The translations under genes were made by a program, and so were the position numbers. DNA of 64,000 nt from a candidate division CPR3 bacterium GWF2_35_18 (GTDB lineage Bacteria; Patescibacteriota; CPR3; GWF2-35-18). Where the stretch lies: positions 3,563 to 67,562 of the forward strand of contig MESW01000007.1 of assembly GCA_001771135.1 (NCBI GenBank), read 5' to 3'. How positions within the stretch are numbered: the stretch's first letter is position 1; each line of letters starts with the position of its first letter. Shown piece by piece: positions 1-64,000 of this stretch. A model generated the notes under the pieces. It made no database searches. It was not told the origin of the DNA and saw only the letters and a list, made by a program, of their open reading frames with translations.

Positions 1-781
1 TTCCTATAATAAATTCATTTAGAAACCATTCATTATCAAATTTTCTAATAGATTGAGGAAGAACGTTTCCAAGGTTTTCATTAACGATAAGTTCATCTAA
101 TTTCCGACCGAAAATATCGTAAATTTCAATTTTTCCTGTTGGTTTCAGGTGAATTTCTCCAGTGTTACGAAATCTGGTTACAAAATTTACTGGAGGATAG
201 TTATATAGGCCTTTATCTACGGAAAACTCGATTATTGATCCTTGTTCTGTTGTTTCGCCTGCGATTTGACCAAGAATTATTGGACCTATCTGAGAAGCAA
301 TCTGAATATTTGAAGTCTCTAATAGGTTATTAGGTTGTGTGCTAAACAATATTCCCGCATAATATCCGCCTGCTTCAGCATTTTCTGGAACAGAAACACT
401 AAAATTTACTGCAATTTTTCCTTTTGGTTCAAGGGTAATACCTTTTTTACTGATATTAATCCATTTAGCTAGGGAGTATGTTTCATCACTTTTCTCTGGC
501 AGTATAAACTCTTCAGCGCCTTTTTCTCCTTTAGGAACAAAGGAGTATACGATAGGATAATATGTTTGAGTTTTATCTCCAGTATTTTCGAGTTTGATAA
601 TTTCTTGATTAGATAAACCTTTTTCTAAAGATAATTCAAAAATTGGAGGAGAGATTCGAAGTCCGGTTGCGGTATCAGAAACTTGATTTTCAGCATGTAT
701 CTCAATTGTAAGAGTTGGGTATATAAATAAAAAAAGAAGGATAATACTAAGAATTTGTGTTTTTATTTGAGACAGTTTCAT
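1..781 (-). CDS. Secreted cell-surface protein, C-terminus beyond window (DUF916-like fold suspected); ATG at 781..779, ORF open to position 1
   Basis: Own translation of minus strand: MKLSQIKTQILSIILLFLFIYPTLTIEIHAENQVSDTATGLRISPPIFELSLEKG...; N-terminal signal peptide then beta-rich T/S/N-rich sequence; not in ORF track because no stop in window. Confidence 0.45.
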   Translation of the reverse strand, partial: MKLSQIKTQILSIILLFLFIYPTLTIEIHAENQVSDTATGLRISPPIFELSLEKGLSNQEIIKLENTGDKTQTYYPIVYSFVPKGEKGAEEFILPEKSDETYSLAKWINISKKGITLEPKGKIAVNFSVSVPENAEAGGYYAGILFSTQPNNLLETSNIQIASQIGPIILGQIAGETTEQGSIIEFSVDKGLYNYPPVNFVTRFRNTGEIHLKPTGKIEIYDIFGRKLDELIVNENLGNVLPQSIRKFDNEWFLNEFIIG

Positions 782-799
782 AAAATCGTTTGTTAATAG

Positions 800-1867
800 T
801 TAAAAACTTGCAGTAACAATTATAGTTGCTGTGTGGTTGTAGCTTCCTGCAGTGGTAGTTCCAGTAATTGAGGCTGCATGACATAATGTTGTAGAATCAC
901 CGTTTACTGGTGTATTAGCATTAGCAAATTGTTGTGCGCTATTGGTAATAGCTGAAGCGGGTTGAGGATTAGAAGCTGGGTCAGTACAGGTTGTGTACTG
1001 AACAATTGTTTGAGTTGCTTTACTTGTTGCAACTCCATATTCTTCGCTTCCTTGATCAATATCATTGTCTAATTCCACATCATCAATATCAATAGTTCCA
1101 TTTCGAAGATTTCCATCATCAAGGATTGTTGAAACATATCCATTTGCAGCATTCGTTGATACGGAGATGTTATATTGACAAGTTTCTATTGTTGATAAAG
1201 AAAGTGTTCCTAGTGTGCATGTGGTTGAAGAAATAGTTACATCAAGAGTTGGATCAACAGAAGCGGTGATTGTAATCTGATCACTGGTTAAGATATCTAT
1301 GGCAAATGTTCCAGTGTCAGCAGCAGCAGTAATATTAATAAGATAAGTATTAGCGCTCGGATTCGTTACTCTATTTGTTCCTCCTGAAGCAGCAGTCCCA
1401 TATTCGACATTTACTGTTACATTAGTGTTACTAGAAGTGAAAGTAGGACATGCTAATAAAGTAACAACACCAGTTGTGTCATTTATTCCAATGGAGATAT
1501 CATTGACTCCGGTAGATCCAGTACAATCGGTTGAAGTTCCGGTATTATAAACTACTCTTTCGGTTCCATCGTTAATATCAAAATCAGTAATCGTAGATGT
1601 TTCTCCATCAACCATAAATGCTCCACTATCTTCATTGAAATCAATTGCAATTGTTTCTCCTGCATCCCAGGTAGTAGTTGTTCCGAGAGTAAACAGAATA
1701 TCATGAGAAGATGTTTGACTTGCTTGAATTCTTGTCATTGTATCGGATATAGAAGTTAGATTGGCTGCAGCTACTTGTAACTTAAAGTTCTTTAGAACTG
1801 GTAATGATAAGGTAAAGATTGTAGCAAAGAGTAACGAAGAAAAAGAGAGGAGTCTTGATGTATTCAT
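800..1867 (-). CDS. Secreted Thr/Ser/Asn-rich surface protein (signal peptide, beta-rich)
   Basis: ORF track 355 aa; N-terminal hydrophobic signal MNTSRLLSFSSLLFATIFTLSLPV; extreme T/S/N/G/D composition, no TM after signal. Confidence 0.5.
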   Translation of the reverse strand: MNTSRLLSFSSLLFATIFTLSLPVLKNFKLQVAAANLTSISDTMTRIQASQTSSHDILFTLGTTTTWDAGETIAIDFNEDSGAFMVDGETSTITDFDINDGTERVVYNTGTSTDCTGSTGVNDISIGINDTTGVVTLLACPTFTSSNTNVTVNVEYGTAASGGTNRVTNPSANTYLINITAAADTGTFAIDILTSDQITITASVDPTLDVTISSTTCTLGTLSLSTIETCQYNISVSTNAANGYVSTILDDGNLRNGTIDIDDVELDNDIDQGSEEYGVATSKATQTIVQYTTCTDPASNPQPASAITNSAQQFANANTPVNGDSTTLCHAASITGTTTAGSYNHTATIIVTASF

Positions 1868-2009
1868 ATATAAAAACTTTTTATGTTAACAAAATAATAA
1901 TAACATTAATTTAGAAGATCACTTTACTATTGTCAACAAAAATATTAAATTATAAATAGCAGAATTATCTCAATATTTTAGCCTAATAATAAAAATGGAG
2001 AAGAGTAAA

Positions 2010-2975
2010 TTATCGTTGTAATGGAGAGTAAGATCTTCTGTTCTTAAAAATTATAATAGTTACTAGAAAGAAGAAAAGAGTTAGTATTAAAATCAGAAGG
2101 TAAAAATCAATATAAATAAAGTATATTGGAACGCTATTTAGTTCTAATAAATTCACAGTAGAGGTTGAAGGATACTTTATTTTTGCTTCTGCCTTAAATA
2201 TTCCAAATAACGTTTCTGGATACCATGTGAGATAGGGATATTTATCTGTTTGGGTGGTGTTAAAAATCTGTCTAGATGAATGAGCGAGTACATTTTGAGG
2301 TAAGAGATTTTCTTTAGTGATTTGTTTTGTAATAAGATTTTGAATCTCGATATATCCTGAAGATTTGAATAATAAATCACCCGTGTTTTCTAATACCAAA
2401 TCAAAGTTAATCGGCTTTTGAGAATTGAAGAAATTCGTATTAAAGCTACTAATTTTTCCGTTTCTTGCGGATGGTTTACTAATATCTTCTATAGTTAAAA
2501 GAACCGGAGATTGAATTTCACCACTTAAAATATTACCTGTTTGATTATTTTCTATTTCTTTTGAAGAAACTGATGTTACAAAGTAGTAATCTTTTAGTTC
2601 GACTTCTATTGGGACGTTAATTTTCATTTGAACGGAAATGATTTCTTTATCATTATTAAAATATATTTCAGTTTTAGAATAGTCAATCCAGTCCAAAAAA
2701 TCAGGCGTTTCGTTTAGTGATTTTAAGTTACCAATTTTGTCTTTTGGAATAAATGCTTTAGGTTGTATGATATATTCAATGTTCTTACTTCCAGAAACCT
2801 TGTATTCATAATTAAACTGAGATCCAGGTTTTATTTCTATCTGCAAAAGCATAGGATCTATTTGAAAATTTATTTGTTCTGCCTTTATTGGATTATTTGT
2901 TGCCATGAAGATATAACAAGCTATCGTTAGCATAAAGATAGCGAAGATGATAGATGGGGTTTTATATCTTTTCAT
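2010..2975 (-). CDS. Surface protein with N-terminal signal peptide and C-terminal TM anchor (DUF916/DUF3324-like architecture)
   Basis: ORF track 321 aa; signal MKRYKTPSIIFAIFMLTIACYIFMA; C-terminal hydrophobic segment LLILILTLFFFLVTIIIF followed by basic KNRRSY tail. Confidence 0.45.
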   Translation of the reverse strand: MKRYKTPSIIFAIFMLTIACYIFMATNNPIKAEQINFQIDPMLLQIEIKPGSQFNYEYKVSGSKNIEYIIQPKAFIPKDKIGNLKSLNETPDFLDWIDYSKTEIYFNNDKEIISVQMKINVPIEVELKDYYFVTSVSSKEIENNQTGNILSGEIQSPVLLTIEDISKPSARNGKISSFNTNFFNSQKPINFDLVLENTGDLLFKSSGYIEIQNLITKQITKENLLPQNVLAHSSRQIFNTTQTDKYPYLTWYPETLFGIFKAEAKIKYPSTSTVNLLELNSVPIYFIYIDFYLLILILTLFFFLVTIIIFKNRRSYSPLQR

Positions 2976-2987
2976 AGTAGTTTAAAG

Positions 2988-3716
2988 TTAAAATGTTCCG
3001 GTACAGATATATTTAATTCTATTCTGGTATGTCCCTGATTCTTGAGTAGCTCCAATATTAATTTTATATGTTACCTGAACTTCTGATCCTTGTGTTATCC
3101 CGATATTATTCATAACTATCTGTTCCGGTTCACTGTTTGATTCATCTGAAAACTGTTTATATCCGGAGGTAAATTCCGCATCTGTTCCTGTTATATTAGC
3201 CAAAGTATAACCAAATCCATAGGTAGTATTTATATTCCAATCTCCATTATTAAGATATGTAATGTCTAAATTATCTCCTCTAGTGTCTTCGATATATGTT
3301 CCCGGGTAAGCGAGATTATCTAATTGATTATTTTCAGAAGCAGTGACTTGATACCCATGCGCAGCACCACTTGTTACTATAAGGTTGGTGGTATCAGTTT
3401 TTGGAGTGTCTATAGATAAAGTTCCAAAATCAATAGCACTATTTGAAATAGTGAAAGTAAAGGGAATAATTGAGTAAAGATATTCGAAACCAATCATTGC
3501 TTTAAAACCATCTGATTCATATAATCCTGGGGCTATTTGTCCTCCAGTATCAACAAGGCTATAGTTATCTGAACTTTTTTGTCCGGCAAAGTCATTTAAA
3601 TTTCCCCAGTCTAATCTAAAATTTTCACTTTGAGCTTCAAACGCTTTTGCCCGTTTGAAAGAGAAAATAAATATGAAAGCTAATAGTAGGATAAAAATTA
3701 AGACCTTTTTTTGCAT
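2988..3716 (-). CDS. Secreted beta-rich surface protein (possible WxL-type partner of the anchored proteins)
   Basis: ORF track 242 aa; signal MQKKVLIFILLLAFIFIFSF; T/S/G/N/Y rich; 12-nt spacing to upstream gene suggests operon. Confidence 0.4.
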   Translation of the reverse strand: MQKKVLIFILLLAFIFIFSFKRAKAFEAQSENFRLDWGNLNDFAGQKSSDNYSLVDTGGQIAPGLYESDGFKAMIGFEYLYSIIPFTFTISNSAIDFGTLSIDTPKTDTTNLIVTSGAAHGYQVTASENNQLDNLAYPGTYIEDTRGDNLDITYLNNGDWNINTTYGFGYTLANITGTDAEFTSGYKQFSDESNSEPEQIVMNNIGITQGSEVQVTYKINIGATQESGTYQNRIKYICTGTF

Positions 3717-3852
3717 ACACTTAGTATCGATTATTCAAAAATTACTGTCAAGACAACTGAACTATTTAGTTTTAAAGTTATTTTTACTCTCGCACAATTA
3801 ACAATAAAATGTTAAAATTGGTATCGTTGAATTTTTAGTATTAAAGTTAATT

Positions 3853-5007
3853 ATGATTGATTTAGCAAAAATAAAAGTAAAGGCCGGTAACGGAGGAGAT
3901 GGTTGCATCTCTTTCCGGAGAGAAAAATTCATTCCTAAAGGTGGTCCTGATGGAGGTGATGGGGGAAGAGGAGGAAGTGTTTATTTCATTTCTCAAGCCA
4001 AAAAGGTTACCTTACTGGATTTTCAATATAACAAAATATTTCAAGCCCAAAGAGGTAGACATGGGAGTGGCGCTAAAAAAACCGGTTTATCTGGAGAAGA
4101 TTTGATTATTGAAGTTCCGGTTGGAACGATAGTTCGAGAGTATAAAGAATCAGAAGATAATAAGAAACTTCGAGAAATGAATCATACAGACCTCTCTAAT
4201 TTTCCTATTTTATATGATTTTAATAAGATAGGTTTAGAACATAAGATTGCAAAGGGAGGATTAGGAGGAAAGGGTAATTGGCATTTTCGATCATCGGAAA
4301 ACCGAATACCTAGAGTTGCGGAAAGAGGACAATCTGGAGAAGAAAAGGAATTGATCTTAGAGCTCAAATTGATTGCGGATGTTGGTTTAATCGGTATTCC
4401 AAATGCGGGTAAATCTACTTTACTGTCGAAATTGACTTTAGCCAGACCCAAAATTGCAGATTATCCTTTTACAACGATTTCACCGGTTTTAGGAGTCTGT
4501 GAACAGTCGGGAATGGACTTTGTCATAGCTGATATTCCGGGAATTATTGAAGGAGCTTCTTCCGGAAAAGGTCTTGGTTACGAGTTCTTGAGACACGTAG
4601 AAAGAACTAAAATATTAATTCATCTTTTGGGTTTAGACGATCAAAAATCAAAGCCGGATGATTATTTTGCTGTTTATAATCAGATAAACGATGAGATTGT
4701 TAAATATAGTAAGCTGCTTGGTCAGAAAAAACAAATTGTTGTAATGAATAAAATGGATTTACCTTACGTGAAAGAGATTTATAAGGATGTTCGGAGTATG
4801 TTCAAAAGGCATAATGTGGAACTTTTAGAAATTTCTGGATTTACTGGAAAGGGATTAGAAGATTTAAAGAGGCAAATTGTTACTGAGTTAAACGAGGTGA
4901 ATAAAAATGCACCTAAAGAGATAATTAAAGAAGAGAAAATTCCAACTTTTACATTAACTGATTTAACAAAGAAAAAAAGAGTTGTCAAAGAGCTTTACGA
5001 AAGGTAA
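3853..5007 (+). CDS. obg: GTPase Obg (CgtA)
   Basis: N-terminal glycine-rich Obg fold KAGNGGDGCISFRREKFIPKGGPDGGDGGRGGSVYF; G1 GIPNAGKSTLLS; DxxG DIPGII; NKMD G4; ~30 aa insertion before the second Gly-rich strand. Confidence 0.9.
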   Translation: MIDLAKIKVKAGNGGDGCISFRREKFIPKGGPDGGDGGRGGSVYFISQAKKVTLLDFQYNKIFQAQRGRHGSGAKKTGLSGEDLIIEVPVGTIVREYKESEDNKKLREMNHTDLSNFPILYDFNKIGLEHKIAKGGLGGKGNWHFRSSENRIPRVAERGQSGEEKELILELKLIADVGLIGIPNAGKSTLLSKLTLARPKIADYPFTTISPVLGVCEQSGMDFVIADIPGIIEGASSGKGLGYEFLRHVERTKILIHLLGLDDQKSKPDDYFAVYNQINDEIVKYSKLLGQKKQIVVMNKMDLPYVKEIYKDVRSMFKRHNVELLEISGFTGKGLEDLKRQIVTELNEVNKNAPKEIIKEEKIPTFTLTDLTKKKRVVKELYER

Positions 5008-5039
5008 AATGGGTCTACCTTTAATAATTTAATTCACTT

Positions 5040-5110
5040 GGGCCCGTAGTCTAGTGGTAAAACGATGCATTCGCATTGCATATACGGGAGTTCGATTCTC
5101 CCCGGGTCCA
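5040..5110 (+). tRNA. tRNA-Ala (anticodon CGC), no encoded CCA
   Basis: Cloverleaf folded by hand: acceptor GGGCCCG/CGGGTCC with G3:U70 Ala identity pair, anticodon stem ATGCA/TGCAT, loop TTCGCAT, T-arm GGGAG TTCGATT CTCCC. Confidence 0.8.
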
Positions 5111-5134
5111 TAAGACTTGTGGGTAATTAAATAT

Positions 5135-5211
5135 GGGCCGGTAGCTCAGCTGGCTAGAGCACTTGCATGGCATGCACGGGGTCAGGGGTTCAAATCCCCT
5201 CCGGTCCACCA
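5135..5211 (+). tRNA. tRNA-Ala (anticodon GGC), CCA encoded
   Basis: GGGCCGG TA GCTC AGCTGGCTA GAGC; anticodon arm CTTGC ATGGCAT GCACG matches the E. coli tRNA-Ala(GGC) arm apart from one stem mismatch; G3:U70; T-arm GGGGTTCAAATCCCC; 3' CCA. Confidence 0.85.
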
Positions 5212-5217
5212 TAAACT

Positions 5218-7677
5218 ATGAATCGTAAATTAAACTACAATCCTTCCGAAATAGAGCCAAAATTGGAAGAATATTGGCAAAAAAATAAGGTATATAAGGT
5301 TATTGAAGACAAAACTCGGAAGAAATATTATTGTTTAGACTTTTTTCCTTACCCTTCAGGTTCTTCTTTATCCGTAGGACATTGCCGTAATTATATTCCC
5401 ACAGATGTTTTATCCCGTTTTCGTAAAATGAAAGGTTATAATGTTTTACATCCTATGGGATGGGATGCTTTTGGCCTTCCTGCAGAGAATTATGCCATAA
5501 AAAACAAAAAACATCCTCAAGATACTACCGTGGAAAATGTCGCAAACTTCAAAAAACAGCTTTCAATTCTCGGATTGTCCTTTGATTGGGAGAGAGAGAT
5601 TAATTCAACAGATCCAAGTTACTATAGATGGACACAATGGTTTTTTATTTTACTATTTAAAAAGGGCCTAGCTTACCAAAAGGTAGCCGAGCAATGGTGG
5701 TGTCCAAGTTGCAAGACGGTTTTGGCAAATGAACAGGTAGAGGAGGGGAAATGCTGGAGATGCGGTTCAATAGTTACCCGTAAAGGTTTGAAACAGTGGT
5801 TTTTTAGAATTACCAGTTATGCTGATAGGCTGCTAAATGATCTTGATAAGATTGATTGGCCGGAAAAAATTAAACTGATGCAGCGTAATTGGATTGGGAG
5901 AAAAGAAGGAATTAATATTGAATATCAAATTGAAGGAATTGATGAAAAAATAACCTGTTTTACAACTCGTCCAGATACAAATTTTGGAGCTACCTTTATT
6001 GTTATTGCTCCAGAAAACCCTTTAGTTAAGAAAATAACAAAATCTGTATCTAAAAAATCAGTAGAGAAATATATTGAGGAGACTAAACGTAAGAGTGAAA
6101 TTGATAGAATTGCTGAAGGTCATAAAAAAACGGGGGTTTTTACAGGGTCTTATGCCATTAATAACTTAAATAATAAAAAATTACCGATATGGATTAGCGA
6201 TTTTGTTTTAATGTCTGTTGGAACTGGGGCAGTTGTAGGTGTCCCCGGACATGATCTCCGCGATTTTGAATTTGCAATAACATTCAAACTACCTATTGTT
6301 AGAGTTGTAGTCGGAGCAGATGCCGATAATTTGGAAATCACCAAAAAAGAACAGGTTCAGGAAGAAGAAGGAAAGATAATCAATTCAGAATTTTTGAATG
6401 GTCTTGATATCCATACGGCTACAAAAAAAATGATGGATTATTTAGAAAAAAAAGGTTGGGGGAAAAGGACTGTCAATTATAAGATGCGTGATTGGCTTAT
6501 ATCTCGTCAAAGATACTGGGGAGCTCCTATTCCGATCATCCATTGTGAAAAATGTGGTGTCGTTCCAGTTTCTGAAGAATCTCTTCCTGTTTTACTCCCA
6601 GAAGTCGATAATTTTGAACCAACAGGAACAGGAGAATCTCCTTTATCAAAAAATAAAGATTTTGTGAATACTACTTGTCCTAAATGTGGAGGAAAGGCAA
6701 AAAGAGAAACAGATACACAAGATGGATTTGCTTGTTCTTCATGGTATTTTTTAAGATATGCTGATCCACAAAATGATAAAAAGCCTTTTGAAAAGAACAA
6801 AATAGATTATTGGTGTCCGGTAGATCTTTATGTAGGCGGAGCAGAGCATGCGGTGATGCATCTTCTTTATGCTCGATTTTTTACCAAAGTGATGTATGAT
6901 GAAGGAGTGGTTTCTTTCGAAGAACCATTTATAAAGCTGATGAACCAAGGAATGATTTTAGCTTCGGATGGTAGGAAAATGTCAAAGTCTTTTGGAAATG
7001 TAATCACGCCTAATTCCGTTGTTAATAAATATGGAGCGGATGCGTTAAGATTATACGAGATGTTTATTGGTCCGTTTGAACAAGAAGTTTCTTGGGATGA
7101 TAGTGGAATTAAGGGAACGAGAAAATTTTTAGATAAAGTTTGGCAATTTGTAACAGAAAAAAATAAAGGGAATAAAGAAGATCTACAAGCCGATGTTAAA
7201 ATCGAAAAAGCTTTACACAAAACGATTAAGAAGATTGAAGCAGATTTTTATGAATTTAAATTTAATACCGTAGTCTCTACCTTGATGGAATTTATGAATT
7301 TAGCAACATACTTAAAAAACAGTTTATCTGAAAAAATGCATAACGATATTTCAGAGAAATTAGTGACAATTTTGGCTCCAATTACTCCTTATATTGCTGA
7401 AGAATTATGGAAACAAATTAGTAATGATAAAAAATCTATTCATGAACACTCATGGCCAATTTATAATGAAAATTTAGTTAAAGATGATATTGTGGAGATT
7501 CCAGTTCAGATAAATGGAAAGATTAGAGATAAATTATTTGTTTCTACGACAATTACTGAAGAAGAGTTGAAGAAAATTATTTTAGAAAGTAAAAAGATAA
7601 AAATAATGTTAAATAATAAAAAGATTCAACGATTTATTTATGTGAAAGATCGATTAGTTAATATTGTTGTAGTATAG
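5218..7677 (+). CDS. leuS: Leucyl-tRNA synthetase
   Basis: HPMGWDAFGLPAENYA, class I editing-domain architecture, KMSKS as KMSKS (GRKMSKSFGN); 819 aa. Confidence 0.95.
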   Translation: MNRKLNYNPSEIEPKLEEYWQKNKVYKVIEDKTRKKYYCLDFFPYPSGSSLSVGHCRNYIPTDVLSRFRKMKGYNVLHPMGWDAFGLPAENYAIKNKKHPQDTTVENVANFKKQLSILGLSFDWEREINSTDPSYYRWTQWFFILLFKKGLAYQKVAEQWWCPSCKTVLANEQVEEGKCWRCGSIVTRKGLKQWFFRITSYADRLLNDLDKIDWPEKIKLMQRNWIGRKEGINIEYQIEGIDEKITCFTTRPDTNFGATFIVIAPENPLVKKITKSVSKKSVEKYIEETKRKSEIDRIAEGHKKTGVFTGSYAINNLNNKKLPIWISDFVLMSVGTGAVVGVPGHDLRDFEFAITFKLPIVRVVVGADADNLEITKKEQVQEEEGKIINSEFLNGLDIHTATKKMMDYLEKKGWGKRTVNYKMRDWLISRQRYWGAPIPIIHCEKCGVVPVSEESLPVLLPEVDNFEPTGTGESPLSKNKDFVNTTCPKCGGKAKRETDTQDGFACSSWYFLRYADPQNDKKPFEKNKIDYWCPVDLYVGGAEHAVMHLLYARFFTKVMYDEGVVSFEEPFIKLMNQGMILASDGRKMSKSFGNVITPNSVVNKYGADALRLYEMFIGPFEQEVSWDDSGIKGTRKFLDKVWQFVTEKNKGNKEDLQADVKIEKALHKTIKKIEADFYEFKFNTVVSTLMEFMNLATYLKNSLSEKMHNDISEKLVTILAPITPYIAEELWKQISNDKKSIHEHSWPIYNENLVKDDIVEIPVQINGKIRDKLFVSTTITEEELKKIILESKKIKIMLNNKKIQRFIYVKDRLVNIVVV

Positions 7678-7708
7678 TTTTTAGTAGTAAAAAATTACCC
7701 CGAATAAT

Positions 7709-8308
7709 ATGTACCACCAAATTCTAAAACTTAAATTTGCTATTCTGTTACTTTTTCTTATTATATTTGTTAGTGTAGTTGTTTTCTATCTTTTTTCCCA
7801 TCGGAAACAGAGTATTGATAATCAAGAGATAGTTTTATCGGAGAGTGTTGATTATCAATACAATGAAGAAACTGATAAAAAGATATTAATTGTTGACATA
7901 TCTGGGCAAATTCTTAATCCTGGGGTTTATGAAATGAGTGAAGGTGATAGGGTCATAGATCTTATTACTAGATCAGGGGGAATTACCATAGAAGCAGATA
8001 AAAGCTATATTGAAAAGCATTTGAATCAAGCCGCTCAACTCATAGATGGTCAAAAGATCTATATTCCTAAAGAAGGCGAAAATTTACTCCAAAATGATAA
8101 TTCTAGTTTTGGTAACCAAAATAGTCAAGGAAAAGTGAGTATAAATTATGGTTCGGCTACGGATTTGGATTCTTTACCTGGTATTGGAGAGAAAAGAGCC
8201 TCTAGTATTATAAAAAATCGTCCTTATGCTTCTATAGAGGAATTATTGCTGCGTAAAATAATTCCTCAATCTGTATTTGAGGATATTAAAAATGACATAT
8301 CTCTTTGA
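7709..8308 (+). CDS. comEA: ComEA-like DNA-binding competence protein (N-terminal TM, SLBB-like region, C-terminal helix-hairpin-helix)
   Basis: TM LKFAILLLFLIIFVSVVVFYLF; C-terminal HhH INYGSATDLDSLPGIGEKRASSIIKNRPYASIEELL. Confidence 0.8.
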   Translation: MYHQILKLKFAILLLFLIIFVSVVVFYLFSHRKQSIDNQEIVLSESVDYQYNEETDKKILIVDISGQILNPGVYEMSEGDRVIDLITRSGGITIEADKSYIEKHLNQAAQLIDGQKIYIPKEGENLLQNDNSSFGNQNSQGKVSINYGSATDLDSLPGIGEKRASSIIKNRPYASIEELLLRKIIPQSVFEDIKNDISL

Positions 8309-9776
8309 AAAATATTCATTATTATTTATTTTTCTCTTAGGTTTATTATTGGGAATAATCTCTTATGAATTATTAATATTTTTTTATGTCCTAATTTCTA
8401 TTATTTTCATTTTAATATTGTATACATTTTTTATTATCAGAAAATATATTAAATTGCCAATAATATTTTTAATGTCTATTTTACTTGGTTTTTTTAGAAA
8501 CGATTTGTCAAAATATGATATTAGCAGGGATAGTTTTTCTTACTATTATAATCAAGAGATAGTAGTAACAGGCGATATAGTTGAAACCCCCGTTAATAAA
8601 CAAAATTCACAGGAAGTTGTAGTTGGGAATTTAAATATAATAAAATCAGATAATGAGATTATTCCCTTAAATGGAAAGATGTTGCTTCAAACAAGGAATT
8701 TTCCAGAATATTACTATGGTGAAGTACTACAAATAGAAGGAGAAATCACAGAACCAATCTCTTTAGGAGAATTTGATTATAAATCGTATTTAGAAAATCA
8801 GGGTATCTATGGAGTTGTAAGATTTCCTTATATTTCAATTATATCCGAAAATGGAGGAAATATTTTTTTAAGGGTTCTATTTAGTTTTCGTCTGCAAATT
8901 GAAAGTAATATTAACAGATTTTTCCCTGAACCAGAAGCTTCTTTACTTTCTGGAATTATCTTAGGAGTACAAAGAAATTTTCCTCCTTACTTTAAAGATA
9001 ATTTACAAAAAACGGGAACTACTCATATTGTGGTTGTTTCAGGAACAAATATTACTTTGGTAATGATGATATTTATAGTGTTTTCTCCATATCTAGGAAG
9101 AAGAAGAATGTTAACTTTTTCATTACTTGGAATATTTATCTATGTTTTTTTAGTTGGTTTTGATCCACCAGTATTACGAGCTTTAATAATGTTTATTCCT
9201 GCATATTTTAGTCAAATATATGGAAGAGATGGGGATGTTTTTACAAACTTTATTTTTGCCGCAGATGTTATTTTATTTATTAATCCACTATTAATTAATA
9301 ACATTTCTTTTCAGCTATCATTTTCTGCTACTTTAGGGCTGATTCTTGTTTTTCCTATTTTAAAGCAGCTTATTAGATTACCCGATGTAATTAGAGAAGG
9401 TTTATTAGTTTCTTTATCCGCACAAATTATGACTCTTCCAATTATTGTTTATAATTTTAAAGAGTATTCAACTGTTTCGCCACTTGTAAATTTATTGCTT
9501 ATTCCCATAGTTCCAATTCTTACTTGGGGTGGTTTTATATTTATTCCATTAAGTTTTTTAAACGGTATTATTACAAATATATATAGTTGGTTTTTATATA
9601 TACCGCTTACGTATTTTGTAAAGATCGTAAATTTTTTTGGTGATTTTCCTGGAGCGAGTATTTCTTTACAAAATATTTCGACATCTTTTGTTTTTTTTTA
9701 TTACATAGCTTTAACTTTTTTCATATTTTTAGGAAGATTCTTTAGTAAAGATAGTTTACTATGTATCAAGAAATAA
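8277..9776 (+). CDS. comEC: ComEC/Rec2 DNA-uptake channel, DUF4131 plus competence (membrane) domains
   Basis: Polytopic membrane protein; competence-domain motif TGTTHIVVVSGTNITLV (cf. HLLAISGLH); 32-nt overlap with comEA; probable start at the second Met. Confidence 0.8.
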   Translation: MRILKMTYLFEKYSLLFIFLLGLLLGIISYELLIFFYVLISIIFILILYTFFIIRKYIKLPIIFLMSILLGFFRNDLSKYDISRDSFSYYYNQEIVVTGDIVETPVNKQNSQEVVVGNLNIIKSDNEIIPLNGKMLLQTRNFPEYYYGEVLQIEGEITEPISLGEFDYKSYLENQGIYGVVRFPYISIISENGGNIFLRVLFSFRLQIESNINRFFPEPEASLLSGIILGVQRNFPPYFKDNLQKTGTTHIVVVSGTNITLVMMIFIVFSPYLGRRRMLTFSLLGIFIYVFLVGFDPPVLRALIMFIPAYFSQIYGRDGDVFTNFIFAADVILFINPLLINNISFQLSFSATLGLILVFPILKQLIRLPDVIREGLLVSLSAQIMTLPIIVYNFKEYSTVSPLVNLLLIPIVPILTWGGFIFIPLSFLNGIITNIYSWFLYIPLTYFVKIVNFFGDFPGASISLQNISTSFVFFYYIALTFFIFLGRFFSKDSLLCIKK

Positions 9777-10618
9777 TCAGTTTTATAAAAAAATACCAGA
9801 AATTTCTATTAATATTTATTTTCATGATTCTATCTTTGGTTATTCTATATTTTTGTCAGACACCGGATGGTCTTTTGCATATTATTTTTTATGATGTAGG
9901 AGAAGGAGATGGAATACTTATTAAAACACCGACAGGAGAGGTAGTTCTTATTGACGGTGGACCGAATGAACAGATTATTTACAGCATATCTAATGATCTT
10001 TCGATTTTTAAACGAGAAATTGATGTCGGAATAGTATCTCATCCTCACGCTGATCATTTAATCGGTTTTATTGAAGTTTTCAGACGTTTCTATTTTAAAT
10101 CTATTTTTATTAATGATTTAGAATATCAAACCTCTGAAGTGGAGGCTTTAAAAGATGAGTTGGGAAAAAATGATAAGATTTCTAAAGAATTAGTAGCTGG
10201 TCAAAATATTCAGATGGGAGAAATATCTTTAAGAACAATTTGGCCAGAATTAGACACTCATTGTATTGATGATATTAACGAATGTTCAATAGTTTTGAGG
10301 CTTGATTACCGTGACTTTTGTGTTTATTTTATGGGAGATGTTAATAATGAAGTGCAAGGAGAAATGAGGAATCTAAAACAATGTGAGATAGTAAAAATTG
10401 CGCATCAAGGATCAAAAAACGCTATTGACGAAAGTTTTATTAAAAAAGTAATGCCAAAAATTGGAATAATTTCTGTGGGAAAAAATAATTATGGTCATCC
10501 ATATCCAGAAACTCTTAAATTACTTGAGTTAAATAAAATTAAGATATTTCGGACCGATGAGTTTGGAGATATTGAAATTATTTCCGATGGTAAAAAATAT
10601 TACATTCTTAATAGGTAA
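9761..10618 (+). CDS. ComEC C-terminal metallo-beta-lactamase domain encoded as a separate ORF
   Basis: HPHADHLIGF (HxHxDH), later H in IAHQGS; overlaps previous ORF by 16 nt in a different frame. Confidence 0.75.
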   Translation: MYQEIISFIKKYQKFLLIFIFMILSLVILYFCQTPDGLLHIIFYDVGEGDGILIKTPTGEVVLIDGGPNEQIIYSISNDLSIFKREIDVGIVSHPHADHLIGFIEVFRRFYFKSIFINDLEYQTSEVEALKDELGKNDKISKELVAGQNIQMGEISLRTIWPELDTHCIDDINECSIVLRLDYRDFCVYFMGDVNNEVQGEMRNLKQCEIVKIAHQGSKNAIDESFIKKVMPKIGIISVGKNNYGHPYPETLKLLELNKIKIFRTDEFGDIEIISDGKKYYILNR

Positions 10619-11325
10619 AAAATATCATGACATATATTTATATACTAAGTTATAGATCTATATATATTGATATATTAAAATAATATATTTACTATTCTCT
10701 AATGTTCTTGCAGTTTTATTTTCAAATAGTGTATAATAACTGGGTACATTGTAAAAATATTCTACTTCTAAAAGATAGAAATAGTAGAAAGAAGTCATTT
10801 TTTTAAAGCGATCCAGAGAATTGTGTGAGTCTGGTAAAAATGTTCTTTCGAACGAGTCTATTTTAAGTAGTTGATTGAAAAAATTCATTCCCTGGATGGA
10901 AAGTAAATCAGACGGTTGATTCCCGTAAAGAAGAATCTAATATTGAGAGTCCTCTGAAGGTTGAGAGTAGGAGGAAATCAGGGTGGTAACACGGGTAGTT
11001 TTTTATAAAGAAAACCCTCGTCCCTTGATAAATGCGTTATTTGCATTTGTCGGGAGACGAGGGTTTTTTGCGTTTAGAGAGTTAAATATAACAAAAGAGA
11101 GCATGGAATCGAAGCATCAGTTGTCTTTCGACTGCCAAATATGGCTCTTTATGCTTGTCCATGCTCTAGATAAAGTTAGCATATAACGAAAAATATTGTC
11201 AAGAGAAAAACATAATACGTTGTTGAACGGTGAAATCGCTGAAAATTTTTAGCAATTTAATCGTTAAATAACAGGCAGTAGCCTGAATAAAAATCGCACA
11301 TTCGAATAAAAAAAGGAGACAGACT

Positions 11326-11844
11326 ATGGATATCCAAATCATCCACCCAACTTTGGCGGATATTTCCGAAATCAACGCCTTAATTTTAGGGCATGGTAAT
11401 GGAGGATTACTTCCCGTTAATGACGCTGAATTTCAGCGACGTGTCGAATCGGGAGATTCCCTTATTCTCAAAATTGATGGAGTAATTGTGAGCTACATTG
11501 CGCTTACTCCTGTTAACAATCATGCTGTTGAGGTTCGTTCACTAGTCACTGAACGAGAGCTTCGGCGTCATGGCTATGGAACCGTTTTGATCACTGAAAT
11601 CTTGAAATTGGCGCAAATAAATTATCCTGATCGTATCGTGGTCGCCATGGTTTCGGGAAAATCAGAAGGAATTTTCCGGAACCATAATTTCATTGATCCT
11701 ACACCAAAAGAGTTAGGATTATTGGATGAGTTGTTAGTTTTATGTTGGACGACTTGTCCAAATTTTTCTAAACTACCTCTGGGTAAGATTTGTTGCCACA
11801 CTTTTTTGGTCTGGCATAACGGAAAAGAGGAAAGAAAGGAATAA
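11326..11844 (+). CDS. GNAT-family N-acetyltransferase (possible horizontally acquired)
   Basis: RRHGYGTVLI matches GNAT motif A (R/Q-x-x-G-x-G/A); strong SD AAGGAGA 7 nt upstream; local GC visibly higher than the surrounding sequence. Confidence 0.55.
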   Translation: MDIQIIHPTLADISEINALILGHGNGGLLPVNDAEFQRRVESGDSLILKIDGVIVSYIALTPVNNHAVEVRSLVTERELRRHGYGTVLITEILKLAQINYPDRIVVAMVSGKSEGIFRNHNFIDPTPKELGLLDELLVLCWTTCPNFSKLPLGKICCHTFLVWHNGKEERKE

Positions 11845-12022
11845 TTGAAGAGAGAGTAGAGGGGTAAGGTATTTTTAATACCATAACGCGATTTTTCGTT
11901 TTTACCCCTTTCACTCTTTTTAATTGAAACAGCAAGCTTTATTAATCAATCATAGCCTTTAAATAACTTAAAGGTTGCGGTTGTTTTATTAATTCTAATT
12001 TAAATTATTACAGGAGATACAT

Positions 12023-13408
12023 ATGCATAATAAATTTGAGAAGCAACAAGTAAATAAATTATGGGGTGAGGCTTTTAATAAAAAGCCAAAAGAAAAAGCG
12101 ATACTGTTTGCGGCAGGACGTGATGTAAGAGGTCTACCGCCTGCAGATGAACAGTTAATTCCTTATGAAATTGAGGCAAGTATCGCCTGGGTTAAGGGTT
12201 TATCTGATCAGAAAATTATTGATAAAAAGACCTTAGAAAAAATTATTGAAGGATTAAAAGAAATTAATACTTTATATGTAAAAGGGGAATTTTATCTTGA
12301 TCCTCAAAAAGAAGATGTCCACTCGAATATAGAATCATATCTTGTAAAAAAGTATGGAATTGATATAGGAGGAAGAATTCACAGCGGAAGATCAAGAAGT
12401 GAACAAGGTATTGTCGATATTATTTTGTATCTGAAAGATAAAAACCTATTTTTTAAACAAGAATTAAAGGATTTAATCGATACTCTAAATGCTTTATCTG
12501 AAAAATATCAGTATGTGATTCTTCCTGCTTATACTCACCATCAGCATGCGACAGTAATGACCTTCGGTAATATGTTAGATTGCTACACACAAACCTTCAA
12601 AAAAGATTTACAAAGGTTTAATAGTTGGAATGAGATTGAAGAAATATCTCCTCTTGGTAGTACCGCTGCTTATGGAACGACCTTCCCGGTAGATAAAAAA
12701 AAGATTAACCAATATCTAGAATTACAGAAAGAATTTACCAATGAGATCGAAGCGATTACCTTTAAGGGTGACGCAGAGGCAATGATGGTCTTCAATCTTT
12801 CGATGTTCATGAACCATCTTTCTTCTCTAGCTCAAACTTTGATCATTTTTTCGACAAAAGAGTTTGGTTTTATTCAGCTCAGTGATGAATATACAACCGG
12901 AAGTTCTATTATGCCACAAAAAAAGAATCCAGATTCGCTTGAAGTTATGAAAGCAAAAGCAGCGATGTGTCAGGGATATTTGATGAGCTTGCTGAGTATG
13001 AAAGACTCTGTTTTTATCGGATATAACAGGGATTTACAATGGGTTAAATATGTGGTTATGGATGCTATCAGTGAAGTAGAAGAAGCTCCAGAAATTATTA
13101 AAGGGGTCTTGCTTACTATGAAAATAGACTCCAAGAAAATGAAAGAGGTTGCATTTAAAGGTTTTATATTGGCTCAGGCAATCATGGAAGGACTTTCTAT
13201 CGACTACGCAATTCCAATGAGGTTAGCCAAAATGATTGTTTCAAATGCGGTGAAGAATAGTAGTGAAGCGGATGGAATTAAATTGAAGACATTAAATAAA
13301 TCGATAAATGAATATGGATTCTTGATCAAGGTGAATAAAATAAAATTTTCAGAATGGATTGATCCATACTCAGTAGCTAGTAAACAGATGAAAAAGGAGG
13401 GATTATGA
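12023..13408 (+). CDS. argH: Argininosuccinate lyase (divergent)
   Basis: LWGEAF (cf. LWGGRF), IHSGRSRSEQ (HTGRSRNDQ), PAYTHHQHATV, fumarate-lyase signature GSSIMPQKKNPD. Confidence 0.85.
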   Translation: MHNKFEKQQVNKLWGEAFNKKPKEKAILFAAGRDVRGLPPADEQLIPYEIEASIAWVKGLSDQKIIDKKTLEKIIEGLKEINTLYVKGEFYLDPQKEDVHSNIESYLVKKYGIDIGGRIHSGRSRSEQGIVDIILYLKDKNLFFKQELKDLIDTLNALSEKYQYVILPAYTHHQHATVMTFGNMLDCYTQTFKKDLQRFNSWNEIEEISPLGSTAAYGTTFPVDKKKINQYLELQKEFTNEIEAITFKGDAEAMMVFNLSMFMNHLSSLAQTLIIFSTKEFGFIQLSDEYTTGSSIMPQKKNPDSLEVMKAKAAMCQGYLMSLLSMKDSVFIGYNRDLQWVKYVVMDAISEVEEAPEIIKGVLLTMKIDSKKMKEVAFKGFILAQAIMEGLSIDYAIPMRLAKMIVSNAVKNSSEADGIKLKTLNKSINEYGFLIKVNKIKFSEWIDPYSVASKQMKKEGL

Positions 13409-13476
13409 CAAAACGATGGCGACGAAAAAATTAAAGAGATAAAAAGTTAATTATTAATTATATTTGGAGAATTAAA

Positions 13477-14724
13477 ATGAATAAAAATTATATTAAAGCT
13501 TCTTCATATGAGGCGAAAATAGGTCAAGTAAAAAAAGTCGTCCTTCTATATTCTGGAGGATTGGATACTAGTGTGATGTTGAAATGGATTCAAGATAACT
13601 ATAAAGCTAAAGTTATTGCTCTGACGATGGATTTAGGTCAGCAAGGTGATGATTTAGAATTCATTAAGAAAAAAGCCTTAAATCTTGGCGCTGAAAAAAT
13701 CTATGTAATTAATGTGAAAGACGAGTTTGCGAATGAATACATATCAAAACTTATCAAAGCAAATGGGGCTTATCAGGGAAACTATTATATTTCCACCATA
13801 TCGAGGTACTTAATGGCTAAATGGGCGATTAAGATTGCCAAACAAGAAAATGCCGATGCGATTGCACATGGGTGTACGGGTAAAGGTAATGATCAGGTAA
13901 GAATTGAAGCCTCAGCTTTAACCTTAAATCCCGATATTAAGATCATTGCTCCAGTTAGAGAGTGGTCGATGGGAAGAGATGAAGAGATAGAATATGCAGC
14001 AAAAAACGGAATTCCCGTTCCAGTAAAAAAGGACTTTCCTTACTCTGTAGATGATAATATGTGGGGAATGACTTGGGAATCAGGAGAAATCGAGGATCCA
14101 TCATTGATTCCTCCGATCGAAAAGTTTTTGAATACCCATACATTACCTGAAAATGCTCCAGATAAAGCAGAATTTATCAAGATTAAGTTTTCGAAAGGAA
14201 TTCCAGTTTCTATAAATGAAAAAGAGATGAAATTGTCGGATCTTATTATTAAGCTTAATAAAATTGCCGGAAAACATGGAGTAGGGATTGTCCATCATAT
14301 TGAGGATAGATTGGTTGGTTTGAAGGTAAGAGGTGTCTATGAAATGCCAGCAGCTCACGTTATTATGACAGCTCATAAGAATTTGGAAAAATACGTAAAC
14401 ACCATGACCGAAAACGAATTAAAAAATGTTATGGATATAAAATGGTCTTATCTGGTTTACGGTTCTAAATGGTATGAGCCTGTTTTAGAAGCTATCAATG
14501 CTTTTAATGATAAGATCAATGAAAAGGTTGAAGGGGAAGTAACAATTAAGCTATATAAAGGATCAGCTGAAGTTGTTGCCATAACTTCACCGTATGCTCT
14601 TTATGATCATAACTTAGCTACATTTATGAAAGATTATACTTTCAATCAGAATGCGAGTCCTGGTTTCGTAGAGATTTTCAGTCTACAGATGAAATTAGCA
14701 AACCAAGTAAAGAGTAAAAATTAA
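13477..14724 (+). CDS. argG: Argininosuccinate synthase
   Basis: PP-loop VVLLYSGGLDTSVML; 415 aa typical length. Confidence 0.9.
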   Translation: MNKNYIKASSYEAKIGQVKKVVLLYSGGLDTSVMLKWIQDNYKAKVIALTMDLGQQGDDLEFIKKKALNLGAEKIYVINVKDEFANEYISKLIKANGAYQGNYYISTISRYLMAKWAIKIAKQENADAIAHGCTGKGNDQVRIEASALTLNPDIKIIAPVREWSMGRDEEIEYAAKNGIPVPVKKDFPYSVDDNMWGMTWESGEIEDPSLIPPIEKFLNTHTLPENAPDKAEFIKIKFSKGIPVSINEKEMKLSDLIIKLNKIAGKHGVGIVHHIEDRLVGLKVRGVYEMPAAHVIMTAHKNLEKYVNTMTENELKNVMDIKWSYLVYGSKWYEPVLEAINAFNDKINEKVEGEVTIKLYKGSAEVVAITSPYALYDHNLATFMKDYTFNQNASPGFVEIFSLQMKLANQVKSKN

Positions 14725-14738
14725 AAATGAAGTAAAGA

Positions 14739-14780
14739 TGGAAGGAGAGGAGTTTACTCCTCTCCTTCCATTCATTATTT
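14739..14780 (+). terminator. Intrinsic terminator after argG (12-bp perfect stem TGGAAGGAGAGG / CCTCTCCTTCCA, loop AGTTTACT, T-rich tail)
   Basis: Inverted repeat read directly. Confidence 0.6.
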
Positions 14781-14919
14781 AAACATGTTAAGATAGGGAA
14801 ATATACCTAACTTTTTTGAAATTGTAAGATAAGAATTGTAGTTGGGGATACCGAATTTCTTTATTTTTACTCTTAAATTAGATTAATTCGGGTATAATTG
14901 TTCAAATATTCAAATTTTA

Positions 14920-16830
14920 ATGTCAAAAATTCAAAAGAACCCATCCCAAATCATCAAAAATCTAATTTTTCAAGCTCTTACTCAAATTGGCTTGAAAGAT
15001 AAACTAAAATTAAGTTTATCAGATATTGAAACTTCTCATTCTAAAGATTTTATATACGGTGATTATACTTCAAATATCGCTATGTCTTTGTACAGAATGT
15101 TGGCATTTGCTCTCGATTCTCATGTTTCTGGTGGGAAGAAGTCTGGAGTTATTTGGGTTCCAATTCCTGGAAAGAATTGGAGATCTCCCATAGAATTAGC
15201 TGAGGAAATAAAAAACAAAATATTAAGTGAAGATATGATTGATCGAATAGAAGTTGTCAAACCAGGATTTATCAATTTTTATTTAAATAAAAATTATCTA
15301 CTTTCAGAGCTAGATAGAATCGTTAAAGAAGAAAAAGAATATGGAAAGTTGAAGCTTTGGCAAGGTCAAAAGATCGTTGTGGAATATACCGATCCCAATC
15401 CTTTCAAGGAATTTCATATAGGACATCTTTACAGTAATACGGTAGGAGAATCTTTAACGCGTTTATTTGAATCTATGGGTGCGGAAGTAAAGAGGGCTGA
15501 TTATTTTGGAGATGTCGGTATGCATGTGGCCAAATCACTTTGGGGTTTGAGACAAAAAATGTCTAGAGAGAATACTCAACTAGCTACTTTAAAAGTAAAG
15601 ACATTGAAAGAGAGAATTAAATATTTAGGCCAAGCTTACGCAAAAGGGGCAACAGCTTATGAGGAAGATAATAAGGCAAAGAATGAAATTAAAAATATTA
15701 ACTACTTAGTTTATATCTCAGCTCAAAATTATATGAGGGAAAAGTACAATTGGGAACCGCAGGTTAATTATAAAAAATATGTTCAGTACAAAGAATCGGA
15801 ATTAAAAGAGATTTCAGAGTTTTATCAAATTGGGAGAGAATGGAGTTTATCTTATTTTGAAGAGATTTATCAGAGATTAGGGACGAAGTTTGATTTTTAC
15901 TATCCGGAAAGTATTTCGGGTGAATATGGTTTTAAAGTAGTCAAGGAATTTGCAAAAGTATTTCAAAAAAGTGAAGGTGCAATAATTTTTGACGGTGAAA
16001 AATACGGTCTACACAAGAGAGTCTTTATAAATTCGTTAGGTTTACCTACGTATGAAGCCAAAGAACTAGGTTTATCGATTAAAAAATATGAAGATTATCA
16101 ATATGATAAATCAGTAATTGTGACCGGAAATGAAATTAATGAATATTTTAAAGTTTTACTAAAGGTTTTGGGAGAGATTAAAGCAGATCTTGCAAAAAAA
16201 ACGACACATATTGGGCACGGAATGGTTCGTTTACCAGAAGGAAAAATGTCTAGTCGCACCGGAAAAATTAAAACAGGGGAATGGTTAATTGAAGAGGGAA
16301 AACTAAAAGCTTTAGAACTTATAAATAGTGATGAATTTACAGATACGGATAAAGAAAAATTAGGAGAAATAGTCGGAATTGGAGCGGTAAAATACGCTTT
16401 ACTTAAACATGGAGTAGGGCATGATATCGAATTTGATTTCAAAACCTCAGTTTCTCTAGAGGGAAACTCTGGTCCTTATCTTCAATATACGTATGCTAGA
16501 ACTAGAAGTGTTCTACGGAAAGTTAAAGATTATAAATCAAAGGTTTTAATAAACAAATTAGAGTTGAATGATCAGGAAATATCGATATTACGTACAATTT
16601 ATAAATTTTCAGAGGTGGTTACAGATTCCGCCGAGAGTTATTCTCCGAATTTAATCTGTAATTTTCTCTTTGACCTAGCTCAAAAATACAATTCATTTTA
16701 TAATGATTATCCAATTATTAAATCAGATAAAGATATCAAACAATTTCGTCTACTGCTAACAGTTGCAGTTTCTCAAATTATTAAAAACGGATTGTATTTA
16801 CTTGGAATTAAAGTTCCAGAAAGGATGTAA
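14920..16830 (+). CDS. argS: Arginyl-tRNA synthetase
   Basis: HIGH motif FHIGHLYSNTVGE; C-terminal DALR domain ending ...LGIKVPERM (universal ArgRS C-terminal Met). Confidence 0.9.
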   Translation: MSKIQKNPSQIIKNLIFQALTQIGLKDKLKLSLSDIETSHSKDFIYGDYTSNIAMSLYRMLAFALDSHVSGGKKSGVIWVPIPGKNWRSPIELAEEIKNKILSEDMIDRIEVVKPGFINFYLNKNYLLSELDRIVKEEKEYGKLKLWQGQKIVVEYTDPNPFKEFHIGHLYSNTVGESLTRLFESMGAEVKRADYFGDVGMHVAKSLWGLRQKMSRENTQLATLKVKTLKERIKYLGQAYAKGATAYEEDNKAKNEIKNINYLVYISAQNYMREKYNWEPQVNYKKYVQYKESELKEISEFYQIGREWSLSYFEEIYQRLGTKFDFYYPESISGEYGFKVVKEFAKVFQKSEGAIIFDGEKYGLHKRVFINSLGLPTYEAKELGLSIKKYEDYQYDKSVIVTGNEINEYFKVLLKVLGEIKADLAKKTTHIGHGMVRLPEGKMSSRTGKIKTGEWLIEEGKLKALELINSDEFTDTDKEKLGEIVGIGAVKYALLKHGVGHDIEFDFKTSVSLEGNSGPYLQYTYARTRSVLRKVKDYKSKVLINKLELNDQEISILRTIYKFSEVVTDSAESYSPNLICNFLFDLAQKYNSFYNDYPIIKSDKDIKQFRLLLTVAVSQIIKNGLYLLGIKVPERM

Positions 16831-16832
16831 AG

Positions 16833-17456
16833 ATGTTTTTTGTGATTGAAGGAATTGATGGGGCTGGTTGTGGAGCCCAGCGTAAAAATCTAGAAAAGCT
16901 AGCAAATATTAGCGGAAAAGAAATTGTGACGATGAAATATCCATATTATGATAATGCTTTGGGGGAAGTTTTACGTAAATTTCTGAAAGAAGGTAAAGAT
17001 CTTTCTGTGGAAATGCAGTTTTTGTTATTTGCTGGGCAAATGATCTCAGAAAAAGAGAAGATAGCAAAGTTACGAAAAGAGAAAATCATTGTTTGTGATC
17101 GCTATTTTGCTGGAACCCTAGTCTATCAAGGTTTAAAGGGTTTTGATTGGCAAAAAGGATTAAGATTTGCTAATGATTTTCACCTAGAAATTCCCGATAC
17201 GATCTTTTATTTGGATACACCGGTTGATGTTGCTAGAGAAAGGAAACAACAAGAAGAAGGTAAAAAAATCCTCGATCGTCATGAAGCTGATTTTGAATTT
17301 ACTAAAAAAGTTGATCAAAAATATAGGGAACTTATTAAGAAAAAAGTTTTTGCAAAATGGATTATGATCGATAATACGAAAACTATTGACGAAGTCACCG
17401 AAAATATTGTAAATATAACCAATAAATTAATTGAAGGAGGCAGGAATACAAAATAG
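16833..17456 (+). CDS. Thymidylate kinase family paralog with degenerate P-loop (GAGCGAQ instead of GAGKSTQ), likely not a functional kinase
   Basis: Tmk DRY motif CDRYFAGTLVYQG and LID-like region ILDRHEADFEF present; checked DNA: ggggctggttgtggagcccag = G A G C G A Q; 2-nt gap to argS stop. Confidence 0.7.
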   Translation: MFFVIEGIDGAGCGAQRKNLEKLANISGKEIVTMKYPYYDNALGEVLRKFLKEGKDLSVEMQFLLFAGQMISEKEKIAKLRKEKIIVCDRYFAGTLVYQGLKGFDWQKGLRFANDFHLEIPDTIFYLDTPVDVARERKQQEEGKKILDRHEADFEFTKKVDQKYRELIKKKVFAKWIMIDNTKTIDEVTENIVNITNKLIEGGRNTK

Positions 17457-17476
17457 ATAAGAGTATTTGAAATGCT

Positions 17477-18088
17477 TTGATCGTTTTGTGGTTCTATGCT
17501 TGTAAAATTATGGAAAGAACTTTTGTCGCAATTAAACCAGATGGTGTAATGAGGGGTTTAATTGGTGAAATCATCCGAAGGTTTGAAAATTCGGGTTTAA
17601 GATTAGTAGCTATGAAAATGCTTATGGCTGATGAAGAGAGAATTAAAGGAACTTATCACGCTACGGATAAATGGCGTTCAGAGATGGGAGAAAAAACTTT
17701 AAAAAGTTATAAAGAATTTGGAAAAGATCCTACCAGTGAGCTTGGAACTAATGAAGCTCTCGAAATTGGAAAATTAATTGAAAGTTGGATTTATGAATAC
17801 TGGAAGTCTGGCCCTATAGTTGTCATGGCTGTTGAAGGTAATCACGCGATTAAGAATGTTAGAATGATTATTGGATATACTGTTCCTACTGATGCTGTTC
17901 CCGGAACAATTCGGGGTGATTATTCTATTGACTCTCCAGTTCTTGCTAATCTGCGTAAACGCCCAATCAAAAACTTAATTCATGCTTCTGGCAGTGTAGA
18001 AGAGGCTGAGATGGAGGTCAAAAACTGGTTTACCGATAAAGAAATTGTCGAATATAAGAGAGCCGATCATTCAATTATGTTCGACTAA
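17477..18088 (+). CDS. ndk: Nucleoside diphosphate kinase with ~45 aa internal insertion (probable start at MERTF, nt 17510)
   Basis: ERTFVAIKPDGV..., catalytic His region NLIHASGSVEEAEMEV (NxxHGSDS); insertion between the FYAEH-equivalent and GPIVVMAVEG. Confidence 0.85.
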   Translation: MIVLWFYACKIMERTFVAIKPDGVMRGLIGEIIRRFENSGLRLVAMKMLMADEERIKGTYHATDKWRSEMGEKTLKSYKEFGKDPTSELGTNEALEIGKLIESWIYEYWKSGPIVVMAVEGNHAIKNVRMIIGYTVPTDAVPGTIRGDYSIDSPVLANLRKRPIKNLIHASGSVEEAEMEVKNWFTDKEIVEYKRADHSIMFD

Positions 18089-18115
18089 AGTTTTTTTTAT
18101 TAAGAATTTTTAAAA

Positions 18116-18160
18116 GGGCGATTCGGTAAAAACCGAATCGCCCTTTTGTTTTGGTTTTTT
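18116..18160 (+). terminator. Intrinsic terminator after ndk (GGGCGATTCGG / CCGAATCGCCC then T-run)
   Basis: Inverted repeat plus TTTTGTTTTGGTTTTTT. Confidence 0.65.
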
Positions 18161-18195
18161 ATTAAAGTTTAGGTATAATAATAATGTTAATATTT

Positions 18196-18272
18196 GCCGT
18201 TGTAGCTCAACTGGATAGAGCAGTTCCGTCCTAAGGAAAAGATTGCAGGTTCAAATCCTGCCAGCGGCACCA
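18196..18272 (+). tRNA. tRNA-Arg (anticodon CCT), CCA encoded
   Basis: Acceptor GCCGTTG/CAGCGGC, D-arm GCTC..GAGC, anticodon loop GTCCTAA, T-arm GCAGG TTCAAAT CCTGC, 3' ACCA. Confidence 0.8.
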
Positions 18273-18287
18273 ATATTTACAAATTAA

Positions 18288-18359
18288 CGGAGCGTAGTTC
18301 ATCGGTAGAACGCACGGTTCGGGACCGTGAAGTAGCAGGTTCAATTCCTGTCGCTCCGA
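18288..18359 (+). tRNA. tRNA-Pro (anticodon CGG), no CCA
   Basis: Acceptor CGGAGCG/CGCTCCG, anticodon arm CACGG TTCGGGA CCGTG, T-arm GCAGG TTCAATT CCTGT. Confidence 0.8.
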
Positions 18360-18386
18360 TATGTTACAATTAACTCATATGAGTTA

Positions 18387-18998
18387 ATGAAAGGGGAAGT
18401 TATGTCGCAAATAATAAATATTGAAGATCCTGAGCAAATACAACAAACTTACCCTGAATTTATTTTTCAAGAGATTCAGCTTAATAAAGATGAATATATC
18501 GTGAAAGCCTCTCGTAAACATTGGATTGTTTTCAGAAGTGCCTTTTTAGTGGGGTTTTTTATACCTTTTGTGACTATTTTTATGGCGATGTTTATTAGCA
18601 CACCATTTCTCCATATGCCAAAATTGATCGCTGATAAGTTGAGCATTGGTTTCATGTATGCTTCTCCGATATTTTTCTTTTTTGGTGTATTTATGTTTCT
18701 TTGGGAATTATTTCTTTGGTATCGTACATTCTATTTAGTGACAAGCCAAAGACTTATAAAGGTAGAACAACAAACTCTATTTAGCTCAAAAACACACCAA
18801 ATGTATCTTGACAAAGTTCAGGATGCAATTTGTAAGATATCTGGTTTCGAAGCTTTATTATATGGATATGGGGATATATCCATTCAAGGTTCATCAGAAA
18901 CAGCTCAAATAGAGTTTAAAAAAGTAGGGTATCCCAAAAAAATGCAAAAAATTATTGCTAGTGTGGCTGGTAAGGTTGTTAGGACTAATCAAGATTGA
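18387..18998 (+). CDS. Membrane protein with bacterial PH-like (YdbT/DUF304-type) domain
   Basis: Two TM helices (FLVGFFIPFVTIFMAMFI; IFFFFGVFMFLWELFLWY) flanking, then soluble beta-rich domain; architecture only. Confidence 0.4.
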   Translation: MKGEVMSQIINIEDPEQIQQTYPEFIFQEIQLNKDEYIVKASRKHWIVFRSAFLVGFFIPFVTIFMAMFISTPFLHMPKLIADKLSIGFMYASPIFFFFGVFMFLWELFLWYRTFYLVTSQRLIKVEQQTLFSSKTHQMYLDKVQDAICKISGFEALLYGYGDISIQGSSETAQIEFKKVGYPKKMQKIIASVAGKVVRTNQD

Positions 18999-20124
18999 GA
19001 GTGTAGAGATTAGTAGAAGTTGAGCTACTAGGATTGAAATTCGTAAGGAAGAATAACTTATTTCCGTTTGGTGAGACAAAAACTTCTTTTGATATTAAAA
19101 TTCCTTCATAGACGGATACTTTATTTTGCCCGTCAATTTCGGTAATCGAGAGTTTTCCCGATTTAGTCTCTTCGTTATTTTCAACAAAGATAAATCTTTC
19201 GCTATCGATAAACCATATTACTGATTGGTAATCAGATATCTTAATGGTTGAAGTTGTGATTGTTTCTTTCTCCAAATCATAAACTTCTACAAATCCGTCA
19301 CGATTTTCATAATAAAATTTGTTTTGATCAGGACTCCAGAAAATAGTTTTATCTTTAATGATTCCTTGTGTATTTAAAGATAAAGTGGATATTTTATCTT
19401 TAGTGAGGCTATCTGCTTCAATTTTCCATTTCATAATAATTTCTTCCTTTGTTTTTGTACTTTTTGTAACGCTCGTTGATAAGATATCATTGGTTACAAT
19501 ATAGTTTTCTGTGATATTATCGTTTTGAATGGATACAAGTAACTCATTTCCATCTTGGGACCAGAGGGATTCTGCTTGAGAGTATTTAATATTAGCAGTA
19601 TCTTTTAGTATTTGCTTGAGATCATATCCTTTTCCAAAAGGAAGATTGTTAAAGACTAACAACCAAACTCCATTTTTTTCTTCATTATCTCGTACCTGAA
19701 AAACAATTTTTGTATTATCCAGATTTACCTGAGGATTATAACAACCATAAAGTGTTACGGGTGTAAGAGAAGGATTCATGGGAAATAATCTAGCATCAAT
19801 TTGAATTACTACGTTTTCTTCAACTTTTATATCTTTCTCCCAGCTAGTATAGCCTTCCTTTTGAATCTTTAGATGGTAATTTTCAGGAATAAGGTTTGAT
19901 AATGTTGTATTGGTAACATTTTGAAGTTGATCGTTTAGATAAAGAAGCGCTCCTTTTGGTTCTGAATTTGCAACAATCATTCCGGTCTTTTCCAGTTTTT
20001 TTCCATTTATGTTGTATATATATCCCTTTGCCGTAAATATCAAAATAGTTGCAGAAGCGATAAAGAACAAGGTGCTGATGAGAGAGAAAATGTTTTTTGC
20101 TTTTAGAATATCTTTTAACTTCAT
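18985..20124 (-). CDS. Membrane-anchored PEGA-domain protein with C-terminal beta-propeller-like region
   Basis: N-terminal TM IFSLISTLFFIASATILIF; PEGA-like segment GMIVANSEPKGALLYLNDQLQNVTNTTLSNLIPENYHLKIQKEGYTSWEKDIKVEEN. Confidence 0.45.
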   Translation of the reverse strand: MKLKDILKAKNIFSLISTLFFIASATILIFTAKGYIYNINGKKLEKTGMIVANSEPKGALLYLNDQLQNVTNTTLSNLIPENYHLKIQKEGYTSWEKDIKVEENVVIQIDARLFPMNPSLTPVTLYGCYNPQVNLDNTKIVFQVRDNEEKNGVWLLVFNNLPFGKGYDLKQILKDTANIKYSQAESLWSQDGNELLVSIQNDNITENYIVTNDILSTSVTKSTKTKEEIIMKWKIEADSLTKDKISTLSLNTQGIIKDKTIFWSPDQNKFYYENRDGFVEVYDLEKETITTSTIKISDYQSVIWFIDSERFIFVENNEETKSGKLSITEIDGQNKVSVYEGILISKEVFVSPNGNKLFFLTNFNPSSSTSTNLYTLNLD

Positions 20125-20309
20125 GTTTGTGATTATATACCTAACATCTATTAGTTTGCAAAGATAAATATTGGATATTCAGGAGTTTTATGGTTTTTGA
20201 TTTATGAACTAAATTTACTAAAATATTCTAAGTTTTAGAATTTCGTTTAAAAAGTCTTCTTAAGCGGATTTTACTAATATATATATATACTGATTTCCTT
20301 TGGTAATTT

Positions 20310-20339
20310 AACGTAAATTCGAGTATAATCATTAATATT
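20310..20339 (+). promoter_or_regulatory. Putative sigma70-like promoter for solitary mreB (TTGGTA ... 18 nt ... TATAAT)
   Basis: Perfect -10 TATAAT at 20334..20339; weak -35. Confidence 0.35.
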
Positions 20340-20366
20340 GTTTAAGTATTTAATGGATATTTCTTT

Positions 20367-21386
20367 ATGTTTCATTTTAACCTCGTTCGTCGTATTGGCA
20401 TAGACCTTGGAACAGCAAATTCTTTAGTTTTTATCCCAGGAGAAGGAATTGTTTTAAATGAACCGACGGTTGTTGCTATTACTCATGATGATAACAAAGT
20501 TGTAGCTGTCGGAAATGAGGCCAAAGAGATGCTTGGTCGTACTCCTGAGAACATCATTGCTTCTCGTCCTATGCGTGACGGCGTAATTGCTGATTATATG
20601 ATTATTGAGTCAATGTTACGGTATTTTATCAATAAGGTTATGGGTAAAGTTAAAATTACAAAACCTGAAGTAATGATTTGTGCTCCAGCAGGGGTAACTT
20701 CAGTTGAAAGAAGAGCAGTCTTAGATGCTACTTTATCTGCAGGAGCAAAAACAGCCTATTTAATTGATGAGTGTTTAGCTGCTGCAATTGGTGCAAGAAT
20801 GCCTATTGGAGATCCTTCAGGTAATTTTATAGCAGATATTGGAGGAGGAACAACGGAAGTGGCGATTATTTCTTTAGGAGGAATTGTTGTGAATAATACT
20901 GTAAGAGTTGGAGGAAACAAGCTAGATGAAGCCATTGCTTCATCTATTCGGAGAAAGTATAACTTAATTGTGGGTTATCAGATGTCCGAAAAGATTAAGA
21001 TTGAAATTGGAAGTGCGACTCACATGACTAAAGAGAAGAAAATGGAAATAAAAGGGCGAGACTCAGTAAACGGTCTTCCCAAAAGTATTACAATTACTTC
21101 TTCGGAAGTTACTGAAGCGTTGGCTTTACCTCTAAAAAGTATTGTGGGTGCAATTAAAACTGTTCTAGAAAATACTCCTCCGGAGCTTGCCTCCGATATT
21201 ATCGATAATGGTCTTGTGATGACAGGAGGAACCTCTTTACTTAGGAATATTGATCAACTTTTGACTCGCGAAACAGGAGTTCCTTGTTTAGTAGCTGATG
21301 ATCCCTTAAATTGTGTGGCTGTCGGAACAGGGATAGCTTTAGAAAACTTGGATCATTACAAACGTAACATTACCAGAAAAGGATAA
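20367..21386 (+). CDS. mreB: Actin-like MreB paralog (solitary, not linked to mreCD)
   Basis: RIGIDLGTANSLVF, actin ATPase fold motifs DIGGGTTEVAI, GGTSLLRNI. Confidence 0.85.
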   Translation: MFHFNLVRRIGIDLGTANSLVFIPGEGIVLNEPTVVAITHDDNKVVAVGNEAKEMLGRTPENIIASRPMRDGVIADYMIIESMLRYFINKVMGKVKITKPEVMICAPAGVTSVERRAVLDATLSAGAKTAYLIDECLAAAIGARMPIGDPSGNFIADIGGGTTEVAIISLGGIVVNNTVRVGGNKLDEAIASSIRRKYNLIVGYQMSEKIKIEIGSATHMTKEKKMEIKGRDSVNGLPKSITITSSEVTEALALPLKSIVGAIKTVLENTPPELASDIIDNGLVMTGGTSLLRNIDQLLTRETGVPCLVADDPLNCVAVGTGIALENLDHYKRNITRKG

Positions 21387-21393
21387 AAATAAT

Positions 21394-22512
21394 ATGCTGA
21401 TTGGTATTGATGCTAGCAAAATATTGATATCCAAAAAGACTGGGACAGAGAACTATTCAAGCTCTTTAATCAAAGCAATTTCCAAAATCGATAGAAAAAA
21501 CCAATATTTATTATATCTAAACTCTGATAAAAGAGTTAACCTATTGTCTCAAGAAAACTTTCAAGAAGTTCCATTTTCAGCAAAGAAGCTATGGACTCAG
21601 TATCATCTTGCAAAGGAATTATTTAAAAAAACTCCAGGTGTTCTTTTTGTTCCAGCTCATACTTTACCGGTTATTCGTCCCTCAAAATTAAAGACAGTCG
21701 TAACTATACATGATTTAGGTGCACAGTATCTGCCTCAATATCATCAGTTTCCACAAAGATTATATCTGAATAAAAGTACCGAATACGTATTAAAACATGC
21801 AGATCATATTATTGCTGTTTCTGAGGCGACAAAAAGGGAAATATTAAATAATTCTAGCAGAGATGATAAAACAGTGACAACAATTTATGAAGGGTATAAT
21901 GAGGAATATTTTAATTTTTTCAAGCTTAAATCTCAAAACTTAAAACTCAAGACCATATTAAATAAATATAATCTTAAAAAATCGTATCTTCTGTTTGTAG
22001 GAACAATTCAACCGCGAAAAAATCTATTGCGTTTGATTCAAGCTTTTGCTCAAGTAAATAACTCTGACTTGGATTTGGTTTTTGTAGGTAAAAAAGGTTG
22101 GTTATTCGAAGACATTCTAAAAGAACCACAAAAATTGGGAGTAGAAGAGAAAGTAAAGTTCTTAGATTATGTGCAGGATGTTGATTTGCCTTATTTATAT
22201 TATGGTGCTAAATGTTTTGTTTTTCCAAGTCTTTGTGAAGGATTTGGGATTCCTTTGCTTGAAGCAATGGCAGTAGGTTGTCCGATAATAACCTCTAATA
22301 TTTCGAGTATGCCAGAAATCGCAGGTAATGCGGCCATATTTGTTGATCCTTTTGAAGTAAAGGATATTAAATTAGGTATTGAAAAGATAATTTTCAATAC
22401 AAAACTATGTCAGGATATGGCAAAAAATGGTTTGCAAAGAGTAAAAAACTTTTCTTGGGAGAAAGCAGCTCAAGAAACAGTTAAAGTTTTTGAAAAAGTA
22501 GCCAATCAATAA
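21394..22512 (+). CDS. Glycosyltransferase family 4 (GT-B)
   Basis: C-terminal EX7E-type region FPSLCEGFGIPLLEAMAVGCPIITSNISSMPEIAG. Confidence 0.8.
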   Translation: MLIGIDASKILISKKTGTENYSSSLIKAISKIDRKNQYLLYLNSDKRVNLLSQENFQEVPFSAKKLWTQYHLAKELFKKTPGVLFVPAHTLPVIRPSKLKTVVTIHDLGAQYLPQYHQFPQRLYLNKSTEYVLKHADHIIAVSEATKREILNNSSRDDKTVTTIYEGYNEEYFNFFKLKSQNLKLKTILNKYNLKKSYLLFVGTIQPRKNLLRLIQAFAQVNNSDLDLVFVGKKGWLFEDILKEPQKLGVEEKVKFLDYVQDVDLPYLYYGAKCFVFPSLCEGFGIPLLEAMAVGCPIITSNISSMPEIAGNAAIFVDPFEVKDIKLGIEKIIFNTKLCQDMAKNGLQRVKNFSWEKAAQETVKVFEKVANQ

Positions 22513-22513
22513 A

Positions 22514-23251
22514 ATGAAAGAAACTATTTTAGGAATAAAAATTAGTCTGGAATCAGAACAAGAATTGATTCAAAGTATATCAGAGTATATCAATAGTGGT
22601 CAAAAAATCAGAATATTTACCCCAAATCCAGAGATGGTTATTGAAGCTCAGAGAGATAATGATTTTAAATTAATTTTAAATAGTGCCGAAATTACAATTC
22701 CGGATGGAAAAGGTCTCATTTGGGCCTCAAAAATACTTAATAAAAGATTGAAAAACACTATTCCGGGAACTGATCTTATGGAAAAAATATGCGCAGAAGC
22801 TTCTCGTAAGAACTGGACCATATTTTTATTAGGAGCAAGTAAGGGGATTGCAGATGAAACAAAAAGTATTTTAGAAGTAAGGTATCCAGGAATTAAAATT
22901 ATTGGATTTCTTGAAGGAAGTCCATTAGATGAAGATGATTTAAAAACTCAAAATAATATTTTAAAAATTATTGGTAAAAGAAAGATAGATTTGCTTTTTG
23001 TTGCTTATGGGGCTCCTAAACAGGAGAAATGGATTCATCGTAATATCAGTAGCTTGCCGGTTGCTGTTGCTATGGGAGTTGGGGGAGCCTTTAATTACAT
23101 ATCTGGTAATATAAGTAGAGCTCCAATATGGATGAGAAAGATTGGTCTTGAATGGTTTTATCGACTTATAACGGAACCATGGAGATGGAAAAGACAATTG
23201 AAATTAATTCGTTTTAGTTATTTAGTCTTCATAAATAGGATACAAAGTTAA
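22514..23251 (+). CDS. WecB/TagA/CpsF-family glycosyltransferase (GT26)
   Basis: 245 aa; ILGIKISLESEQELI..., PDGKGLIWASK, FLLGASKGIADE, WMRKIGLEWFYRL typical of GT26. Confidence 0.8.
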   Translation: MKETILGIKISLESEQELIQSISEYINSGQKIRIFTPNPEMVIEAQRDNDFKLILNSAEITIPDGKGLIWASKILNKRLKNTIPGTDLMEKICAEASRKNWTIFLLGASKGIADETKSILEVRYPGIKIIGFLEGSPLDEDDLKTQNNILKIIGKRKIDLLFVAYGAPKQEKWIHRNISSLPVAVAMGVGGAFNYISGNISRAPIWMRKIGLEWFYRLITEPWRWKRQLKLIRFSYLVFINRIQS

Positions 23252-23272
23252 TTTTTGATATAATATTTCATT

Positions 23273-24478
23273 ATGAGAATTCTTTATCTATATCAATTCC
23301 CTTTATACGGTAATGGTAGTGGTTCAAGCCTAAGAAATATTGCCGGAATTGTTGCTAAAGAACACAAGGTGGCTATCTTAGCTCCCGATGAAAGAAAACT
23401 ACCAAGGATAAAAGGATATACTGCTATACCTTCTCAAATTCCTGTTTTTGTGGGTCACCCTGAATTAAAAAAATCCAAAAAATTTAGTGAATTAAACCCT
23501 CAAGAGATATCAGATCTGTATTCTTATTATTATCAGCGTGTAATTGAAGCCGTTTCTGAATTTAAACCAAATTTTATTGACGTTCAACATGCCCATTTTT
23601 TAACATGGGTTGCTAGAGATATCTGTGCTATATATAATATTCCATTTTCTGTATATGTACATGGTAGCGATCTGCATGCGATTGAACTTGATAAAAGATA
23701 TCATGCTTTAACAAGAGATGCTTTAAAATGGGCAAAGAGAATCATTGTTAATAGTGGTTATACTAGGGAATGGTTGCTCAAACTTTTTCCAAATGAGTTT
23801 GATAGTAAGAGAAAAATTCGTACTATTGCTCCTGGAGGAGTGAATATTGATAATTTTCCGGAATTTATTTCATTAAAACATATAAATAGCAAATATAATC
23901 TAAATGGGAAAAACGTCGTTTTATTTACGGGAAGACTTACCAGTCAGAAAGGTACAAAATATCTTATTAAAGCAGCTCATCGTATTAAAGGTGAAGTGGT
24001 TATATTAGGAGACGGTCCAGAACAAGATAATTTGAAACAGCTAGTGGCTCAAAGAAAATTAACCAATGTTCATTTATTGGGATATGTAGGAAATGAACAT
24101 CGCCGAGAACTGAAAGAATGGTATTATCGAGCTGATGTTCTTGTTGCTCCTTCAGTTTGGGATGAACCTTTGGGTTTATCTATCATTGAATCAATGGCCG
24201 CCAAAACACCTGTCGTTGCTACCCGTAAAGGAGGAATTCCATCAGCGATTAAAGATAATTATAATGGAATATTAGTACGTTCCCGTAATAGTAATCAGAT
24301 TGCAGATGCTGTTAATAAGATATTATTAAATCCAGAACTAGGGCTTAAGATGGGAGAAAGAGCAAGAGAGACGGTAAAACAAAAATTCACAAGAGAAATC
24401 ATTGCGAGGAAATTTGTGAATATGTATGAAAAATTTTCATATACTTGGCCAAATAAAAATAATGGGAGAAAAAAATGA
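23273..24478 (+). CDS. Glycosyltransferase family 4
   Basis: VAPSVWDEPLGLSIIESMAAKTPVVATRKGGIPSAIKDNYNGILV. Confidence 0.75.
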   Translation: MRILYLYQFPLYGNGSGSSLRNIAGIVAKEHKVAILAPDERKLPRIKGYTAIPSQIPVFVGHPELKKSKKFSELNPQEISDLYSYYYQRVIEAVSEFKPNFIDVQHAHFLTWVARDICAIYNIPFSVYVHGSDLHAIELDKRYHALTRDALKWAKRIIVNSGYTREWLLKLFPNEFDSKRKIRTIAPGGVNIDNFPEFISLKHINSKYNLNGKNVVLFTGRLTSQKGTKYLIKAAHRIKGEVVILGDGPEQDNLKQLVAQRKLTNVHLLGYVGNEHRRELKEWYYRADVLVAPSVWDEPLGLSIIESMAAKTPVVATRKGGIPSAIKDNYNGILVRSRNSNQIADAVNKILLNPELGLKMGERARETVKQKFTREIIARKFVNMYEKFSYTWPNKNNGRKK

Positions 24479-25779
24479 TTGAGCCTCTTTATGGTCTTTC
24501 AAGTAAAGAAATCGTAACTTCTGCAGAAAGAGCTCAGCGAATTGAAACAGTTTTAAAGTCTCAACTTACAAAACAGACAAACGAATTTGTAGATCCTGCT
24601 CCTGTAGTTAAAGAAGGTAGCGAAGCTGATTTTTTAATAGTTTATGGTCAAGGTCCAGTCCTTCCAGGGAATTTAAGAGAGCATGACGATACTCAAGGAG
24701 ATGTAAATGTATATTGTCGTTTAAACGCTGTTGCAGCGGCGGCGATGTATCGTGAAGGATTGACGACAAAAGTAATATTAACAGGAGGGCGTACTGGTAG
24801 ACAAGAACTGAAATCAGAAGGAGAATTAATGAAAAACATAATGGTTCACGAATATGGAATCCCTGAGGAAGCTATTTTAGTTGAAGATAAAGCTGGAAAT
24901 ACTCTCCAAAATTATGCAAATAGTTTAGAAATGGAAGGTGGTATTAAAGAAGGTTCTCGAATAATGCATTTAGCTGCTCCTCATCATACAGGAAGAGTCC
25001 ATATGATGGCAAAAATGTATGATTTGGATGGACCAACTTTTAGCTCTGAACAGGTTCTACGACAAGTTTTTGATACTGCAATTAGAGGTGAAGACTATGA
25101 TACTAATTTCATAGGTTTTGATTCGAATACTGCCAGAAAAATAACTCAAAATATGCATATTTTATTTAATGCTGACGATAATCCTAATTTTTTTGCTCGG
25201 GCTACTGCTGAAAATCGATGGACAGAAGGGCTTATTCAAATGCCTGAGTACTGGATTATGCAAGCTGCCATGATTAACGATGAAAAACGTTTTATTAGAA
25301 TACTTCAGACTTTAAAAGATATTAAGATGGTTTTACCAGAATGTCAGCATCCTCTTGGTAAAGATCTTAATTATCAAGAAAATGTTATAGGTCCATTTTT
25401 ACAGAGGTGTGGAATTGATCTATCAGCGATTGATTTTAATAATCCTGAAGCTATTCATGTTTTAATGCAAAGAATGAGAGATGTCAAAAGAGATCTTTCT
25501 CCTCAGGTTTGGGATAGCATATACGGTTCAGAATATGCTAATTATGAAAATCCTGAAGAGTGGCTTCCCAGAATAATAGCAGATATCGACTTAGTAATTG
25601 CGGGAATAGAGGGAAAAGCAAAAGGGATTCACAGGCCTAATTTCTTAAGAGAATTACTCGTCCCTGCTGAAAATTGGCTTTCTGAAAGAGGTATAGAACT
25701 ACCAGATGAAGATAATATAAACAAAATAGATGAATTATTGATTTTAAAGAGATCTATTCAAGAAAAAATATCTAATTAA
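24475..25779 (+). CDS. DUF218 (SanA/YdcF/ElyC-like) domain protein with long C-terminal extension
   Basis: VILTGGRTGRQELKSEGELMKNIMVHEYGIPEEAILVEDKAGNTLQNYANS matches the DUF218 core; 4-nt overlap with upstream GT4. Confidence 0.55.
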   Translation: MIEPLYGLSSKEIVTSAERAQRIETVLKSQLTKQTNEFVDPAPVVKEGSEADFLIVYGQGPVLPGNLREHDDTQGDVNVYCRLNAVAAAAMYREGLTTKVILTGGRTGRQELKSEGELMKNIMVHEYGIPEEAILVEDKAGNTLQNYANSLEMEGGIKEGSRIMHLAAPHHTGRVHMMAKMYDLDGPTFSSEQVLRQVFDTAIRGEDYDTNFIGFDSNTARKITQNMHILFNADDNPNFFARATAENRWTEGLIQMPEYWIMQAAMINDEKRFIRILQTLKDIKMVLPECQHPLGKDLNYQENVIGPFLQRCGIDLSAIDFNNPEAIHVLMQRMRDVKRDLSPQVWDSIYGSEYANYENPEEWLPRIIADIDLVIAGIEGKAKGIHRPNFLRELLVPAENWLSERGIELPDEDNINKIDELLILKRSIQEKISN

Positions 25780-25788
25780 GGAGAAAAA

Positions 25789-26907
25789 ATGAGGATTGCG
25801 TTTGTTACAGGATTGAAAAGATCAACGACAAAAGATAGTCTTGGTGGTAGGAATCAGATAGTTTACAAATTGGTTGAAGGAATGGCAAAAAGGGGCCATC
25901 AAGTAACTTTTATTGGCACTGGTGATTCACAATTGCCAGCGGAAATTATCCCTATTGTCGACAAAGCTTTAATGTTTCAATCTCCTCAAGAAAATGATTT
26001 TTACTTCCATACAGCTTACCTATCAATGATGACAAAGAAGATGGCTGAAATGGCTAATCAGTTTGATATAATTGCCAATCACGTTTATCCGGAATTTCTT
26101 CCTTTACTTGTTGCAAATCAAATTCAGACTCCAATTGTGACAACGACTCATGCACAAGTGACTCCGTATCTTGCGAAAGCAATGTCAGGTTACAAAGATA
26201 GTTATTTTGTTTTTGTTTCAAATTCACATCGGGATTTAGCTCGAAAATATGCAGCTTTTCCCAATTCAAAAACTATTTATAATGGGATAGATGTGGATAA
26301 ATTCACTTTCTCAAACTCTGCAGAAGATCATCTATTATTCTTTGGAAGAATAAATTATTATAAAGATGAAACTGGGAAATTAGTTGATGCAAAAGGATGG
26401 AAAGTATCTCTTGATGTTGCAAAAGAAAGCGGAGAAAGTTTAGAGATAGCTGGTCCAGTATTAGCCGGTGAATTTGGATCAAACGCACAACAATTTTATG
26501 ACACAAATGTTTCACCATTTATTGATGGTGAAAAAATTAAATTTGTGTCCAAAATACAGGCTTCCGAACCGGTTGAATTTGAACAAAAAGTAAAATTACT
26601 AGGAAGAGCAAAAGCTTTACTCTTTCCAATTAATTGGGATGAGCCTTTCGGTTTAGTGATGGTTGAAGCTTTAGCTTGTGGAACCCCAGTGATTGGTTTC
26701 AACCGTGCTTCTGTTCCCGAAATCATTATTAATGGAAAAACGGGATTCATTGTAAACAATAGAGAAGAAATGATTAAAATTATACCAAAGATTAAAGATA
26801 TCAAAAGAGAAGATTGTCGTCAGAGAGCTTTTGACTTTACTACTGATAAAATGGTAAATAATTATATAGAATATTATGAAGAAATATATGCCCAAACTAA
26901 AAAATAA
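25789..26907 (+). CDS. Glycosyltransferase family 4
   Basis: FPINWDEPFGLVMVEALACGTPVIGFNRASVPEIIINGKTGFIV. Confidence 0.75.
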   Translation: MRIAFVTGLKRSTTKDSLGGRNQIVYKLVEGMAKRGHQVTFIGTGDSQLPAEIIPIVDKALMFQSPQENDFYFHTAYLSMMTKKMAEMANQFDIIANHVYPEFLPLLVANQIQTPIVTTTHAQVTPYLAKAMSGYKDSYFVFVSNSHRDLARKYAAFPNSKTIYNGIDVDKFTFSNSAEDHLLFFGRINYYKDETGKLVDAKGWKVSLDVAKESGESLEIAGPVLAGEFGSNAQQFYDTNVSPFIDGEKIKFVSKIQASEPVEFEQKVKLLGRAKALLFPINWDEPFGLVMVEALACGTPVIGFNRASVPEIIINGKTGFIVNNREEMIKIIPKIKDIKREDCRQRAFDFTTDKMVNNYIEYYEEIYAQTKK

Positions 26908-28021
26908 TAAGCTAAAAATTCTAATTTTAGCCCCTGTAATATATATGTCTCCGACTAAATTTGGAGATAAGATATATGCACCTAGAGATTATATCCTTAC
27001 TTTAGCAGAAGGTCTTAAGAAAAAAGGTCATGAAGTAATTCTTTTCAGTACTCCTGATTTGAAAACAGAAGTACCATTAATGGGAGGGGACTGGTATCCT
27101 TTGAAACACGATTTGATTAGAGATCGATATAAAACAAGAGAGCTTATTTCTGAATATTGGATGCAAAGTAGAACTTTAGTTCAAGATTATTATGAGGCTG
27201 ACATTATTGTAAAGGCGATAAAATATGCGAATGAAAATCAGGTAGACATTATTCACACCGATAGTTATTTAGTGCATTTTTTCCAATCCTTAACTGAAAT
27301 TCCAATTATTTATTTAATGCATGATCCTTTACCTACTGATGAAGCTATAGAATATTGGATATTAAAACGTTTTAAGGATCATAAATACATCTCTATAAGC
27401 AATTCTCAACGCAGAAGCGGTGATTTGCATATAAATTTTATTGATACTGTTTATCATGGTTTACCTTTAGAAAATTTCATATTTAACCCTAAAAGAGGAG
27501 AATCTTTAGCTTTTGTAGGTAGAGTAATAAAGGAAAAGGGTTTAGATAAAGCAATCGAAGTATCGAAAAAACTGAATATTCCCTTAAAACTTGCAACAAC
27601 TAATGATTATAAAGATTCCCAATATTATCAAGAAGAAATTGCTCCTATTATTGATAAAAGACTAGTGCAAACAATGGGATTTTTGGTCGGTAAAGAAAAG
27701 ATCGAATTCTATAATAAAGCAATGGCTTTACTTTTTCCGATCTCTTGGTCTGAACCATTTGGTTTAGTTATGATTGAAGCTATGGCTTGTGGAACTCCTG
27801 TGGTGGCTTTTGACTGTGGTTCAGTGAAAGAAGTGGTTAAAGATGGTGTAACTGGATATGTTGTTGATCCTCGAGAAGGGATAACTGGATTTATTGAAGC
27901 AGTGAAAAAAATTGATTTGATAGACAGAGTTAAGTGCCGGGAATATTTTGAGACTCATTTTACAGCAGAGATTATGGTGAATAATTATGAGAAATTATAT
28001 TCAAAAGTTCTTCAGAAATAA
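26876..28021 (+). CDS. Glycosyltransferase family 4
   Basis: FPISWSEPFGLVMIEAMACGTPVVAFDCGSVKEVVKDGVTGYVV; paralog of previous gene. Confidence 0.75.
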   Translation: MKKYMPKLKNNKLKILILAPVIYMSPTKFGDKIYAPRDYILTLAEGLKKKGHEVILFSTPDLKTEVPLMGGDWYPLKHDLIRDRYKTRELISEYWMQSRTLVQDYYEADIIVKAIKYANENQVDIIHTDSYLVHFFQSLTEIPIIYLMHDPLPTDEAIEYWILKRFKDHKYISISNSQRRSGDLHINFIDTVYHGLPLENFIFNPKRGESLAFVGRVIKEKGLDKAIEVSKKLNIPLKLATTNDYKDSQYYQEEIAPIIDKRLVQTMGFLVGKEKIEFYNKAMALLFPISWSEPFGLVMIEAMACGTPVVAFDCGSVKEVVKDGVTGYVVDPREGITGFIEAVKKIDLIDRVKCREYFETHFTAEIMVNNYEKLYSKVLQK

Positions 28022-28048
28022 ATATTTATCAGAGATGCACTAAATTCT

Positions 28049-29626
28049 ATGAATTTTTTTTCTAACCCTCCAGTTATTAGTATTAAAGATTATGTCTTAA
28101 AGGATATTATTTGGAAGAATCACGTTACAGGAGAATCCAAAAAGATAAAAAGATTTTTTAACGGATATGATAAAGGTCTTCTAAAGGCTAATTTATCTGA
28201 TAAGTATTGGGCTTTGATTATAAAAAACTGTGATTTTGTTAAAAAAGAGCTTGAAGGAAGGGGTGGATTTTTTTATAGTAATTTTCATATTCTCCCAGAA
28301 AATCGAAGTCAATTTGACTCTGTTTATCCGATATCAGACAACCCAATATCCTTTAAAACAGTATTTGTGAGTGGGTTTCTCTTTCCTCAAGATCAAATAA
28401 TAAACATTGAGGGTGGATTTTACATTAAAGGTGAGAAATCGCCTTCCTTGGAGGAACTAACTGAACAGCATATTCCACAAGAACATTATCCCACACTACT
28501 TTTTAATTTAGGTTATTACTATACCAAACAACTTCTCAATGAAATAGATTATGGGTATAATAAGGTAAGAAGAAGTAAACATTTAGATAAGGAAATATTA
28601 GAAAGTGATTGTTTACCTTTTTTAGGTGGTTCTGTATGGAAAAAATCTGACATATTAGTTGTTAATCCGCCTTTATTTAACAAGTCTGTGATACTTTTTA
28701 GCAAAGAAGGAAAGATATTGATAATTAAAAACTGGAAGCTAGAAGAAGGTTCTGTCGAAATTCTAGGGAAATTTTTATCTTGGAAGAAAGAAGATGTTAA
28801 CAACTTCAATTCAGATAGTGATATTCAGATTTTTACTCCTTTTATAGACAATAAAAATGCTTCATTATCGGAGAAGTATAAAAACTATAATGTTTTTGTT
28901 GGAAGTGGGAGAGTTAATTTCTTAATTATTTCCAAAGGAACTGGAAAGAATCCTGAATCATACATAGTGAAAATAAAGAAGGGAAAGATCTTGATGCCTT
29001 CGATGGGAATGGTAATTTCTTTAGATGAGAATTTCTTTACGCAAAATTTTAAAGGGAATTTTTCTGATTTCGATGAGAGTGGATTTATCAAATCAGAAAC
29101 TCCTCTTAAAGTTTATTTCAAAGTTGGTGTCCCTATAGATATGAATTCTTATGATATTTCCTTTGGTTATGGAGGTTTTTTACCTCTAGTGTTAAATGGA
29201 AATGATTTTACGGAATCTCCAGATGAACTAGAAAAGTTAATGTTTGACCAAGGATTTTTCCATCCATTTTCCAGGCAGTCTCAAGAAACTCCTATTGAAA
29301 AACCTTATGAAAGGGAACCACGCGCAGTTTTTGTCGTCACAGAAAATAGTGATAATAAAGAGGAATATGGATTTTTCTCATTCTCAGGTAGATATGAAAA
29401 CTCTATTGGAATAAGTCTTTTCGAAATAGTTCCACTTTTAAAACAAATATTAAAGACTAGAAAGATTAAATTTGTGATACACTTAGATAGTGGATCTGCG
29501 GTAAAATTAATGTATTTACAAAATAAGCAGAATGTTAGAATATTAAATTTAACCGCTTTGTCCATGCGTAGTTTTACTGGAGAATATACAGAAAATGTAT
29601 ATAACTTGATTAACTTTTCTGTTTAA
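28049..29626 (+). CDS. Hypothetical 525-aa soluble protein embedded in glycosyltransferase operon (no motif recognised)
   Basis: ORF track; same strand, 27-nt gap upstream and 7-nt gap downstream; no TM or signal peptide evident. Confidence 0.4.
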   Translation: MNFFSNPPVISIKDYVLKDIIWKNHVTGESKKIKRFFNGYDKGLLKANLSDKYWALIIKNCDFVKKELEGRGGFFYSNFHILPENRSQFDSVYPISDNPISFKTVFVSGFLFPQDQIINIEGGFYIKGEKSPSLEELTEQHIPQEHYPTLLFNLGYYYTKQLLNEIDYGYNKVRRSKHLDKEILESDCLPFLGGSVWKKSDILVVNPPLFNKSVILFSKEGKILIIKNWKLEEGSVEILGKFLSWKKEDVNNFNSDSDIQIFTPFIDNKNASLSEKYKNYNVFVGSGRVNFLIISKGTGKNPESYIVKIKKGKILMPSMGMVISLDENFFTQNFKGNFSDFDESGFIKSETPLKVYFKVGVPIDMNSYDISFGYGGFLPLVLNGNDFTESPDELEKLMFDQGFFHPFSRQSQETPIEKPYEREPRAVFVVTENSDNKEEYGFFSFSGRYENSIGISLFEIVPLLKQILKTRKIKFVIHLDSGSAVKLMYLQNKQNVRILNLTALSMRSFTGEYTENVYNLINFSV

Positions 29627-29633
29627 TATCTAA

Positions 29634-31193
29634 ATGCCTAACTCCAAAATTAAGAAATTAAAAATTTTATTTGTAACGTCCGAAGTTGCTCCTCTCTCAA
29701 AAGTGGGTGGACTAGCTGACGTCTGTTGGTCTTTACCGAGGGAGTTAATTAAACTAGGCCACGATGTTCGTATTTTTACTCCTAAGTATGGAAGTATTGA
29801 AGAGGAAAAATATAGCATCAAATATTATTTAAAAGGTTTGAAAGTTTCTACATCTAAAGAAGACATTATTTGTAACATAAAACAGTGTTTAATTCCTGGC
29901 AATATAAAGGTTTATTTGCTAGAAAACATGGAGTATTATGAAAAAAGAGCTAATGTTTATGGTTATTCTGATGATAGTAGACGTTGGTATCTATTATCAA
30001 AACTAGTGCTGGAATTTTTGAAAGCAGAAGATTGGACTCCAGATATTATTCACAATCATGATTGGATGACTGGATTTGCAAGCAACTTTTTAAGAACAGA
30101 ATACAAAAAAGATAAAAAATTAAATAAAATAGCTACACTATTTACAATACATAATATCGAGATGCAAGGTCAATTTAATTATTGGGACCAGAAAGAATCA
30201 GAGAAAGATGACGGTAAAAAAAATATTACAGATTTGTATGCAAAAGAAGTTATTGGTAGTAATGGTGTTAAAAGAGGTATTATTCACTCAGATATTGTTT
30301 CTTCAGTCTCTGAAAATTATACAAGAGAAATTATGACTCCAGAATATGGTGCAGGTTTGGATAAACTGATGAGAGAAGAAAGAATGAAGTTATTCGGAGT
30401 TATTAATGGGCTTGATTACAATGTTTTTAATCCTTCTACAGATCCAGATATTTGGGTAAATTATGATAGAAATAGTTTAGAAAAGAAAACCAAGAATAAA
30501 CTAAAATTTCAACAAGAGTTTGGATTAGATCAAGATCCAGATGTTCCTTTGCTTGGATTTGTCGGAAGGTTTACAAAGCAGAAAGGCTTAAGTTTAATAA
30601 AAGAGGTTCTTGAGATATTGATTAAAGATCTCCATTTCCAATTTGCGATAGTAGGAGGAAGTGGTGAACAGGAATATCAACAATATTTTTATGAACTAAT
30701 GAAAAAATATCCCCACAAAATAGGTGGTCATCTAATGGTAAGTAAAATTATCGGTCAGCAGATATATGCTGCATCTGATATTTTCTTATATCCGTCACTT
30801 TTTGAACCTTGTGGTTTAGCTCATCTAATAGCCATGAAGTATGGTAGTGTTCCAGTGGTTCATAAAACAGGAGGTCTTGCGGATACTGTTTTAGATTTTG
30901 ATCCAAATACATTCGAAGGAAATGGTTTTGTATTTGAAGATTTTAACCAAAGATCTTTTATGATTCAGATTGTTCGGGCTATTGAGAATTTTAAGCACAA
31001 AAATAGTTGGAAAAAATTGCAGAGAAAACTGATGGGATTAGATTTTTCATGGAAAAATTCAGCAATACAATATATTGATTTGTATAATAAAGCAATAGAG
31101 AGGCATAAAAGATGGTTGACTAAAGAAGGTTTAATCAAGGCAAGATTTCCAGAAGAAGTTTCTGGAATTCACACGATTGATCCTTCTCGATAA
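29634..31193 (+). CDS. Glycogen/starch-synthase-like glycosyltransferase (GT5, GlgA family)
   Basis: N-terminal KxGGL motif SKVGGLADVCWSLPREL; C-terminal HKTGGLADTV. Confidence 0.8.
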   Translation: MPNSKIKKLKILFVTSEVAPLSKVGGLADVCWSLPRELIKLGHDVRIFTPKYGSIEEEKYSIKYYLKGLKVSTSKEDIICNIKQCLIPGNIKVYLLENMEYYEKRANVYGYSDDSRRWYLLSKLVLEFLKAEDWTPDIIHNHDWMTGFASNFLRTEYKKDKKLNKIATLFTIHNIEMQGQFNYWDQKESEKDDGKKNITDLYAKEVIGSNGVKRGIIHSDIVSSVSENYTREIMTPEYGAGLDKLMREERMKLFGVINGLDYNVFNPSTDPDIWVNYDRNSLEKKTKNKLKFQQEFGLDQDPDVPLLGFVGRFTKQKGLSLIKEVLEILIKDLHFQFAIVGGSGEQEYQQYFYELMKKYPHKIGGHLMVSKIIGQQIYAASDIFLYPSLFEPCGLAHLIAMKYGSVPVVHKTGGLADTVLDFDPNTFEGNGFVFEDFNQRSFMIQIVRAIENFKHKNSWKKLQRKLMGLDFSWKNSAIQYIDLYNKAIERHKRWLTKEGLIKARFPEEVSGIHTIDPSR

Positions 31194-31254
31194 TCTAATG
31201 CTGGATTGTACATCCAGATAATGTATATTATTTTTAATAAATTAGGAGACGTAT

Positions 31255-32703
31255 GTGAAAGTTTTATTTGTGACTTCTGAGTGTTATCCTTTTATAAAAG
31301 TTGGAGGACTTGCAGATGTGGCTGGATCTTTGCCAAAAGCGATGAGCAGATTAGGTGTTGAAGTGACAATTGCGATGCCATATTATAAGAACATAGAGTT
31401 ATCTGAAAAATATATATCTAAAGTAGATGGAGAAATGACTTTTACTTTTGGAGATAAAGAAGAACATTTAAATCTTTATAGAACATTCTATCCAGGAACT
31501 CACCTTCCAGTATTATTATTCAGGAATGAGACTTATATTAAAGATGAAGTATATCCTAAAATACATGATAAGTCTTTAAGTCAATTCGTTTTTTTCTCCA
31601 GAGCAATTTTGAAATTTTTAAAAACAGGAGAGCTTAAGTATGATCTTTTACATCTTAATGATTGGCCTACGGCAATTATTGCGGGATTACTCAAAACAGA
31701 GTATAGGGTTCAACCCGTCTTAAGTCAACTTGCTACAATTCTTACAATACATAATTTAGGTCCTCAGGGTATAGCTAAACTTTCAATACTAGATAGTTTG
31801 GAGATAAATAGATATTCTTTAAAAACACTCGATTGGGACGCTCAGGATAAAAATATCGACTTACTTCTTCAAGGGATTGTTAATGCAGATTTGATTAACA
31901 CAGTTTCTCCAACCTATGCAAAAGAAATTATGACAAAGGAATATGGAGAAGGTTTGGATCAAGTCATGAAGTCTCGTGAGGGAAGAGTTTTTGGAGTTCT
32001 AAATGGAATTGATTATTCAGTTTTTAATCCTCAAACAGATTCAGCTATTCATTTCCGCTATGATGTTAATAATTGGGATGCAGGGAAAGCTCAGAATAAA
32101 TTATTTTTACAGAAAAAATTACATCTTAAAGAAGACGTAAAAATTCCTTTAATCGGAATGGTTACCCGTTTGAGCAATCAAAAAGGAATAGATCTTATCC
32201 TCGAAAAGATGGATGAAATTGTAAAAAAGAACATACAAGTTGTAATTTTAGGTACAGGAAGTGAGTCTTATGAAGCAAAACTTTCCAAGTTTAATGATAA
32301 ATATCCAGATATGGTGAGTATGATTTTAAAGTTTGATCAGTCTCTTTCTCGCCAAATTTTTGCAGGAACAGATATGTTTTTAGTTCCTTCGAAGTTTGAA
32401 CCGTGTGGATTGACACAACTTATTGCAATGAAATATGGGAGTATGCCAATTGTAAGAGCTACAGGAGGCCTTAAAGATACCGTTACGAAAGGAAAAACTG
32501 GTTTTGTTTTTGAGGAGTATTCAAGTAAGTCATTATTGCAGTCGATTGCAGATGCGGTAACGGTTTATAAAAATACTACAAAGTGGCGTGAACTTGTCCA
32601 GGAAGCAATGAGACAGGATTTTTCTTGGAACAACTCTGCTAAGGAATACTTAAAACTATATCAGAAAGCACTTAAATTTAAACAGGAAGAAAATTTTATC
32701 TAA
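31255..32703 (+). CDS. Second GlgA-family GT5 glycosyltransferase (GTG start, SD AGGAGA)
   Basis: IKVGGLADVAGSLPKAM; RATGGLKDTV; ~35-40 percent identity to upstream paralog by eye. Confidence 0.8.
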   Translation: MKVLFVTSECYPFIKVGGLADVAGSLPKAMSRLGVEVTIAMPYYKNIELSEKYISKVDGEMTFTFGDKEEHLNLYRTFYPGTHLPVLLFRNETYIKDEVYPKIHDKSLSQFVFFSRAILKFLKTGELKYDLLHLNDWPTAIIAGLLKTEYRVQPVLSQLATILTIHNLGPQGIAKLSILDSLEINRYSLKTLDWDAQDKNIDLLLQGIVNADLINTVSPTYAKEIMTKEYGEGLDQVMKSREGRVFGVLNGIDYSVFNPQTDSAIHFRYDVNNWDAGKAQNKLFLQKKLHLKEDVKIPLIGMVTRLSNQKGIDLILEKMDEIVKKNIQVVILGTGSESYEAKLSKFNDKYPDMVSMILKFDQSLSRQIFAGTDMFLVPSKFEPCGLTQLIAMKYGSMPIVRATGGLKDTVTKGKTGFVFEEYSSKSLLQSIADAVTVYKNTTKWRELVQEAMRQDFSWNNSAKEYLKLYQKALKFKQEENFI

Positions 32704-32719
32704 GTTAATGGAGTAAATT

Positions 32720-33529
32720 ATGGTTGATTATAGACAGAACAAGCTAAATAAAAAATGGATAATTGTTTCTCCAAAAAGAGCAAAAAGACCAGGAGAAAAT
32801 AAGAAGGAAGCGAAGCCAGTTTGCCCTTTTTGCTATGGACACGAATCGATGACTCCACCTGAAGTTTACCGTATTGGAGACGGAAATCCAGGTGAGTCAG
32901 GATGGAAAGTGAGGGTTGTTCCCAATAAGTACAAAATAACTGATATTCATGAGGTTATTATTCATCATCCTAATCATGATTTCGATTTTGAAGATTTACC
33001 AGAGGAACATGCTAATTTAGTTTTTGGGGTATATAAAAATAGATTTAATTTTCATAAAGATGAAGGACAAGTTGTAATCTTTAATAACTGTGGGAAAGAG
33101 GCTGCTGAGTCTCTAGAACATAATCACACTCAACTCGCAGTTGTTCCTGCGAATATACAATTAGACACTCCGGTTATTGGTGAGATAAATTTGGCTTATG
33201 AAGATGATCAGCTGCTTATTTCGTGTCCACGAGACTCAGAATGGCCGTATGAAGTTTGGTTTATACCCAAAAGAAGAGATCTGTGCTTTGGAGATATTAA
33301 CTCCGATGAAATAATGTCTTTCAGTCGTAATTTAAAAAAAGTTATTAATATCATTAAAAAGGAAGTCGGAAAATTTTCTTATAATTTTTATATTTACCCT
33401 TCTCAAGATTGGTATTTAAGATTGATTCCTCGGATTACAAATAGGGCAGGATTTGAATTAAGTACAGGGATTATGGTAAATACAAAGGATTCGCAGGAAG
33501 TTGTGAATTTATTAAAGCAGAATCTTTAA
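32720..33529 (+). CDS. Galactose-1-phosphate uridylyltransferase family (HIT superfamily) nucleotidyl-hexose transferase, short form
   Basis: WIIVSPKRAKRP (GalT W-x-x-VSP-x-RA-x-RP), zinc motif CPFCYGHE, active-site HNHTQ (HxHxQ). Confidence 0.75.
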   Translation: MVDYRQNKLNKKWIIVSPKRAKRPGENKKEAKPVCPFCYGHESMTPPEVYRIGDGNPGESGWKVRVVPNKYKITDIHEVIIHHPNHDFDFEDLPEEHANLVFGVYKNRFNFHKDEGQVVIFNNCGKEAAESLEHNHTQLAVVPANIQLDTPVIGEINLAYEDDQLLISCPRDSEWPYEVWFIPKRRDLCFGDINSDEIMSFSRNLKKVINIIKKEVGKFSYNFYIYPSQDWYLRLIPRITNRAGFELSTGIMVNTKDSQEVVNLLKQNL

Positions 33530-33766
33530 TTATAGATCTTCGTCAAAATTTTTCTTAGAAAATCCCTTTCCAATTATCCATAGGACTTGTTCTTTGGTGT
33601 AGCGGCGATCTCCTCGAGAATTGATGCGTATTGGAAGGAGTTTTCCTTTTTTTCCCCAGCGTTTAATTGTAATAGGGGATACTCGTAAGAATTTAGCAAC
33701 TTCTTTTACGGTCATAAGATCTGGTAAATGTGAGAATTCTCCTGGTTGTTTTTGGGAATCATCCAT
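33530..33766 (-). CDS. Excisionase-family helix-turn-helix DNA-binding protein (MerR-like HTH)
   Basis: LMTVKEVAKFLRVSPITIKRWGKKGKLLPIRINSRGDRRYTKEQV. Confidence 0.6.
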   Translation of the reverse strand: MDDSQKQPGEFSHLPDLMTVKEVAKFLRVSPITIKRWGKKGKLLPIRINSRGDRRYTKEQVLWIIGKGFSKKNFDEDL

Positions 33767-33884
33767 ATTTATTTCCTCTATATTTTATTGTCTTTATTCA
33801 AACTACCATGACTATTTGATTGTGTCAATATGTATACAAATACAACTTAATATATCAAATTGAGAAGTATTTATGATCTGAATA

Positions 33885-33918
33885 CAAAAAAGACCTTATT
33901 TTATTAAGGTCTTTTTTG
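33885..33918. terminator. Bidirectional intrinsic terminator between HTH gene and rplL (AAAAAAGACCTTA ... TAAGGTCTTTTTT)
   Basis: Inverted repeat flanked by A-run and T-run. Confidence 0.6.
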
Positions 33919-33953
33919 ATTATTTAATTAATTATCGAGACAATAATTAATCG

Positions 33954-34382
33954 TTACTTTAACTCAACTTTTGCGCCAGCTTCTTCTAGTTTTTTCTTTG
34001 CTTCTTCAGCTTCTTTTTTCGAAACACCTTCTTTTAGTGCTTTTGGAGCTGCTTCTACTAAATCTTTAGCTTCTTTGAGTCCTAAGGTAGGATTAATTTC
34101 TCTTACCGCCTTGATAACTGCTATTTTATTGCTACCAAAGGAAGATAAGATGACATCAAAACTATCTTTTTCTTCTGCAGGCGCGGCAGCCGCATTAGCT
34201 GTAACTGGTCCAGTAACAGCAGCCATTGGCATTTGTGCTTTAACTCCGAATTTATCTTCTAGAGCTTTAACGAGATCAGCTAATTCCAAGACGGACATCT
34301 TTTCAACTTTTTCAATAATTTCTTGTTGAGTTTTGTTTAATTTTGTCTCTTTTGGTTGTTCTTCTGCCATAATATTCACCAC
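33954..34382 (-). CDS. rplL: Ribosomal protein L7/L12
   Basis: Ala/Glu/Lys-rich, C-terminal domain ...[42 protein letters not shown]. Confidence 0.9.
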
Positions 34383-34404
34383 CCTTCGGTTTAATTACAA
34401 GTTA

Positions 34405-34929
34405 TTAATTTTTAGTTTCTTTTTGATTTTTAATATTATTAACGACATTTACAAAAGAAATAAGATGATAGTTTAATCCATAGACTAGGTTACTAAGAGG
34501 CGATTGGAGTAACCCTACAAATTGTGTTAATAAGGTTTGTTTATTTGGAAGAGCTGATAGTTGTTTAAGTTGATCTATGGTTAGTAAATCTTTTGCTAAA
34601 ACTCCGAACTTTAACTGTGGAAAACTATCATTATCTTTTGCAAAGTCGATGATTATTTTTAGGGGAGTGATCTCATCACCATAAGCAAATAAAGTTGCCG
34701 TTGGTCCTTCTATCTCTTGAGTTGGTTTTATCCCATTTTTTTCGAGTGAAATTTTTAGCAGAGTGTTTTTTGTAACTTGTAACTCTGACTCAGTGTTCAG
34801 AAGTCTTTTACGTAATTCTTGAATTTTGTTTACGGAAAGACCTTTATAATCAGTCAAATAAACTGCTTTTGATTTTCCAATTTTACTATTAAGTTGTTCA
34901 ACTGCTTTTTGATTAGCTTGATTTGGCAT
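34405..34929 (-). CDS. rplJ: Ribosomal protein L10
   Basis: Position upstream of rplL; 174 aa. Confidence 0.85.
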   Translation of the reverse strand: MPNQANQKAVEQLNSKIGKSKAVYLTDYKGLSVNKIQELRKRLLNTESELQVTKNTLLKISLEKNGIKPTQEIEGPTATLFAYGDEITPLKIIIDFAKDNDSFPQLKFGVLAKDLLTIDQLKQLSALPNKQTLLTQFVGLLQSPLSNLVYGLNYHLISFVNVVNNIKNQKETKN

Positions 34930-35079
34930 TTTATTTTATCTTTCTACAAAAAAAACGCTCATACCGAAAGCGTTTTTGTAAAGTTAAATATAATATTAAA
35001 TATTCTTTACTTGTGTCACCTCGGTAGGAAATTAAGAGTATTGAGACTCAATACTCACCTACTGTCATTAGCATAATGT

Positions 35080-35108
35080 AATATATTCGATTTTAATATT
35101 TCTGTCAA
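35080..35108 (-). promoter_or_regulatory. Sigma70-type promoter for rplJ-rplL (TTGACA, 17 nt, TATATT on minus strand), followed by structured L10 leader
   Basis: Reverse complement reads TTGACAgaaatattaaaatcgaaTATATT; leader contains hairpins incl. AAAAACGCTTTCGGTATGAGCGTTTTTTT attenuator-like element. Confidence 0.6.
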
Positions 35109-35111
35109 CAC

Positions 35112-35924
35112 TTAATTAAGTTTATCAGGATCTAACTTAATCGAGGGGCTCATTGTCGTCTTAATTGTAATTGACTTTATGTACGGATTTTTTACCTTTG
35201 GAGGTCTTGCAACAATAATAGTTTCGTATATTGACTTAAAATTTCCTTTTAATTTTTCCTCTCCAAAAGAAAGTGGTCCAATAATAGTGTGAACGATTGG
35301 AAAGTCCTTTTCATTCTTTATTTCAAGGCTGTTACCGGAAATTAAATTACTAATAGTTTCTTTAATATTTTTAGTAACAGTGTTGTTTTTAATGTTTGGC
35401 ATTAAGCCTTTTGGGCCTAAAATTTTAGCAAGAAGTGCAATTTTGGGCATCATTTCAGGAGTAGCAAGTACTTTATCAAATCCAGTCCAACCGTTTTTTA
35501 CTTTCGTAATCGTTTCTTCGTCAGAAACATATGTAGCTCCTGATTCCTTTGCTTCTTTGATTTGGTCTTGATCTCCAAAAACTAATATTTTTAATTCTTT
35601 TTTAATTCCAAAAGGAATAGAAGTAACTTTTCTGATAATCTGATCACTTTTTTTAGGATCAATAGAAAGATTTATGTGAAGTTCGACTTTGGGATCAAAT
35701 TTTGTATAAGAGATCTCTTTGAGTAATTTGAGAGCCTCTGATAAGGAATATTTACGATTTTCAATTTGTTTCAATTTATTTTGATACTTTTTTCCTCTGA
35801 TTTTAGGGTTACTTTTTGTTTCTGGTTTTGATTTACTCTTTTGATTTTTTTCTTTAACCACTTCTTTTTCTTTTAATTCTTCACTATTCATATTTTCTAA
35901 ATCTTTAATTTCCTTTTTTCCCAT
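35112..35924 (-). CDS. rplA: Ribosomal protein L1 with ~45 aa lysine-rich N-terminal extension
   Basis: L1 core from ...SLSEALKLLKEISYTKFDPKVELHINL...; extension MGKKEIKDLENMNSEELKEKEVVKEKNQKSKSKPETKSNPKIRGKKYQ. Confidence 0.9.
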   Translation of the reverse strand: MGKKEIKDLENMNSEELKEKEVVKEKNQKSKSKPETKSNPKIRGKKYQNKLKQIENRKYSLSEALKLLKEISYTKFDPKVELHINLSIDPKKSDQIIRKVTSIPFGIKKELKILVFGDQDQIKEAKESGATYVSDEETITKVKNGWTGFDKVLATPEMMPKIALLAKILGPKGLMPNIKNNTVTKNIKETISNLISGNSLEIKNEKDFPIVHTIIGPLSFGEEKLKGNFKSIYETIIVARPPKVKNPYIKSITIKTTMSPSIKLDPDKLN

Positions 35925-36006
35925 GATAAATTACTCCTTAATAACTTTTACTCCCTAATTTCATTTGTTTTGTATCTTAATTAGTTAGGGAATCCCAAAA
36001 TTATTT

Positions 36007-36435
36007 TTAATTTTTTATATCTATGCCCATGTTTTTAGCAGTACCAGCAATTGTTTTTGTTGCAGCCTCAACATCGGTTGTGTTTAAATCAGATAATTTT
36101 TTTTCGGTAATTTCCTTAAGTTTTTCTTTTGAAATTGAACCGACTTTATTTTTATTAGGTGTTCCAGATCCTTTTTCCACTCCAGCGGCTTTTCGTAGTA
36201 AATCTGCAGTAGGAGGAGTTTTTAGCTTGAAATCAAAGCTTCTATCTTCATATACTGTGACAATTGCAGGAATGATAAATCCTTTATCTGCAGCGCTTTT
36301 TTCATTGTATTGGCGACAAAATTCAACAATATTAATTCCATGTTGACCCAAAACTGGTCCGACTGGAGGAGCTGGAGTTGCTTCACCTGCGTGTAAATTT
36401 ATTTTAAATGAGGTTTTTATTTTTTTCTTAGCCAT
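36007..36435 (-). CDS. rplK: Ribosomal protein L11
   Basis: MAKKKIKTSFKINLHAGEATPAPPVGPVLGQHGINIVEFCRQYN. Confidence 0.95.
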   Translation of the reverse strand: MAKKKIKTSFKINLHAGEATPAPPVGPVLGQHGINIVEFCRQYNEKSAADKGFIIPAIVTVYEDRSFDFKLKTPPTADLLRKAAGVEKGSGTPNKNKVGSISKEKLKEITEKKLSDLNTTDVEAATKTIAGTAKNMGIDIKN

Positions 36436-36447
36436 TTTATATCCTTT

Positions 36448-36990
36448 TTAGAGTTTACTTACTTGGAGAAAATCTAATTCTACAGGAGTTTCCCTTCCGA
36501 ATATTGAAACTAAAACTTTTAATTTTCCTTGATCTTCATTGATTTCTTCTACTGATCCAACAAAATCCGCAAACGGTCCATCAATAATTTTAACCGCTTC
36601 GCCTTTACTGAAGCTGGCTTTATATTTTGGAGCTTTCATCTTCGAGTATTTGAAGATTGTTTTAACTTCAGCTTCAGGTAAAGGGATTGGTCTGCTTGCA
36701 AAACCGACAAAACCAGTAACTCCAGGAGTATTTCGAACTACAAACCAAGTTTCATCACTCATTAACATTTTTACAAGAATATATCCCGGAAGAATTCTTT
36801 CCCTAATATTTTTTCTTTTTCCTTCTTTAATCTCGATCTTTTCTTGAGTGGGAATCATAATATCAAAGATCTTATCTTCAATATTTAATGATTTGATTCT
36901 TTTTTTCAAAGTAGCTGAAACTTTTTGTTCATGACCAGAATAAACATGGACAACGAACCATTCTGGTTTCGTGCTTAGTTTTTGTTTCAT
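36448..36990 (-). CDS. nusG: Transcription antiterminator NusG
   Basis: [14 protein letters not shown] (NGN domain), C-terminal [24 protein letters not shown]. Confidence 0.9.
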
Positions 36991-37087
36991 TTTGTTATAA
37001 TCCTAAAGTAATTTTATTCCCAAATTTTCCAATTTATTTTTTATTATATTGTTAATTTGGGTTGTGATCACCTACAGTTACTCTGAA

Positions 37088-37351
37088 CTATAAGAAGGTG
37101 ATCATATTAAAAAGATAATCTACAATTGTTACTGTCACACTAATAAAAACACTAGTAGCAATAACTACTAAAGTTAAATTATAAGTTTTCTTCGATGATG
37201 GCCAAGTTACTTTTTTTGTTTCAATAATAACTTCCTCAAAATATTTTTTTATTGGCCCGAAAGGGTTTTTGATATTTCTTTTTTGTCTTTTCATGGTTAG
37301 TATATAATGGAAAACTGGAGTATTATATACCCAAATTCCTCTAAATTGCAA
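37088..37351 (-). CDS. secE: Preprotein translocase SecE (likely true start at internal MKRQKRN, ~37297)
   Basis: Single C-terminal TM LTLVVIATSVFISVTVTIVDYLF preceded by KKVTWPS; position upstream of nusG. Confidence 0.75.
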   Translation of the reverse strand: MQFRGIWVYNTPVFHYILTMKRQKRNIKNPFGPIKKYFEEVIIETKKVTWPSSKKTYNLTLVVIATSVFISVTVTIVDYLFNMITFL

Positions 37352-37508
37352 GTTATTAATGCTATTTTTATTAAATATGTAATATTAGTTTGATATCTTA
37401 ATTAAATTTTAACAATTTGTAAAGGATATATTGTCTCTGATCTTTTTTATGATACAATAAATTGATATAGATTGTTGTTGAAACAAGCTTACATTTACGT
37501 TTTATCTT

Positions 37509-37862
37509 ATGAATCAAACTAACTTTCCTCAAAACAGTTTAAGGCCTTCTTCAGAGGTTTTTCAGAATCCCGAAAGAATAGGTGTTGATACTGTTGCAGT
37601 AAATTCAGAAGGAGTTTCCCGTATTTCTTCAAAAGAAGAACAACCTATGATTCAAAGTAAGCCTACAAATTTACTTGCGCATACTACACAGCAGCATTTA
37701 ACTGATAATGAGCAAACAAACAAAGTTTTTGCTAAAGATTCAAAAAACTTGACTCCTAAAGAAATTTCGTTTGGAATTAAACAGCCTTCAAATAGTAGTA
37801 TGTTTTGGTTTATGATGATGTCAAGATGGGAAATTGAACGTCAGAAAAGGAGAAAACTGTGA
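37509..37862 (+). CDS. Hypothetical low-complexity (Q/S/N/T-rich, predicted disordered) protein, stop overlaps start of downstream ATPase
   Basis: ORF track only; no SD; may be non-coding. Confidence 0.3.
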   Translation: MNQTNFPQNSLRPSSEVFQNPERIGVDTVAVNSEGVSRISSKEEQPMIQSKPTNLLAHTTQQHLTDNEQTNKVFAKDSKNLTPKEISFGIKQPSNSSMFWFMMMSRWEIERQKRRKL

Positions 37863-40222
37863 ATCTTGCAATTACATCTTTTAGTAGTAACCAGATCTTA
37901 TTTATAATCGTTATTACACTATTATTACTGGTTTTTATGCTTACCCTTTTTTTAGGAGGATTTGCTTTTATATCGAGTTTTCTTAAAAACTTAAATAGAA
38001 AACAAAAATCACTATCGCTAATATGTGTAAAAATTCAGATTCCCAAGGGAAACGAAATTGAGATTGAGAAGGCAGAGCAGATGTTTGCAGGTCTTTATGG
38101 AATATATCAACGTGGTTTTGCTGGAGCTTTTTCTGCTCAAGCAGTTATTAGTTTTGAAATTGTTGCTCGTAATAAAAAAATAGAGTTTTATGTTCTAGTT
38201 CAAAAAGATATTTACAATTTAGTAGAAAAACAAATTCATAGTGCGTATTCTGAGGCAGAGATTGAACAGATTGAGTTTCCAAATATTTTTAATCATCCTG
38301 GTAAAGTCTTTTTCTCTGAACTTCGTTTCTCAAATCAACCATACTTTCCGATAAAAAAATATAAAGATCTCCCAAATGATTCTTTGAATCAGATTACTTC
38401 AGCAATGAGTAAGCTTCAGGAAGATGAAGCGATGATTTTACAGATATTAATTTCTCCGGTGAGTGATTCTTGGAGAGGAAGAGGGAAGAGATATGTTGCT
38501 TCTGTTAATGCGCGTTCTCAACAAACTGATTCACAAGGGAATCTTGTTCCCAAAGTTTCTGTCGATACCAGTTTAACTCAAGGCGTTGAGGAAAAAGTGG
38601 CAAAAGTGGGGTTTGAAACTGTAATTAGGATTGTATCAGTTGGATCTAATACCCAAATTGCTCGTTCCAATATAGACAACTTAATTGGAGCCTTTGAGCA
38701 GTTTAGATTACCTTCCTATAATGGGTTTTTAAGACGCCGATTCATTTTTAATAAGAAAAAATTCGCGCGAGATTTTATTTATAGATACTTTCCCATTAGC
38801 GGAAAGAGGATGATTTTGAATACGGAAGAGTTAGCAACTATTTTTCATTTTCCAAATAAAAAGGTAGAAACTCCACATATTGACTGGTTGTTATCCAAAA
38901 AAGCCGCTTCTCCCGGTTTTCTTCCTTTAGAAGGGCTTTATCTTGGAAAAAGTAAATTCCGAGGAGTAGAAACAAAAGTATTTCAAACCCTTCCAGATCG
39001 CAGGAGACATACCTACATTATAGGACAAACTGGTGTTGGTAAATCTGAATTTTTGAAATCATTAGCGGTTCAAGATATAAAAGAAGGTAAAGGAGTCGCT
39101 TTTATTGATCCTCATGGAGATGCGGTTGAAGATATTTTAACAAAAATTCCACCCGAGAGAGCGGAAGATGTGATTTATTTCGACCCGGGAGATACCGAAA
39201 GACCAATGGGATTGAATATTTTGGAAGCAAAAAGTGAGGATCAGAAACATCTGATTGTTAACTCATTTATAGCACTACTTTATAAATTGTATGATCCGGG
39301 GCACACTGGTATTATGGGTCCACGACTTGAGCGTGCCATTCGTAACGTTATGCTTACTGCGATGAGCGAAGAGGGGAATTCGATGGTTGAAGTTTTGAGA
39401 TTACTCATAAGTCCTGAATTTGCCAAAGAAAAAGTAGCCTTAGTTAAAGATCCTCTTGTGAAGCAGTATTGGACTGAAGAGCTTGCTCAGACTTCTGATT
39501 TCCATAAGTCAGAGACATTAGGATATTTTGTTTCCAAATTTGACCGTTTTGTTACTGAGAAACTAATGCGTAATATTATTGGACAATCTTATTCAGCTTT
39601 CGATTTTCGAGAAGTTATGGATCAATCAAAAATATTACTCGTAAATCTTTCCAAGGGAAAAATCGGAGAAGAGAACTCCAACTTTTTAGGGTTAATATTA
39701 GTACCAAGATTACTTGTTGCAGCAATGAGTCGTTCCGCTGATACGACTGAAGAAGAGCGCAAGGATTTTTTTCTATATGTTGATGAGTTCCAAAACTTTG
39801 CTACTCCAGATTTTGCTACAATTCTTTCAGAGGCCAGAAAATTTAGACTTTCACTAGTTGTTGCAAATCAATATATTGCACAAATGGATGAACATGTTAA
39901 AAATGCTATTTTTGGTAATGTAGGAACGACTGTTGCCTTTAGAGTTGGTGTAAATGATGGAGAGTTTATGCAGAATAGATTTGATCCAGTTTTTAACAAG
40001 ACGGATCTTATGAATATCCCTGTTGGCAATGTTTATATTCAGATGCTAATAAATGGAGCCCCTTCTTCACCATTCTCTATGGCAGTAGATTGGCAACATA
40101 TTATGAACACTCCCAAAAATAAAGAAGTTGCAGATATGATTAAACAGTTATCACGTCTTAAATATGGTCGAGATCGAGATGTTGTTGAAGCGGAGATTAG
40201 AATGCGGGCAAAATTGGAATAA
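37859..40222 (+). CDS. Membrane-anchored P-loop ATPase of the VirB4/VirD4 (TraG/TrwB, DUF87 AAA-like) type IV secretion / DNA-translocation family
   Basis: N-terminal TM ILFIIVITLLLLVFMLTLFLGGFAFISSF; Walker A IIGQTGVGKSEF followed by AFIDPHGDAVEDIL (DPxGE-type motif of TraG/DUF87); Walker B FFLYVDEFQNF ~230 aa later; RKFRLSLVVANQYIAQM; GTG start. Confidence 0.55.
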   Translation: MNLAITSFSSNQILFIIVITLLLLVFMLTLFLGGFAFISSFLKNLNRKQKSLSLICVKIQIPKGNEIEIEKAEQMFAGLYGIYQRGFAGAFSAQAVISFEIVARNKKIEFYVLVQKDIYNLVEKQIHSAYSEAEIEQIEFPNIFNHPGKVFFSELRFSNQPYFPIKKYKDLPNDSLNQITSAMSKLQEDEAMILQILISPVSDSWRGRGKRYVASVNARSQQTDSQGNLVPKVSVDTSLTQGVEEKVAKVGFETVIRIVSVGSNTQIARSNIDNLIGAFEQFRLPSYNGFLRRRFIFNKKKFARDFIYRYFPISGKRMILNTEELATIFHFPNKKVETPHIDWLLSKKAASPGFLPLEGLYLGKSKFRGVETKVFQTLPDRRRHTYIIGQTGVGKSEFLKSLAVQDIKEGKGVAFIDPHGDAVEDILTKIPPERAEDVIYFDPGDTERPMGLNILEAKSEDQKHLIVNSFIALLYKLYDPGHTGIMGPRLERAIRNVMLTAMSEEGNSMVEVLRLLISPEFAKEKVALVKDPLVKQYWTEELAQTSDFHKSETLGYFVSKFDRFVTEKLMRNIIGQSYSAFDFREVMDQSKILLVNLSKGKIGEENSNFLGLILVPRLLVAAMSRSADTTEEERKDFFLYVDEFQNFATPDFATILSEARKFRLSLVVANQYIAQMDEHVKNAIFGNVGTTVAFRVGVNDGEFMQNRFDPVFNKTDLMNIPVGNVYIQMLINGAPSSPFSMAVDWQHIMNTPKNKEVADMIKQLSRLKYGRDRDVVEAEIRMRAKLE

Positions 40223-40223
40223 G

Positions 40224-40817
40224 TTAGTCTTTAAGGAAATCAATTATCCTTTTCCCAAAAATAGTTAAAGCAGCTCCGATTGTAAGAAGATGTTCTCCAG
40301 TGGGGAGAGTAATATTTTGGGCTCCGATAATAGTTGCTGTATTACCCGGAACTAATTCATCCCCGAGTAATGGTCTAATCGTCATAATTCTTTTTTTATC
40401 TATTTCGGAAAGGTTATCAATCCTTTTTTCGCATAATTCAACGGATTCAGCAAAGAGTTTACTGGATTTAGTTCTTGTTCCATAAGAGCGAAAACCTTTT
40501 TGCATACCTTTTCTTAAACGTCCACAGACATTTACTATTTTATATACATTGTTATTTTTATAAAATGCATTCAAAACAGTACTTCCACCAGCACTGCATC
40601 CTACAAGAGAGACTTTATTCTGATTTTGAGATAACTTAGAAATAAGATTTAATAGTTTAGAAAGAGATTCTGTAAAATCTGTATTCTTTTTGTGCCAGTT
40701 AAAAGGATAAATTAATGGTTGAAGATTATATTTACGCCAAAACGAAGTAGCGATTTTTACCTTAGTTGTATCGTTACTAAGACCAGGAATAATAATAACA
40801 TAATGGACTTGAGACAT
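40224..40817 (-). CDS. Alpha/beta-hydrolase-fold protein (GxSxG lipase/esterase-like)
   Basis: VIIIPGLSND ... nucleophile elbow VGCSAGG; 197 aa. Confidence 0.45.
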   Translation of the reverse strand: MSQVHYVIIIPGLSNDTTKVKIATSFWRKYNLQPLIYPFNWHKKNTDFTESLSKLLNLISKLSQNQNKVSLVGCSAGGSTVLNAFYKNNNVYKIVNVCGRLRKGMQKGFRSYGTRTKSSKLFAESVELCEKRIDNLSEIDKKRIMTIRPLLGDELVPGNTATIIGAQNITLPTGEHLLTIGAALTIFGKRIIDFLKD

Positions 40818-40841
40818 GTTTTAATACAAATTTAGGTAAAA

Positions 40842-40913
40842 CAGGGGCGTCAGGATTTGAACCCGAACTAAAGGTTTTGGAGACCCTTGTGCTACCATTG
40901 ACACTACGCCCCT
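40842..40913 (-). tRNA. tRNA-Trp (anticodon CCA), no CCA tail
   Basis: Reverse complement AGGGGCG TA GTGTC AATGGTAGCAC A AGGGT CTCCAAA ACCTT TAGT TCGGG TTCAAAT CCTGA CGCCCCT. Confidence 0.85.
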
Positions 40914-40941
40914 ACAAAATTAAGTACTCTGCGAAAAGAGA

Positions 40942-41112
40942 TTATTTAACTTTAGTTTCTTTATGAACGGTTTGTTTTTTGCACCATTTGCAAAGCTTTT
41001 TTAATTCCAACTTTTCTTGATTATTCAACTTACTTTTTGTGGTTGTGTAGTTCAACCTTTTGCACTTAGTGCATTGTAAATGAATAATAATCCGTTGTGA
41101 TTTTTTCGCCAT
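40942..41112 (-). CDS. rpmG: Ribosomal protein L33 (56 aa, not in ORF track)
   Basis: Own translation MAKKSQRIIIHLQCTKCKRLNYTTTKSKLNNQEKLELKKLCKWCKKQTVHKETKVK; two CxxC zinc-ribbon pairs and L33 signature YTTTKNK / LELKKYC. Confidence 0.8.
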   Translation of the reverse strand: MAKKSQRIIIHLQCTKCKRLNYTTTKSKLNNQEKLELKKLCKWCKKQTVHKETKVK

Positions 41113-41147
41113 AATATTCCTTCCTAAGATTTAATTATGTATTTAAA

Positions 41148-41222
41148 TGGAGCCCACTAGCGGACTTGAACCGCTGACCTACTCCTTACCATGGAGTTGC
41201 TCTACCACTGAGCTAAGTGGGC
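41148..41222 (-). tRNA. tRNA-Thr (anticodon GGT), CCA encoded
   Basis: RC: GCCCACT TA GCTC AGTGGTA GAGC A ACTCC ATGGTAA GGAGT AGGTC AGCGG TTCAAGT CCGCT AGTGGGC T CCA. Confidence 0.85.
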
Positions 41223-41225
41223 AAA

Positions 41226-41311
41226 TGCTGAGGGTAGGATTTGAACCTACGTAGCCCTGTCGGGCGGCAGATTTACAGTCTGCTCCGATTGACCGCTCCG
41301 GCACCTCAGCT
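41226..41311 (-). tRNA. tRNA-Tyr (anticodon GTA), long variable arm
   Basis: RC: GCTGAGG TG CCGGAGCGGTCAATCGGA GCAGA CTGTAAA TCTGC + long variable arm + TAGG TTCAAAT CCTAC CCTCAGC A; anticodon arm identical to E. coli tRNA-Tyr. Confidence 0.85.
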
Positions 41312-41411
41312 TATTCTTATACCCATATAATTTCGATTTACATCTTAACATGTTTCTATATGGGTAATACTCAACTACATTTTTTACAAACTCAAAGAAA
41401 TTGAGTATATA

Positions 41412-41483
41412 AGCCGCCTGTCGGACTTGAACCGACGACCCACGGTTTACAAAACCGTTGCTCTGCCACTGAGCTAAGGCGGC
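41412..41483 (-). tRNA. tRNA-Thr (anticodon TGT)
   Basis: RC: GCCGCCT TA GCTC AGTGGCA GAGC A ACGGT TTTGTAA ACCGT GGGTC GTCGG TTCAAGT CCGAC AGGCGGC. Confidence 0.85.
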
Positions 41484-41647
41484 ACCGTATATCTTTCAGA
41501 ATGCCTTTACTTTAAGTATATACCAGAATATTTTTATATATACTTAAAAAAGTTAGATATACCGAGAAAAACGTGATTATTATATACTTATCTTCCTGTG
41601 ATTTGCAACAATCTTAGGTATTATAAGGTTAATGAAATTTCCCCCAT

Positions 41648-41690
41648 AAAAAAAGCTGGTGTAAAATTACATTTCACCAGCCTTTTTTCG
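41648..41690. terminator. Bidirectional intrinsic terminator (A7 GCTGGTG ... CACCAGC T6)
   Basis: Inverted repeat GCTGGTG/CACCAGC with 14-nt loop flanked by A-run and T-run. Confidence 0.6.
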
Positions 41691-41888
41691 GAAATATCCG
41701 TTCCTAGTGGTTGAAGCTTTGAATTTGGACTCCCAAAGAGCCAAGTGGGTTTCTAGTCTACATTATCTTAATGACAATCTAGAACGTATGAATCCCTTTG
41801 TATTGAGCGTCGGATCAAATTATAAAGCTTCTCCATTTAGGATGTTTTAGTAAATAAATACTAAAACTATATTCAAGGTACCATACTT

Positions 41889-42497
41889 CTAGAATGAAAT
41901 CAAGATTGCAGGAAATAACTTTGAAAGGAGGTCTAGAATTATTTGTAAATACATACTTATAACTGTTTGTCCGTTAATTGGTAAGATAAGTAGAATTATC
42001 AAAAGTATGTATGTTAACTTACTAGATTCTTCCCATTGAATAGCCATCTTTGTGGGTAGAATTCCAGATACAATTTTAAACCCGTCGAGAGGACCAAGTG
42101 GAATGAGATTAAAAGTTCCCAACACGATATTTATCAGAATGAATGGTTCTAGAAACCAATTATTTCCGATAAAATAAAGAATAATTAATCCCAATATCGC
42201 TAGAGCGAAATTGGCCGCTGGTCCAGCCAGAGAAACTAAAGCAGTATCTCTGCGGATATTTTTAAAATTATAAGGGTTTATGGGAACTGGTTTTGCCCAT
42301 CCAAATCCAATTAAAAATATGGCTAAAGTTCCAACGAGGTCAAGGTGAGCAAAAGGATTTATGGTTAGTCTACCCATAGCTTTTGGAGTCGGATCACCCA
42401 ATTTATCAGCGATATATGCATGAGAAAACTCATGAATAATTAGCGCTGGAATAAAAAATAAAATATAGGGAATTATTAAGGCCGTATTTAAAAACAT
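41889..42497 (-). CDS. Peptidase M50 (site-2 protease / SpoIVFB-like) membrane metalloprotease
   Basis: HEFSHAYIADKLGD (HExxH) in TM1, multiple TM helices, LDGFKI (LDG motif). Confidence 0.7.
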   Translation of the reverse strand: MFLNTALIIPYILFFIPALIIHEFSHAYIADKLGDPTPKAMGRLTINPFAHLDLVGTLAIFLIGFGWAKPVPINPYNFKNIRRDTALVSLAGPAANFALAILGLIILYFIGNNWFLEPFILINIVLGTFNLIPLGPLDGFKIVSGILPTKMAIQWEESSKLTYILLIILLILPINGQTVISMYLQIILDLLSKLFPAILISF

Positions 42498-42620
42498 ATT
42501 ATATCTTGATCTAAAAATAAAATTCTGTTAGTATATGAAATCGTTTTGTTATACAATTGTAGGATAATAAATATAACAGATTGTATCCAACATACTAAAG
42601 AAAGTCAAAAAGGAGAAAAA

Positions 42621-42860
42621 ATGTCTAGATCATGTGAAATCTGCGGAAAAGGCGTTGTCTATGGTAAAAGCGGTATTCATAAACATAGCGGTTTATGGCA
42701 TAATCGTGCCCCTAAGACAGCCAGACAGTGGAAACCAAACCTCAAAACTGTAAGAGTAATGGTTGATGGTCAGGTTAAGAAAATTAAAATCTGTGCTCAA
42801 TGCTTGAAATCGAGTAAAATAATGGGAAAAGAAGCCAGTACAACCAATACAACTAACTAA
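42621..42860 (+). CDS. rpmB: Ribosomal protein L28 (true start at MSRSCEICGK with SD AAAGGAGAAAAA; track ORF 42546 is too long)
   Basis: MSRSCEICGKGVVYGKSGIHKHSGLWHNRAPKTARQWKPNLKTVRVMVDGQVKKIKICAQCLKS matches L28 incl. CxxC...CxxC. Confidence 0.85.
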   Translation: MSRSCEICGKGVVYGKSGIHKHSGLWHNRAPKTARQWKPNLKTVRVMVDGQVKKIKICAQCLKSSKIMGKEASTTNTTN

Positions 42861-43735
42861 AAAAGATCAAAATTGCGATAGCCATTTTTAAATTCTTCTA
42901 AGTTCATTTCTTTTTTACCTTCGAGTTGGACTTTATCAACTATTATTTTGTTATCTTCATATCTAAGAGTGGTGATTTTTAAACGTTTTCCATCCCAATT
43001 TGTCCATATACCAGGCCAAGGATAATATGCTTTGAATTTTTGATAGATATTTTTAGGCGATTCTTTGGAAATATCGATATAACCATCATTTCTACTAAGA
43101 ATTTTAGTAAAAGTAGCTTGGGAGTGGTTCTGGGGAATAGGTTGTATTGTACGATTAGCGTAATCTGATAAGAAGGAAGGTGTATGATTTGATCCTAGTC
43201 TGAATAGTTTTTCCGTTAAACTGTGATTATCATCATGATCATTGACTACTACTTTTTGTTGAAATAATATTTGTCCATGGTCAACTTTTTCATCAACTAA
43301 GAATATGGTATAACCTGTTTCTGCTTCGTTATTCAGAATAGCACTTTGTATCGGTGTCGAGCCGCGGTATTTTGGTAATAAAGAGGGATGAAAGCATACG
43401 ATTCCTAATTTAGGTAGTTTAATAATTTCGGGAGGGATAATTTTGGCATAACTTGCGATAAAAATAAGATCTGATTTTAATGATTTAATCTTTTCAATGA
43501 TTTTTGGGTTTTTTAATGAGTTGGGTGTTAATACATTAAGTTTTTCTTTTAGAGCGAACTTTTTAACTGGTGTTGAAATTTTTTCTTTTTTTCTACCCTT
43601 TGGTTTATCAGATTGTGTAAGTATTGCAATAATAGATACTTTATTACTTTTCAATAAAGTTTCTAAAAAATAGGTTGAATAGATCGAGCTTCCAGCAAAA
43701 ATAATCTTAATTTTGTTCATAATGGTATATATCAA
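42857..43735 (-). CDS. fmt: Methionyl-tRNA formyltransferase
   Basis: Formyltransferase motif GIVCFHPSLLPKYRGSTPIQSAILN; C-terminal Fmt domain. Confidence 0.9.
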   Translation of the reverse strand: MIYTIMNKIKIIFAGSSIYSTYFLETLLKSNKVSIIAILTQSDKPKGRKKEKISTPVKKFALKEKLNVLTPNSLKNPKIIEKIKSLKSDLIFIASYAKIIPPEIIKLPKLGIVCFHPSLLPKYRGSTPIQSAILNNEAETGYTIFLVDEKVDHGQILFQQKVVVNDHDDNHSLTEKLFRLGSNHTPSFLSDYANRTIQPIPQNHSQATFTKILSRNDGYIDISKESPKNIYQKFKAYYPWPGIWTNWDGKRLKITTLRYEDNKIIVDKVQLEGKKEMNLEEFKNGYRNFDLF

Positions 43736-43924
43736 TATGTATCATAATATATATTAATATAATTATTTAATACATAAAGTAATTTATATTTGTTGTAATC
43801 TTGTTTTAATTATACTTAAGAACAGTATAAACCACAAATTTGAGTGATTACACTTTGTATTTCAAGCAAAAATACTTAAGTTGATAAACTAATAAGGGAA
43901 TGTTAAACTGAAGCGGAATTCTGT

Positions 43925-44998
43925 TTGAGTTTTAATGTAAATTTTATGTTTGATTTTTTTTGGGATTTAGTTACTTATGACATCGGAATAGATCTTGGCA
44001 CTGCAAATACAAAAGTGCATGTGCGAAATAAGGGAATTATTTTCCGAGAACCTTCGGTAGTTGCTCAGCATAAGAAGACAAAACAGATATTAGCAATTGG
44101 AACTGAAGCAAAAAGGATGCTGGGAAAAACTCCAACGACTATTGTGGCAATTAAACCTCTTTCTGACGGAGTTATTTCTGATTTTGACATTACAGAACAG
44201 ATGTTGCGTTATTTTATCCGTAAAGTTCACGACGTAAAATCAACAATTCCTAAAATACCTCGACCGCGACTCGTAATTGGAGTTCCTTCAGAAATTACGG
44301 AAGTGGAAAGGAAAGCAGTGGTTGATGCAGCTATGAAGGCAGGAGCCAGAAATGTTTTTTTAATTGAAGAACCAATGGCTTCAGCAATCGGAGCGGGTCT
44401 TGCCATAGAAGAACCAAATGGGAATATGATTATTGATATAGGAGGGGGAACGACGGAGATTGCTATCATTTCTTTGAGCGGTATTGTCGTAAGTCGTTCT
44501 ATTAGAGTTGCTGGTCAAGAGATGGATGATGAGATTGTAAATTTTGCGAAAAAAAATTATAACTTGCTTTTGGGAGAACGAACAGCCGAAGATATCAAAA
44601 TTGAAATAGGATCTGCCTATACGAATTCGGGTGTCGACAATAAAAAGGTTATCATGAGAGGAAGAGATTTAGTCTCGGGTTTACCGAAGGCAATTTCTAT
44701 CACGGCAGAAGAAGTTCGAAAAGCAATAGGCGGTCCCATAAGTATAATTATTTTGGCTGTTAAAGAAGTTATCGAAGAAACTCCTCCTGAGCTTCTTGCA
44801 GATATCATGAAACAGGGTATTACCCTTTCTGGAGGAGGATCATTAATTAGAGGAATTGATAAACTAATAGCTGAAAAAACAGGTGTTCCAGTCAGGGTTG
44901 CAGATGATCCCTTAACTGGTGTTGTTAGGGGAACTGCAGCCGTTTTAGAAGAACTAGACCTGTTAGAGAAGGTAAAAATTGCAGGAAGAGGTCGTTAG
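43925..44998 (+). CDS. mreB: Rod-shape protein MreB (in mreBCD-mrdA operon)
   Basis: DIGIDLGTANTKVH, DIGGGTTEIAI, GGGSLIRGI. Confidence 0.9.
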   Translation: MSFNVNFMFDFFWDLVTYDIGIDLGTANTKVHVRNKGIIFREPSVVAQHKKTKQILAIGTEAKRMLGKTPTTIVAIKPLSDGVISDFDITEQMLRYFIRKVHDVKSTIPKIPRPRLVIGVPSEITEVERKAVVDAAMKAGARNVFLIEEPMASAIGAGLAIEEPNGNMIIDIGGGTTEIAIISLSGIVVSRSIRVAGQEMDDEIVNFAKKNYNLLLGERTAEDIKIEIGSAYTNSGVDNKKVIMRGRDLVSGLPKAISITAEEVRKAIGGPISIIILAVKEVIEETPPELLADIMKQGITLSGGGSLIRGIDKLIAEKTGVPVRVADDPLTGVVRGTAAVLEELDLLEKVKIAGRGR

Positions 44999-45015
44999 AT
45001 TTTCCATTTATTCAT

Positions 45016-45834
45016 ATGCAGGAATCTTATAAGGCAATAAAATCATTTCTAAGTTTTATTCTGCTGAGTTTAGGAATTATTTTTATCGATATTTTATTCT
45101 CTCTTAATTTTATCAAAGAGAAGAGTATACAGTTTATTTATCCAATTACTTACGCTTCTCAGAATCTGAGTAATGAGATAAAAGATTTTGTTGAACAGTT
45201 AACCGAAACCAAAAAAATATATAAAGAATATGTTAGTTTGAGCGAACAAAACAGTCAGTTAAAAGCTCAAGAGTCTCTGCTTCAAGATTTGGAAACAGAA
45301 AACAAGCTGTTGAAGGAAAGTTTAAAGGTAAAATCAGATATAGATTATGATAAGGTTTTGGCAAAAGTAATAGGAAGGGAAGAAAGTAATACCTTAGGAT
45401 ATATTATTATCAATAAAGGTTCTAAAGATGATGTTAAAGTGGGCATGCCTGTAGTTTTGGATAACCGTTTGCTTGGAAAGGTAGAAGAAGTATTTACGTC
45501 ATATTCACGTGTGAGACTAATTAATTCTAGTAACAGTAACATTCCGACAAAAATTCTAGGGGATTTGAGTAATAAGAGTTTATCGTTTTTAGTGGGAGGA
45601 TATGGATTAACAATGAATGTAACAAAGTTAGATCAAGATGCTGTTGTGGAGAAAGGAGATTTCGTTATCACATCGGGACAAGGGGGAACATTTCCTCAAA
45701 ATTTATTAATAGGAGAAGTAACAGAAGTTGTTTCCAAAGTAGAAACAATGTTGTATCAAGAGGCAAAAGTCAAACCAGTCGTTGATTTTAGTAATTTACA
45801 AACAGTTTTTGTGTTATTAAAAACTGAGTTTTGA
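45016..45834 (+). CDS. mreC: Rod-shape protein MreC
   Basis: N-terminal TM, coiled-coil region (LKAQESLLQDLETENKLLKE), C-terminal beta domain GMPVVLDNRLLGKVEEV, ITSGQGGTFPQNLLIGEV. Confidence 0.8.
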   Translation: MQESYKAIKSFLSFILLSLGIIFIDILFSLNFIKEKSIQFIYPITYASQNLSNEIKDFVEQLTETKKIYKEYVSLSEQNSQLKAQESLLQDLETENKLLKESLKVKSDIDYDKVLAKVIGREESNTLGYIIINKGSKDDVKVGMPVVLDNRLLGKVEEVFTSYSRVRLINSSNSNIPTKILGDLSNKSLSFLVGGYGLTMNVTKLDQDAVVEKGDFVITSGQGGTFPQNLLIGEVTEVVSKVETMLYQEAKVKPVVDFSNLQTVFVLLKTEF

Positions 45835-46364
45835 AAAAAAGTATTATGTCAATTATTATTATTTCATTTTTGGTAATTATTATCGAAAAGGGAATTTTTC
45901 CTTCCTTTTTCCCTTCCGGTTTTATTCCTCAGTTTCTGCTTATTTATCTTATTTCTTTAACAAATTGGCAGATTAGAAATTTCCATACCGAGTTAAAATG
46001 GCATAATATAGCGTTAGCAATATTTATATCTGGGATTATCTATGATTTACTATCCGGAAATTTTTTAGGGATTAATTCACTACTTTTGTTAGTTACAATA
46101 TTTGTTATCATAGTTTTAGGATTAATCTTGCCATCGCAAGTTAATTTTTTCTTTCTTCCTTTAAGTATCGTTGTTGGGAGCATTGTTTTTAACGTTCTTT
46201 TCTATTTTTCATATTCAATATTAGGAATTGATTTAAACCTTTCTTTTTGGAACTACATAATTAGTCAGAATCTGGTGAACTTTATTATGGGGATTATTTC
46301 TCAAATTTTGTTTAGTTTTCTATTTAACAAATTTTTAAGTAAAAAAGATATAGAGATTAGTTAA
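45831..46364 (+). CDS. mreD: Rod-shape protein MreD (polytopic membrane protein)
   Basis: Five hydrophobic helices, position between mreC and PBP2, 4-nt overlap. Confidence 0.6.
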   Translation: MKKSIMSIIIISFLVIIIEKGIFPSFFPSGFIPQFLLIYLISLTNWQIRNFHTELKWHNIALAIFISGIIYDLLSGNFLGINSLLLLVTIFVIIVLGLILPSQVNFFFLPLSIVVGSIVFNVLFYFSYSILGIDLNLSFWNYIISQNLVNFIMGIISQILFSFLFNKFLSKKDIEIS

Positions 46365-46369
46365 ATATC

Positions 46370-48358
46370 ATGAAAAAGAATAAAACATATACAAAATTAA
46401 TAAATAAGCGATTTTTTCCAGATAAGTTAAAGATCAGTTTTGGAGAGCAAATATATAAGGATAGTGCTAATAAGACATCTAAAGGTTATTATAAAAACTA
46501 TTCTGGATATCAGGGAAATATTAAAGAGGGTAGTTTATCTGTCTTTACTGTTTGGAAATTGGTTCCATTTTATTTATTTTTGATTATAATATTTTCACTT
46601 ATACTTTTCAGATCTTGGCAGCTTCAAGTGATCGAAGGTAAGAAATATCGAGTTTTGGCTGAAGAGAATAGAATTCGTTTTCAGATAACAGATGCTCCAA
46701 GAGGAATTATTTATGATCAGAATGGATATGTTCTAGCTCGAAATATTCCTGGTGTTAAGGTTTATTTTTCACCATATGAATTAAGTCAGGAAACGAAAGA
46801 ACAGGTTATATCAAATCTGAGTATGATTTTAAATAAAAATATTCAAGAGATAAGAGATCTTATTACTGAGGGTGAAAAAAATTCAATTGCTAAAATAGCT
46901 ATCAAGTCAAATATTGACCATGAAAAAGAAATCGAAATTCTGGCCCGGAAAGATGATTTACCCGGGGTATCTTTGGAAGAAGGAATAATCAGAGAGTATC
47001 TTGAAGGTGAGATTTTTTCAAACATAATTGGTTATAATGGTGAACTATCTCAAGAAGAATTAGAATCAGAAAACTATTCAAAGTATTTTTTAGGTGAAAA
47101 GATTGGAAGGTCTGGTCTAGAAAAGTATTACGAATCTGATTTAAAGGGAACATTAGGTCAAAAACTAATTGAAGTTGATGCTAATGGTCAAGAAAAAGAG
47201 CTTATCTATGAAACAAAATCTGCTTCAGGAAATGGTTTAATCTTAAATATTGATCATAATCTTCAGAGAAAAGTATATGAAGTGTTACAGGTAGGCATTA
47301 TTAATTATAAGTCAACAGGAGCTATCGGGATTTTTCAGGATGTAACTACTGGAAGAGTTTTATCTATGGTTTCTCTTCCTAGTTATGATAATAATGTTTT
47401 CGCTAAAGGAGTTAATACTAGTGAGTTAGAAAAAATTCAAAGTGATCCAGGAAATTTGTTATTTAATCGTGCAATTAGTGGAACCTATCCTTCAGGTTCA
47501 ACCATTAAACCTTTAGTGGGTGTAGCTGCTTTAGAAGAAGGTATCATTAAAAAGGATACCTTGTTTAATGATACTGGTGTGATTACAATGGGTGTATATC
47601 GTTTCCCTGATTGGAAAATAGCTTGGGGTTTAGCTCCAAATGGAAACATTAATGTAATAGATGCTATAGCGCAGTCATGTGATACTTTCTTTTATGCCAT
47701 TGGAGGAGGATATGGTTCTCAATCTGGGTTAGGAATTGATAATCTCGGGAAATATGCCGTTAAATTCGGTTTATCTAAGCTTACAAATATAGATTTACCC
47801 GGTGAAAATGAAGGATTATATCCTACTCCTGAATGGAAAGAGGACACCCAAGGTGAAGCTTGGTATTTAGGAGATACTTATTGGGTTGCAATAGGTCAAA
47901 GCTATGTTTTAACGACACCAATACAAATAAACAATTATACTACTGCGGTTGCCAATGGTGGAACTCTGTATAAACCTCAAATAGTAAATAGGGTTGTTGA
48001 TACAAATAAAAGAACCATATTTCAAAAAGAACCAGAAATATTAAATAGTAATTTTATTTATAAGGAAAATTTAGATATAGTTAAAGAAGGAATGAGGAAA
48101 GGAGTTGATGGCGGGATTATCTATCCCTTAAGAGATGCAAAGTATAAGGTCGCTGCTAAAACCGGAACAGCGGAGTTTGGGAAAAAAGATGCTCATGGAT
48201 ATTACGAATCTCATGCGTGGGTAACAGGGTTTTTCCCTTATGATAATCCCAAAGTGTCTTTTACAATATTATTTGAAGCTGGAGGAGAAAGTAGTAATGC
48301 TGCTAAAGCAGCAAAGGAAATCATTGACTGGTATTATGATTATGAACAAAGTTTATAA
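46370..48358 (+). CDS. mrdA: Penicillin-binding protein 2 (elongasome transpeptidase)
   Basis: SxxK as SGSTIKP, SxN region, KTGTAE (KTG); N-terminal TM; 662 aa. Confidence 0.85.
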   Translation: MKKNKTYTKLINKRFFPDKLKISFGEQIYKDSANKTSKGYYKNYSGYQGNIKEGSLSVFTVWKLVPFYLFLIIIFSLILFRSWQLQVIEGKKYRVLAEENRIRFQITDAPRGIIYDQNGYVLARNIPGVKVYFSPYELSQETKEQVISNLSMILNKNIQEIRDLITEGEKNSIAKIAIKSNIDHEKEIEILARKDDLPGVSLEEGIIREYLEGEIFSNIIGYNGELSQEELESENYSKYFLGEKIGRSGLEKYYESDLKGTLGQKLIEVDANGQEKELIYETKSASGNGLILNIDHNLQRKVYEVLQVGIINYKSTGAIGIFQDVTTGRVLSMVSLPSYDNNVFAKGVNTSELEKIQSDPGNLLFNRAISGTYPSGSTIKPLVGVAALEEGIIKKDTLFNDTGVITMGVYRFPDWKIAWGLAPNGNINVIDAIAQSCDTFFYAIGGGYGSQSGLGIDNLGKYAVKFGLSKLTNIDLPGENEGLYPTPEWKEDTQGEAWYLGDTYWVAIGQSYVLTTPIQINNYTTAVANGGTLYKPQIVNRVVDTNKRTIFQKEPEILNSNFIYKENLDIVKEGMRKGVDGGIIYPLRDAKYKVAAKTGTAEFGKKDAHGYYESHAWVTGFFPYDNPKVSFTILFEAGGESSNAAKAAKEIIDWYYDYEQSL

Positions 48359-48389
48359 ATAACGTAATTAGTTTCAGATTTGCTAAATT

Positions 48390-49487
48390 ATGGGAAACAA
48401 AATAAACAGTGAAAATAAATATCTTGTTGGTTTAAGTATGTTGCCAGGTGTTGGTTCAAGAACGATATCCAAATTAATTAGTTATTTTGGTTCGGCTGAA
48501 TCTGCATGGAAAGCATCAAATAATAGTATAAACACGATTAATTTTCAATCAAATATTAAAGATTCAATCAGAAATTTTCGTCCCAAAATTGATTTAGAGA
48601 GAATAACAGATCAGTTTAGCAAACAAGGCATAAAACTGTTAAATATTGCCGATGATACTTATCCGGAACTTTTGAAACAGATATATGATTCCCCAATGTT
48701 ACTTTACTATAAGGGTAATCTGGATTGGAAAAATTCATTATTTTTTTCCGTAGTTGGAACTAGAAAGATAACTCCTTATGGGAAAAGAGCAATAGAAGAG
48801 ATAATATCAGCTTTGACGCTACAGGGTTTGACAATTGTTTCCGGTATGGCTAGAGGTGGGGATACTGTAGCTCATCAGGTAGCGATAAAAAATCATGGTA
48901 AAACAGTAGCTGTTTTAGGCTCTGGCGTAAATGTTATCTATCCTCCAGAAAATAAACGACTAGCTGATGAAATTATTCAGAATGGAGCACTTCTTTCGGA
49001 ATTTCCTCCTGACGCTGAACCGCGAAAACAGAATTTTCCTCTGAGAAATCGAATTGTTAGCGGTATTTCTCTTGGGGTTCTCGTGGTTGAAGCCTGTGAA
49101 AAAAGTGGAACTCTAATCACCGCAAATTGTGCTCTAGAACAGAATCGAGAAGTTTTTGCTCTACCGGGATCTATTTTTAGTCCTTATTCTAAAGGACCAG
49201 CTGAGCTTATTAAGATGGGAGCGAAACTAGTTACATCCGTTACCGATATTCTAGAAGAGTTAAATTTAGAATCAAAGATCCAGTTTAAAAAGGCAAAAGA
49301 AGTAATTCCGGATTCAAAAGAGGAAGAGAAAATATTGTTTGTATTAAATTTGCATGATTATGTTATGATAGATCAGTTAATCAGAGAAACTGCTTTGGAA
49401 TCGGCAATAATTCTTTCGACCTTGACGATGATGGAAATGAAGGGTAAAGTAAAAAACTTAGGATCAGGAAAGTATAGTAAAATTTAA
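48390..49487 (+). CDS. dprA: DNA processing protein DprA (Smf)
   Basis: Rossmann-like core GMARGGDTVAHQVAIKNHGKTVAVLGSGVNVIYPPEN. Confidence 0.85.
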   Translation: MGNKINSENKYLVGLSMLPGVGSRTISKLISYFGSAESAWKASNNSINTINFQSNIKDSIRNFRPKIDLERITDQFSKQGIKLLNIADDTYPELLKQIYDSPMLLYYKGNLDWKNSLFFSVVGTRKITPYGKRAIEEIISALTLQGLTIVSGMARGGDTVAHQVAIKNHGKTVAVLGSGVNVIYPPENKRLADEIIQNGALLSEFPPDAEPRKQNFPLRNRIVSGISLGVLVVEACEKSGTLITANCALEQNREVFALPGSIFSPYSKGPAELIKMGAKLVTSVTDILEELNLESKIQFKKAKEVIPDSKEEEKILFVLNLHDYVMIDQLIRETALESAIILSTLTMMEMKGKVKNLGSGKYSKI

Positions 49488-49492
49488 AACAC

Positions 49493-51517
49493 ATGGCAAA
49501 ACCAAAAGTAGCGGTTATCGTTGAATCTCCAACAAAAGCAAAAACAATATCAAAATATCTCCCTTCAAATTATCAGATTGAAGCAAGTTTTGGGCATATG
49601 CGTGATTTACCAAAAGGAAACTTAGGAGTAGATGTTGAAAATAATTTCAATCCTTCTTACGTAATTCCTCGTGATAAAACCAAACAGGTGAATCAATTTA
49701 AAAAACAGATGATTGATAAATCCTTATTCTATTTAGCTACAGACCCTGATAGAGAAGGTGAAGCTATTGCCTTTCATGTGCGTGAGATTCTTAAGAAAAA
49801 TAATAAAGATCTTCACGATCGTGATTTTAAAAGAGTTGTTTTTCATGAAATTACAAAAGAAGCAATTCAAGAAGCATTTGAACGCCCAATGATGTTGAAC
49901 GAAAAACTATTTGAAGCACAAACAGCACGTAGAGTTTTGGATCGTTTGGTTGGTTATAAATTATCACCTTTACTATGGGATAAAATAAGAAAAGGTCTTT
50001 CAGCAGGTAGAGTACAATCCGTTACTGTAAAATTGATTGTTGATAGGGAAAGAGAAATCCAAGCTTTTAAAGCGGAAGAATATTGGGAAGTTGAGGCGGA
50101 TTTTTTTACAGTGAGAAATGATAAGTTCAAAGCAATTCTTTACAAAAGAGGCGATATTACGAAGAAAAACGGGAAGATTACTATAAAAAATGAACAAGAA
50201 GCGCAATTAATTCTAAAGGAATTAGAAAAAGGTGAATATAGAGTTGGTAAAATAGAGGATAAGAAAGTTTCTAAGTCTCCGTACCCTCCTTTTATTACAA
50301 GTACATTACAACAAGCGGCTATAAATATTTATAGCTTCAGTTCAAAACGTACAATGATGGCCGCCCAAAAGCTTTTTGAGAAGGGATTGATTACGTATAT
50401 GCGTACCGATTCCTTTAATTTAAGTGAATCAGCCACTTCAAAAATTCGAGAATATATCAAATCAAATTTTGGTAAAGATTATCTTCCCGAAAGTGTTCTT
50501 CGATACAAAAGCCGGTCAAAAGTTGCCCAAGAAGCTCATGAAGCAATTCGTCCTACAGATATTAATTTAACTCCAACAAACCTTAATTCTGATCTTGAAG
50601 GGGATGAAAAGAAGGTATATGAACTCATTTGGAAAAGGACATTGGCTTGTCAAATGGAGAAATCTCAATATTTGCAAACTTCTTGCGATATAATTACTAC
50701 CAATTTTGATTTAAACTATCTTTTGAAAGCGAATGGAAACAGATTATTGTTTTCTGGGTGGAGAAAGGTCTATACAACAGAAAATGGTGACCATGATATC
50801 AATCAAGAACATTTACTGCCAGAGTTGAAAATTGAGGAAAAAGTGCTTTTGGATAAGTTATCTCCGAACCAAAAATTTACTAAACCACCCGCAAGATACA
50901 CTGAGGCATCTTTGATTAAAGCACTAGAAGAGCATGATATTGGCCGTCCGTCGACCTATGCTCCGACTATCTCTACCATACTAGCCAGATTATATATTGA
51001 AAAAGAAGAAAAATCCTTAAAACCAACTGAAGTTGGATTTAAAGTAACTGATTTTTTAGTTCAATATTTTCCGGATATTGTCAATTACGATTTTACCGCG
51101 GAGATGGAAGAAAGTCTTGATGCTGTCGCTCGGGGTGAAAGAAAATGGGTTCCTCTGATTGCCGAATTTTATAGTCCTTTTGAGAAAAAAATCGAAGCAG
51201 TTTTTGCAGATGGACAAAAAATAGAACTTGAGGAGGATAAAACCACTGAGGTTTGTGAAAAATGTGGAAAACCAATGGTAATAAAGGTAGGCAGATTTGG
51301 TCGATTTTTAGCTTGTTCAGGATATCCTGAATGTAAAAATGCAAAACCATTAGTACAAAAAATTGACTTTAAATGTCCAGAATGCGGTGGAGATGTTGTT
51401 ATAAAAAGAACTAAAAAGGGTCGGAAATTTTATGGATGTTCGAATTATCCCAATTGTAAATACGCAAGTTGGAAAAAACCGCAAGAGAAAAAAGCAGAAG
51501 TAGAGAAAACAAACTAA
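49493..51517 (+). CDS. topA: DNA topoisomerase I
   Basis: Toprim N-terminus VAVIVESPTKAKTISKYL, active-site region, C-terminal Zn-ribbons CEKCGKPMVIKVGRFGRFLACSGYPECKNA and CPECGGDVV...GCSNYPNCKY. Confidence 0.9.
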   Translation: MAKPKVAVIVESPTKAKTISKYLPSNYQIEASFGHMRDLPKGNLGVDVENNFNPSYVIPRDKTKQVNQFKKQMIDKSLFYLATDPDREGEAIAFHVREILKKNNKDLHDRDFKRVVFHEITKEAIQEAFERPMMLNEKLFEAQTARRVLDRLVGYKLSPLLWDKIRKGLSAGRVQSVTVKLIVDREREIQAFKAEEYWEVEADFFTVRNDKFKAILYKRGDITKKNGKITIKNEQEAQLILKELEKGEYRVGKIEDKKVSKSPYPPFITSTLQQAAINIYSFSSKRTMMAAQKLFEKGLITYMRTDSFNLSESATSKIREYIKSNFGKDYLPESVLRYKSRSKVAQEAHEAIRPTDINLTPTNLNSDLEGDEKKVYELIWKRTLACQMEKSQYLQTSCDIITTNFDLNYLLKANGNRLLFSGWRKVYTTENGDHDINQEHLLPELKIEEKVLLDKLSPNQKFTKPPARYTEASLIKALEEHDIGRPSTYAPTISTILARLYIEKEEKSLKPTEVGFKVTDFLVQYFPDIVNYDFTAEMEESLDAVARGERKWVPLIAEFYSPFEKKIEAVFADGQKIELEEDKTTEVCEKCGKPMVIKVGRFGRFLACSGYPECKNAKPLVQKIDFKCPECGGDVVIKRTKKGRKFYGCSNYPNCKYASWKKPQEKKAEVEKTN

Positions 51518-51546
51518 TTATATAATTAACCCTTACTACTTATAAA

Positions 51547-52686
51547 ATGAAAGTATATTTTACCGCTTCAGTATCATCAGGTCGGGCTTATCTTCTTCAA
51601 TATAAAATCATTATTAAAGCATTAAAGAGTCTTGGTCATAAAGTTCTATCTGAGGATGTGGCTTTTGATAGTGTTAACAAAAATGGAGATCGTTTAAAAA
51701 GAGACTCAACTCTTCCTCCAGCAGAGATTTTTTTAAGAGAACGAAGAGAAGTTGAAGAATCGGATATTGTGATTGCTGAAGTTTCTCAATCTTCTATGGG
51801 GGTAGGATTTTTGATAAGTCATGCTCTTCAGCAAAGAAAACCGGTTTTAGCACTTCTCTATGGAGATATCGAAGAAAAAAATATCTCTCCTTTTCTGGAA
51901 GGGCATCCCTCTCAAAATCTTTTTTTAGAACATTATACTGAAGATAACTTGAAGATTGTTTTAAAAAAGTTTTTCCATCATATGGAAGTGAATAACAAAC
52001 GTAAAGGTAAATTAGTCGTAGTTGATGGGAGTGATAGCTCTGGGAAGAAAACTCAAGTAGATTTATTATTACAATATCTTCAAAGTAAGAAATACAAAAC
52101 TAAGTATATTGACTTTCCTCGTTATTATTCATCTTTTCACGGTCGTACTGTAGCGCGATATTTAAAAGGAGAATTTGGAGGATTGAATGAAGTAAATCCT
52201 TATCTATCTTCACTAGCATACGCTTTAGATCGCTCGGCAGCAAAAGAAGATCTGGATGCGTGGTTACTTGAAGATAATATCGTTATTGCAAACAGATATG
52301 TTTCATCAAGCATGGCTTTTCAAACAGTTAGGCTTCCTGAAAAAGAAAGAGAAATTTTTTTGAAATGGTTGTACGAAATGGAATACAAAGAACATAAACT
52401 TCCTATAGAAGATATTGTTATTTATCTTTACGTACCGGTTTCTATTTCGCAAAAACTTATGGAGAATCGAGAAAAGAAAAAATACCTCAAGGGAAAAGAT
52501 AAAGATATTCACGAAAAAAATGTTGAATATCTTAAAGATGTTGAAAATATGTATCTAGAGCTTGTTAAAAGAAACAAGAAATGGGTGAAGATTAATTGTA
52601 TTGATAAAAAGGGAAACCTAAGATCCAAAGAAGATATCCATAGGGAAGTGATCAGTCTTTTAAAGAAAAAAATGATCTTTAAATAA
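51547..52686 (+). CDS. tmk: Fusion: N-terminal nucleoside 2-deoxyribosyltransferase / DNPH1(Rcl)-like domain (catalytic Glu replaced) + C-terminal thymidylate kinase
   Basis: N-domain VYFTASVSSGRAY ... DIVIAEVSQSSMGVGFLISHA (Rcl has DVVVAEVTQPSLGVGYELGRA; E to L here); C-domain P-loop VVVDGSDSSGKKTQ, DRY motif ANRYVSSSMAFQ. Confidence 0.8.
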   Translation: MKVYFTASVSSGRAYLLQYKIIIKALKSLGHKVLSEDVAFDSVNKNGDRLKRDSTLPPAEIFLRERREVEESDIVIAEVSQSSMGVGFLISHALQQRKPVLALLYGDIEEKNISPFLEGHPSQNLFLEHYTEDNLKIVLKKFFHHMEVNNKRKGKLVVVDGSDSSGKKTQVDLLLQYLQSKKYKTKYIDFPRYYSSFHGRTVARYLKGEFGGLNEVNPYLSSLAYALDRSAAKEDLDAWLLEDNIVIANRYVSSSMAFQTVRLPEKEREIFLKWLYEMEYKEHKLPIEDIVIYLYVPVSISQKLMENREKKKYLKGKDKDIHEKNVEYLKDVENMYLELVKRNKKWVKINCIDKKGNLRSKEDIHREVISLLKKKMIFK

Positions 52687-52690
52687 ATTG

Positions 52691-53182
52691 CTATTTTGTT
52701 AGTTCAAGAAACCGGAACTCATATTGATTTTCTTTTCGCCAATCGGATTCCCAGATTACTTTTTTGAATTTAGAATACTCTGGAAAGAATATTGAAGCAT
52801 TGAAATTACCTTTTACTTCGGTCAAATAGAGTTTATTAGCATATATCATTGCTTGCTGATAAATTTGACCGCCACCGATAATAAAAATCTCTTTTTGGTC
52901 GATATTTTTTGCTTCCTCAAGAGCGTTTTCTAAAGAATTAGCTACGATAATTCCATTTTGAGAAAAACTTGGATCACGGGTAATTACAATATTGGTTCTT
53001 TTAAGCAGTGGTTTTCCAATTGATTCAAAGGTCTTTCTTCCCATAATAATTGGATGGTTTGTAGTTAGAGTCTTGAATCTTTTAAAGTCTTCAGAGATAT
53101 GCCACAAAAGATTATTACCGTTTCCGATTTCGCGGTTAGGACCTATTGCAACGATGATACTAATAGTTGGTTTTGAGTTCAT
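52691..53182 (-). CDS. folA: Dihydrofolate reductase
   Basis: ISIIVAIGPNREIGNGNNLLWHISEDFKRFKTLTTNHPIIMGRKTFESIG. Confidence 0.85.
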   Translation of the reverse strand: MNSKPTISIIVAIGPNREIGNGNNLLWHISEDFKRFKTLTTNHPIIMGRKTFESIGKPLLKRTNIVITRDPSFSQNGIIVANSLENALEEAKNIDQKEIFIIGGGQIYQQAMIYANKLYLTEVKGNFNASIFFPEYSKFKKVIWESDWRKENQYEFRFLELTK

Positions 53183-53562
53183 TTACAGATTTCCTTGAAT
53201 GTTGTTTCTAATATTTTAGTAATATCAGCAAGATTCTCATATTCTATAAATTCATTGCTTATTTTTTGTAAAGAATATGCGGTTTTCACTCCTTTTTTAT
53301 AAATACAAACAATAGGTGTTTGGTATATGTCTGCCCAGCCTAACTCTATTCCTTGTCCAGTTGACGGAAAAGATACTTCCGCAAGTACTATATCTATAGA
53401 ATTTGATTCTAACAACTTCTTAATCTCGTACGGTTGTTTGCTATTTTCATGTGGAAAGATAAATTCGTACTTATTATTCAAAAAAGAGTTTCTTAACGGT
53501 TTATACAAACTATTTTTATAATCAGAATTTCTTAGATGAGAAACGTATATTTTCTTAAGCAT
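53179..53562 (-). CDS. Small nucleoside 2-deoxyribosyltransferase / DNPH1-like protein retaining the catalytic Glu
   Basis: DIVLAEVSFPSTGQGIELGWADIYQTPIVCIY (GxGxELG core); 4-nt overlap with folA start, 3-nt gap after thyA. Confidence 0.6.
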   Translation of the reverse strand: MLKKIYVSHLRNSDYKNSLYKPLRNSFLNNKYEFIFPHENSKQPYEIKKLLESNSIDIVLAEVSFPSTGQGIELGWADIYQTPIVCIYKKGVKTAYSLQKISNEFIEYENLADITKILETTFKEICK

Positions 53563-53565
53563 GGT

Positions 53566-54543
53566 TTAAACTTTATCTTTTCCAAATCCACCGATAACTG
53601 CTATAGGAGCTTTTATTGGTGGGTAAGGGTTATATCCTTCTAGGATAAAATCTTCAAATTTAAAGTCATCGATGTTCTTAATTTCTGGATTGATTTTCAT
53701 GGTTGGAAAGGGTTTTGGTTCTCGTGAAAGTTGTTCTTTTACCTGTTCCATATGATTTTCATAAATATGAACATCTCCGAAAGTGTGAACAAAATCTCCG
53801 GGTTCATATCCAGTTGCTTGAGCCAGTATCATGGTCAGAAGCGCATAACTAGCAATGTTAAAAGGTACGCCTAAAAAAACATCTGCGGAACGTTGATAAA
53901 GAAGTAGCGAAAGTTTCTTTTGTTCAACATTTATATTTACATGAAACATGGTATGACAGGGGACAATGGACATCGATTTTTCTTTTGAAGCTGACATTTC
54001 ATAGGAGAATTCAGGGTTCCAAGCGGAAACTAGGAAATGCTTTTTGTTTGGTTTTCGTTTAATTTTTTCAATCATCCAGGCAATTTGGTCTACAATTCGT
54101 CCGTCACTGCATTTCCATTTGCGCCATTGAACTCCATATACTGGACCGATATACCCCCATTTTTCCGCAAACTTCTCGTCATCTTTTATCTTTTGAGTAA
54201 AAGCTTTGATATCCAGTTCGGGAACTTCTTTATTATCCATGGCGTTTTGATAGCTTTTATATGCCCAGTCATCCCAGATATGCACATTATTATCGACAAG
54301 GTATTTAATGTTGTCGCAATTACCGGATAAAAACCATAGGAGCTCATGGATAATTCCGCGAAGAAAAACTTTTTTTGTGGTTAGAAGTGGAAAACCTTTG
54401 GAAAGATCAAAACGAATTTGGCGTCCAAAAACGCTTTTAAGTTTAATTCCGGTACTATGGCTAACCTTTATTGTTCCATTGTCTAAAATATCTTGCAGTA
54501 GATTGAGATATTGGTACTCTGGGTGTTGTTGATTTTGTGACAT
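53566..54543 (-). CDS. thyA: Thymidylate synthase (ThyA, long form with insertion)
   Basis: YLNLLQDILDNGT, FGRQIRFDLSKGFPLLTTKKVFLRGIIHELLWFLSG, catalytic Cys IVPCHTMFH, YQRSADVFLGVPFNIASYALLT. Confidence 0.9.
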   Translation of the reverse strand: MSQNQQHPEYQYLNLLQDILDNGTIKVSHSTGIKLKSVFGRQIRFDLSKGFPLLTTKKVFLRGIIHELLWFLSGNCDNIKYLVDNNVHIWDDWAYKSYQNAMDNKEVPELDIKAFTQKIKDDEKFAEKWGYIGPVYGVQWRKWKCSDGRIVDQIAWMIEKIKRKPNKKHFLVSAWNPEFSYEMSASKEKSMSIVPCHTMFHVNINVEQKKLSLLLYQRSADVFLGVPFNIASYALLTMILAQATGYEPGDFVHTFGDVHIYENHMEQVKEQLSREPKPFPTMKINPEIKNIDDFKFEDFILEGYNPYPPIKAPIAVIGGFGKDKV

Positions 54544-54652
54544 TCTGTTCTCCTTTTATGTTAATCAAGTGGTATCCTAACGGATTTAAAAATTAACTTC
54601 AATACCATTTTAGTTTTAATTGATTAGAAGCTATTTTGAGTCATTATTTTTC

Positions 54653-54681
54653 TTGATTATTAAATTCTTTCATGGTATATT
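54653..54681 (+). promoter_or_regulatory. Sigma70-type promoter for rpsB-tsf (TTGATT, 17 nt, extended -10 TGGTATATT)
   Basis: Read directly; ~100 nt leader with hairpin before SD AAAGGAGG. Confidence 0.5.
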
Positions 54682-54784
54682 GCTGTTTCGTTAGTAAATT
54701 CACACGTTCTCTTCAAACAAAAAACTCCTTGTCTGTAAAATACAGGCAATTATAGAGAACGGAGGCTTAAAGGAGGCTATAATC

Positions 54785-55714
54785 ATGAATGTTACTTTAG
54801 AAAATCTATTAGAAGCAGGTGTTCACTTTGGGCATCAAATTAAAAGATGGAATCCCAAGATGAAAAACTTTATTTACACTCATCGAAATGGGGTTCATAT
54901 TATTGATTTATCACAAACCCTGGAAATGATGCAAAAAGCCGCTTCCTATATTGAAAAAGAAGTGGCTAGTGGGAAAAATATAATCTTTGTGGGAACAAAA
55001 AGACAAGCTAAGGATATCATTGTAAAAGAGGCCGTTGCCTGTGGAGCAATGTACATTAATAACCGTTGGCCAGGAGGTTTAATCACAAATTTTCCTTCCG
55101 TAAAAAATACCATTTCTAAGTATAATAAAATGTTAAAAATGAAAGAGTCTAAAGAGACTGAGAAAATGACGAAAAAAGACCTTTCTGTTTTTAATAAAGA
55201 CTTGGAAAGAAAAGAAAAGCTTGTTGGGGGTATAAAAAATCTAACCGATAGACCAGATCTGCTTTTTGTTCTTGATGTTAAAAGAGAGATTAATGCTATT
55301 AGAGAAGCAAAACAAAAAGACATTCCTGTTATTTCAATTTGTGATACCAATTCGAATCCTGATCTTGTTACTATTGCAATTCCGGGGAATGATGACGCCA
55401 TAAAATCAATTACTCTTTTAGTTTCTTTTATTGCTGATGCGGTAGAAAAAGGTTTGAGCAAGAGATCGAAAGAAGTGAAAACAAAGATTGTTAAAGATTC
55501 TCCGAAGTTGTCAGAACTTAAAAATCATAAAAAAGATGTAGAATTAGATCATGTTGGAATTTCAGATGTTGTACTAGCAAAGTTAAAAGAAGAAGGAATT
55601 GAAACTTTATCTCAGCTTGAAGATAAAAAAGATGAGGAGTTACTGGCAATGAAAGGTTTGGGTCAAAAGGCAGTTACCAAACTAAAAGAAGACGTTAAAA
55701 ATTATAAAAAGTAA
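54785..55714 (+). CDS. rpsB: Ribosomal protein S2 with ~60 aa C-terminal extension containing a helix-hairpin-helix
   Basis: LLEAGVHFGHQIKRWNPKM...; extension GISDVVLAKLKEEGIETLSQLEDKKDEELLAMKGLGQKAVTKLKED. Confidence 0.9.
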   Translation: MNVTLENLLEAGVHFGHQIKRWNPKMKNFIYTHRNGVHIIDLSQTLEMMQKAASYIEKEVASGKNIIFVGTKRQAKDIIVKEAVACGAMYINNRWPGGLITNFPSVKNTISKYNKMLKMKESKETEKMTKKDLSVFNKDLERKEKLVGGIKNLTDRPDLLFVLDVKREINAIREAKQKDIPVISICDTNSNPDLVTIAIPGNDDAIKSITLLVSFIADAVEKGLSKRSKEVKTKIVKDSPKLSELKNHKKDVELDHVGISDVVLAKLKEEGIETLSQLEDKKDEELLAMKGLGQKAVTKLKEDVKNYKK

Positions 55715-55751
55715 CTTTTAAGGTATAAAAAAATATCGATGGAGGATCATA

Positions 55752-56222
55752 ATGAGCGTAAATACTGAAGATATTAAAAAATTAAGGGAAGAAACTGGAG
55801 CGGGGGTATTAGATTGTAAAAGAGCTTTAGATGAATCTAAGGGAAACTTTGAAAAGGCAAAAGAAATTATCAAGGAAAAGGGTTTTTTAAAAGCAGATAA
55901 AAAAGCTTCTAGAGAAACCTCTCAAGGACTCATTGAGACTTATGTTCACGGTGGTGGAAAAGTAGGAGTAATGCTTGAGTTACTTTGTGAAACAGACTTT
56001 GTAGCTAGAAACTCAGATTTTAAAAAATTAGCGCATGAACTTGCAATGCATATTGCAGCTATGGAGCCAAAGAATATTAAGGAATTACTCAAACAGAATT
56101 ACATTCGTGATATGAGTGTTACAGTTGAAGCTTTAATTAAACAGCATATTGCCAAAATAGGAGAAAATATCGTCCTGAAGAGGTTTGAAAGATATGTTTT
56201 AGGGTTTCAATCTAAAGACTAA
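55752..56222 (+). CDS. tsf: Elongation factor Ts (unusually short, 156 aa)
   Basis: N-terminal UBA-like IKKLREETGAGVLDCKRALDES; dimerisation/core region truncated relative to 200-280 aa forms. Confidence 0.8.
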   Translation: MSVNTEDIKKLREETGAGVLDCKRALDESKGNFEKAKEIIKEKGFLKADKKASRETSQGLIETYVHGGGKVGVMLELLCETDFVARNSDFKKLAHELAMHIAAMEPKNIKELLKQNYIRDMSVTVEALIKQHIAKIGENIVLKRFERYVLGFQSKD

Positions 56223-56294
56223 AAACTAAAAGTATCATATTTTCTGTTTTTAAGATAAAATATGATTATTCTAGTTAAGCTTGAAAGGAGAAAA

Positions 56295-56852
56295 ATGATT
56301 ACTGACGCTATCGCTACTTTTAACGATAACAGCTCTAAAGCAATAAAAGCTTTTATTGATAAACTTTCCACCTTTCGAACAGGTAGAGCAACTAGTTCCT
56401 TAGTTGAGAATCTCATGGTTGATACCTATGGGACGAAGATGCCTTTGAAATCTCTTTCTTCCATTTCTATTCCAGATCCAAAGATTATTATGCTGCAACC
56501 ATGGGATCGAAACAATATTCCTTTTATTGAAAAAGCGATTTTAACTTCAAATTTAGGTTTAACTCCTCAAACAGAAGGAAACATTATTCGTGTTGTTGTT
56601 CCGGCTTTAACTGGAGAACGACGTGAAGAGTTTAAAAAACTAGTTAAACAAGAATCAGAGAATTCACGTGTTACAATTCGAGGTTTTCGTAAAGAAGCTA
56701 TGGATGAAATTAAGTTGAAAAAAGAGAGCAAAGAGCTTTCTGAAGATGAAGAGACCCGAGCAAAAAATGAATTACAAAAAGAGGTTGATGCAAGAATCGA
56801 AGAGATAGACTCTCTTCTAAATAAAAAAATAACCGAATTAGATCAAATCTAG
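56295..56852 (+). CDS. frr: Ribosome recycling factor (start at MITDAIATF, SD AAGGAGA)
   Basis: LSTFRTGRATSSLVENLMVDTYG ... LTGERREEFKKLVKQ. Confidence 0.85.
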   Translation: MITDAIATFNDNSSKAIKAFIDKLSTFRTGRATSSLVENLMVDTYGTKMPLKSLSSISIPDPKIIMLQPWDRNNIPFIEKAILTSNLGLTPQTEGNIIRVVVPALTGERREEFKKLVKQESENSRVTIRGFRKEAMDEIKLKKESKELSEDEETRAKNELQKEVDARIEEIDSLLNKKITELDQI

Positions 56853-56862
56853 AGACATTATT

Positions 56863-57918
56863 ATGTTTAGCACTATCGTTGTAATTTTACTTATCATTTC
56901 TGTAATAATTTTTGTCCATGAATTGGGACATTTTGTAGCCGCTCGTATTTCCAAAGTGAGAGTGGAAGAGTTTGGTTTAGGAATGTTTATTAGGATTTTT
57001 AGCATTAAAAGAGGTGAAACAACCTATTCTATAAATGCAATTCCTATTGGTGGTTTTGTAAAACTGACAGGAGAGGATGGTAGCGAGCAAGATGATCCTC
57101 ATAGCTTTGCGAGTAAACCAAAACTGACACGTTTTTTTATCCTTTCAGCTGGGGTATTTATGAATTTTATTTTAGCATTTTTATTATTTACAGTTGTCTT
57201 TTTAACAGGAATGCCACAATGGGGAGGAAAAGTATATATTGCGGATATTAGTTCAGATAGTCCTGCGTTTGAAGCTCAACTTCAAAAAGGAGATCTGATT
57301 CAAAAAGTGAACGGAACTGTTGTTGATTCGAGTGAGAGAATTCAAGAGATTACAGAAGCTAATCTAGGTAGTAAGTTGAATCTTGAAATTTTAAGAGAGA
57401 ATAATACTTTAAATATTGAAGTTTTAGCTCGTAAAGATCATCCAGACAACGAAGGACCAATGGGGGTGACTATGAGTGTTGAGCCGGTTGTTGTATCCTC
57501 TATAAAATACTCTTTTTCCCAAGCTCTTATTGAAGGATTTAAACTTACATTAAGTATGACCAAGGAAATGATTTTGGGTTTTGTGATGATTTTTACGAAT
57601 CTTTTTGGAACAGGGAAAGTTCCAGAAGGTGTGGCTGGACCAATTGGTATTGGTCAAATTATTGGAGAATTAATGAAGTTTGGAATTATTCCGGTGCTAC
57701 AATTTGCAGGTATCTTTAGTTTGAATTTAGCCGTACTTAACTTTATTCCCTTTCCTGCCTTAGATGGTGGTAGAGTTTTATTTATTGTGATTGAAGGAAT
57801 CATTCGAAGAAAAGTTCCAGCCAGAGTTGAAGGAATGATACATCTTGGAGGATTGGCTCTTTTATTGATTCTTCTTATTTTAGTTTCCTATCAAGATATT
57901 TTAAGAATCGTGAAGTAG
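56863..57918 (+). CDS. rseP: RseP-type site-2 protease (M50 with PDZ)
   Basis: HELGHFVAARI (HExxH) in TM1, central PDZ-like region, C-terminal LDGGRVLF. Confidence 0.8.
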   Translation: MFSTIVVILLIISVIIFVHELGHFVAARISKVRVEEFGLGMFIRIFSIKRGETTYSINAIPIGGFVKLTGEDGSEQDDPHSFASKPKLTRFFILSAGVFMNFILAFLLFTVVFLTGMPQWGGKVYIADISSDSPAFEAQLQKGDLIQKVNGTVVDSSERIQEITEANLGSKLNLEILRENNTLNIEVLARKDHPDNEGPMGVTMSVEPVVVSSIKYSFSQALIEGFKLTLSMTKEMILGFVMIFTNLFGTGKVPEGVAGPIGIGQIIGELMKFGIIPVLQFAGIFSLNLAVLNFIPFPALDGGRVLFIVIEGIIRRKVPARVEGMIHLGGLALLLILLILVSYQDILRIVK

Positions 57919-57940
57919 ATATTTAGAGGGAAATCAAACT

Positions 57941-58420
57941 GTGGATCGAAATCAAAATCTTCCTAAAATTTTACAACTTGATAATTTAAATAAGTTGCGA
58001 CAAAAATTCCCCAAGAAAAAAATTATTTTAATTTCTGGTTGCTTTGATATTCTTCATATTGGACATATTGGCTTCATTGAAGCAGCAAAAAAGCAGGCAG
58101 ACATTTTAGTTATAGGGATATTATCTGACAAATTTGTCAAAAAAAGGAAAGGCCAAAGTCGTCCAATATTTACGGAGATGGAAAGATTAAAGTTGATTGT
58201 TAGCTTAGAGATTGTTGATTATGCTTTTATCATGGATACTAATGATGTAGATACGGTACTACAGGAATTAAGTCCCAATTTTTATGGTATTGGAGGAGAT
58301 AGAGATAAAAATAATTTTGCCGAAAAGAGATGGCTCAATAAATATAATGTTAAAGTTAAATTTCTTCCTCGTTTTGGTGAAGAATCAACAACGACAATTT
58401 TAAAAAGGGTCTTACGGTAA
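57941..58420 (+). CDS. Cytidylyltransferase-like nucleotidyltransferase (HldE/RfaE domain II or TagD-like), GTG start
   Basis: ILISGCFDILHIGHIGFIEAAKKQADILVIGILSD (GxFDxxHxGH nucleotidyltransferase motif). Confidence 0.6.
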   Translation: MDRNQNLPKILQLDNLNKLRQKFPKKKIILISGCFDILHIGHIGFIEAAKKQADILVIGILSDKFVKKRKGQSRPIFTEMERLKLIVSLEIVDYAFIMDTNDVDTVLQELSPNFYGIGGDRDKNNFAEKRWLNKYNVKVKFLPRFGEESTTTILKRVLR

Positions 58421-58439
58421 ACACTTGCACAAAATATTT

Positions 58440-58660
58440 TTGAGGAGTATAAAGAAAAGGATAAAGGTAATTAGATCAAACAATCTTTTTGAGTGATTCT
58501 GGAAAAGTGTAAACCAGGAAAAGATTATGATTCGACCCAACCTTTTGACGAAAGAATGATATTTTATAAGAGTTAAAACCAAGGTGGTACCGCGGTAATA
58601 TTTTCCGCCCTTGGGAGTTCAATATTATCAATATTGGAATTCCTGGAGGCGGTTTTTTAG
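58440..58660 (+). promoter_or_regulatory. T-box riboswitch leader upstream of proS (T-box sequence plus terminator/antiterminator)
   Basis: AAGGTGGTACCGCGG at 58581..58595 matches the conserved T-box GGUGGUACCGCG; followed by terminator CCGCCCTTGGGAG ... CTCCAGGAGGCGG TTTTTT ending 58658; candidate CCN specifier (AAACCAGG / CGACCCAAC) in upstream stem region. Confidence 0.7.
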
Positions 58661-58715
58661 TTTAAGAATATAAAAGAGCAAAATATTTACTCTAAATACT
58701 AAAGGAGGTTTATAT

Positions 58716-60419
58716 ATGAAGTATAAAACATTATTTGGAAAAACGGTTAAGAATATTTCTTCAGAGATAAAAACCGTTTCCCATAAATTATTAATCAAAT
58801 CTGGGTTTATCCGAGAAAGTACAGCCGGAAGATACTTCAATCTTCCCTTAGGTATGAAGGTTCATAATAAAGTTATTGATGTTATTAGAGAACAAATGAA
58901 TCAAGCTGAAGCTCAAGAGATGATTACTCCGGTTCTTCATCCTATTGAACTTTGGAAGGAAACGAATAGAACGGTATCAGTGGGTTTTGAACTCACTACT
59001 TTGAAGGATCGCCGCGGAACGGAGTTTGTTTTAGGAGGTACAGCTGAAGAGATGTTTGTAGAAGTTGTAAAACAGTTTAATCTTTCATATAGAGATCTTC
59101 CTTTTAATCTTTATCAGTTTTCTTCTAAGTTTCGTGATGAATTACGAGTTCGTGGTGGTTTGTTGCGAGCGCGAGAATTTACCATGAAAGATGCCTATTC
59201 CTTTGATCGTGATGAAAAAGAGTTCAAAAAGACCTATGAAAAAATGAAGGAAACTTATACCAAAATATTTAGACTTTTAGGTCTAGAAACGGTAATTGTA
59301 GAAGCAGATAATGGATATATCGGTGGGGAATATTGTCATGAATTTCAGGTTTTGTCGGATACAGGAGAAGATCTTCTTTTTTACGTTAAGAGTCTTAATA
59401 AATATTTTAATAGAGAGATTGCTCCTAGTCAGGCTCAAAAAGTGGCATCTAAGGATGAAATAATAAAAGAGAAAAAGGATGTTTTAGGGGAAAAAATTAT
59501 TGGAGTTGAAGATTTGGCTAAATATTTAAATATTCCGGTTGAAAAAACAACAAAAACATTGTTATTTGAAGGTAGCGATAACAGGTTAATTGCCGCTGCC
59601 GTAAGAGGTGGATATGATATTGACGAAACAAAGTTAAGACGTATTGCCAAAACTTCATTCCTAAAATTAGCAAGTGCAGATACGATTAAAGAACTTACCG
59701 GGGCTGAGGTTGGTTTCTTGGGTCCTCTAAATCTTCCTAAAAAGGTTGAGGTTTTTTACGATGAATCTACAGATAGCAGGATGAATTTTGAATGTGGAGC
59801 TAATAAGACAGATTACCATACTATTAACGTGAATTGGGATCGAGATCTTCCAAAACCCACAAAATTTTATGATATTAAAGTAACAAAAGAAGGGGACATC
59901 TATCCCGAAACTGGTGAGAAATATGAAGTTTTTCGAGGGATAGAAGTTGGTAATATTTTCCAATTGGGATACCATTATAGTAAATTGATGAATGCGACTT
60001 TTAGAGATGAAGACGGCACAGAAAAATTATATTACATGGGATGTTATGGAATTGGAATCGGAAGAGCTATTGCGACTATAGTTGAAAAACATCATGATGA
60101 CAAAGGAATTATTTGGCCTGAAAACAGTGCTCCATTTAAAGTAGAATTGGTATTACTCAATACTGAAGACGAGAATGTTACGAAAGTTGCTGATAATCTA
60201 TATCAAAAGCTTAGAGATTCGAATGTGGAAGTTTTGTTTGATGATCGTGCGGATGTTTCCGCGGGAGAAAAACTCAAGGATGCAGATCTTTTAGGAATTC
60301 CTTACCGAGTAGTTGTGAGTAAAAAGACAGTAGCCGAAAATAAAGTTGAATATAAAAAAAGAGATGAAGATAAAGCTATACTTATTTCGGAGGCGGAATT
60401 TATCAAAAAGATATCCTAA
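58716..60419 (+). CDS. proS: Prolyl-tRNA synthetase (bacterial-type, 567 aa)
   Basis: Class II motifs; ProRS-specific YFNLPLGMKVHNKV, ITPVLHPIELWKETNR, C-terminal anticodon-binding domain. Confidence 0.9.
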   Translation: MKYKTLFGKTVKNISSEIKTVSHKLLIKSGFIRESTAGRYFNLPLGMKVHNKVIDVIREQMNQAEAQEMITPVLHPIELWKETNRTVSVGFELTTLKDRRGTEFVLGGTAEEMFVEVVKQFNLSYRDLPFNLYQFSSKFRDELRVRGGLLRAREFTMKDAYSFDRDEKEFKKTYEKMKETYTKIFRLLGLETVIVEADNGYIGGEYCHEFQVLSDTGEDLLFYVKSLNKYFNREIAPSQAQKVASKDEIIKEKKDVLGEKIIGVEDLAKYLNIPVEKTTKTLLFEGSDNRLIAAAVRGGYDIDETKLRRIAKTSFLKLASADTIKELTGAEVGFLGPLNLPKKVEVFYDESTDSRMNFECGANKTDYHTINVNWDRDLPKPTKFYDIKVTKEGDIYPETGEKYEVFRGIEVGNIFQLGYHYSKLMNATFRDEDGTEKLYYMGCYGIGIGRAIATIVEKHHDDKGIIWPENSAPFKVELVLLNTEDENVTKVADNLYQKLRDSNVEVLFDDRADVSAGEKLKDADLLGIPYRVVVSKKTVAENKVEYKKRDEDKAILISEAEFIKKIS

Positions 60420-60751
60420 AGTTTCTGATTTATATCCGAATTATTCCAATTTGCAACTTATGATATTGTTAATTCGGGTTAAACTCATCTACAATTATTA
60501 CAGATTACAGGAAGATGAGTATATGAAAATCTGAAGCTTGTGAGTTTTTCTAAACTTAGTTATACTAAGGGAATAAAGGTAGCAATTAGATTGTTATATT
60601 CTAGTATTTTGTATTACTGGATAAGGCAAATATACATAAATTAAAAATAAAAGATAGGTTAAATAATTATATTTAAGTATATTCCAAATAGAATAAATTA
60701 ATAATTTCGAAGGAATAATTCGGGAAATAATAAAGGGGGTGTTTCTTTCCC

Positions 60752-60952
60752 ATGACGAAGTTGGTAGCTAAAAAAGATGAATCTTCAGATAGTTTGATTA
60801 GAAGATTCAACAAATTAATCCAAAAAACAGGTCTTCTTACAGAACTAAAACGACGTGAGTTTTATGAAAAACCGTCAGAAGTTAAAAAAAGACAACTTAA
60901 AGAAAAACAGAAAAAAATCAGAAAGGCAATTCGATTAGACAGATCGAATTAG
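60752..60952 (+). CDS. rpsU: Ribosomal protein S21
   Basis: IRRFNKLIQKTGLLTELKRREFYEKPSEVKKRQ matches S21 (LRRFKR..AGVL.E.RRREFYEKP). Confidence 0.85.
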   Translation: MTKLVAKKDESSDSLIRRFNKLIQKTGLLTELKRREFYEKPSEVKKRQLKEKQKKIRKAIRLDRSN

Positions 60953-60961
60953 TCAAAGGAT

Positions 60962-61405
60962 ATGAGTTTGAAAGAAAATATTGAAACAGACCTAAAAAAA
61001 GCACTTAAAGAAGGCGATAAGTTATCGTTATCTGTTTTACGTATGATTATTGCAAGTATCCGTAACGAAAAGATTAAACAAAACGTAGAACTTACCGATG
61101 AGGAGACGATAAAACTACTTCTTCGAGAAGTAAAGATCCGACGTCAGTCAATTGAAGAGTTCAAAAAAGGAAATAGAACCGATCTAGCCGATAGAGAAGC
61201 TTCGGAAATTGATATTATTCAAAAATACCTTCCGCAAAGTTTGACTGAGGATGAGTTAGGCGCTTTAGTTGATATCGCGATTCAAAAACTGGAAGCAAAA
61301 TCTCTTTCTGATATGGGAAAGGTTATGAGTTTTGTAATGGGTAAAACAAAAGGACGAGCTGAAGGTCAAAAAGTGTCAACCCTTGTAAAACAGAAGCTTT
61401 CATAA
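60962..61405 (+). CDS. yqeY: GatB/YqeY domain protein
   Basis: 147 aa; LKENIETDLKKALKEGDKLSLSVLRMI; conserved rpsU-yqeY linkage. Confidence 0.7.
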   Translation: MSLKENIETDLKKALKEGDKLSLSVLRMIIASIRNEKIKQNVELTDEETIKLLLREVKIRRQSIEEFKKGNRTDLADREASEIDIIQKYLPQSLTEDELGALVDIAIQKLEAKSLSDMGKVMSFVMGKTKGRAEGQKVSTLVKQKLS

Positions 61406-61442
61406 TTTAGGTAATGTGTTTTAAAGTATTACATTCTAAACC

Positions 61443-61787
61443 ATGCTAAATAACAAAAAGATTCGAATTGGAATTGCTTTAGTTGACAACAAAACTATAA
61501 AAGTTTTTAATAAAAAATTCCTCAAAGTTGCAACTGAAACAGATGTGATTTCTTTTAATATTGACGAAAAAGCTCCAGATGGTTTTTATCTTCTAGGAGA
61601 TGTTTTGGTTTCGTTAGACCAGGTAAAAAAGCAAGCTAGCCAGTTTAATGCCACAGAAGCTGAGGAATTAGCACGTGTTGTTGCTCACGGCGTATTGCAT
61701 CTACTTGGTTATGAAGACAAAACTCCTCAAGAACAAAAAAAAATGAGAAATCTAGAAAATAAAATTGTGAGCAGTATCCAAAAATAA
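61443..61787 (+). CDS. ybeY: Endoribonuclease YbeY (rRNA maturation)
   Basis: HGVLHLLGYEDKT (HxxxHxxGxxH zinc motif); short N-terminus. Confidence 0.75.
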   Translation: MLNNKKIRIGIALVDNKTIKVFNKKFLKVATETDVISFNIDEKAPDGFYLLGDVLVSLDQVKKQASQFNATEAEELARVVAHGVLHLLGYEDKTPQEQKKMRNLENKIVSSIQK

Positions 61788-61793
61788 TTTACC

Positions 61794-63449
61794 ATGTCTG
61801 AAGTTTTATATCGTAAATACCGACCCCAAAATTTCTCTGAGATTGTAGGACAAGAAGCAATTACACAGACCCTTCAGGAAGCATTAGCTTCTGGGAGAAT
61901 TGCGCACGCTTATCTTTTCAGTGGTCCAAAAGGGACAGGAAAAACTACTACTGCCCGTGTACTTTCAAAAGTTTTAAATTGTTTAAACTTGAAAGGGAAA
62001 AAGAACGACAAGTTTCCTCAAGAACCATGCAATAAATGCGATCATTGTCTTGAAATCTCCCAGGGAAATTTTTTAGATCTAATTGAGATCGATGCTGCCT
62101 CAAATAGAGGTATTGACGAGATTCGGGATCTAAAAGAAAAGGTCGTTTATCCTCCTAGTGTAGGGAAATTTAAAATTTATATAATTGATGAAGTTCATAT
62201 GTTAACAAAGGAAGCTGCTAACGCTCTTTTGAAAACCCTAGAAGAACCTCCTACTTATGTCATTTTTATTCTTTGTACCACTGAGGCGCACAAAATATTG
62301 CCCACAGTTATTTCTCGTTGTCAAAGATATGATTTTAAAAGAGCATCTTCTCCTCAAATTGTAAAAAGATTAGAACAAGTTTTAAAAAAGGAAAATATTG
62401 AATTTGAAAATGAAGCTTTGATAAAAATTGCTCAAAGCTCTAGTGGGGGATTTCGCGACGCTGAAGCACTTCTTAGTAAGTTGCTTTCACTCTCCGATAA
62501 AGAAAAACTGACCAAAGAGGTTGTCACTAGAAAGCTGGGGTTAATAGAGAGTACGACAATTGCCAAGATAATTGAGAATCTTTTAGCTGGAGAGGCGAAA
62601 GAAGTGATTCTGAAATTACGAGATTTTGAGCAAAAAGGCATTGAGATTACTTATTTAATTGAGAAAATGATTGAGTATCTAAGAGTCTTATTACTTATTA
62701 AAGCTGGAGTAGAAATAGAGCTGCTTGATCTTATAGAAGAAGATTATAAACATTTCTTAACAAAATCATCTTTGTACGAAACTACTGAAATTACAGGATT
62801 GTTATATTCTTTAAGCGAAATTCTCAAAGATACTAAATATGCTTTTGTCAGTAGTCTTCCTTTGGAGATGTTAGCGATTAAAAGAAGTTTGCAAAAGAAG
62901 AAGGATCCCGGGAATAACTCTTCAAAAAGAGAACTGACGGAAAAAGGAAAAAGTTTTGATAAAGTAGAAAATAAGACTATCGAAACAGCTCCTAAAGAGA
63001 TTCTTGCGCCTGATCATATAGTGCAAGAGATTTCCGTTGTTGATGACACAGAAAATGTAAAGGAAGAAGATCAAAGGATGCTGGAACAAATCATTTTGAA
63101 GTGGCAAGATTTCTTAAAAGGCGTAAGACCGCATAACCATTCAATTGAAGCTTTATTAAAAGCGAGCCAACCAAAAGTGGTTAAAAACAAAACATTGCAT
63201 TTAGAATTTTTTTATACATTTCATAAAGAACGGATTGAAGATACTAAATCACTCCAGATTATAGAAAAAGTTTTAAGTGATCTCCTTGGACAGACTATGC
63301 GTATAAAATGTTTATTAGGAATAAAAGGGAAAAAGATTGAGCATAAGGGAAAGAATGCAAAAACTATTGCCAAAACGGAAAAAATTGTTCAAAATGATCT
63401 TTTACAAACTGCAACCGAGATTTTTGGGGGAGCGGTTTTAGAAAGTTGA
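61794..63449 (+). CDS. dnaX: DNA polymerase III subunit gamma/tau
   Basis: YRKYRPQNFSEIVGQE, Walker A GPKGTGKTT, zinc module CNKCDHC, SRC motif ISRCQRY. Confidence 0.9.
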   Translation: MSEVLYRKYRPQNFSEIVGQEAITQTLQEALASGRIAHAYLFSGPKGTGKTTTARVLSKVLNCLNLKGKKNDKFPQEPCNKCDHCLEISQGNFLDLIEIDAASNRGIDEIRDLKEKVVYPPSVGKFKIYIIDEVHMLTKEAANALLKTLEEPPTYVIFILCTTEAHKILPTVISRCQRYDFKRASSPQIVKRLEQVLKKENIEFENEALIKIAQSSSGGFRDAEALLSKLLSLSDKEKLTKEVVTRKLGLIESTTIAKIIENLLAGEAKEVILKLRDFEQKGIEITYLIEKMIEYLRVLLLIKAGVEIELLDLIEEDYKHFLTKSSLYETTEITGLLYSLSEILKDTKYAFVSSLPLEMLAIKRSLQKKKDPGNNSSKRELTEKGKSFDKVENKTIETAPKEILAPDHIVQEISVVDDTENVKEEDQRMLEQIILKWQDFLKGVRPHNHSIEALLKASQPKVVKNKTLHLEFFYTFHKERIEDTKSLQIIEKVLSDLLGQTMRIKCLLGIKGKKIEHKGKNAKTIAKTEKIVQNDLLQTATEIFGGAVLES

Positions 63450-63483
63450 AAAATTATCAGATTATTAAAAAGGAGAAAATAAG

Positions 63484-63750
63484 ATGTTTGATAAAATCAA
63501 AGAATTAAACGAACTACGTAAGCAAGCCAAAAAAATGCAGGATATGCTGAAGGAAGAAGTGATTGTAGTCGAGAAGGGTAATGTAAAAGTAAAAATCCGA
63601 GGAGATATGGAAGTTGAATGGGTAGAATTAGATGGAGAACAAAGAAAAGATCTTGCTCAAGCATTTAACGCTGCAATAAAGGAATCTCAGAAAGTTGCTG
63701 CTCAAAAGATGCGTGGACAGATGGGCGATTTCAAAATTCCCGGTTTTTGA
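63484..63750 (+). CDS. ybaB: Nucleoid-associated protein YbaB/EbfC
   Basis: 88 aa; MFDKIKELNELRKQAKKMQDML...; position after dnaX. Confidence 0.85.
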   Translation: MFDKIKELNELRKQAKKMQDMLKEEVIVVEKGNVKVKIRGDMEVEWVELDGEQRKDLAQAFNAAIKESQKVAAQKMRGQMGDFKIPGF

Positions 63751-63769
63751 AAATTGATTTAAACTATTA

Positions 63770-64000
63770 ATGCCAATTTTTATTCTACTTTCTCTATCTT
63801 TTGCCATTGGACGTGCTTTAGTCACAATATATCAGAAATATATTTCTGAATATGTAGAACAGGATTGGAAGATTTTCACCTTTCTTTTTTACTTTAGTGG
63901 ACTTTTGATGTCATTTGTCTTCTATCTTATCTCTCCTTGGAAAGTTAATATTGAAACTTTGTCTGTTACTTGGCCAGCTGGAGTAACTTTTTTCTTGGGT
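63770..64000 (+). CDS. Hypothetical integral membrane protein, N-terminal part only (runs off window)
   Basis: Own translation MPIFILLSLSFAIGRALVTIYQKYISEYVEQDWKIFTFLFYFSGLLMSFVFYLISPW...; open to window end. Confidence 0.35.
   Translation, partial: MPIFILLSLSFAIGRALVTIYQKYISEYVEQDWKIFTFLFYFSGLLMSFVFYLISPWKVNIETLSVTWPAGVTFFLG

Follow-up and report, generated by a model that had tools for sequence, protein, structure and literature searches.

CPR bacteria are believed to rely on attaching physically to a host cell, and the question raised by the locus described here is which kind of surface system is encoded by four neighbouring genes for secreted proteins on a contig of candidate division CPR3. 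The initial annotation had compared the cluster to the WxL/DUF916/DUF3324 surface complexes, in which anchored DUF916 proteins are paired with WxL partners. Based on profile searches, structure models and comparison of related loci, we present a different reading, with a probability of roughly 80%: the four genes form the core of a locus for a Pam-type pilus, as a divergent member of that type, and most likely encode a small surface-fibre kit with one subunit for the tip, one for the main fibre and two helper proteins tethered to the membrane. Pam is a CPR-specific donor-strand-exchange pilus of ultra-small bacteria, described for Ca. Mycosynbacter amalyticus, that works without usher and sortase, and its assembly model, available as a preprint, is largely based on AlphaFold (Troman et al. 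2026, 10.64898/2026.03.03.709456).

The cluster and its genomic setting

The cluster lies at the left end of the analysed stretch of 64,000 nucleotides (the window). As initially annotated, the four genes are all on the minus strand and separated by gaps of 18, 142 and 12 nt, and the N-termini of all four products look like signal peptides, in which a basic n-region and a hydrophobic h-region precede an Ala-rich site of the cleavage type (Table 1). These are genuine genes and not chance ORFs, because ORF2 has more than 130 homologues in the databases and the anchored family, to which ORF1 and ORF3 belong, has 74, and because the AlphaFold models of ORF2 and ORF3 reach pLDDT values of 95 and 90.1 (pTM 0.80 for ORF3), respectively. 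Extending the contig leftwards, as had been proposed, completed ORF1 to 334 aa (L001:12153-13157), with a terminal TM helix and basic tail that fall outside the window on its left side.

The next gene past ORF1 (L001:13186-14652) is lineage-specific, with no homologues at the other CPR loci. Its product is a secreted protein with TSP3 repeats and a TM helix at the C-terminus, and a donor-strand PSSM found no match in it. On this left side the contig ends beyond the cluster, while the genes to the right encode Obg, LeuRS, ComEA, ComEC, an MBL-fold protein, an acetyltransferase and a lyase. The site inside the 142-nt gap suggests a possible separate promoter for the major subunit ORF2; the regional total of such promoter-like sites is not above the shuffled expectation, and the one preceding ORF4 is a positional hint only.

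Table 1 Features of the cluster, with positions counted from the first nucleotide of the window.
Feature	Position	Strand	Description
ORF1	1..781	-	partial, 260 of 334 codons in the window; anchored chaperone-like protein, WxLIP superfamily
ORF2	800..1867	-	355 aa; candidate PamA/PamB-like two-domain major pilin
ORF2 interdomain linker	1247..1288	-	putative donor strand, TSDQITITASVDPT
Promoter-like site before ORF2, inside the 142-nt gap	1908..1936	-	TTGACA, 17 nt spacer, TAAATT; 10/12 match
ORF3	2010..2975	-	321 aa; candidate PamC/PamD-like chaperone with two Ig-like domains and a membrane anchor
ORF3 C-terminal TM helix and basic stop-transfer tail	2034..2105	-	translation FYLLILILTLFFFLVTIIIFKNRR
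ORF4	2988..3716	-	242 aa; candidate PamT-like tip/initiator subunit
Promoter-like site before ORF4	3723..3751	-	TTGACA, 17 nt spacer, GATACT; 10/12 match

The module had been considered unexpected in this genome, an impression that did not last: the GC content of the cluster is the same as that of the rest of the window, and a genome scan seeded with the ORF2 linker pattern recovered 80 related loci, widespread in Patescibacteria. Most of these loci are deposited under Patescibacteria names, and a few under Gammaproteobacteria or Nanoarchaeia. In most of the 80 loci the gene of an anchored protein comes after that of a pilin, which makes this the commonest pattern, often with a PamT-like gene ahead of the pair.

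The anchorless proteins ORF2 and ORF4

The described richness in Thr, Ser, Asn and Gly is evident in both anchorless proteins, with T+S+N+G amounting to 43.4% in ORF2, the highest among the 51 ORFs of at least 150 aa in the window (median 22.7%), and to 35.1% in ORF4. Their assignment as WxL partners, however, had to be abandoned, as PF13731 has no match in ORF2, ORF4 or the 116 homologues, the W-x-L motif is absent from both proteins, and models of the CPR Pam pilins match instead. ORF2 matches CPR_Pam_pilin_C (NF058581) with 47.2 bits and an E-value of 2.3e-12, under the curated cut-off of 55, and the same model is matched by 93 of the 116 ORF2 homologues (best E 4.7e-35). For ORF4, the match to CPR_pilus_PamT (NF058579) has 47.3 bits and an E-value of 1.6e-12 over profile positions 4-127, at a cut-off of 240, and that to NF058581 has 35.5 bits and an E-value of 9.6e-9 (cut-off 55). 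Since these scores fall under the NCBIfam curated cut-offs, both proteins are, as judged from sequence, distant relatives of the NCBIfam Pam families and not equivalogs, and ORF4 is accordingly termed PamT-like, not a PamT equivalog.

The fold predictions, which had been listed among the checks to be made, returned a beta-sandwich N-domain and a pilin-type C-domain for ORF2 and two Ig-like domains for ORF3. In the ORF2 model, the two beta domains are separated by an unpaired linker, so that the protein can be divided into a signal peptide (residues ~1-35, with an N-terminal helix at 6-26 in the AlphaFold model), an N-terminal beta-sandwich (~36-193), the linker (194-207) and a C-terminal pilin domain (208-355). 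Three pairs of cysteines covary in the family. Within the linker, DQITITASVD (196-205) ranks first in conservation among all 10-residue windows across the 116 sequences of the family, and the linker was the sole stretch conserved enough to serve as seed pattern for the genome scan. It resembles the class-5 fimbrial donor strand of CfaB, NITVTASVDPVIDL, in the fusion protein 2hb0, and we regard it as a putative donor strand that would be donated to another subunit.

ORF4 starts with the predicted signal peptide, continues with an N-terminal segment in which an S-x-N-[YF]-x-L-like repeat occurs three times, and has a single domain of the pilin C-terminal type, which shares 26% identity with the ORF2 C-terminal domain; it matches the ORF2-family profile with an E-value of 2.6e-17, and the donor-linker motif is absent from it. 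Its 242 aa compare with a profile length of 241 for NF058579, and in CPR loci its homologues directly precede the pilin gene.

The anchored proteins and the WxL clusters

ORF1 and ORF3 are paralogues (26% identity, E 6e-12) and match the profile of the anchored family with E-values of 7.7e-82 and 9.8e-53, respectively. Their description as DUF916-like holds at the level of the superfamily, by profiles and structure, but less so for the single proteins: ORF1 remains sub-threshold against PF06030 (24.8 bits, E 2.4e-5; cut-off 27.3) and ORF3 alone has no match in Pfam, and is assigned to DUF916 because of its paralogy to ORF1 together with the profile and structure comparisons. The suggested HMM searches recovered PF06030 in 44 of 94 members of the anchored family (best E 3.1e-11), but not PF11797, for which there is no match in the cluster proteins or the 94 family members, and not PF13731. 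A C-terminal hydrophobic stretch is present in 96 of 100 family members, and the C-terminal TM segment and basic tail reported for ORF3 can be seen both in its translation and in the model, where a signal helix (7-26), domain 1 (38-162), domain 2 (173-289) and the TM helix (291-314) follow each other.

When the ORF3 model was compared with the PDB using Foldseek, the top three matches were WxLIP structures of E. faecium (9i1y/9i25, E 3e-9), with the alignment covering both domains, followed by CfaA, CsuC, EcpB, FimC, Caf1M and RbmA. Likewise, the best match of the anchored-family profile among PDB sequences is EfmWxLIP1 (9i25_C/9i1y_A, E 2.2e-5), and an hhalign comparison of the family with eight annotated Firmicute WxLIPs gave a Prob of 99.2% and an E-value of 2.2e-19 over 262 columns. 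The DUF916 domain alone is recovered with a Prob of 98.3% (E 2.6e-14) and the DUF3324 domain alone with 34.8% (E 4e-4), the crossed controls being at 0.6-0.7%. The anchored proteins are homologous to WxLIP (DUF916), as distant relatives within the same superfamily, and share its three-part architecture and size (320-340 aa). The NQIDKxxxYFDLK motif, which in WxLIP lies close to the N-terminal end of the DUF916 domain, has no counterpart in them: the aligned CPR segment reads ISPxxxExxxxPG (ISPPIFELSLEKG in ORF1) and keeps only the xFxL...PG part of that region.

WxLIP itself combines DUF916 (PF06030, also PGBD), DUF3324 (PF11797, also HBD) and a TM helix (PMC10599100; PDB 9i1y, 9i25). [quoted passage not shown] In a WxL-type surface complex no fibre would form, and the anchored WxLIP-like proteins would hold non-polymerising partners at the cell surface by completing their beta-sandwich with one strand. 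Besides the homology of the anchored family, this alternative can draw on the prediction that WxLIP supplies the strand missing from the WxL beta-sandwich (PMC10599100), on the shared gene order of small partner, anchored protein and large partner in Firmicute WxL loci, and on the length of ORF4, which is close to that of small WxL proteins (about 230-240 aa). Further, hhalign aligns the pilin C-terminal domain with the WxL domain end-to-end and pairs equivalent motifs, but non-significantly, as in all comparisons with small WxL proteins or with the WxL domain alone (Prob 4.4%, 1.5% and 0.6%). Of the proposed likeness to WxL complexes the anchored proteins stand, albeit with weak similarity in the DUF3324 domain and without the NQIDKxxxYFDLK motif, whereas neither a WxL domain nor its motif is found in the partners, and we consider a WxL-type complex improbable at this locus. 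An absence of DUF916 and WxL profile matches combined with a pilin-type fold had been named as evidence against the initial proposal; the anchorless proteins are indeed pilin-like, but DUF916 profile matches exist.

A broader reading, which we offer tentatively and would not call probable, is that the CPR Pam pilus and the Firmicute WxL clusters are two branches of one ancient monoderm system. WxLIP, as the equivalent of PamC/PamD, would then be a chaperone tethered in the membrane of the bacterium itself and would complement the small and large partners with a strand. The WxL domains would have diverged from acceptor domains of the pilin type, and strand exchange might link WxL proteins into short assemblies. 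This differs from an insertion of WxLIP into a host membrane, which has reportedly been proposed. For the common origin, homology is established for the anchored component and not for the partners. The Pam preprint makes no mention of a link to WxLIP (10.64898/2026.03.03.709456).

Comparison with pilus systems and a possible assembly route

The Ig-like folds could also belong to unrelated secreted adhesins or S-layer-like envelope proteins, the anchored ones being adhesins or enzyme-less scaffolds such as RbmA, yet TM-scores against adhesins are 0.2-0.27 and such proteins would leave the NCBIfam Pam matches, the conserved chaperone-like pairing and the conserved linker unexplained, which makes this very unlikely. 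Even less credible is a pilus of the classical chaperone-usher type or one that a sortase assembles, as in Gram-positive bacteria. With chaperone-usher pili (class 5 CFA/I with the chaperone CfaA and the pilin CfaB; archaic Csu), it is the chaperone fold alone that is similar, as detected by Foldseek, whereas the cluster has no usher-like gene, neither the PapD families (PF00345/PF02753) nor an usher are matched by the cluster proteins or the 94 family members, the chaperone-like proteins are TM-anchored, and the putative donor strand is internal, between two domains, instead of N-terminal. Such pili rely on an outer-membrane usher and a soluble PapD-family chaperone, and CPR cells lack an outer membrane. 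As for sortase-assembled pili, which use an LPxTG sorting signal and a pilin-specific sortase, the LPxTG motif is absent from all four proteins and no sortase was seen among the adjacent genes examined.

In the solved PamA/PamB structures, an N-terminal and a C-terminal domain are joined by a linker that is reported as the donated strand, and cysteines are paired, while PamC/PamD are PapD/FimC-like with a C-terminal TM helix (10.64898/2026.03.03.709456). Our locus shares with Pam a two-domain pilin for Sec export, in which a conserved linker leads to a C-terminal domain of truncated Ig-like type, the linker as the most conserved pilin region, paired cysteines, a single-domain PamT-like subunit of equal length, chaperone-like two-Ig-domain proteins with a C-terminal TM helix (PamC/PamD being compared by description), a CPR host and the absence of usher and sortase. 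It differs in having one major pilin gene instead of PamA, PamB and PamE and in its order T-C-P-C (ORF4, ORF3, ORF2, ORF1), and no PamE-like gene and no counterpart of PamR, the RbmA-like membrane anchor/terminator of Pam operons (10.64898/2026.03.03.709456), were recognised at the locus. Additionally, CPR3 is outside the two CPR classes highlighted in the preprint, and the ATP-synthase neighbourhood reported there for Pam operons (10.64898/2026.03.03.709456) is missing within the 13 kb to the right of the cluster, the sequenced side.

For this divergent Pam-type pilus, we infer polymerisation, chaperone activity, an assembly order and a role in host attachment as follows. All four products would be exported by Sec. 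The C-terminal helix would keep ORF3 and ORF1 anchored in the cytoplasmic membrane, where both would serve as chaperones with two Ig-like domains and cap the subunits at their incomplete C-terminal Ig-like domain. The PamT-like ORF4, as it has an acceptor domain and no donor linker, would start the fibre at its tip, and copies of ORF2 would then join, each placing its conserved linker (DQITITASVDP) in the C-terminal domain of the subunit before it. The resulting fibre would probably mediate contact with the host cell.

With the Pam pilus, a candidate for host-cell contact in CPR bacteria has newly been recognised, and the pair of pilin and anchored protein spans many Patescibacteria lineages. 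In candidate division CPR3, the Pam system would occur in a compact form with a tip subunit, one major pilin and two chaperones, at a locus that the curated models miss at their own cut-offs. The homology of the Pam 'chaperones' to WxLIP/DUF916 of enterococci, listeriae and lactobacilli gives Pam an evolutionary anchor in monoderm bacteria, and the poorly understood, virulence-associated WxL clusters in turn gain a testable model, in which a membrane-tethered chaperone would act by strand complementation.

Layout of the cluster and its neighbours

The four minus-strand genes at the left end of the window, transcribed in the order ORF4, ORF3, ORF2 and ORF1, are best read as a compact locus of the type of the CPR pilus system Pam (PamA/PamB pilins, PamT tip, chaperone-like PamC/PamD), encoding a tip subunit, a chaperone, a major pilin and a second chaperone, respectively. 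The intergenic gaps, which are 12, 142 and 18 nt in this order, are identical to those in the initial annotation. At the N-terminus of all four proteins, a basic segment precedes a hydrophobic core and a cleavage-type site rich in Ala; AlphaFold models this region of ORF2 and ORF3 as a helix. ORF3 ends in FYLLILILTLFFFLVTIIIFKNRR. Thr, Ser, Asn and Gly together make up 43% of ORF2, the highest share among the 51 long ORFs of the window, and 35% of ORF4. The top minus-strand promoter-like matches, each with a perfect TTGACA, lie ahead of ORF4 and ORF2, in the two larger of the intergenic gaps, and their positions give only a hint of two transcription units.

A hypothetical protein of candidate division CPR3 bacterium RIFOXYB2_FULL_35_8 is identical in sequence to ORF3. 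The database entry has 307 aa and begins 14 codons after the ATG at 2975 (window 2934..2975); this start is probably placed too far downstream, because the longer form provides the signal peptide with a proper basic n-region. In longer copies of the contig (L001-L004), the leftward extension proposed earlier yielded the complete ORF1, a protein of 334 aa with a C-terminal TM helix and basic tail. To the right, the cluster is flanked by Obg, LeuRS, ComEA and ComEC, and no further paralogues of its proteins were found elsewhere in the window.

Coordinates of the cluster genes, their segments of interest and their downstream neighbours (window positions, or positions in L001, a longer copy of the contig)
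Feature	Position	Strand	Length or residues	Description
ORF4	2988..3716	minus	242 aa	Tip subunit in best reading
ORF4 repeats	3470..3641		residues ~26-82	SENFRL, SDNYSL, SDGFKA
ORF3	2010..2975	minus	321 aa	Anchored; chaperone in best reading
ORF2	800..1867	minus	355 aa	Major pilin in best reading
ORF2 linker	1247..1288		residues 194-207	TSDQITITASVDPT
ORF1	781..1	minus	first 260 codons in window	Gene crosses window edge
Secreted protein	L001:13186-14652	cluster strand	488 aa	Immediately left of window, next after ORF1; bacterial thrombospondin-type-3 (Ca-binding) repeats, C-terminal TM helix and basic tail
Protein running off contig	L001:14971-16823		at least 617 aa	After 488-aa gene; N-terminal XerC/D-type Phage_int_SAM domain, TM segment, long Gly/Thr/Ser-rich exterior

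The 488-aa protein shows weak NCBIfam similarity to MtsD, to CglD and to the Amuc_1099 pilus-like family. Homologues of it are absent from the other 80 loci of our genome scan, and it may be a pilus anchor or adhesin specific to the lineage. We also considered it as a terminator resembling PamR with an N-terminal donor strand, as its segment NNIRINAIVPE looks linker-like by eye, but the linker PSSM gave no signal and this candidate was rejected. Homologues of the following protein, with up to ~2,400 aa, adjoin pilus genes in ~12 other loci, usually downstream. It probably corresponds to the 'tail fibre-like protein' reported to adjoin pam operons (10.64898/2026.03.03.709456), and its fusion of a DNA-binding-type domain to a surface fibre is an odd pairing.

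Anchored proteins of the WxLIP superfamily

ORF3 is a paralogue of ORF1 (26% identity over 256 residues, E 6e-12), and the initial annotation had taken both for DUF916-like proteins, with a C-terminal anchor in ORF3. The DUF916 assignment and the anchoring hold for their family, in which PF06030 (DUF916) matched 44 of 94 members (best E 3.1e-11) and a C-terminal hydrophobic helix is present in 96 of 100 full-length members; against ORF1 alone the same model scored a sub-threshold 24.8 bits (cut-off 27.3). One Saccharimonadia homologue is named 'DUF916 domain-containing protein' by NCBI. For comparison with WxLIP, the DUF916, DUF3324 and TM protein of Firmicute WxL clusters, we used 8 annotated 'DUF916 and DUF3324 domain-containing' proteins and 10 small WxL proteins from Firmicute plasmids. 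The full-length hhalign comparison gave Prob 99.2% and E 2.2e-19 over 262 columns, the DUF916 domain alone 98.3% and E 2.6e-14, and the DUF3324 domain alone 34.8% and E 4e-4, with crossed-domain controls at 0.6-0.7%. The anchored proteins are therefore members of the WxLIP superfamily, with the first domain secure and the second only suggestive.

PDB sequence searches with single cluster proteins returned nothing useful; the top match of the anchored-family profile was EfmWxLIP1 (E 2.2e-5). In the AlphaFold model of ORF3 (pLDDT 90, pTM 0.80), a pair of beta-sandwich domains is followed by a C-terminal helix. The top PDB structure matches of the model are the E. faecium WxLIP entries 9i1y and 9i25 (E 3e-9), followed by the class-5 fimbrial chaperone CfaA and then CsuC, EcpB, FimC and Caf1M, with RbmA also among the matches. 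These model-based matches fit the description of PamC and PamD as PapD/FimC-like proteins with an additional C-terminal TM helix (10.64898/2026.03.03.709456).

Pilin-like partners and the conserved linker

The initial annotation had proposed ORF2 and ORF4 as WxL partners of the anchored proteins, and here the evidence points elsewhere. Neither protein matched Pfam; the NCBIfam model NF058581 (CPR_Pam_pilin_C) matched ORF2 (E 2.3e-12, 47.2 bits) and ORF4 (E 9.6e-9, 35.5 bits) below its curated cut-off of 55 bits, and NF058579 (CPR_pilus_PamT) matched ORF4 (E 1.6e-12, 47.3 bits) below its cut-off of 240 bits. The source of both models is the Pam pilus described in Ca. Mycosynbacter amalyticus. 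More than 130 ORF2 homologues were found in databases, and among 116 of these, 93 matched the pilin model (best E 4.7e-35) and none the WxL Pfam family. No direct WxL or DUF3324 match was obtained for the four cluster proteins in Pfam and NCBIfam, and a W-x-L motif is absent from ORF2 and ORF4. WxL homology was further assessed against 9 Firmicute plasmid loci, 7 of which provided 10 small and 2 large WxL proteins, and was rejected, as hhalign gave non-significant probabilities of 4.4%, 1.5% and 0.6% in comparisons that covered the PamT-like family, the pilin family at full length and a profile of its C-terminal domain alone. The non-significant pilin/WxL alignment nevertheless matches up topologically equivalent motifs.

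[quoted passage not shown] In the AlphaFold model of ORF2 (pLDDT 95), an unpaired segment, the linker, connects two beta domains, and in the family alignment cysteines form three covarying pairs, with Cys 217/230 both present in 67 sequences, both missing in 49 and never single. The linker holds the best-conserved 10-residue window of the entire ORF2 family and was the sole stretch conserved enough to seed the genome scan, which was built on 28 closer sequences, the 116-sequence alignment having no conserved seed. Its ITITASVDP is almost the N-terminal donor strand of CfaB, the class-5 fimbrial major subunit (ITVTASVDP), and the top, non-significant PDB sequence match of the family profile is the 2hb0 segment NITVTASVDPVIDL, which we take to be the CfaB donor strand fused to CfaE. 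Either convergence or a deep homologous relationship to the alternate chaperone-usher family could account for this likeness.

The similarity of ORF4 to ORF2 is confined to the C-terminal domain (26% identity, profile E 2.6e-17). ORF4 has no linker motif and is as long as PamT, and in many loci its relatives directly precede the pilin gene. Past their signal peptide, these PamT-like proteins have three repeats of the form S-[ST]-N-[YF]-x-L, which might self-complement or make an adhesive tip. A phage origin of ORF4 was rejected, as phage genomes gave no match.

Distribution and relation to known systems

The genome scan recovered 80 related loci from Woykebacteria, Saccharibacteria, Falkowbacteria, Doudnabacteria, Nomurabacteria, Berkelbacteria, WWE3 and others, and an ORF1-like gene comes next after the pilin gene almost wherever the sequence extends. 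With such a spread across Patescibacteria lineages, and with the GC content of the cluster region matching that of the remaining window, the module is not out of place in this genome, contrary to the initial annotation. Some loci (L009, L010, L013, L027, L034, L040, L048 and others) come from genome records labelled 'uncultured Gammaproteobacteria bacterium' or 'Candidatus Nanoarchaeia archaeon'; because their pilus genes are Woykebacteria-like, the records are more probably CPR bins with wrong labels, and if the labels were genuine the system would not be CPR-exclusive. Saccharibacteria loci such as L030, L049, L063 and L066 encode a pilin, a chaperone, a second subunit of ~370 aa and two more chaperone paralogues (P-C-T-C-C), which suggests that lineage-specific duplication of subunit-chaperone pairs gave the multi-pilin pam operon of M. 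amalyticus.

In the proposed mechanism, the cluster proteins would leave the cell by Sec and the fibre would be assembled at the cytoplasmic membrane by donor-strand exchange, with neither usher nor sortase. The analysis itself establishes the predicted folds, family links, linker conservation and synteny. The Pam work and chaperone-usher biology suggest that the subunits would polymerise, that the anchored proteins would act as chaperones and that the fibre may serve host attachment, in agreement with the surface attachment module envisaged earlier. Unlike the Pam system, the CPR3 locus scores below the NCBIfam curated cut-offs and has neither recognisable PamR and PamE genes nor an ATP-synthase neighbourhood, for which reason we regard it as a new, divergent member and not as an equivalog.

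Our literature search found no link of DUF916 to Patescibacteria and WxL linked to donor strands only in one general review, and the Pam preprint (10.64898/2026.03.03.709456) does not mention WxL, DUF916 or CFA/I. The kinship of Pam-type anchored proteins with WxLIP/DUF916, unmentioned there, appears to be new. One strand of WxLIP is predicted to slot into a gap of the WxL beta-sandwich and complete it (PMC10599100), and the order small partner, WxLIP, large partner is common to the Firmicute loci. Taken together, these features suggest that WxL clusters and Pam pili may be related systems of strand complementation in monoderms, a relationship of which the chaperone half alone is demonstrated.

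What the first reader, a model, noticed from the sequence alone, without database searches (positions are those of the whole stretch)
16833..17456. Tmk paralog with the P-loop lysine lost, co-transcribed with argS
The family assignment is clear: DRY motif CDRYFAGTLVYQG and a LID-like region DRHEADFEF. The Walker A reads EGIDGAGCGAQ instead of EGxDGAGKSTQ, so Lys becomes Cys, Ser becomes Gly and Thr becomes Ala. I verified this directly in the DNA. The gene starts 2 nt after the argS stop. Together with the Rcl-Tmk fusion at 51547, which keeps an intact kinase but has a dead Rcl-like domain, the genome carries two reciprocally degenerate members of the dTMP pathway. That pattern suggests a regulatory, binding or pseudo-enzyme role rather than a second kinase.
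Basis: seen in the sequence. Interest (0 to 1): 0.5.

Follow-up and report, generated by a model that had tools for sequence, protein, structure and literature searches.

The report
Thymidylate kinase paralog lacking catalytic lysine
This small bacterial gene encodes a well-conserved copy of thymidylate kinase (an enzyme needed to make the DNA building block dTTP) that has lost the lysine all enzymes of this type use to handle ATP. The same loss is found in about a hundred related protein groups from ultra-small bacteria and archaea, so it is either a new non-catalytic "pseudo-kinase" or a kinase that works in an unknown way.

Summary
ORF 16833-17456 (+) encodes a 207-aa thymidylate-kinase-family protein. 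Its Walker A reads EGIDGAGCGAQ, so Lys is Cys, Ser is Gly and Thr is Ala. It starts 2 nt after argS and is followed by ndk; terminator-like hairpins bracket this three-gene unit.

It is not an error or a fresh pseudogene. The identical protein occurs in at least 23 contigs from independent assemblies, and syntenic orthologs down to about 57% identity keep C-G-A/T with synonymous codon turnover.

It belongs to a divergent Tmk clade of CPR bacteria and DPANN-like archaea. In that clade 96 of 176 sequence groups lack the lysine. These genes sit beside ndk, adk or dcd-thyX-dut, and some are fused to adenylate kinase.

The window protein also lacks the thymine-O4 arginine. It has Glu where E. coli Tmk has its catalytic lid arginine. 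Some true orthologs have also lost the DRY arginine.

The same genome carries a lysine-bearing Rcl-Tmk fusion beside thyA-folA.

Best reading (about 0.5): a conserved, nucleotide-binding but non-catalytic Tmk paralog with a regulatory or scaffolding role. Main rival (about 0.3): a kinase that works without the Walker lysine. I found no description of it in the searchable literature.

The parts
14737..14772 (+). Terminator-like hairpin after argG; upstream boundary of the argS-tmkL-ndk unit
   Evidence: 16-bp stem with 8 GC pairs
14920..16830 (+). argS (arginyl-tRNA synthetase), first gene of the unit
   Evidence: Pfam Arg_tRNA_synt_N, tRNA-synt_1d and DALR_1; ORF
16833..17456 (+). tmkL: thymidylate-kinase-family protein without the Walker A lysine (207 aa)
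16848..16880 (+). Degenerate P-loop E6-G-I-D-G-A-G-C13-G14-A15-Q16; the Cys13 codon TGT is at 16869-16871
   Evidence: Read directly in the DNA. C-G-A/T is conserved in orthologs with synonymous codon changes
17040..17042 (+). Met70 codon, at the position of the thymine-O4-binding Arg (human R76, E. coli R78)
   Evidence: Alignment to human and E. coli Tmk
17097..17105 (+). D89-R90-Y91 (DRY motif; the Arg clamp is retained here but is His in orthologs P0005, P0006, P0007 and P0009)
17241..17285 (+). LID segment R137-K138-Q-Q-E141-E-G-K-K-I-L-D148-R-H-E151. R137 matches the adenine-stacking Arg (human R143, E. coli R149). E141 aligns with the E. coli catalytic lid Arg153
17510..18088 (+). ndk (nucleoside diphosphate kinase, 192 aa from the ATG; carries an internal insertion), last gene of the unit
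   Evidence: Pfam NDK 2.2e-35 in two stretches. The 192-aa call appears in other assemblies. The tmkL-ndk adjacency recurs
18111..18148 (+). Terminator-like hairpin after ndk; downstream boundary of the unit
   Evidence: 17-bp stem with 8 GC pairs followed by a T-run
51547..52686 (+). Second Tmk homolog: an Rcl-like domain fused to a lysine-bearing Tmk domain (DGSDSSGKKTQ, R at the R76 position, NRY). It is the likely catalytic dTMP kinase of this genome
52691..54543 (-). thyA (53566-54543), free-standing Rcl-like gene (53179-53562) and folA/DHFR (52691-53182): a thymidylate-synthesis operon convergent with the fusion gene
   Evidence: Pfam Thymidylat_synt 3.6e-106 and DHFR_1 5.6e-52. The synteny is conserved in L170-L172

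Best explanation
tmkL encodes a folded thymidylate-kinase homolog under purifying selection. I think it still binds nucleotides but no longer transfers phosphate by the canonical mechanism. I read it as a non-catalytic ('pseudo-kinase') paralog that acts as a nucleotide-sensing, regulatory or scaffolding partner of the nucleotide kinases it is encoded or fused with. Those are Ndk in this window, Adk in archaea, and possibly the lysine-bearing Rcl-Tmk fusion of the same genome.

Shown:
- The fold, the conservation and the loss of the three P-loop side chains that hold the beta/gamma-phosphate and Mg2+.
- Loss of the thymine-O4 Arg.
- Glu at the lid position where E. coli Tmk has its catalytic Arg.
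- The operon and fusion links.
- A second Tmk with the lysine in the same genome.

Inferred: retained nucleotide binding, absence of turnover, and the partner or partners.
For: (1) Established P-loop kinase chemistry (my knowledge, not tested here): the Walker A Lys bridges the beta/gamma-phosphates and the following Ser/Thr binds Mg2+, and Lys mutants of NMP kinases lose orders of magnitude of kcat. Here the residues are Cys, Gly and Ala.

(2) The replacing residue is not chemically conserved across the subfamily: C 47, G 21, T 17, plus S, I, V, M, D and A.

(3) Further phosphate- and base-binding residues are gone. Human R76 is M70 and human R45 is Y39. E141 aligns with E. coli lid R153. Glu is present there in 92% of lysine-less members, against Gln in 50% of lysine-bearing clade members.

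(4) Other catalytic residues are lost among syntenic relatives. True orthologs in the same argS-tmkL-ndk synteny (P0005/L168, P0007/L167; P0006 and P0009 by sequence only) have DHY instead of DRY. A relative that also precedes a tandem ndk pair, like the lysine-less Roizmanbacteria genes (L100, about 30% identical to them; orthology unproven), keeps the Lys but has DGY.

(5) The same genome has a lysine-bearing Tmk that keeps the R76-equivalent and carries an Mtb-TMPK-like FPRYY motif. It lies directly next to thyA-rcl-folA. That fusion family is widespread in CPR, with 714 homologs. A fusion ortholog and a DHY-tmkL ortholog come from the same sample with the same GC content, 0.376 and 0.378.

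(6) Precedent inside the Tmk superfamily: in Sulfolobus PPK3, one Tmk-like paralog (rPPK3) is catalytically inactive and activates the catalytic paralog by hetero-oligomerisation (PMC12995831).

(7) Natural fusions of lysine-less TmkL to one or two adenylate kinases with intact P-loops exist (P0085, P0093). Adjacency to ndk or adk recurs. Both point to physical or functional coupling with real kinases.
Against: The protein does not look like a decaying enzyme.
- The glycine-rich loop (E6, G7, D9, G10, G12), the DRY Arg (96%), the adenine-stacking R137 (97%), K138, E151, and the Y98-Q99 and stacking-aromatic positions are as conserved in the 96 lysine-less groups as in the 80 lysine-bearing ones.
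- Within subclades the P-loop residues C-G-A, C-E-T and C-G-V-V are themselves strictly conserved.
- There is no rate acceleration relative to lysine-bearing relatives. TmkL diverges no faster than ArgS: 62% versus 63% identity.
- The lysine-less genes occupy the genomic slots expected of the working tmk: dcd-thyX-dut-tmkL, tmkL-ndk and adk-tmkL.
- L093, a clade member with canonical GKTTQ, sits in the same tmk-deoC arrangement as lysine-less L001.
- I could not test whether some genomes have the lysine-less protein as their only Tmk.
- No physical interaction or binding data exist.
Confidence: 0.5

Rival explanations
1. TmkL is still a working (d)NMP kinase that dispenses with the Walker A lysine. 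The positive charge on the ATP beta/gamma-phosphates would come from lid lysines (K138, K144, K145). Alternatively it would come from an extra divalent metal held by E141, by the Glu that most subfamily members carry at K+1, and by D89. Because the thymine-O4 Arg is missing, its base specificity may differ from that of the Rcl-Tmk fusion, which would explain why both genes are kept.
For: Conservation:
- Both substrate pockets and the P-loop backbone are conserved as strongly as in lysine-bearing relatives, with no rate acceleration.

Genomic position:
- The genes sit exactly where a functional tmk is expected, next to thyX/dut/dcd, ndk or adk.
- A fusion to adenylate kinase would make metabolic sense for an ATP-using kinase.

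Evolutionary pattern:
- The lysine state changes repeatedly within one clade, about 18 times on a rough NJ tree.
- That clade had already replaced the Mg-binding Ser/Thr and has an 'R-K' lid start, which fits the lysine having become dispensable there.

Precedents from my own knowledge:
- Type I versus type II Tmks move a catalytic Arg between the P-loop and the lid.
- M. tuberculosis TMPK has GKRT and a Tyr39 phosphate ligand, like the YPxY motif here.
- WNK protein kinases relocated their catalytic Lys.
Against: - I know of no P-loop kinase shown to work without the Walker lysine.
- K138 is not specific to the lysine-less members. It is present in 63 of 80 lysine-bearing ones, so it is not a compensatory change.
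- The position that supplies the lid Arg in E. coli Tmk is an acidic Glu here.
- The window subclade also lacks the K+1 Glu and the K+2 Thr, since it reads C-G-A.
- Close orthologs have additionally lost the DRY arginine.
- A lysine-bearing Tmk is present in the same genome.
Confidence: 0.3
2. TmkL has acquired a different chemistry on the Tmk fold. Candidates are a metal-dependent nucleotidase or phosphatase, or a phosphotransferase using a donor other than an NTP. It would use the acidic residues D89 and E141, plus the K+1 Glu found in relatives.
For: Positive charges are lost and acidic residues gained around the phosphate site. The pocket residues are strongly conserved. A metallophosphatase lies between argS and tmkL in L005, and a HAD hydrolase lies next to tmkL in L015. 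These are weak hints only.
Against: No motif of any known hydrolase or alternative phosphotransferase was found. The only Pfam and NCBIfam hits are Tmk, dNK and generic AAA families. The adenine-stacking Arg is retained, which argues for an adenine nucleotide ligand.
Confidence: 0.1
3. TmkL is the regulatory subunit of a PPK3-type polyphosphate kinase (an rPPK3 homolog).
For: PPK3 is built from two Tmk-like paralogs, one of them inactive (PMC12995831).
Against: - The closest solved relatives are eukaryotic-type TMPKs at 119 bits. The cPPK3 homolog 2plr/5h70 scores only 65 bits.
- No ppx, CHAD or SixA gene was annotated in the loci whose genes were called. The other loci were screened only for a small marker set that did not include these genes.
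- rPPK3 keeps its ATP-binding residues and loses the DRX Arg, which is the opposite pattern to the window protein.
Confidence: 0.03
4. The substitution is a sequencing or assembly error, or a very recent pseudogenisation.
For: None beyond the prior expectation that the lysine is invariant.
Against: - The identical protein occurs in at least 23 contigs from independent assemblies.
- Changing AAR-WSN-ACN to TGT-GGA-GCC needs several base changes.
- Syntenic orthologs at 57-64% identity keep C-G-A/T with synonymous turnover, such as TGT/TGC and GGA/GGT. dN is 0.27-0.40 while dS is saturated above 1.6.
- 17 positions are invariant across 45 relatives.
Confidence: 0.01

Closest known systems
Canonical thymidylate kinase (Tmk/TMPK, EC 2.7.4.9), especially eukaryotic type I (P. 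falciparum 2WWF, human 1E2D) and M. tuberculosis TMPK
   Same: It has the same fold, with TM 0.80. It shares the EGxDGxG loop, the DRY motif, the YQG motif, the stacking aromatic, the adenine-stacking Arg, and a lid ending in DRxE. Its YPxY motif resembles the FPRY/Tyr39 phosphate ligand of Mtb TMPK; that comparison rests on my own knowledge.
   Different: The Walker A Lys, Ser and Thr are replaced by Cys, Gly and Ala. The thymine-O4 Arg is replaced by Met. Glu stands at the E. coli lid-Arg153 position.
rPPK3, the inactive Tmk-like regulatory subunit of archaeal polyphosphate kinase 3 (PMC12995831)
   Same: It is a Tmk-superfamily paralog that has lost a catalytic residue, is retained under selection, and works together with a catalytic paralog. 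This is the best functional analogy for the pseudo-enzyme reading.
   Different: rPPK3 keeps its ATP-site residues and loses the DRX Arg. It is encoded next to cPPK3, ppx and CHAD. TmkL loses the P-loop Lys, keeps DRY, and sits next to ndk, adk or thyX.
MAGUK guanylate-kinase-like (GK) domains (from my own knowledge)
   Same: They are an NMP-kinase fold that lost its P-loop residues and catalysis and was kept as a binding module.
   Different: MAGUK GK domains are eukaryotic scaffold domains whose glycine-rich loop has decayed and which bind phosphopeptides. TmkL keeps an intact glycine-rich loop and both nucleotide pockets.
WNK ('with no lysine') protein kinases (from my own knowledge)
   Same: They lack the canonical catalytic lysine at its usual position and are still active because another lysine substitutes. 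This is the model for the rival reading.
   Different: The fold is unrelated (protein kinase, not P-loop NMP kinase). No TmkL-specific substitute lysine was found; K138 is shared with lysine-bearing relatives.

Membership tests
dTMP kinase (Tmk; PF02223 / TIGR00041) | Overall sequence and fold homology | tested here: met
   PF02223 scores 1.8e-28. TIGR00041 scores 106.3 bits against a cut-off of 83.25. The AF2 model has pLDDT 93.7 and matches TMPK structures at TM 0.80.
dTMP kinase (Tmk; PF02223 / TIGR00041) | Walker A / P-loop GxxGxGK[ST] with the catalytic Lys and the Mg-binding Ser/Thr | tested here: not met
   The P-loop reads G7-I-D-G-A-G-C13-G14-A15. The loss is conserved in all 45 close relatives and in 96 of 176 clade groups.
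dTMP kinase (Tmk; PF02223 / TIGR00041) | DR[YHF] motif with the Arg that clamps the donor and acceptor phosphates | tested here: met
   D89-R90-Y91 is present in the window protein. In orthologs P0005, P0006, P0007 and P0009 the motif is DHY.
dTMP kinase (Tmk; PF02223 / TIGR00041) | Arg that hydrogen-bonds thymine O4 (human R76, E. coli R78, Mtb R74) | tested here: not met
   The aligned residue is Met70. It is M, F or I throughout the clade.
dTMP kinase (Tmk; PF02223 / TIGR00041) | Lid with the adenine-stacking Arg and, in type II enzymes, a catalytic lid Arg | tested here: inconclusive
   R137 aligns with human R143 and E. coli R149 and is 97% conserved. The E. coli R153 position is Glu141. 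Lid lysines K138, K144 and K145 are present, but their role cannot be assessed without coordinates.
dTMP kinase (Tmk; PF02223 / TIGR00041) | ATP:dTMP phosphotransferase activity | not testable with these tools
   This needs an enzyme assay or complementation.
PPK3 regulatory subunit (rPPK3) | Encoded with cPPK3, ppx, SixA and CHAD genes | tested here: not met
   The identified neighbours are argS, ndk, adk, dcd, thyX, dut, glyA and deoC. No ppx, CHAD or SixA appears among the Pfam-annotated called genes. The remaining loci were screened only for a marker set that did not include those genes.
PPK3 regulatory subunit (rPPK3) | Closest sequence relatives are PPK3 proteins; ATP-site residues kept and DRX Arg lost | tested here: not met
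   The cPPK3 homolog 2plr/5h70 scores 65 bits, against 119 bits for P. falciparum TMPK. The window protein shows the opposite pattern: Lys lost and DRY kept.
Pseudoenzyme (non-catalytic homolog of an enzyme) | Loss of residues essential for catalysis while the fold stays under purifying selection | tested here: met
   The P-loop Lys, Ser and Thr are lost. dN is 0.27-0.40 with dS saturated. 17 positions are invariant.
Pseudoenzyme (non-catalytic homolog of an enzyme) | Demonstrated absence of catalytic activity | not testable with these tools
   This needs biochemistry.

The most novel reading that the evidence does not exclude
The lysine-less TmkL proteins are fully competent (d)NMP kinases. 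In many CPR and DPANN genomes they would be the only thymidylate kinase. That would make them the first natural P-loop kinases that catalyse phosphoryl transfer without the Walker A lysine, using lid lysines and/or a second metal ion bound by E141 and the K+1 Glu.
Probability: 0.3. Interest if true: 0.85.

Novelty: new variant of a known kind. Interest (0 to 1): 0.62.

Why it matters
The Walker A lysine is treated as invariant and indispensable in P-loop kinases. 'K-to-A' is the standard way to make a dead mutant.

Here, about a hundred sequence groups lack that lysine. They come from the two great radiations of ultra-small symbionts, CPR bacteria and DPANN-like archaea. All stay under strong purifying selection and sit in dTTP and nucleotide-kinase operons.

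If they are inactive, they form a sizeable prokaryotic pseudo-kinase family inside an essential pathway. Databases currently annotate them as 'dTMP kinase', which would affect metabolic reconstructions of these organisms.

If they are active, they overturn a textbook rule of P-loop catalysis.

Either outcome can be tested directly with one recombinant protein.

Tried and rejected
- Sequencing error or recent pseudogene: rejected. The identical protein is in at least 23 contigs, orthologs show synonymous codon turnover, and dS is saturated with low dN.
- A lysine-bearing near-identical ortholog (P0004, 99% identical over 77%): rejected. Its first 59 residues are unrelated sequence, so it is a chimeric contig.
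- K138 as a relocated, compensating lysine: not supported as a specific compensation. The R-K lid start is also present in 63 of 80 lysine-bearing clade members.
- E141 as a marker of inactivation: weakened. L093 combines a canonical GKTTQ with E141, so E141 probably predates the lysine loss.
- Mosaic decay of catalytic residues as proof of a pseudoenzyme: only partly holds. The DRY Arg is kept in 96% of lysine-less groups, the same as in lysine-bearing ones.
- PPK3 membership: rejected.
- A tandem partner Tmk next to the lysine-less gene: none within +/-10 kb in any E141-type locus. The second Tmk of the window is 34 kb away.
- Genome-wide co-occurrence of a lysine-bearing Tmk: could not be done. 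I obtained only same-sample, same-GC evidence for one relative.
- Measuring distances in the AlphaFold model, such as K138 to the P-loop: not possible because coordinates are not exposed.
- Literature search for a lysine-less or pseudo-enzyme Tmk: nothing found apart from PPK3.
Full report
**1. Observation**

The ORF 16833..17456 (+) encodes 207 aa beginning MFFVIEGIDGAGCGAQRKNLEKL. Codons 12-16 read ggt TGT GGA GCC cag. The three residues that follow the last P-loop glycine are therefore Cys-Gly-Ala, not Lys-Ser/Thr-Thr.

The argS ORF (14920..16830) ends 2 nt before the ATG. An AGGA ribosome-binding-like motif lies inside the end of argS.

The family assignment is solid:
- Pfam Thymidylate_kin scores 1.8e-28.
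- NCBIfam TIGR00041 scores 106.3 bits, above its 83.25 cut-off.
- A family profile finds P. falciparum and human TMPK first among solved structures, at 1.9e-33.
- An AlphaFold2 model built on 45 relatives has mean pLDDT 93.7. It superposes on those TMPKs with TM 0.80.

Strong terminator-like hairpins lie at 14737-14772 (after argG) and 18111-18148 (after ndk), and none of comparable strength lies in between. The transcription unit is therefore most likely argS-tmkL-ndk.

**2. Not an error, not a recent pseudogene**

The identical 207-aa protein is called on at least 23 contigs. They come from independent NCBI, ENA and Logan assemblies of several samples, always in the order argS-tmkL-ndk. The window matches candidate division CPR3 bacterium GWF2_35_18.

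Three orthologs were compared at the DNA level: P0005, P0007 and P0011, at 57-64% identity. P0005 (L168) and P0007 (L167) share the argS-tmkL-ndk order. In P0011 (L005) a metallophosphatase gene lies between argS and tmkL. All three keep C-G-A/T-Q while the codons turn over synonymously (TGT/TGC, GGA/GGT, GCC/GCA/GCT). dN is 0.27-0.40 and dS is saturated.

TmkL diverges no faster than ArgS between the window and L167: 62% versus 63% identity. One apparent lysine-bearing near-identical relative, P0004, is a chimeric contig.

**3. What the family is**

*Size and make-up.* A word-indexed search gave 47 clusters scoring at least 127 bits, then a gap to canonical Tmks at 72 bits or less. Every full-length member lacks the lysine. 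A profile search of 1.84 billion representatives gave 185 hits at E of 1e-30 or better.

The best 150 define a broader divergent Tmk clade with these features:
- YPxY in place of FPER or EPGG.
- A hydrophobic residue (M, F or I) where human R76 / E. coli R78 contacts thymine O4.
- A non-Ser/Thr residue after the Walker lysine.
- A lid that starts R-K.

*Lysine status.* Within this clade 96 groups lack the lysine and 80 keep it. At the lysine position the lysine-less groups have C 47, G 21 and T 17, with the rest S, I, V, M, D or A. The next residue is mostly Glu (48) or Gly (38).

On a rough neighbour-joining tree the lysine state changes about 18 times. This number is only indicative. L093 is a clade member with a canonical GKTTQ. 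Its ten nearest relatives are all lysine-less and carry several different residues at the lysine position. It shares the tmk-deoC arrangement of lysine-less L001. The lysine-less proteins are therefore derived orthologs of a normal-looking Tmk.

*Taxonomy.* Species-representative genomes place the lysine-less form in Roizmanbacteria, Saccharibacteria and other Patescibacteria. It also occurs in Aenigmarchaeota and other small archaea.

*Discriminating positions.* Besides position 13, the only strongly discriminating position is 141. It is Glu in 92% of lysine-less groups and Gln in 50% of lysine-bearing groups. It aligns with the catalytic lid Arg153 of E. coli Tmk.

*What stays conserved.* These positions are 92-100% conserved in the lysine-less groups: E6, G7, I8, D9, G10, G12, P37, G44, R90, Y91, Q99, P121, R137, K138, E151, Y164 and W176. 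In the lysine-bearing groups the same residues predominate at 79-100%.

**4. Genomic context**

Lysine-less genes lie in one of three settings:
- Immediately next to ndk. This holds for the window and for L005/6, L007-L010, L087-L089, L091, L092, L094, L097, L167 and L168. In Roizmanbacteria-like loci the ndk is often a tandem pair.
- Inside dcd-thyX-dut(-glyA) clusters (L001/L013, L012, L090, L096, L102).
- Next to adk (L004, L015).

These settings rest.

Two representatives are natural fusions of a lysine-less TmkL to one or two adenylate kinases with intact P-loops. These are P0093 from an archaeon (L183) and P0085. No second Tmk lies within +/-10 kb of any of these genes.

**5. The second Tmk of the window**

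The gene at 51547..52686 encodes an Rcl-like domain fused to a Tmk domain. That Tmk domain has DGSDSSGKKTQ, an Arg at the R76 position, an Mtb-TMPK-like FPRYY segment, and NRY. Its best NCBIfam match is the actinobacterial-type dTMP kinase model.

It is convergent with thyA (53566..54543), a free-standing Rcl-like gene, and folA. This arrangement is conserved in relatives L170-L172.

The fusion family is large in CPR, with 714 homologs. Its consensus P-loop is DGTDGSGKGT and its motif is NRY.

A fusion ortholog (L170) and a DHY-type tmkL ortholog (L167) come from the same sample. Their GC contents are 0.376 and 0.378, and their divergence from the window is mutually consistent. Both genes therefore probably co-occur in that relative too.

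**6. Interpretation**

*For a non-catalytic protein.*
- All three P-loop side chains that hold the phosphates and Mg2+ are gone.
- The substitute residue is chemically unconstrained across the family.
- The thymine-O4 Arg is gone.
- The position of the type II lid Arg is acidic.
- True orthologs have additionally replaced the DRY Arg by His. A related lineage that also precedes a tandem ndk pair keeps Lys but has DGY.
- A lysine-bearing Tmk sits next to thyA-folA in the same small genome.
- The Tmk superfamily already offers a precedent. In archaeal PPK3, the inactive rPPK3 subunit activates the catalytic cPPK3 paralog (PMC12995831).

*Against it.*
- The glycine-rich loop, the acceptor pocket, the DRY Arg (96%) and the adenine-stacking Arg are conserved exactly as in lysine-bearing relatives.
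- The P-loop residues are fixed within subclades.
- There is no rate acceleration.
- The genes sit where the working tmk is expected.

*Conclusion.* I take the most likely reading to be a nucleotide-binding, non-catalytic Tmk paralog that partners with Ndk, Adk or the catalytic Tmk (0.5). A genuine kinase working without the Walker lysine follows (0.3). Less likely are a new chemistry (0.1), a PPK3-type role (0.03) and an artefact (0.01). Nucleotide binding, lack of turnover and the identity of the partner are inferences, not results.

**7. Comparison and novelty**

By homology the protein is a member of the Tmk family. It fails two defining functional features, the Walker A Lys-Ser/Thr and the thymine-O4 Arg, so it should not be filed as a dTMP kinase without experimental proof.

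It is not a PPK3 subunit. Its closest solved relatives are eukaryotic-type TMPKs, no ppx or CHAD gene was annotated in the loci with called genes, and the pattern of lost residues is the opposite one.

Full-text searches found no description of a lysine-less or pseudo-enzyme Tmk. Public records name the protein 'dTMP kinase'. I rate it a new variant of a known kind, with moderate-to-high interest.

Noticed in passing
L014:2677-3324, L016:10969-11325 (-), L099:4284-4634 (-), L024:9989-10582: There is a second, different kind of lysine-less Tmk in archaea (Woesearchaeota, ANME-1, Aenigmatarchaeota). Its P-loop is EG.DGAGL[FST]TQ, with Leu in place of Lys, and it otherwise has canonical features (KEPT, LLFSADR, DRY). 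In L014, L016 and L099 it is encoded next to a lysine-bearing member of the divergent clade (GAGKSVQ or GAGKRTL) that lacks the R76-equivalent. The pair therefore has complementary defects, which suggests a heteromeric Tmk.
   Followed up: partly
window:51547-52686; L170-L172; P0222-P0341: The Rcl-like/Tmk fusion is a widespread CPR architecture with 714 homologs. In the window and its close orthologs the Rcl-like domain reads AEVSQ[SP]SMGVG[FL]LI. It lacks the Glu that free-standing Rcl-like proteins keep (GQGIELGWA). Many more distant fusions have FL[IM]EHAL, with a Glu two residues later, and P0230 keeps the Glu (GVGSEIS).
   Followed up: partly
window:53179-53562 (-): A 127-aa free-standing Rcl / nucleoside-2-deoxyribosyltransferase-like protein sits between thyA and folA. 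It has no Pfam or NCBIfam hit but does carry the AEVSFPSTGQGIELGWA motif. The arrangement is conserved in L171 and L172.
   Followed up: partly
window:17510-18088; L007-L009, L087, L088, L092, L097, L100: The Ndk here is long (192 aa). It matches the Pfam NDK model in two stretches, which implies an internal insertion of roughly 45 residues. Roizmanbacteria-like loci carry two tandem copies of such ndk genes after tmkL.
   Followed up: no
P0085 (663 aa), P0093 (425 aa; L183:6191-7468): These are natural fusions of a lysine-less TmkL to adenylate kinase (one or two copies, zinc-lid type, intact GSGKG P-loops). L183 is from an archaeon and is followed by another adk.
   Followed up: partly
P0144 (448 aa), P0165 (434 aa): These are tandem Tmk-Tmk fusions. 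A canonical-type Tmk domain is followed by an Mtb-TMPK-like (NRY/DRY, FP.YG) domain, and both carry the Walker lysine. The two Tmk types found separately in the window can therefore occur in one polypeptide.
   Followed up: no
P0176, P0206, P0211, P0218; L100:9959-10627: This sub-group of the clade keeps the Walker lysine (ESDGGGKG. or GAGKGCQ) but has DGY instead of DRY, so the Arg clamp is lost. L100 is followed by ndk-ndk, like the lysine-less Roizmanbacteria genes.
   Followed up: partly
P0049, P0063, P0071, P0190: These are otherwise canonical Tmks (R76 and DRY present) with Thr in place of the Walker lysine (GAGTTTQ, GSGTSTQ, GSGTTTQ, ASGTTTQ). Lysine loss is therefore not confined to one clade.
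   Followed up: no
L007:4535-5170 (-), L008:11763-12368 (-), L087, L088, L092, L097: A roughly 200-aa P-loop protein (GQIAVGKG; Pfam AAA_17/AAA_18, NMP-kinase-like) is conserved near tmkL-ndk-ndk in Roizmanbacteria-like loci. It is a candidate alternative (d)NMP kinase. L007 also has a 184-aa Rcl-like protein with a ribbon-helix-helix tail.
   Followed up: partly
window:54785-55714; L171:4684-5670: Ribosomal protein S2 carries a C-terminal extension that matches the RNA polymerase alpha C-terminal domain / HHH_5 (3.6e-06). The same Pfam combination is seen in a relative.
   Followed up: no
L171:2092-3006 (-): In one relative the DHFR next to the fusion gene is itself fused to a NUDIX domain (304 aa).
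   Followed up: no
window:12023-14724: argH (Lyase_1) and argG (argininosuccinate synthase) lie directly upstream of argS. A strong terminator-like hairpin separates them from the argS-tmkL-ndk unit.
   Followed up: no
P0002 (186 aa), P0004 (219 aa): These are two near-identical database versions of the window protein, and both look like assembly artefacts. P0002 has a 21-residue internal deletion. P0004 has an unrelated 59-residue N-terminus.
   Followed up: yes

Follow-up and report, generated by a model that had tools for sequence, protein, structure and literature searches.

The 64-kb window analysed here (64,000 nt, the whole stretch of DNA under study) comes from candidate division CPR3 bacterium GWF2_35_18, an uncultivated groundwater bacterium, and contains ten tightly packed plus-strand open reading frames (ORFs) between positions 21394 and 33529 (Table 1). 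In order, they encode a GT4 glycosyltransferase, a GT26 enzyme, a second GT4, a DUF218 protein, two further GT4 enzymes, a 525-aa protein, two GT5 enzymes and a GalT-like HIT enzyme. A first-pass annotation had described ten consecutive same-strand genes, and all ten were recovered; Pfam and NCBIfam scores together with sequence motifs confirmed its family list (GT4 four times, GT26, DUF218, GT5 twice and GalT-like HIT). None of the ten proteins contains a predicted transmembrane segment and all are predicted to be soluble. Base composition was uniform over the whole window and therefore gave no sign that the cluster is an imported island.

Table 1 Genes and sequence features of the locus, in window coordinates
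Feature	Position	Strand	Basis or remark
PEGA-domain membrane protein, 379 aa	18985..20124	-	Pfam PEGA; divergent from mreB2
Promoter-like site TTGGTA-18-TATAAT	20300..20329	+	Ahead of mreB2; consensus scan, 10/12 matches; consensus match only
MreB paralogue (MreB2)	20367..21386	+	Pfam MreB_Mbl 454 bits
GT4 glycosyltransferase a	21394..22512	+	Glycos_transf_1 128 bits plus Glyco_transf_4
GT26 TagA/WecG-type glycosyltransferase	22514..23251	+	Pfam Glyco_tran_WecG 195 bits
GT4 glycosyltransferase b	23273..24478	+	Pfam; conserved more widely than the other GT4 enzymes of the cassette
DUF218 protein, 434 aa, long C-terminal extension	24475..25779	+	DUF218 57 bits, residues 84-183
GT4 glycosyltransferase c	25789..26907	+	Pfam
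GT4 glycosyltransferase d	26876..28021	+	Pfam; 32-nt overlap with GT4c
Divergent NAGPA/DUF2233-fold (phosphodiester-glycosidase-like) protein, 525 aa	28049..29626	+	No signal peptide
GlgA-type GT5 alpha-1,4-glucan synthase, paralogue a	29634..31193	+	TIGR02095 491 bits (cutoff 328)
GlgA-type GT5 alpha-1,4-glucan synthase, paralogue b	31255..32703	+	TIGR02095 509 bits (cutoff 328)
Compact GalT-branch HIT hexose-1-phosphate nucleotidyltransferase/NDP-glucose phosphorylase-like protein, 269 aa	32720..33529	+	CPFC and HNHTQ motifs
HTH_17/MerR/BldC-like small DNA-binding protein, 78 aa	33530..33766	-	Convergent, abuts operon end
Terminator-like hairpin between HTH gene and rplL	33885..33918	+	14-bp stem, then T-rich tail

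Gene spacing and boundaries of the operon

The nine junctions measure, in order, +1, +21, -4, +9, -32, +27, +7, +61 and +16 nt. The range given earlier (-32 to +61 nt) was correct, but six gaps had been counted as shorter than 10 nt or overlapping, where we found five of nine, or six once the 7-nt junction between mreB2 and the first GT4 gene is included. The mreB paralogue had rightly been placed immediately upstream. Because of this 7-nt gap, the promoter-like site ahead of mreB2 and the lack of any plus-strand terminator-like site with at least four G-C pairs upstream of 33885, the unit most likely consists of 11 genes running from mreB2, probably its first gene, to the GalT-like gene (20367-33529); these would be co-transcribed. 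A hairpin proposed in the 61-nt gap (CTGGAT-TGTAC-ATCCAG) did not hold up, folding no better than shuffled sequence (z 0.24). Intergenic distances are short all through the window.

MreB2 shares 49% identity with the canonical MreB (MreB1, 43925-44998), which is grouped with mreC, mreD and PBP2. In other CPR loci, the MreB genes adjacent to GT26 resemble MreB2 (62-65% identity) more than MreB1 (47-51%). The divergent PEGA protein has an N-terminal transmembrane anchor (segment at residues 11-34), and a divergent PEGA gene is also found upstream of MreB2 in locus L004 and in Levy-type loci, forming a conserved left flank. At the other end, the 78-aa HTH protein scored 41 bits with NCBIfam HTH_BldC, under its cutoff, and its gene occupies the same position in L004, L005, L006 and L089.

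Families of the encoded proteins

The GT26 protein, predicted to have no transmembrane segment, matched the solved structure of TagA (7mpk) over its full length (E 1.4e-55, residues 6-242 of 245). It scored 174 bits with TIGR00696 (cutoff 69) and remained below the TarA equivalog cutoff (159 bits vs 350). In Bacillus, the MreB-type cytoskeleton is associated with teichoic acid synthesis. Similarly to the TagA/MreB association of that organism, GT26 shares an operon with an MreB paralogue, a pairing conserved over lineages. Unlike the Bacillus wall teichoic acid system, where TagO and TagA act on the linkage unit, the window holds no TagO/WecA, TagB/F, TagGH or LCP gene.

No GT4 enzyme reached an NCBIfam equivalog cutoff. 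GT4b shared 44-51% identity with its full-length matches in GTDB Microgenomates-type loci (380 or more aligned residues), and its closest solved relatives were the generic GT4 Tll1590, alpha-maltose-1-phosphate synthase and TarM (E 1e-16 to 1e-20). Orthologues of GT4a were found in L004 and L029, and those of GT4c in Levy- and Roizman-type loci. The DUF218 protein is a variable member, not present in L004, for which only three long-form homologues were found; no transmembrane segment was predicted and its AF2 model was poor (pLDDT 57).

The 525-aa protein had been regarded as an orphan. Although no direct Pfam match was obtained, homologues exist in three related metagenome contigs (49-58% identity), its UniRef label is 'Phosphodiester glycosidase domain-containing protein' and its fold is known, that of NAGPA/DUF2233. 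The DGGGS motif, described as strictly invariant in NAGPA/DUF2233 (PMC13474241), is replaced by DSGSA. In contrast to NAGPA and bacterial DUF2233 proteins, it has an additional N-terminal region of about 140 residues and no signal peptide or transmembrane segment; owing to the latter, it is probably cytoplasmic. We infer an activity on a sugar-1-phosphate linkage; the protein itself is specific to this lineage.

Both GT5 proteins matched Pfam Glyco_transf_5 (230 and 206 bits) and contain the KVGGLADV and TGGL(A/K)DTV motifs; they share 38% identity. The GT5b gene has a GTG start and an AGGAGA ribosome-binding site. The match of GT5a to E. coli glycogen synthase (2qzs, E 8e-74) was full-length. 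Equivalents of K15, H161, R300, K305 and E377 of the E. coli enzyme are kept in both paralogues; Y355 is replaced by Phe in GT5b and by Val in GT5a, in whose lineage this position is I, V or P. Judged by these residues, both look like catalytically intact glycogen synthases.

With the classical glycogen pathway (GlgC-GlgA-GlgB, glgBXCAP-type operons) the CPR3 operon has in common GlgA-type GT5 enzymes, here two full-length ones that keep the catalytic residues of the E. coli synthase. Relatives of the locus have GH57 genes between their GT5 genes, and one also carries a phosphoglucomutase (PGM) gene. The GH57 family includes one type of branching enzyme. The CPR3 operon differs from that pathway in several respects: no glgC, glgB, glgP or glgX lies in the operon or the window, a GalT-branch HIT gene adjoins glgA, the two GlgA paralogues are diverged and one has no aromatic residue at the Y355 position, and the pair shares its operon with an MreB paralogue, a TagA-like gene and GT4 genes.

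The best solved relative of the GalT-like HIT protein was Arabidopsis At5g18200 (1z84, E 2.8e-26; E. coli GalT, E 4e-5). We take At5g18200 to be a characterised ADP-glucose phosphorylase, and McCoy et al. reportedly presented it as such in 2006. It is mentioned as an ADP-glucose phosphorylase in a passage of a preprint (bioRxiv 10.64898/2026.09.13.751320). Both half-domains of At5g18200 (PDB 1z84/2h39) were matched, and the Cys-x-x-Cys and H-x-H-x-Q motifs are shared; the CPR3 protein is shorter (269 aa vs 351), with loops deleted. C35, C38, H77, H134, H136 and Q138 were invariant across 30 homologues. There are at least 1237 homologues, the few organism-named ones being CPR/Microgenomates-type; source labels are DUF4931, 'UDPglucose--hexose-1-phosphate uridylyltransferase' or hypothetical.

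Outside the cluster, the scan covered all ORFs of 100 aa or more, except those nested on the opposite strand within an annotated gene. Among these ORFs of the window we found no glgB/C/P/X, GH57 or PGM gene and no priming phosphoglycosyltransferase, flippase, ABC exporter or LCP ligase. For the cluster, the first pass had noted no glgB, glgC or glgP and no obvious flippase or initiating phosphoglycosyltransferase.

Conserved ends and a variable middle in related loci

We compared 83 related loci chosen for carrying the GalT-like gene; by this choice, they do not give the frequency of the other genes without it. Gene order was kept in three related metagenome contigs, contrary to the scattering in relatives that would have spoken against the first-pass reading. 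The recurring layout was a minus-strand PEGA gene followed by MreB2, GT26, variable glycosyltransferases, a slot holding GT5, GT20 or nothing, and the GalT-like gene, and this frame recurs over Microgenomates-type CPR genomes. The 5' end is fixed (divergent PEGA, MreB paralogue, TagA-type GT26), as is the 3' end (compact GalT/ADP-glucose-phosphorylase-like HIT enzyme), and the soluble glycosyltransferases of the middle vary by lineage. The CPR3 operon is a local version of this cassette, which is common to Microgenomates-type CPR bacteria. O-antigen and capsule-type loci likewise have conserved end genes with lineage-dependent glycosyltransferases in between (GT4, GT2, GT5 and GT20 in the cassette). 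Unlike those loci, the cassette locus has no polymerase, flippase or ABC transporter, and it is bounded by conserved genes for an MreB paralogue and TagA at one end and for a HIT nucleotidyltransferase at the other.

The genes could be ordinary neighbours. The GT5 proteins would then be classical glycogen synthases supplied by a GlgC whose gene lies elsewhere, GT26 and the GT4 enzymes would make an unrelated wall polymer, and the GalT-like protein would be a Leloir-type, salvage or ADP-glucose-degrading enzyme, all brought together by compact genomes and inherited synteny and not by shared function. Public annotation already reads 'glycogen synthase' and 'galactose-1-phosphate uridylyltransferase', and CPR genomes are gene-dense, as the spacing across the window illustrates. 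An rplKAJL-nusG block is kept beside the GalT-like gene in 15-17 loci, indicating strong inherited synteny in the region; in Roizman-type genomes a pth gene intervenes and the GT4 genes are encoded on the opposite strand, so that linkage may be inherited synteny and not function. The modules can also occur apart. However, the GalT-like gene keeps the 3' end of the cassette despite changing internal glycosyltransferases and flanks; the downstream flanks vary between the rplL cluster and ATP synthase, so it is not the surroundings that keep the block together. The same-strand gene directly 5' of it repeatedly encodes an NDP-glucose-dependent transferase, GT5 in 12 loci and GT20/OtsA-like in 3, and these two families are unrelated. 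Moreover, the protein is far from meeting the NCBIfam galT equivalog models (29 bits vs 102; 41 vs 448). Neither galK nor galE was found in the window; their absence across the 83 loci is less certain because most recurrent neighbour families are named by synteny only or unnamed. We consider this explanation unlikely.

Of the 46 loci with enough flank, 33 have GT4 homologues in the 8 kb upstream of the GalT-like gene, and a PGM gene lies 3' of it in one locus only, L078. The nucleotide-sugar role first suggested for this enzyme is supported by such context, namely the kinship to At5g18200, the GT5/GT20 neighbours and the L078 phosphoglucomutase.

A single pathway or two modules

The GT26/GT4 and GT5 enzymes had been proposed to build one glycoconjugate containing alpha-glucan. 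In such a pathway, GT26 and GT4 would assemble an adaptor on a polyprenyl-diphosphate primer, the GT5 enzymes would add alpha-1,4-glucan using donor supplied by the GalT-like enzyme, and MreB2 would guide the export of the lipid-linked glucan and its attachment to the envelope. The tight, single-stranded and co-linear operon would fit this proposal. In several lineages with differing flanks, GT5 lies within the variable region between MreB2-GT26 and the GalT-like gene (PEGA(-), MreB2-GT26-GT4n-GT5-GalT-like in L012, L067 and L080); in L067 the GT4c and GT5b genes overlap, which would also fit a single pathway, and L029 has GT4a-GT26 directly before GT5a (GT4a-GT26-GT5a-GH57-GH57-GT5b-GalT-like-rplL). 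The Aeromonas system offers a precedent, with a GlgA-type enzyme that makes a cell-surface, lipid-carrier-dependent alpha-glucan and accepts UDP-glucose as well as ADP-glucose; it relies on a GlgC-type pyrophosphorylase and the LPS ligase of a diderm, whereas the CPR3 operon has neither GlgC nor ligase.

The comparison speaks somewhat against the proposal. In L078, GT5a-GH57-GH57-GT5b-GalT-like-PGM stands without GT26, GT4 or MreB2, downstream of unrelated opposite-strand genes. Conversely, MreB2-GT26-(GT4)-GalT-like occurs without GT5 in L043, L063 and L084 (in L063 and L084 as a minimal MreB2-GT26-GalT-like), and in L013, L038 and L082 a GT20 gene (trehalose-phosphate-synthase type) occupies the GT5 slot. 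The exporter, ligase and priming enzyme absent from the window were not found either among the neighbour families that recur in five or more loci of the set of 83 (roughly half of these families are identified by synteny only or unnamed), and the GT5 proteins resemble ordinary, self-sufficient glycogen synthases. A single pathway therefore stays a somewhat unlikely reading.

Collectively, the comparative data (L078 against L043, L063 and L084) favour two separable modules, one for an envelope glycan and one for an alpha-glucan, sharing the HIT enzyme within an 11-gene operon of the Microgenomates-type cassette; we hold this explanation with middling confidence. In the first module, GT26 and the four GT4 enzymes would extend a polyprenyl-diphosphate-linked primer at the cytoplasmic face of the membrane, with MreB2 positioning this machinery; the primer would be made, exported and attached by genes elsewhere. 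In the second, GT5a and GT5b would polymerise a glycogen-like alpha-1,4-glucan from NDP-glucose.

Acting through a His136-nucleotidyl intermediate, the HIT enzyme may link glucose-1-phosphate to the pool of NDP-glucose (or NDP-hexose) consumed by the transferases of the operon, as an NDP-glucose:phosphate phosphorylase or an NDP-hexose:hexose-1-phosphate exchanger. Its gene sits where a GlgC/GalU-type pyrophosphorylase gene normally would. Were ADP + Glc-1-P -> ADP-Glc + Pi its sole reaction, the combination with GlgA would amount to a net reverse glycogen phosphorylase, which is unfavourable at cellular phosphate levels. This casts doubt on a simple replacement of GlgC, and GlgC/GalU may be encoded elsewhere in the genome. 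In a combination that we did not find described, the operon would bring together an envelope-glycan module, two glycogen synthases and a small nucleotide-sugar enzyme, all of known families.

Organisation of the operon and its surroundings

Ten plus-strand ORFs were found at exactly the coordinates of the ten-gene operon proposed in the first-pass annotation (21394-33529). Their junctions measure +1, +21, -4, +9, -32, +27, +7, +61 and +16 nt, and Pfam and NCBIfam searches bore out the proposed families: four GT4 proteins, GT26, DUF218, two GT5 proteins and a GalT-like protein. None of the ten proteins contained a membrane-compatible hydrophobic segment. Between the mreB paralogue described as lying immediately upstream and the first GT4 gene there are 7 nt. 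A promoter-like site (consensus match) lies ahead of this paralogue, and the first plus-strand terminator-like site with at least 4 G-C pairs was found at 33885, past a small convergent HTH gene. Given the 7-nt gap and the positions of these two sites, we therefore treated 20367-33529 as one 11-gene unit. The window also contains a canonical mreB-mreC-mreD-PBP2 cluster; the genome thus has two MreB paralogues, and the one in the operon, MreB2, shares 49% identity with the canonical MreB1.

The hairpin reported in the 61-nt gap between GT5a and GT5b did not hold up: its 6-bp stem folded no better than shuffled sequences (z 0.24), and it was rejected as a regulatory feature. Rfam searches over the window returned only tRNAs and the L10 leader, none of them inside the operon. 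An imported island was rejected, as GC content and skew are uniform throughout the window. The remainder of the window is housekeeping (tRNA synthetases, argG/argH, comEA/comEC/dprA), with an rplKAJL-nusG block directly downstream of the operon. The reported lack of glgB, glgC, glgP, a flippase and a priming phosphoglycosyltransferase was confirmed among the scanned ORFs, and the same scan, which took in all ORFs from 100 aa upwards that lie outside the cluster, except opposite-strand ORFs nested inside annotated genes, recognised no glgX, GH57, phosphoglucomutase, ABC exporter or LCP ligase.

Features of the window discussed in the text
Feature	Position	Strand	Assignment
GT4 genes	21394, 23273, 25789, 26876	+	Pfam/NCBIfam
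GT26 (WecG/TagA)	22514	+	Pfam/NCBIfam
DUF218	24475	+	Pfam/NCBIfam
525-aa protein	28049	+	no Pfam/NCBIfam family
GT5 pair (GT5a, GT5b)	29634, 31255	+	each scores over the cutoff of TIGR02095 ('glycogen/starch synthase, ADP-glucose type')
GalT-like HIT, 269 aa	32720	+	CPFC (residues 35-38) and HNHTQ (residues 134-138) motifs
78-aa gene	33530-33766	-	HTH_17/MerR/BldC-like
mreB-mreC-mreD-PBP2	43925-48358		canonical cluster
159-aa cytidylyl/adenylyltransferase	57941-58420		nearest RfaE/HldE domain II
117-aa ORF, then 787-aa ATPase	37509-40222		ATPase TrwB/TraG/HerA-like
Ribosomal protein S2, 309 aa	54785-55714		C-terminal segment matches PF03118
Two thymidylate-kinase-family genes	16833-17456 and 51547-52686		
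Several ORFs, 197-355 aa	800-3716 (-), 40224-40817 (-), 18387-18998 (+)		no Pfam match

At each of the four CPR3-lineage loci the convergent 78-aa HTH gene directly adjoins the stop codon of the GalT-like gene, and it may encode a local regulator. Elsewhere in the window, ribosomal protein S2 has a C-terminal segment that scores above the cutoff for the C-terminal domain of RNA polymerase alpha (27 bits). A pair of the same type as the 117-aa ORF and the ATPase gene lies 3' of secE-nusG in L004 and L006, two metagenome contigs of the same lineage; the larger gene bears the annotation DUF8128 there. The second thymidylate-kinase-family protein (379 aa) is extended at its N-terminus by about 150 residues that match no family. 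A 203-aa ORF upstream of the PEGA-domain gene that flanks mreB2 has 2-3 predicted transmembrane segments and is conserved in L004, with a weak bPH_2 annotation there.

Family assignments of the encoded proteins

Each component falls into a known family, and public annotation already has names for most of them, including 'Glycogen synthase', 'Galactose-1-phosphate uridylyltransferase' and 'Phosphodiester glycosidase domain-containing protein'.

The GalT-like protein did not reach the GalT equivalog cutoffs (TIGR00209, 29 bits vs 102; NF008724, 41 vs 448) and passed Pfam GalP_UDP_transf marginally (24.6 vs 22.1). Its H-x-H-x-Q motif and Cys/His zinc ligands place it in the GalT branch of HIT proteins: C35, C38, H77, H134, H136 and Q138 were invariant in 30 homologues, and the alignment to 1z84 extends over its residues 25-346 in three segments, with both half-domains present. 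The nearest solved relative was Arabidopsis At5g18200 (E 2.8e-26), true GalTs being much further away. We take At5g18200 to be a characterised ADP-glucose phosphorylase, which interconverts ADP-glucose plus phosphate and glucose-1-phosphate plus ADP. On this similarity and the genomic context, an ADP-glucose phosphorylase-type activity is a candidate function. The family comprises more than 1200 proteins labelled DUF4931 or 'GalT'; most are nameless as to organism, the others being assigned to Roizman-, Woyke-, Levy- or Gottesmanbacteria or just to Patescibacteria. A further ADP-sugar route could be provided by the 159-aa adenylyltransferase-like protein, which scored 118 bits (cutoff 181.5) against RfaE/HldE domain II, a heptose-1-phosphate adenylyltransferase whose product is an ADP-sugar. 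LPS synthesis would not be expected in this organism, as CPR bacteria are presumably monoderm.

Both GT5 proteins exceeded the TIGR02095 cutoff of 328 (491 and 509 bits) and fell short of the equivalog models (for example NF001898, 482 and 504 bits vs 603). They share 38% identity, and each of them aligns with the whole of E. coli glycogen synthase (E about 1e-74). Alignments to 2qzs/3d1j indicated that both paralogues keep the K-x-G-G-L motif and the equivalents of K15, H161, R300, K305 and E377, which we take to be catalytic or substrate-binding residues of the E. coli enzyme. The position of Y355, presumably the aromatic residue that stacks on adenine, is occupied by Phe in GT5b and by Val in GT5a. 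Phe or Tyr occurs here in the GT5b-type proteins of all lineages, as against Ile, Val or Pro in those of the GT5a type (window, L004-L006, and the more distant loci L029 and L078). This difference may reflect another nucleotide-sugar donor or a non-canonical role of GT5a. With their catalytic residues intact, and with GH57 and phosphoglucomutase genes as neighbours in relatives, the GT5 proteins likely synthesise alpha-1,4-glucan.

GT26 is a family-level member (PF03808, 195 bits; TIGR00696, 174 bits vs a cutoff of 69) and aligned with the solved TagA 7mpk across residues 6-242 (E 1.4e-55). It did not reach the cutoff of the TarA/TagA equivalog (NF041710, 159 bits vs 350), whose activity is the transfer of ManNAc to GlcNAc-PP-undecaprenol. 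The TagA-like gene was the only component of a wall teichoic acid system in the 64 kb; TagO/WecA, TagB/F, TagGH and LCP ligase were absent from it, and none of them was recognised in the gene families that recur as neighbours at the 83 loci compared below. No GT4 protein reached an NCBIfam equivalog cutoff and their solved relatives are generic; they are left without a donor or acceptor assignment. The DUF218 protein scored 57 bits (gathering threshold 27.6) over residues 84-183; unlike SanA/ElyC, it has no transmembrane segment. It had three homologues only, no solved sequence relative, and an AF2 model with a pLDDT of 57; its C-terminal 250 residues carry no assignment.

The 525-aa protein had been called an orphan, a label that no longer applies. 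Eight close homologues were found among 5.8 billion proteins, and the AlphaFold model built from them (pLDDT 77, pTM 0.81) matched the DUF2233/NAGPA fold. A direct comparison with PF09992 gave no Pfam or NCBIfam match at E <= 0.01; a profile search collected 184 relatives, and 8 of the 10 scanned reached the Pfam NAGPA cutoff. Membership of NAGPA/DUF2233 is thus supported by fold and transitive homology. The DGGGS substrate-recognition motif of NAGPA is reported to be strictly invariant and essential (PMC13474241). In the window family the aligned column reads DSGSA, the Asp being kept and the glycines not; the wider relatives mostly have DGG[AGS][SAG], and Asp alone is kept throughout. No signal peptide or transmembrane segment was detected, and we therefore consider the protein to be a divergent member of the phosphodiester-glycosidase superfamily that is probably cytoplasmic. 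The most distant of the close homologues (31-34% identity) lie in L001 (10001-11590), L002 (10001-11569) and L003, 3' of SMC and a 271-aa gene and beside GT2 and PIG-L (deacetylase) genes of the opposite strand; neither GT5 nor a GalT-like gene occurs in their vicinity. The 271-aa gene was considered as a second GalT-like gene and rejected for lack of similarity. Diphthamide-synthase fragments and DUF483 on these contigs hint at a non-CPR, possibly archaeal host.

A recurring cassette around the GalT-like gene

The comparison with relatives supported a conserved gene order. Three same-lineage metagenome contigs (L004-L006) keep the order GT4, NAGPA-like, GT5a, GT5b, GalT-like, HTH, rplL; their NAGPA-like homologues are 49-58% identical to the window protein, and DUF218 and one GT4 are optional. 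The window proteins were also mapped onto 80 GTDB loci with a GalT-like gene, and all neighbouring ORFs were clustered. A recurring cassette was observed in which a PEGA-domain gene on the opposite strand is followed by MreB2, GT26, a variable set of GT4 or GT2 genes, then GT5, GT20 or nothing, and finally the GalT-like gene.

Gene arrangements at loci of relatives (GalTl, GalT-like gene)
Arrangement	Loci	Remark
MreB2-GT26-GT4-GT4-GT5-GalTl	L012, L067, L080	
MreB2-GT26-GT4-GT20-GalTl	L013, L038, L082	GT20 by Pfam, 421 bits
MreB2-GT26-GT4x3-GalTl	L043	
MreB2-GT26-GalTl	L063, L084	
GT4a-GT26-GT5a-GH57-GH57-GT5b-GalTl-rplL	L029	
GT5a-GH57-GH57-GT5b-GalTl-phosphoglucomutase	L078	unrelated opposite-strand genes upstream
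GH57-GT5b-GalTl	L017	fragment

Of these loci, L029, L078 and L017 weigh most in the interpretation. The cassette MreB genes are orthologues of MreB2 and not of MreB1 (62-65% vs 47-51% identity). On the downstream side the cassette is flanked by the rplL block in some loci and by ATP synthase in others, so its cohesion is not owed to the genes around it. In Roizman-type genomes, GT4 genes lie upstream on the opposite strand, with or without GT5 or GT20. The gene immediately before the GalT-like gene is GT5 in 12 loci and GT20 in 3, in a set of 83 loci chosen for carrying the GalT-like gene, which shows its companions and not the frequency of other genes without it. GT20, of the OtsA/trehalose-6-phosphate-synthase type, was seen in GT5's slot in L013, L038 and L082, and also in L015, L021, L024, L035 and L077; this suggests that several NDP-glucose-dependent enzymes draw on the GalT-like one. 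A phosphoglucomutase gene adjoins the GalT-like gene at one locus only. The GH57 proteins of L029 (Pfam GH57, 136 and 124 bits) were not called branching enzymes, the equivalog match being confined to about 70 residues. A non-glycosyltransferase context was observed in L036, L037, L045, L048, L049, L058, L061, L062 and L079, where a CTP_transf_like-DUF359 fusion, often preceded by transaldolase, lies directly 5' of the GalT-like gene.

Possible roles of the cassette

Each module occurs without the other (GT5 alone in L078; MreB2-GT26 without GT5 in L043, L063 and L084), both share the GalT-like gene, and this gene is repeatedly preceded by NDP-glucose-dependent transferases of unrelated families. 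The most economical reading is therefore that two modules share one nucleotide-sugar enzyme, to which we give about an even chance. In the envelope-glycan module, the TagA-type GT26 and the GT4 enzymes would act on a lipid-linked primer made elsewhere and would be organised by MreB2; GT5a and GT5b would form an alpha-glucan module, and the HIT enzyme would couple glucose-1-phosphate to the NDP-glucose pool. Every enzymatic role is here deduced from family membership and context.

The first-pass annotation had instead proposed a single pathway to an alpha-glucan-containing glycoconjugate. There is a precedent in Aeromonas, where a GlgA-made glucan is attached by WaaL (PMC3341381); however, the window contains no exporter or ligase, and none was recognised in the families that recur as neighbours at the 83 loci. 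We regard this proposal as less likely than the two-module reading. That the genes are simply ordinary neighbours seems slightly less likely still.

Feeding GlgA by ADP + Glc-1-P -> ADP-Glc + Pi alone would, in thermodynamic terms, amount to glycogen phosphorylase run in reverse, which is unfavourable in cells. The HIT enzyme may therefore be an NDP-hexose exchanger or a salvage enzyme, and GlgC/GalU may exist elsewhere. A bolder hypothesis, which we consider quite improbable, is that in Microgenomates-type CPR a compact GalT-branch HIT enzyme, and not GlgC/GalU, makes NDP-glucose for GlgA-type, OtsA-type and GT4 enzymes; in the CPR3 lineage a wall-anchored alpha-glucan would arise when the GlgA pair elongates a lipid-linked primer built by the TagA and GT4 enzymes, the dedicated MreB paralogue would guide its placement, and the NAGPA-fold enzyme would act in the cytoplasm to edit a sugar-1-phosphate linkage in the intermediate.

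None of the papers returned by literature searches describes this gene cluster, the conserved cassette architecture, the dedicated MreB paralogue, or a GalT-like enzyme in the pyrophosphorylase's place beside GlgA-type or OtsA-type enzymes. The accessible part of a 2024 alpha-glucan review contains neither 'ADP-glucose phosphorylase' nor 'Candidate Phyla' (PMC11046441).

The cassette is a concrete, testable unit, with an MreB paralogue and a TagA-like gene at one end, a GalT-like HIT gene at the other and interchangeable glucosyltransferases between, and it ties together cell-shape machinery, envelope glycan synthesis and the synthesis of a glucose polymer or trehalose. To our knowledge, no Microgenomates-type CPR bacterium has been cultivated, and their envelopes and carbon storage are known from gene lists only. 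If GlgC is encoded elsewhere and the HIT protein is a salvage enzyme, this would be an ordinary polysaccharide operon of unusual composition. If the HIT enzyme does stand in for GlgC/GalU, it would open a new way into NDP-glucose metabolism for organisms of minimal genome size and would give a function to the DUF4931/'GalT' family.
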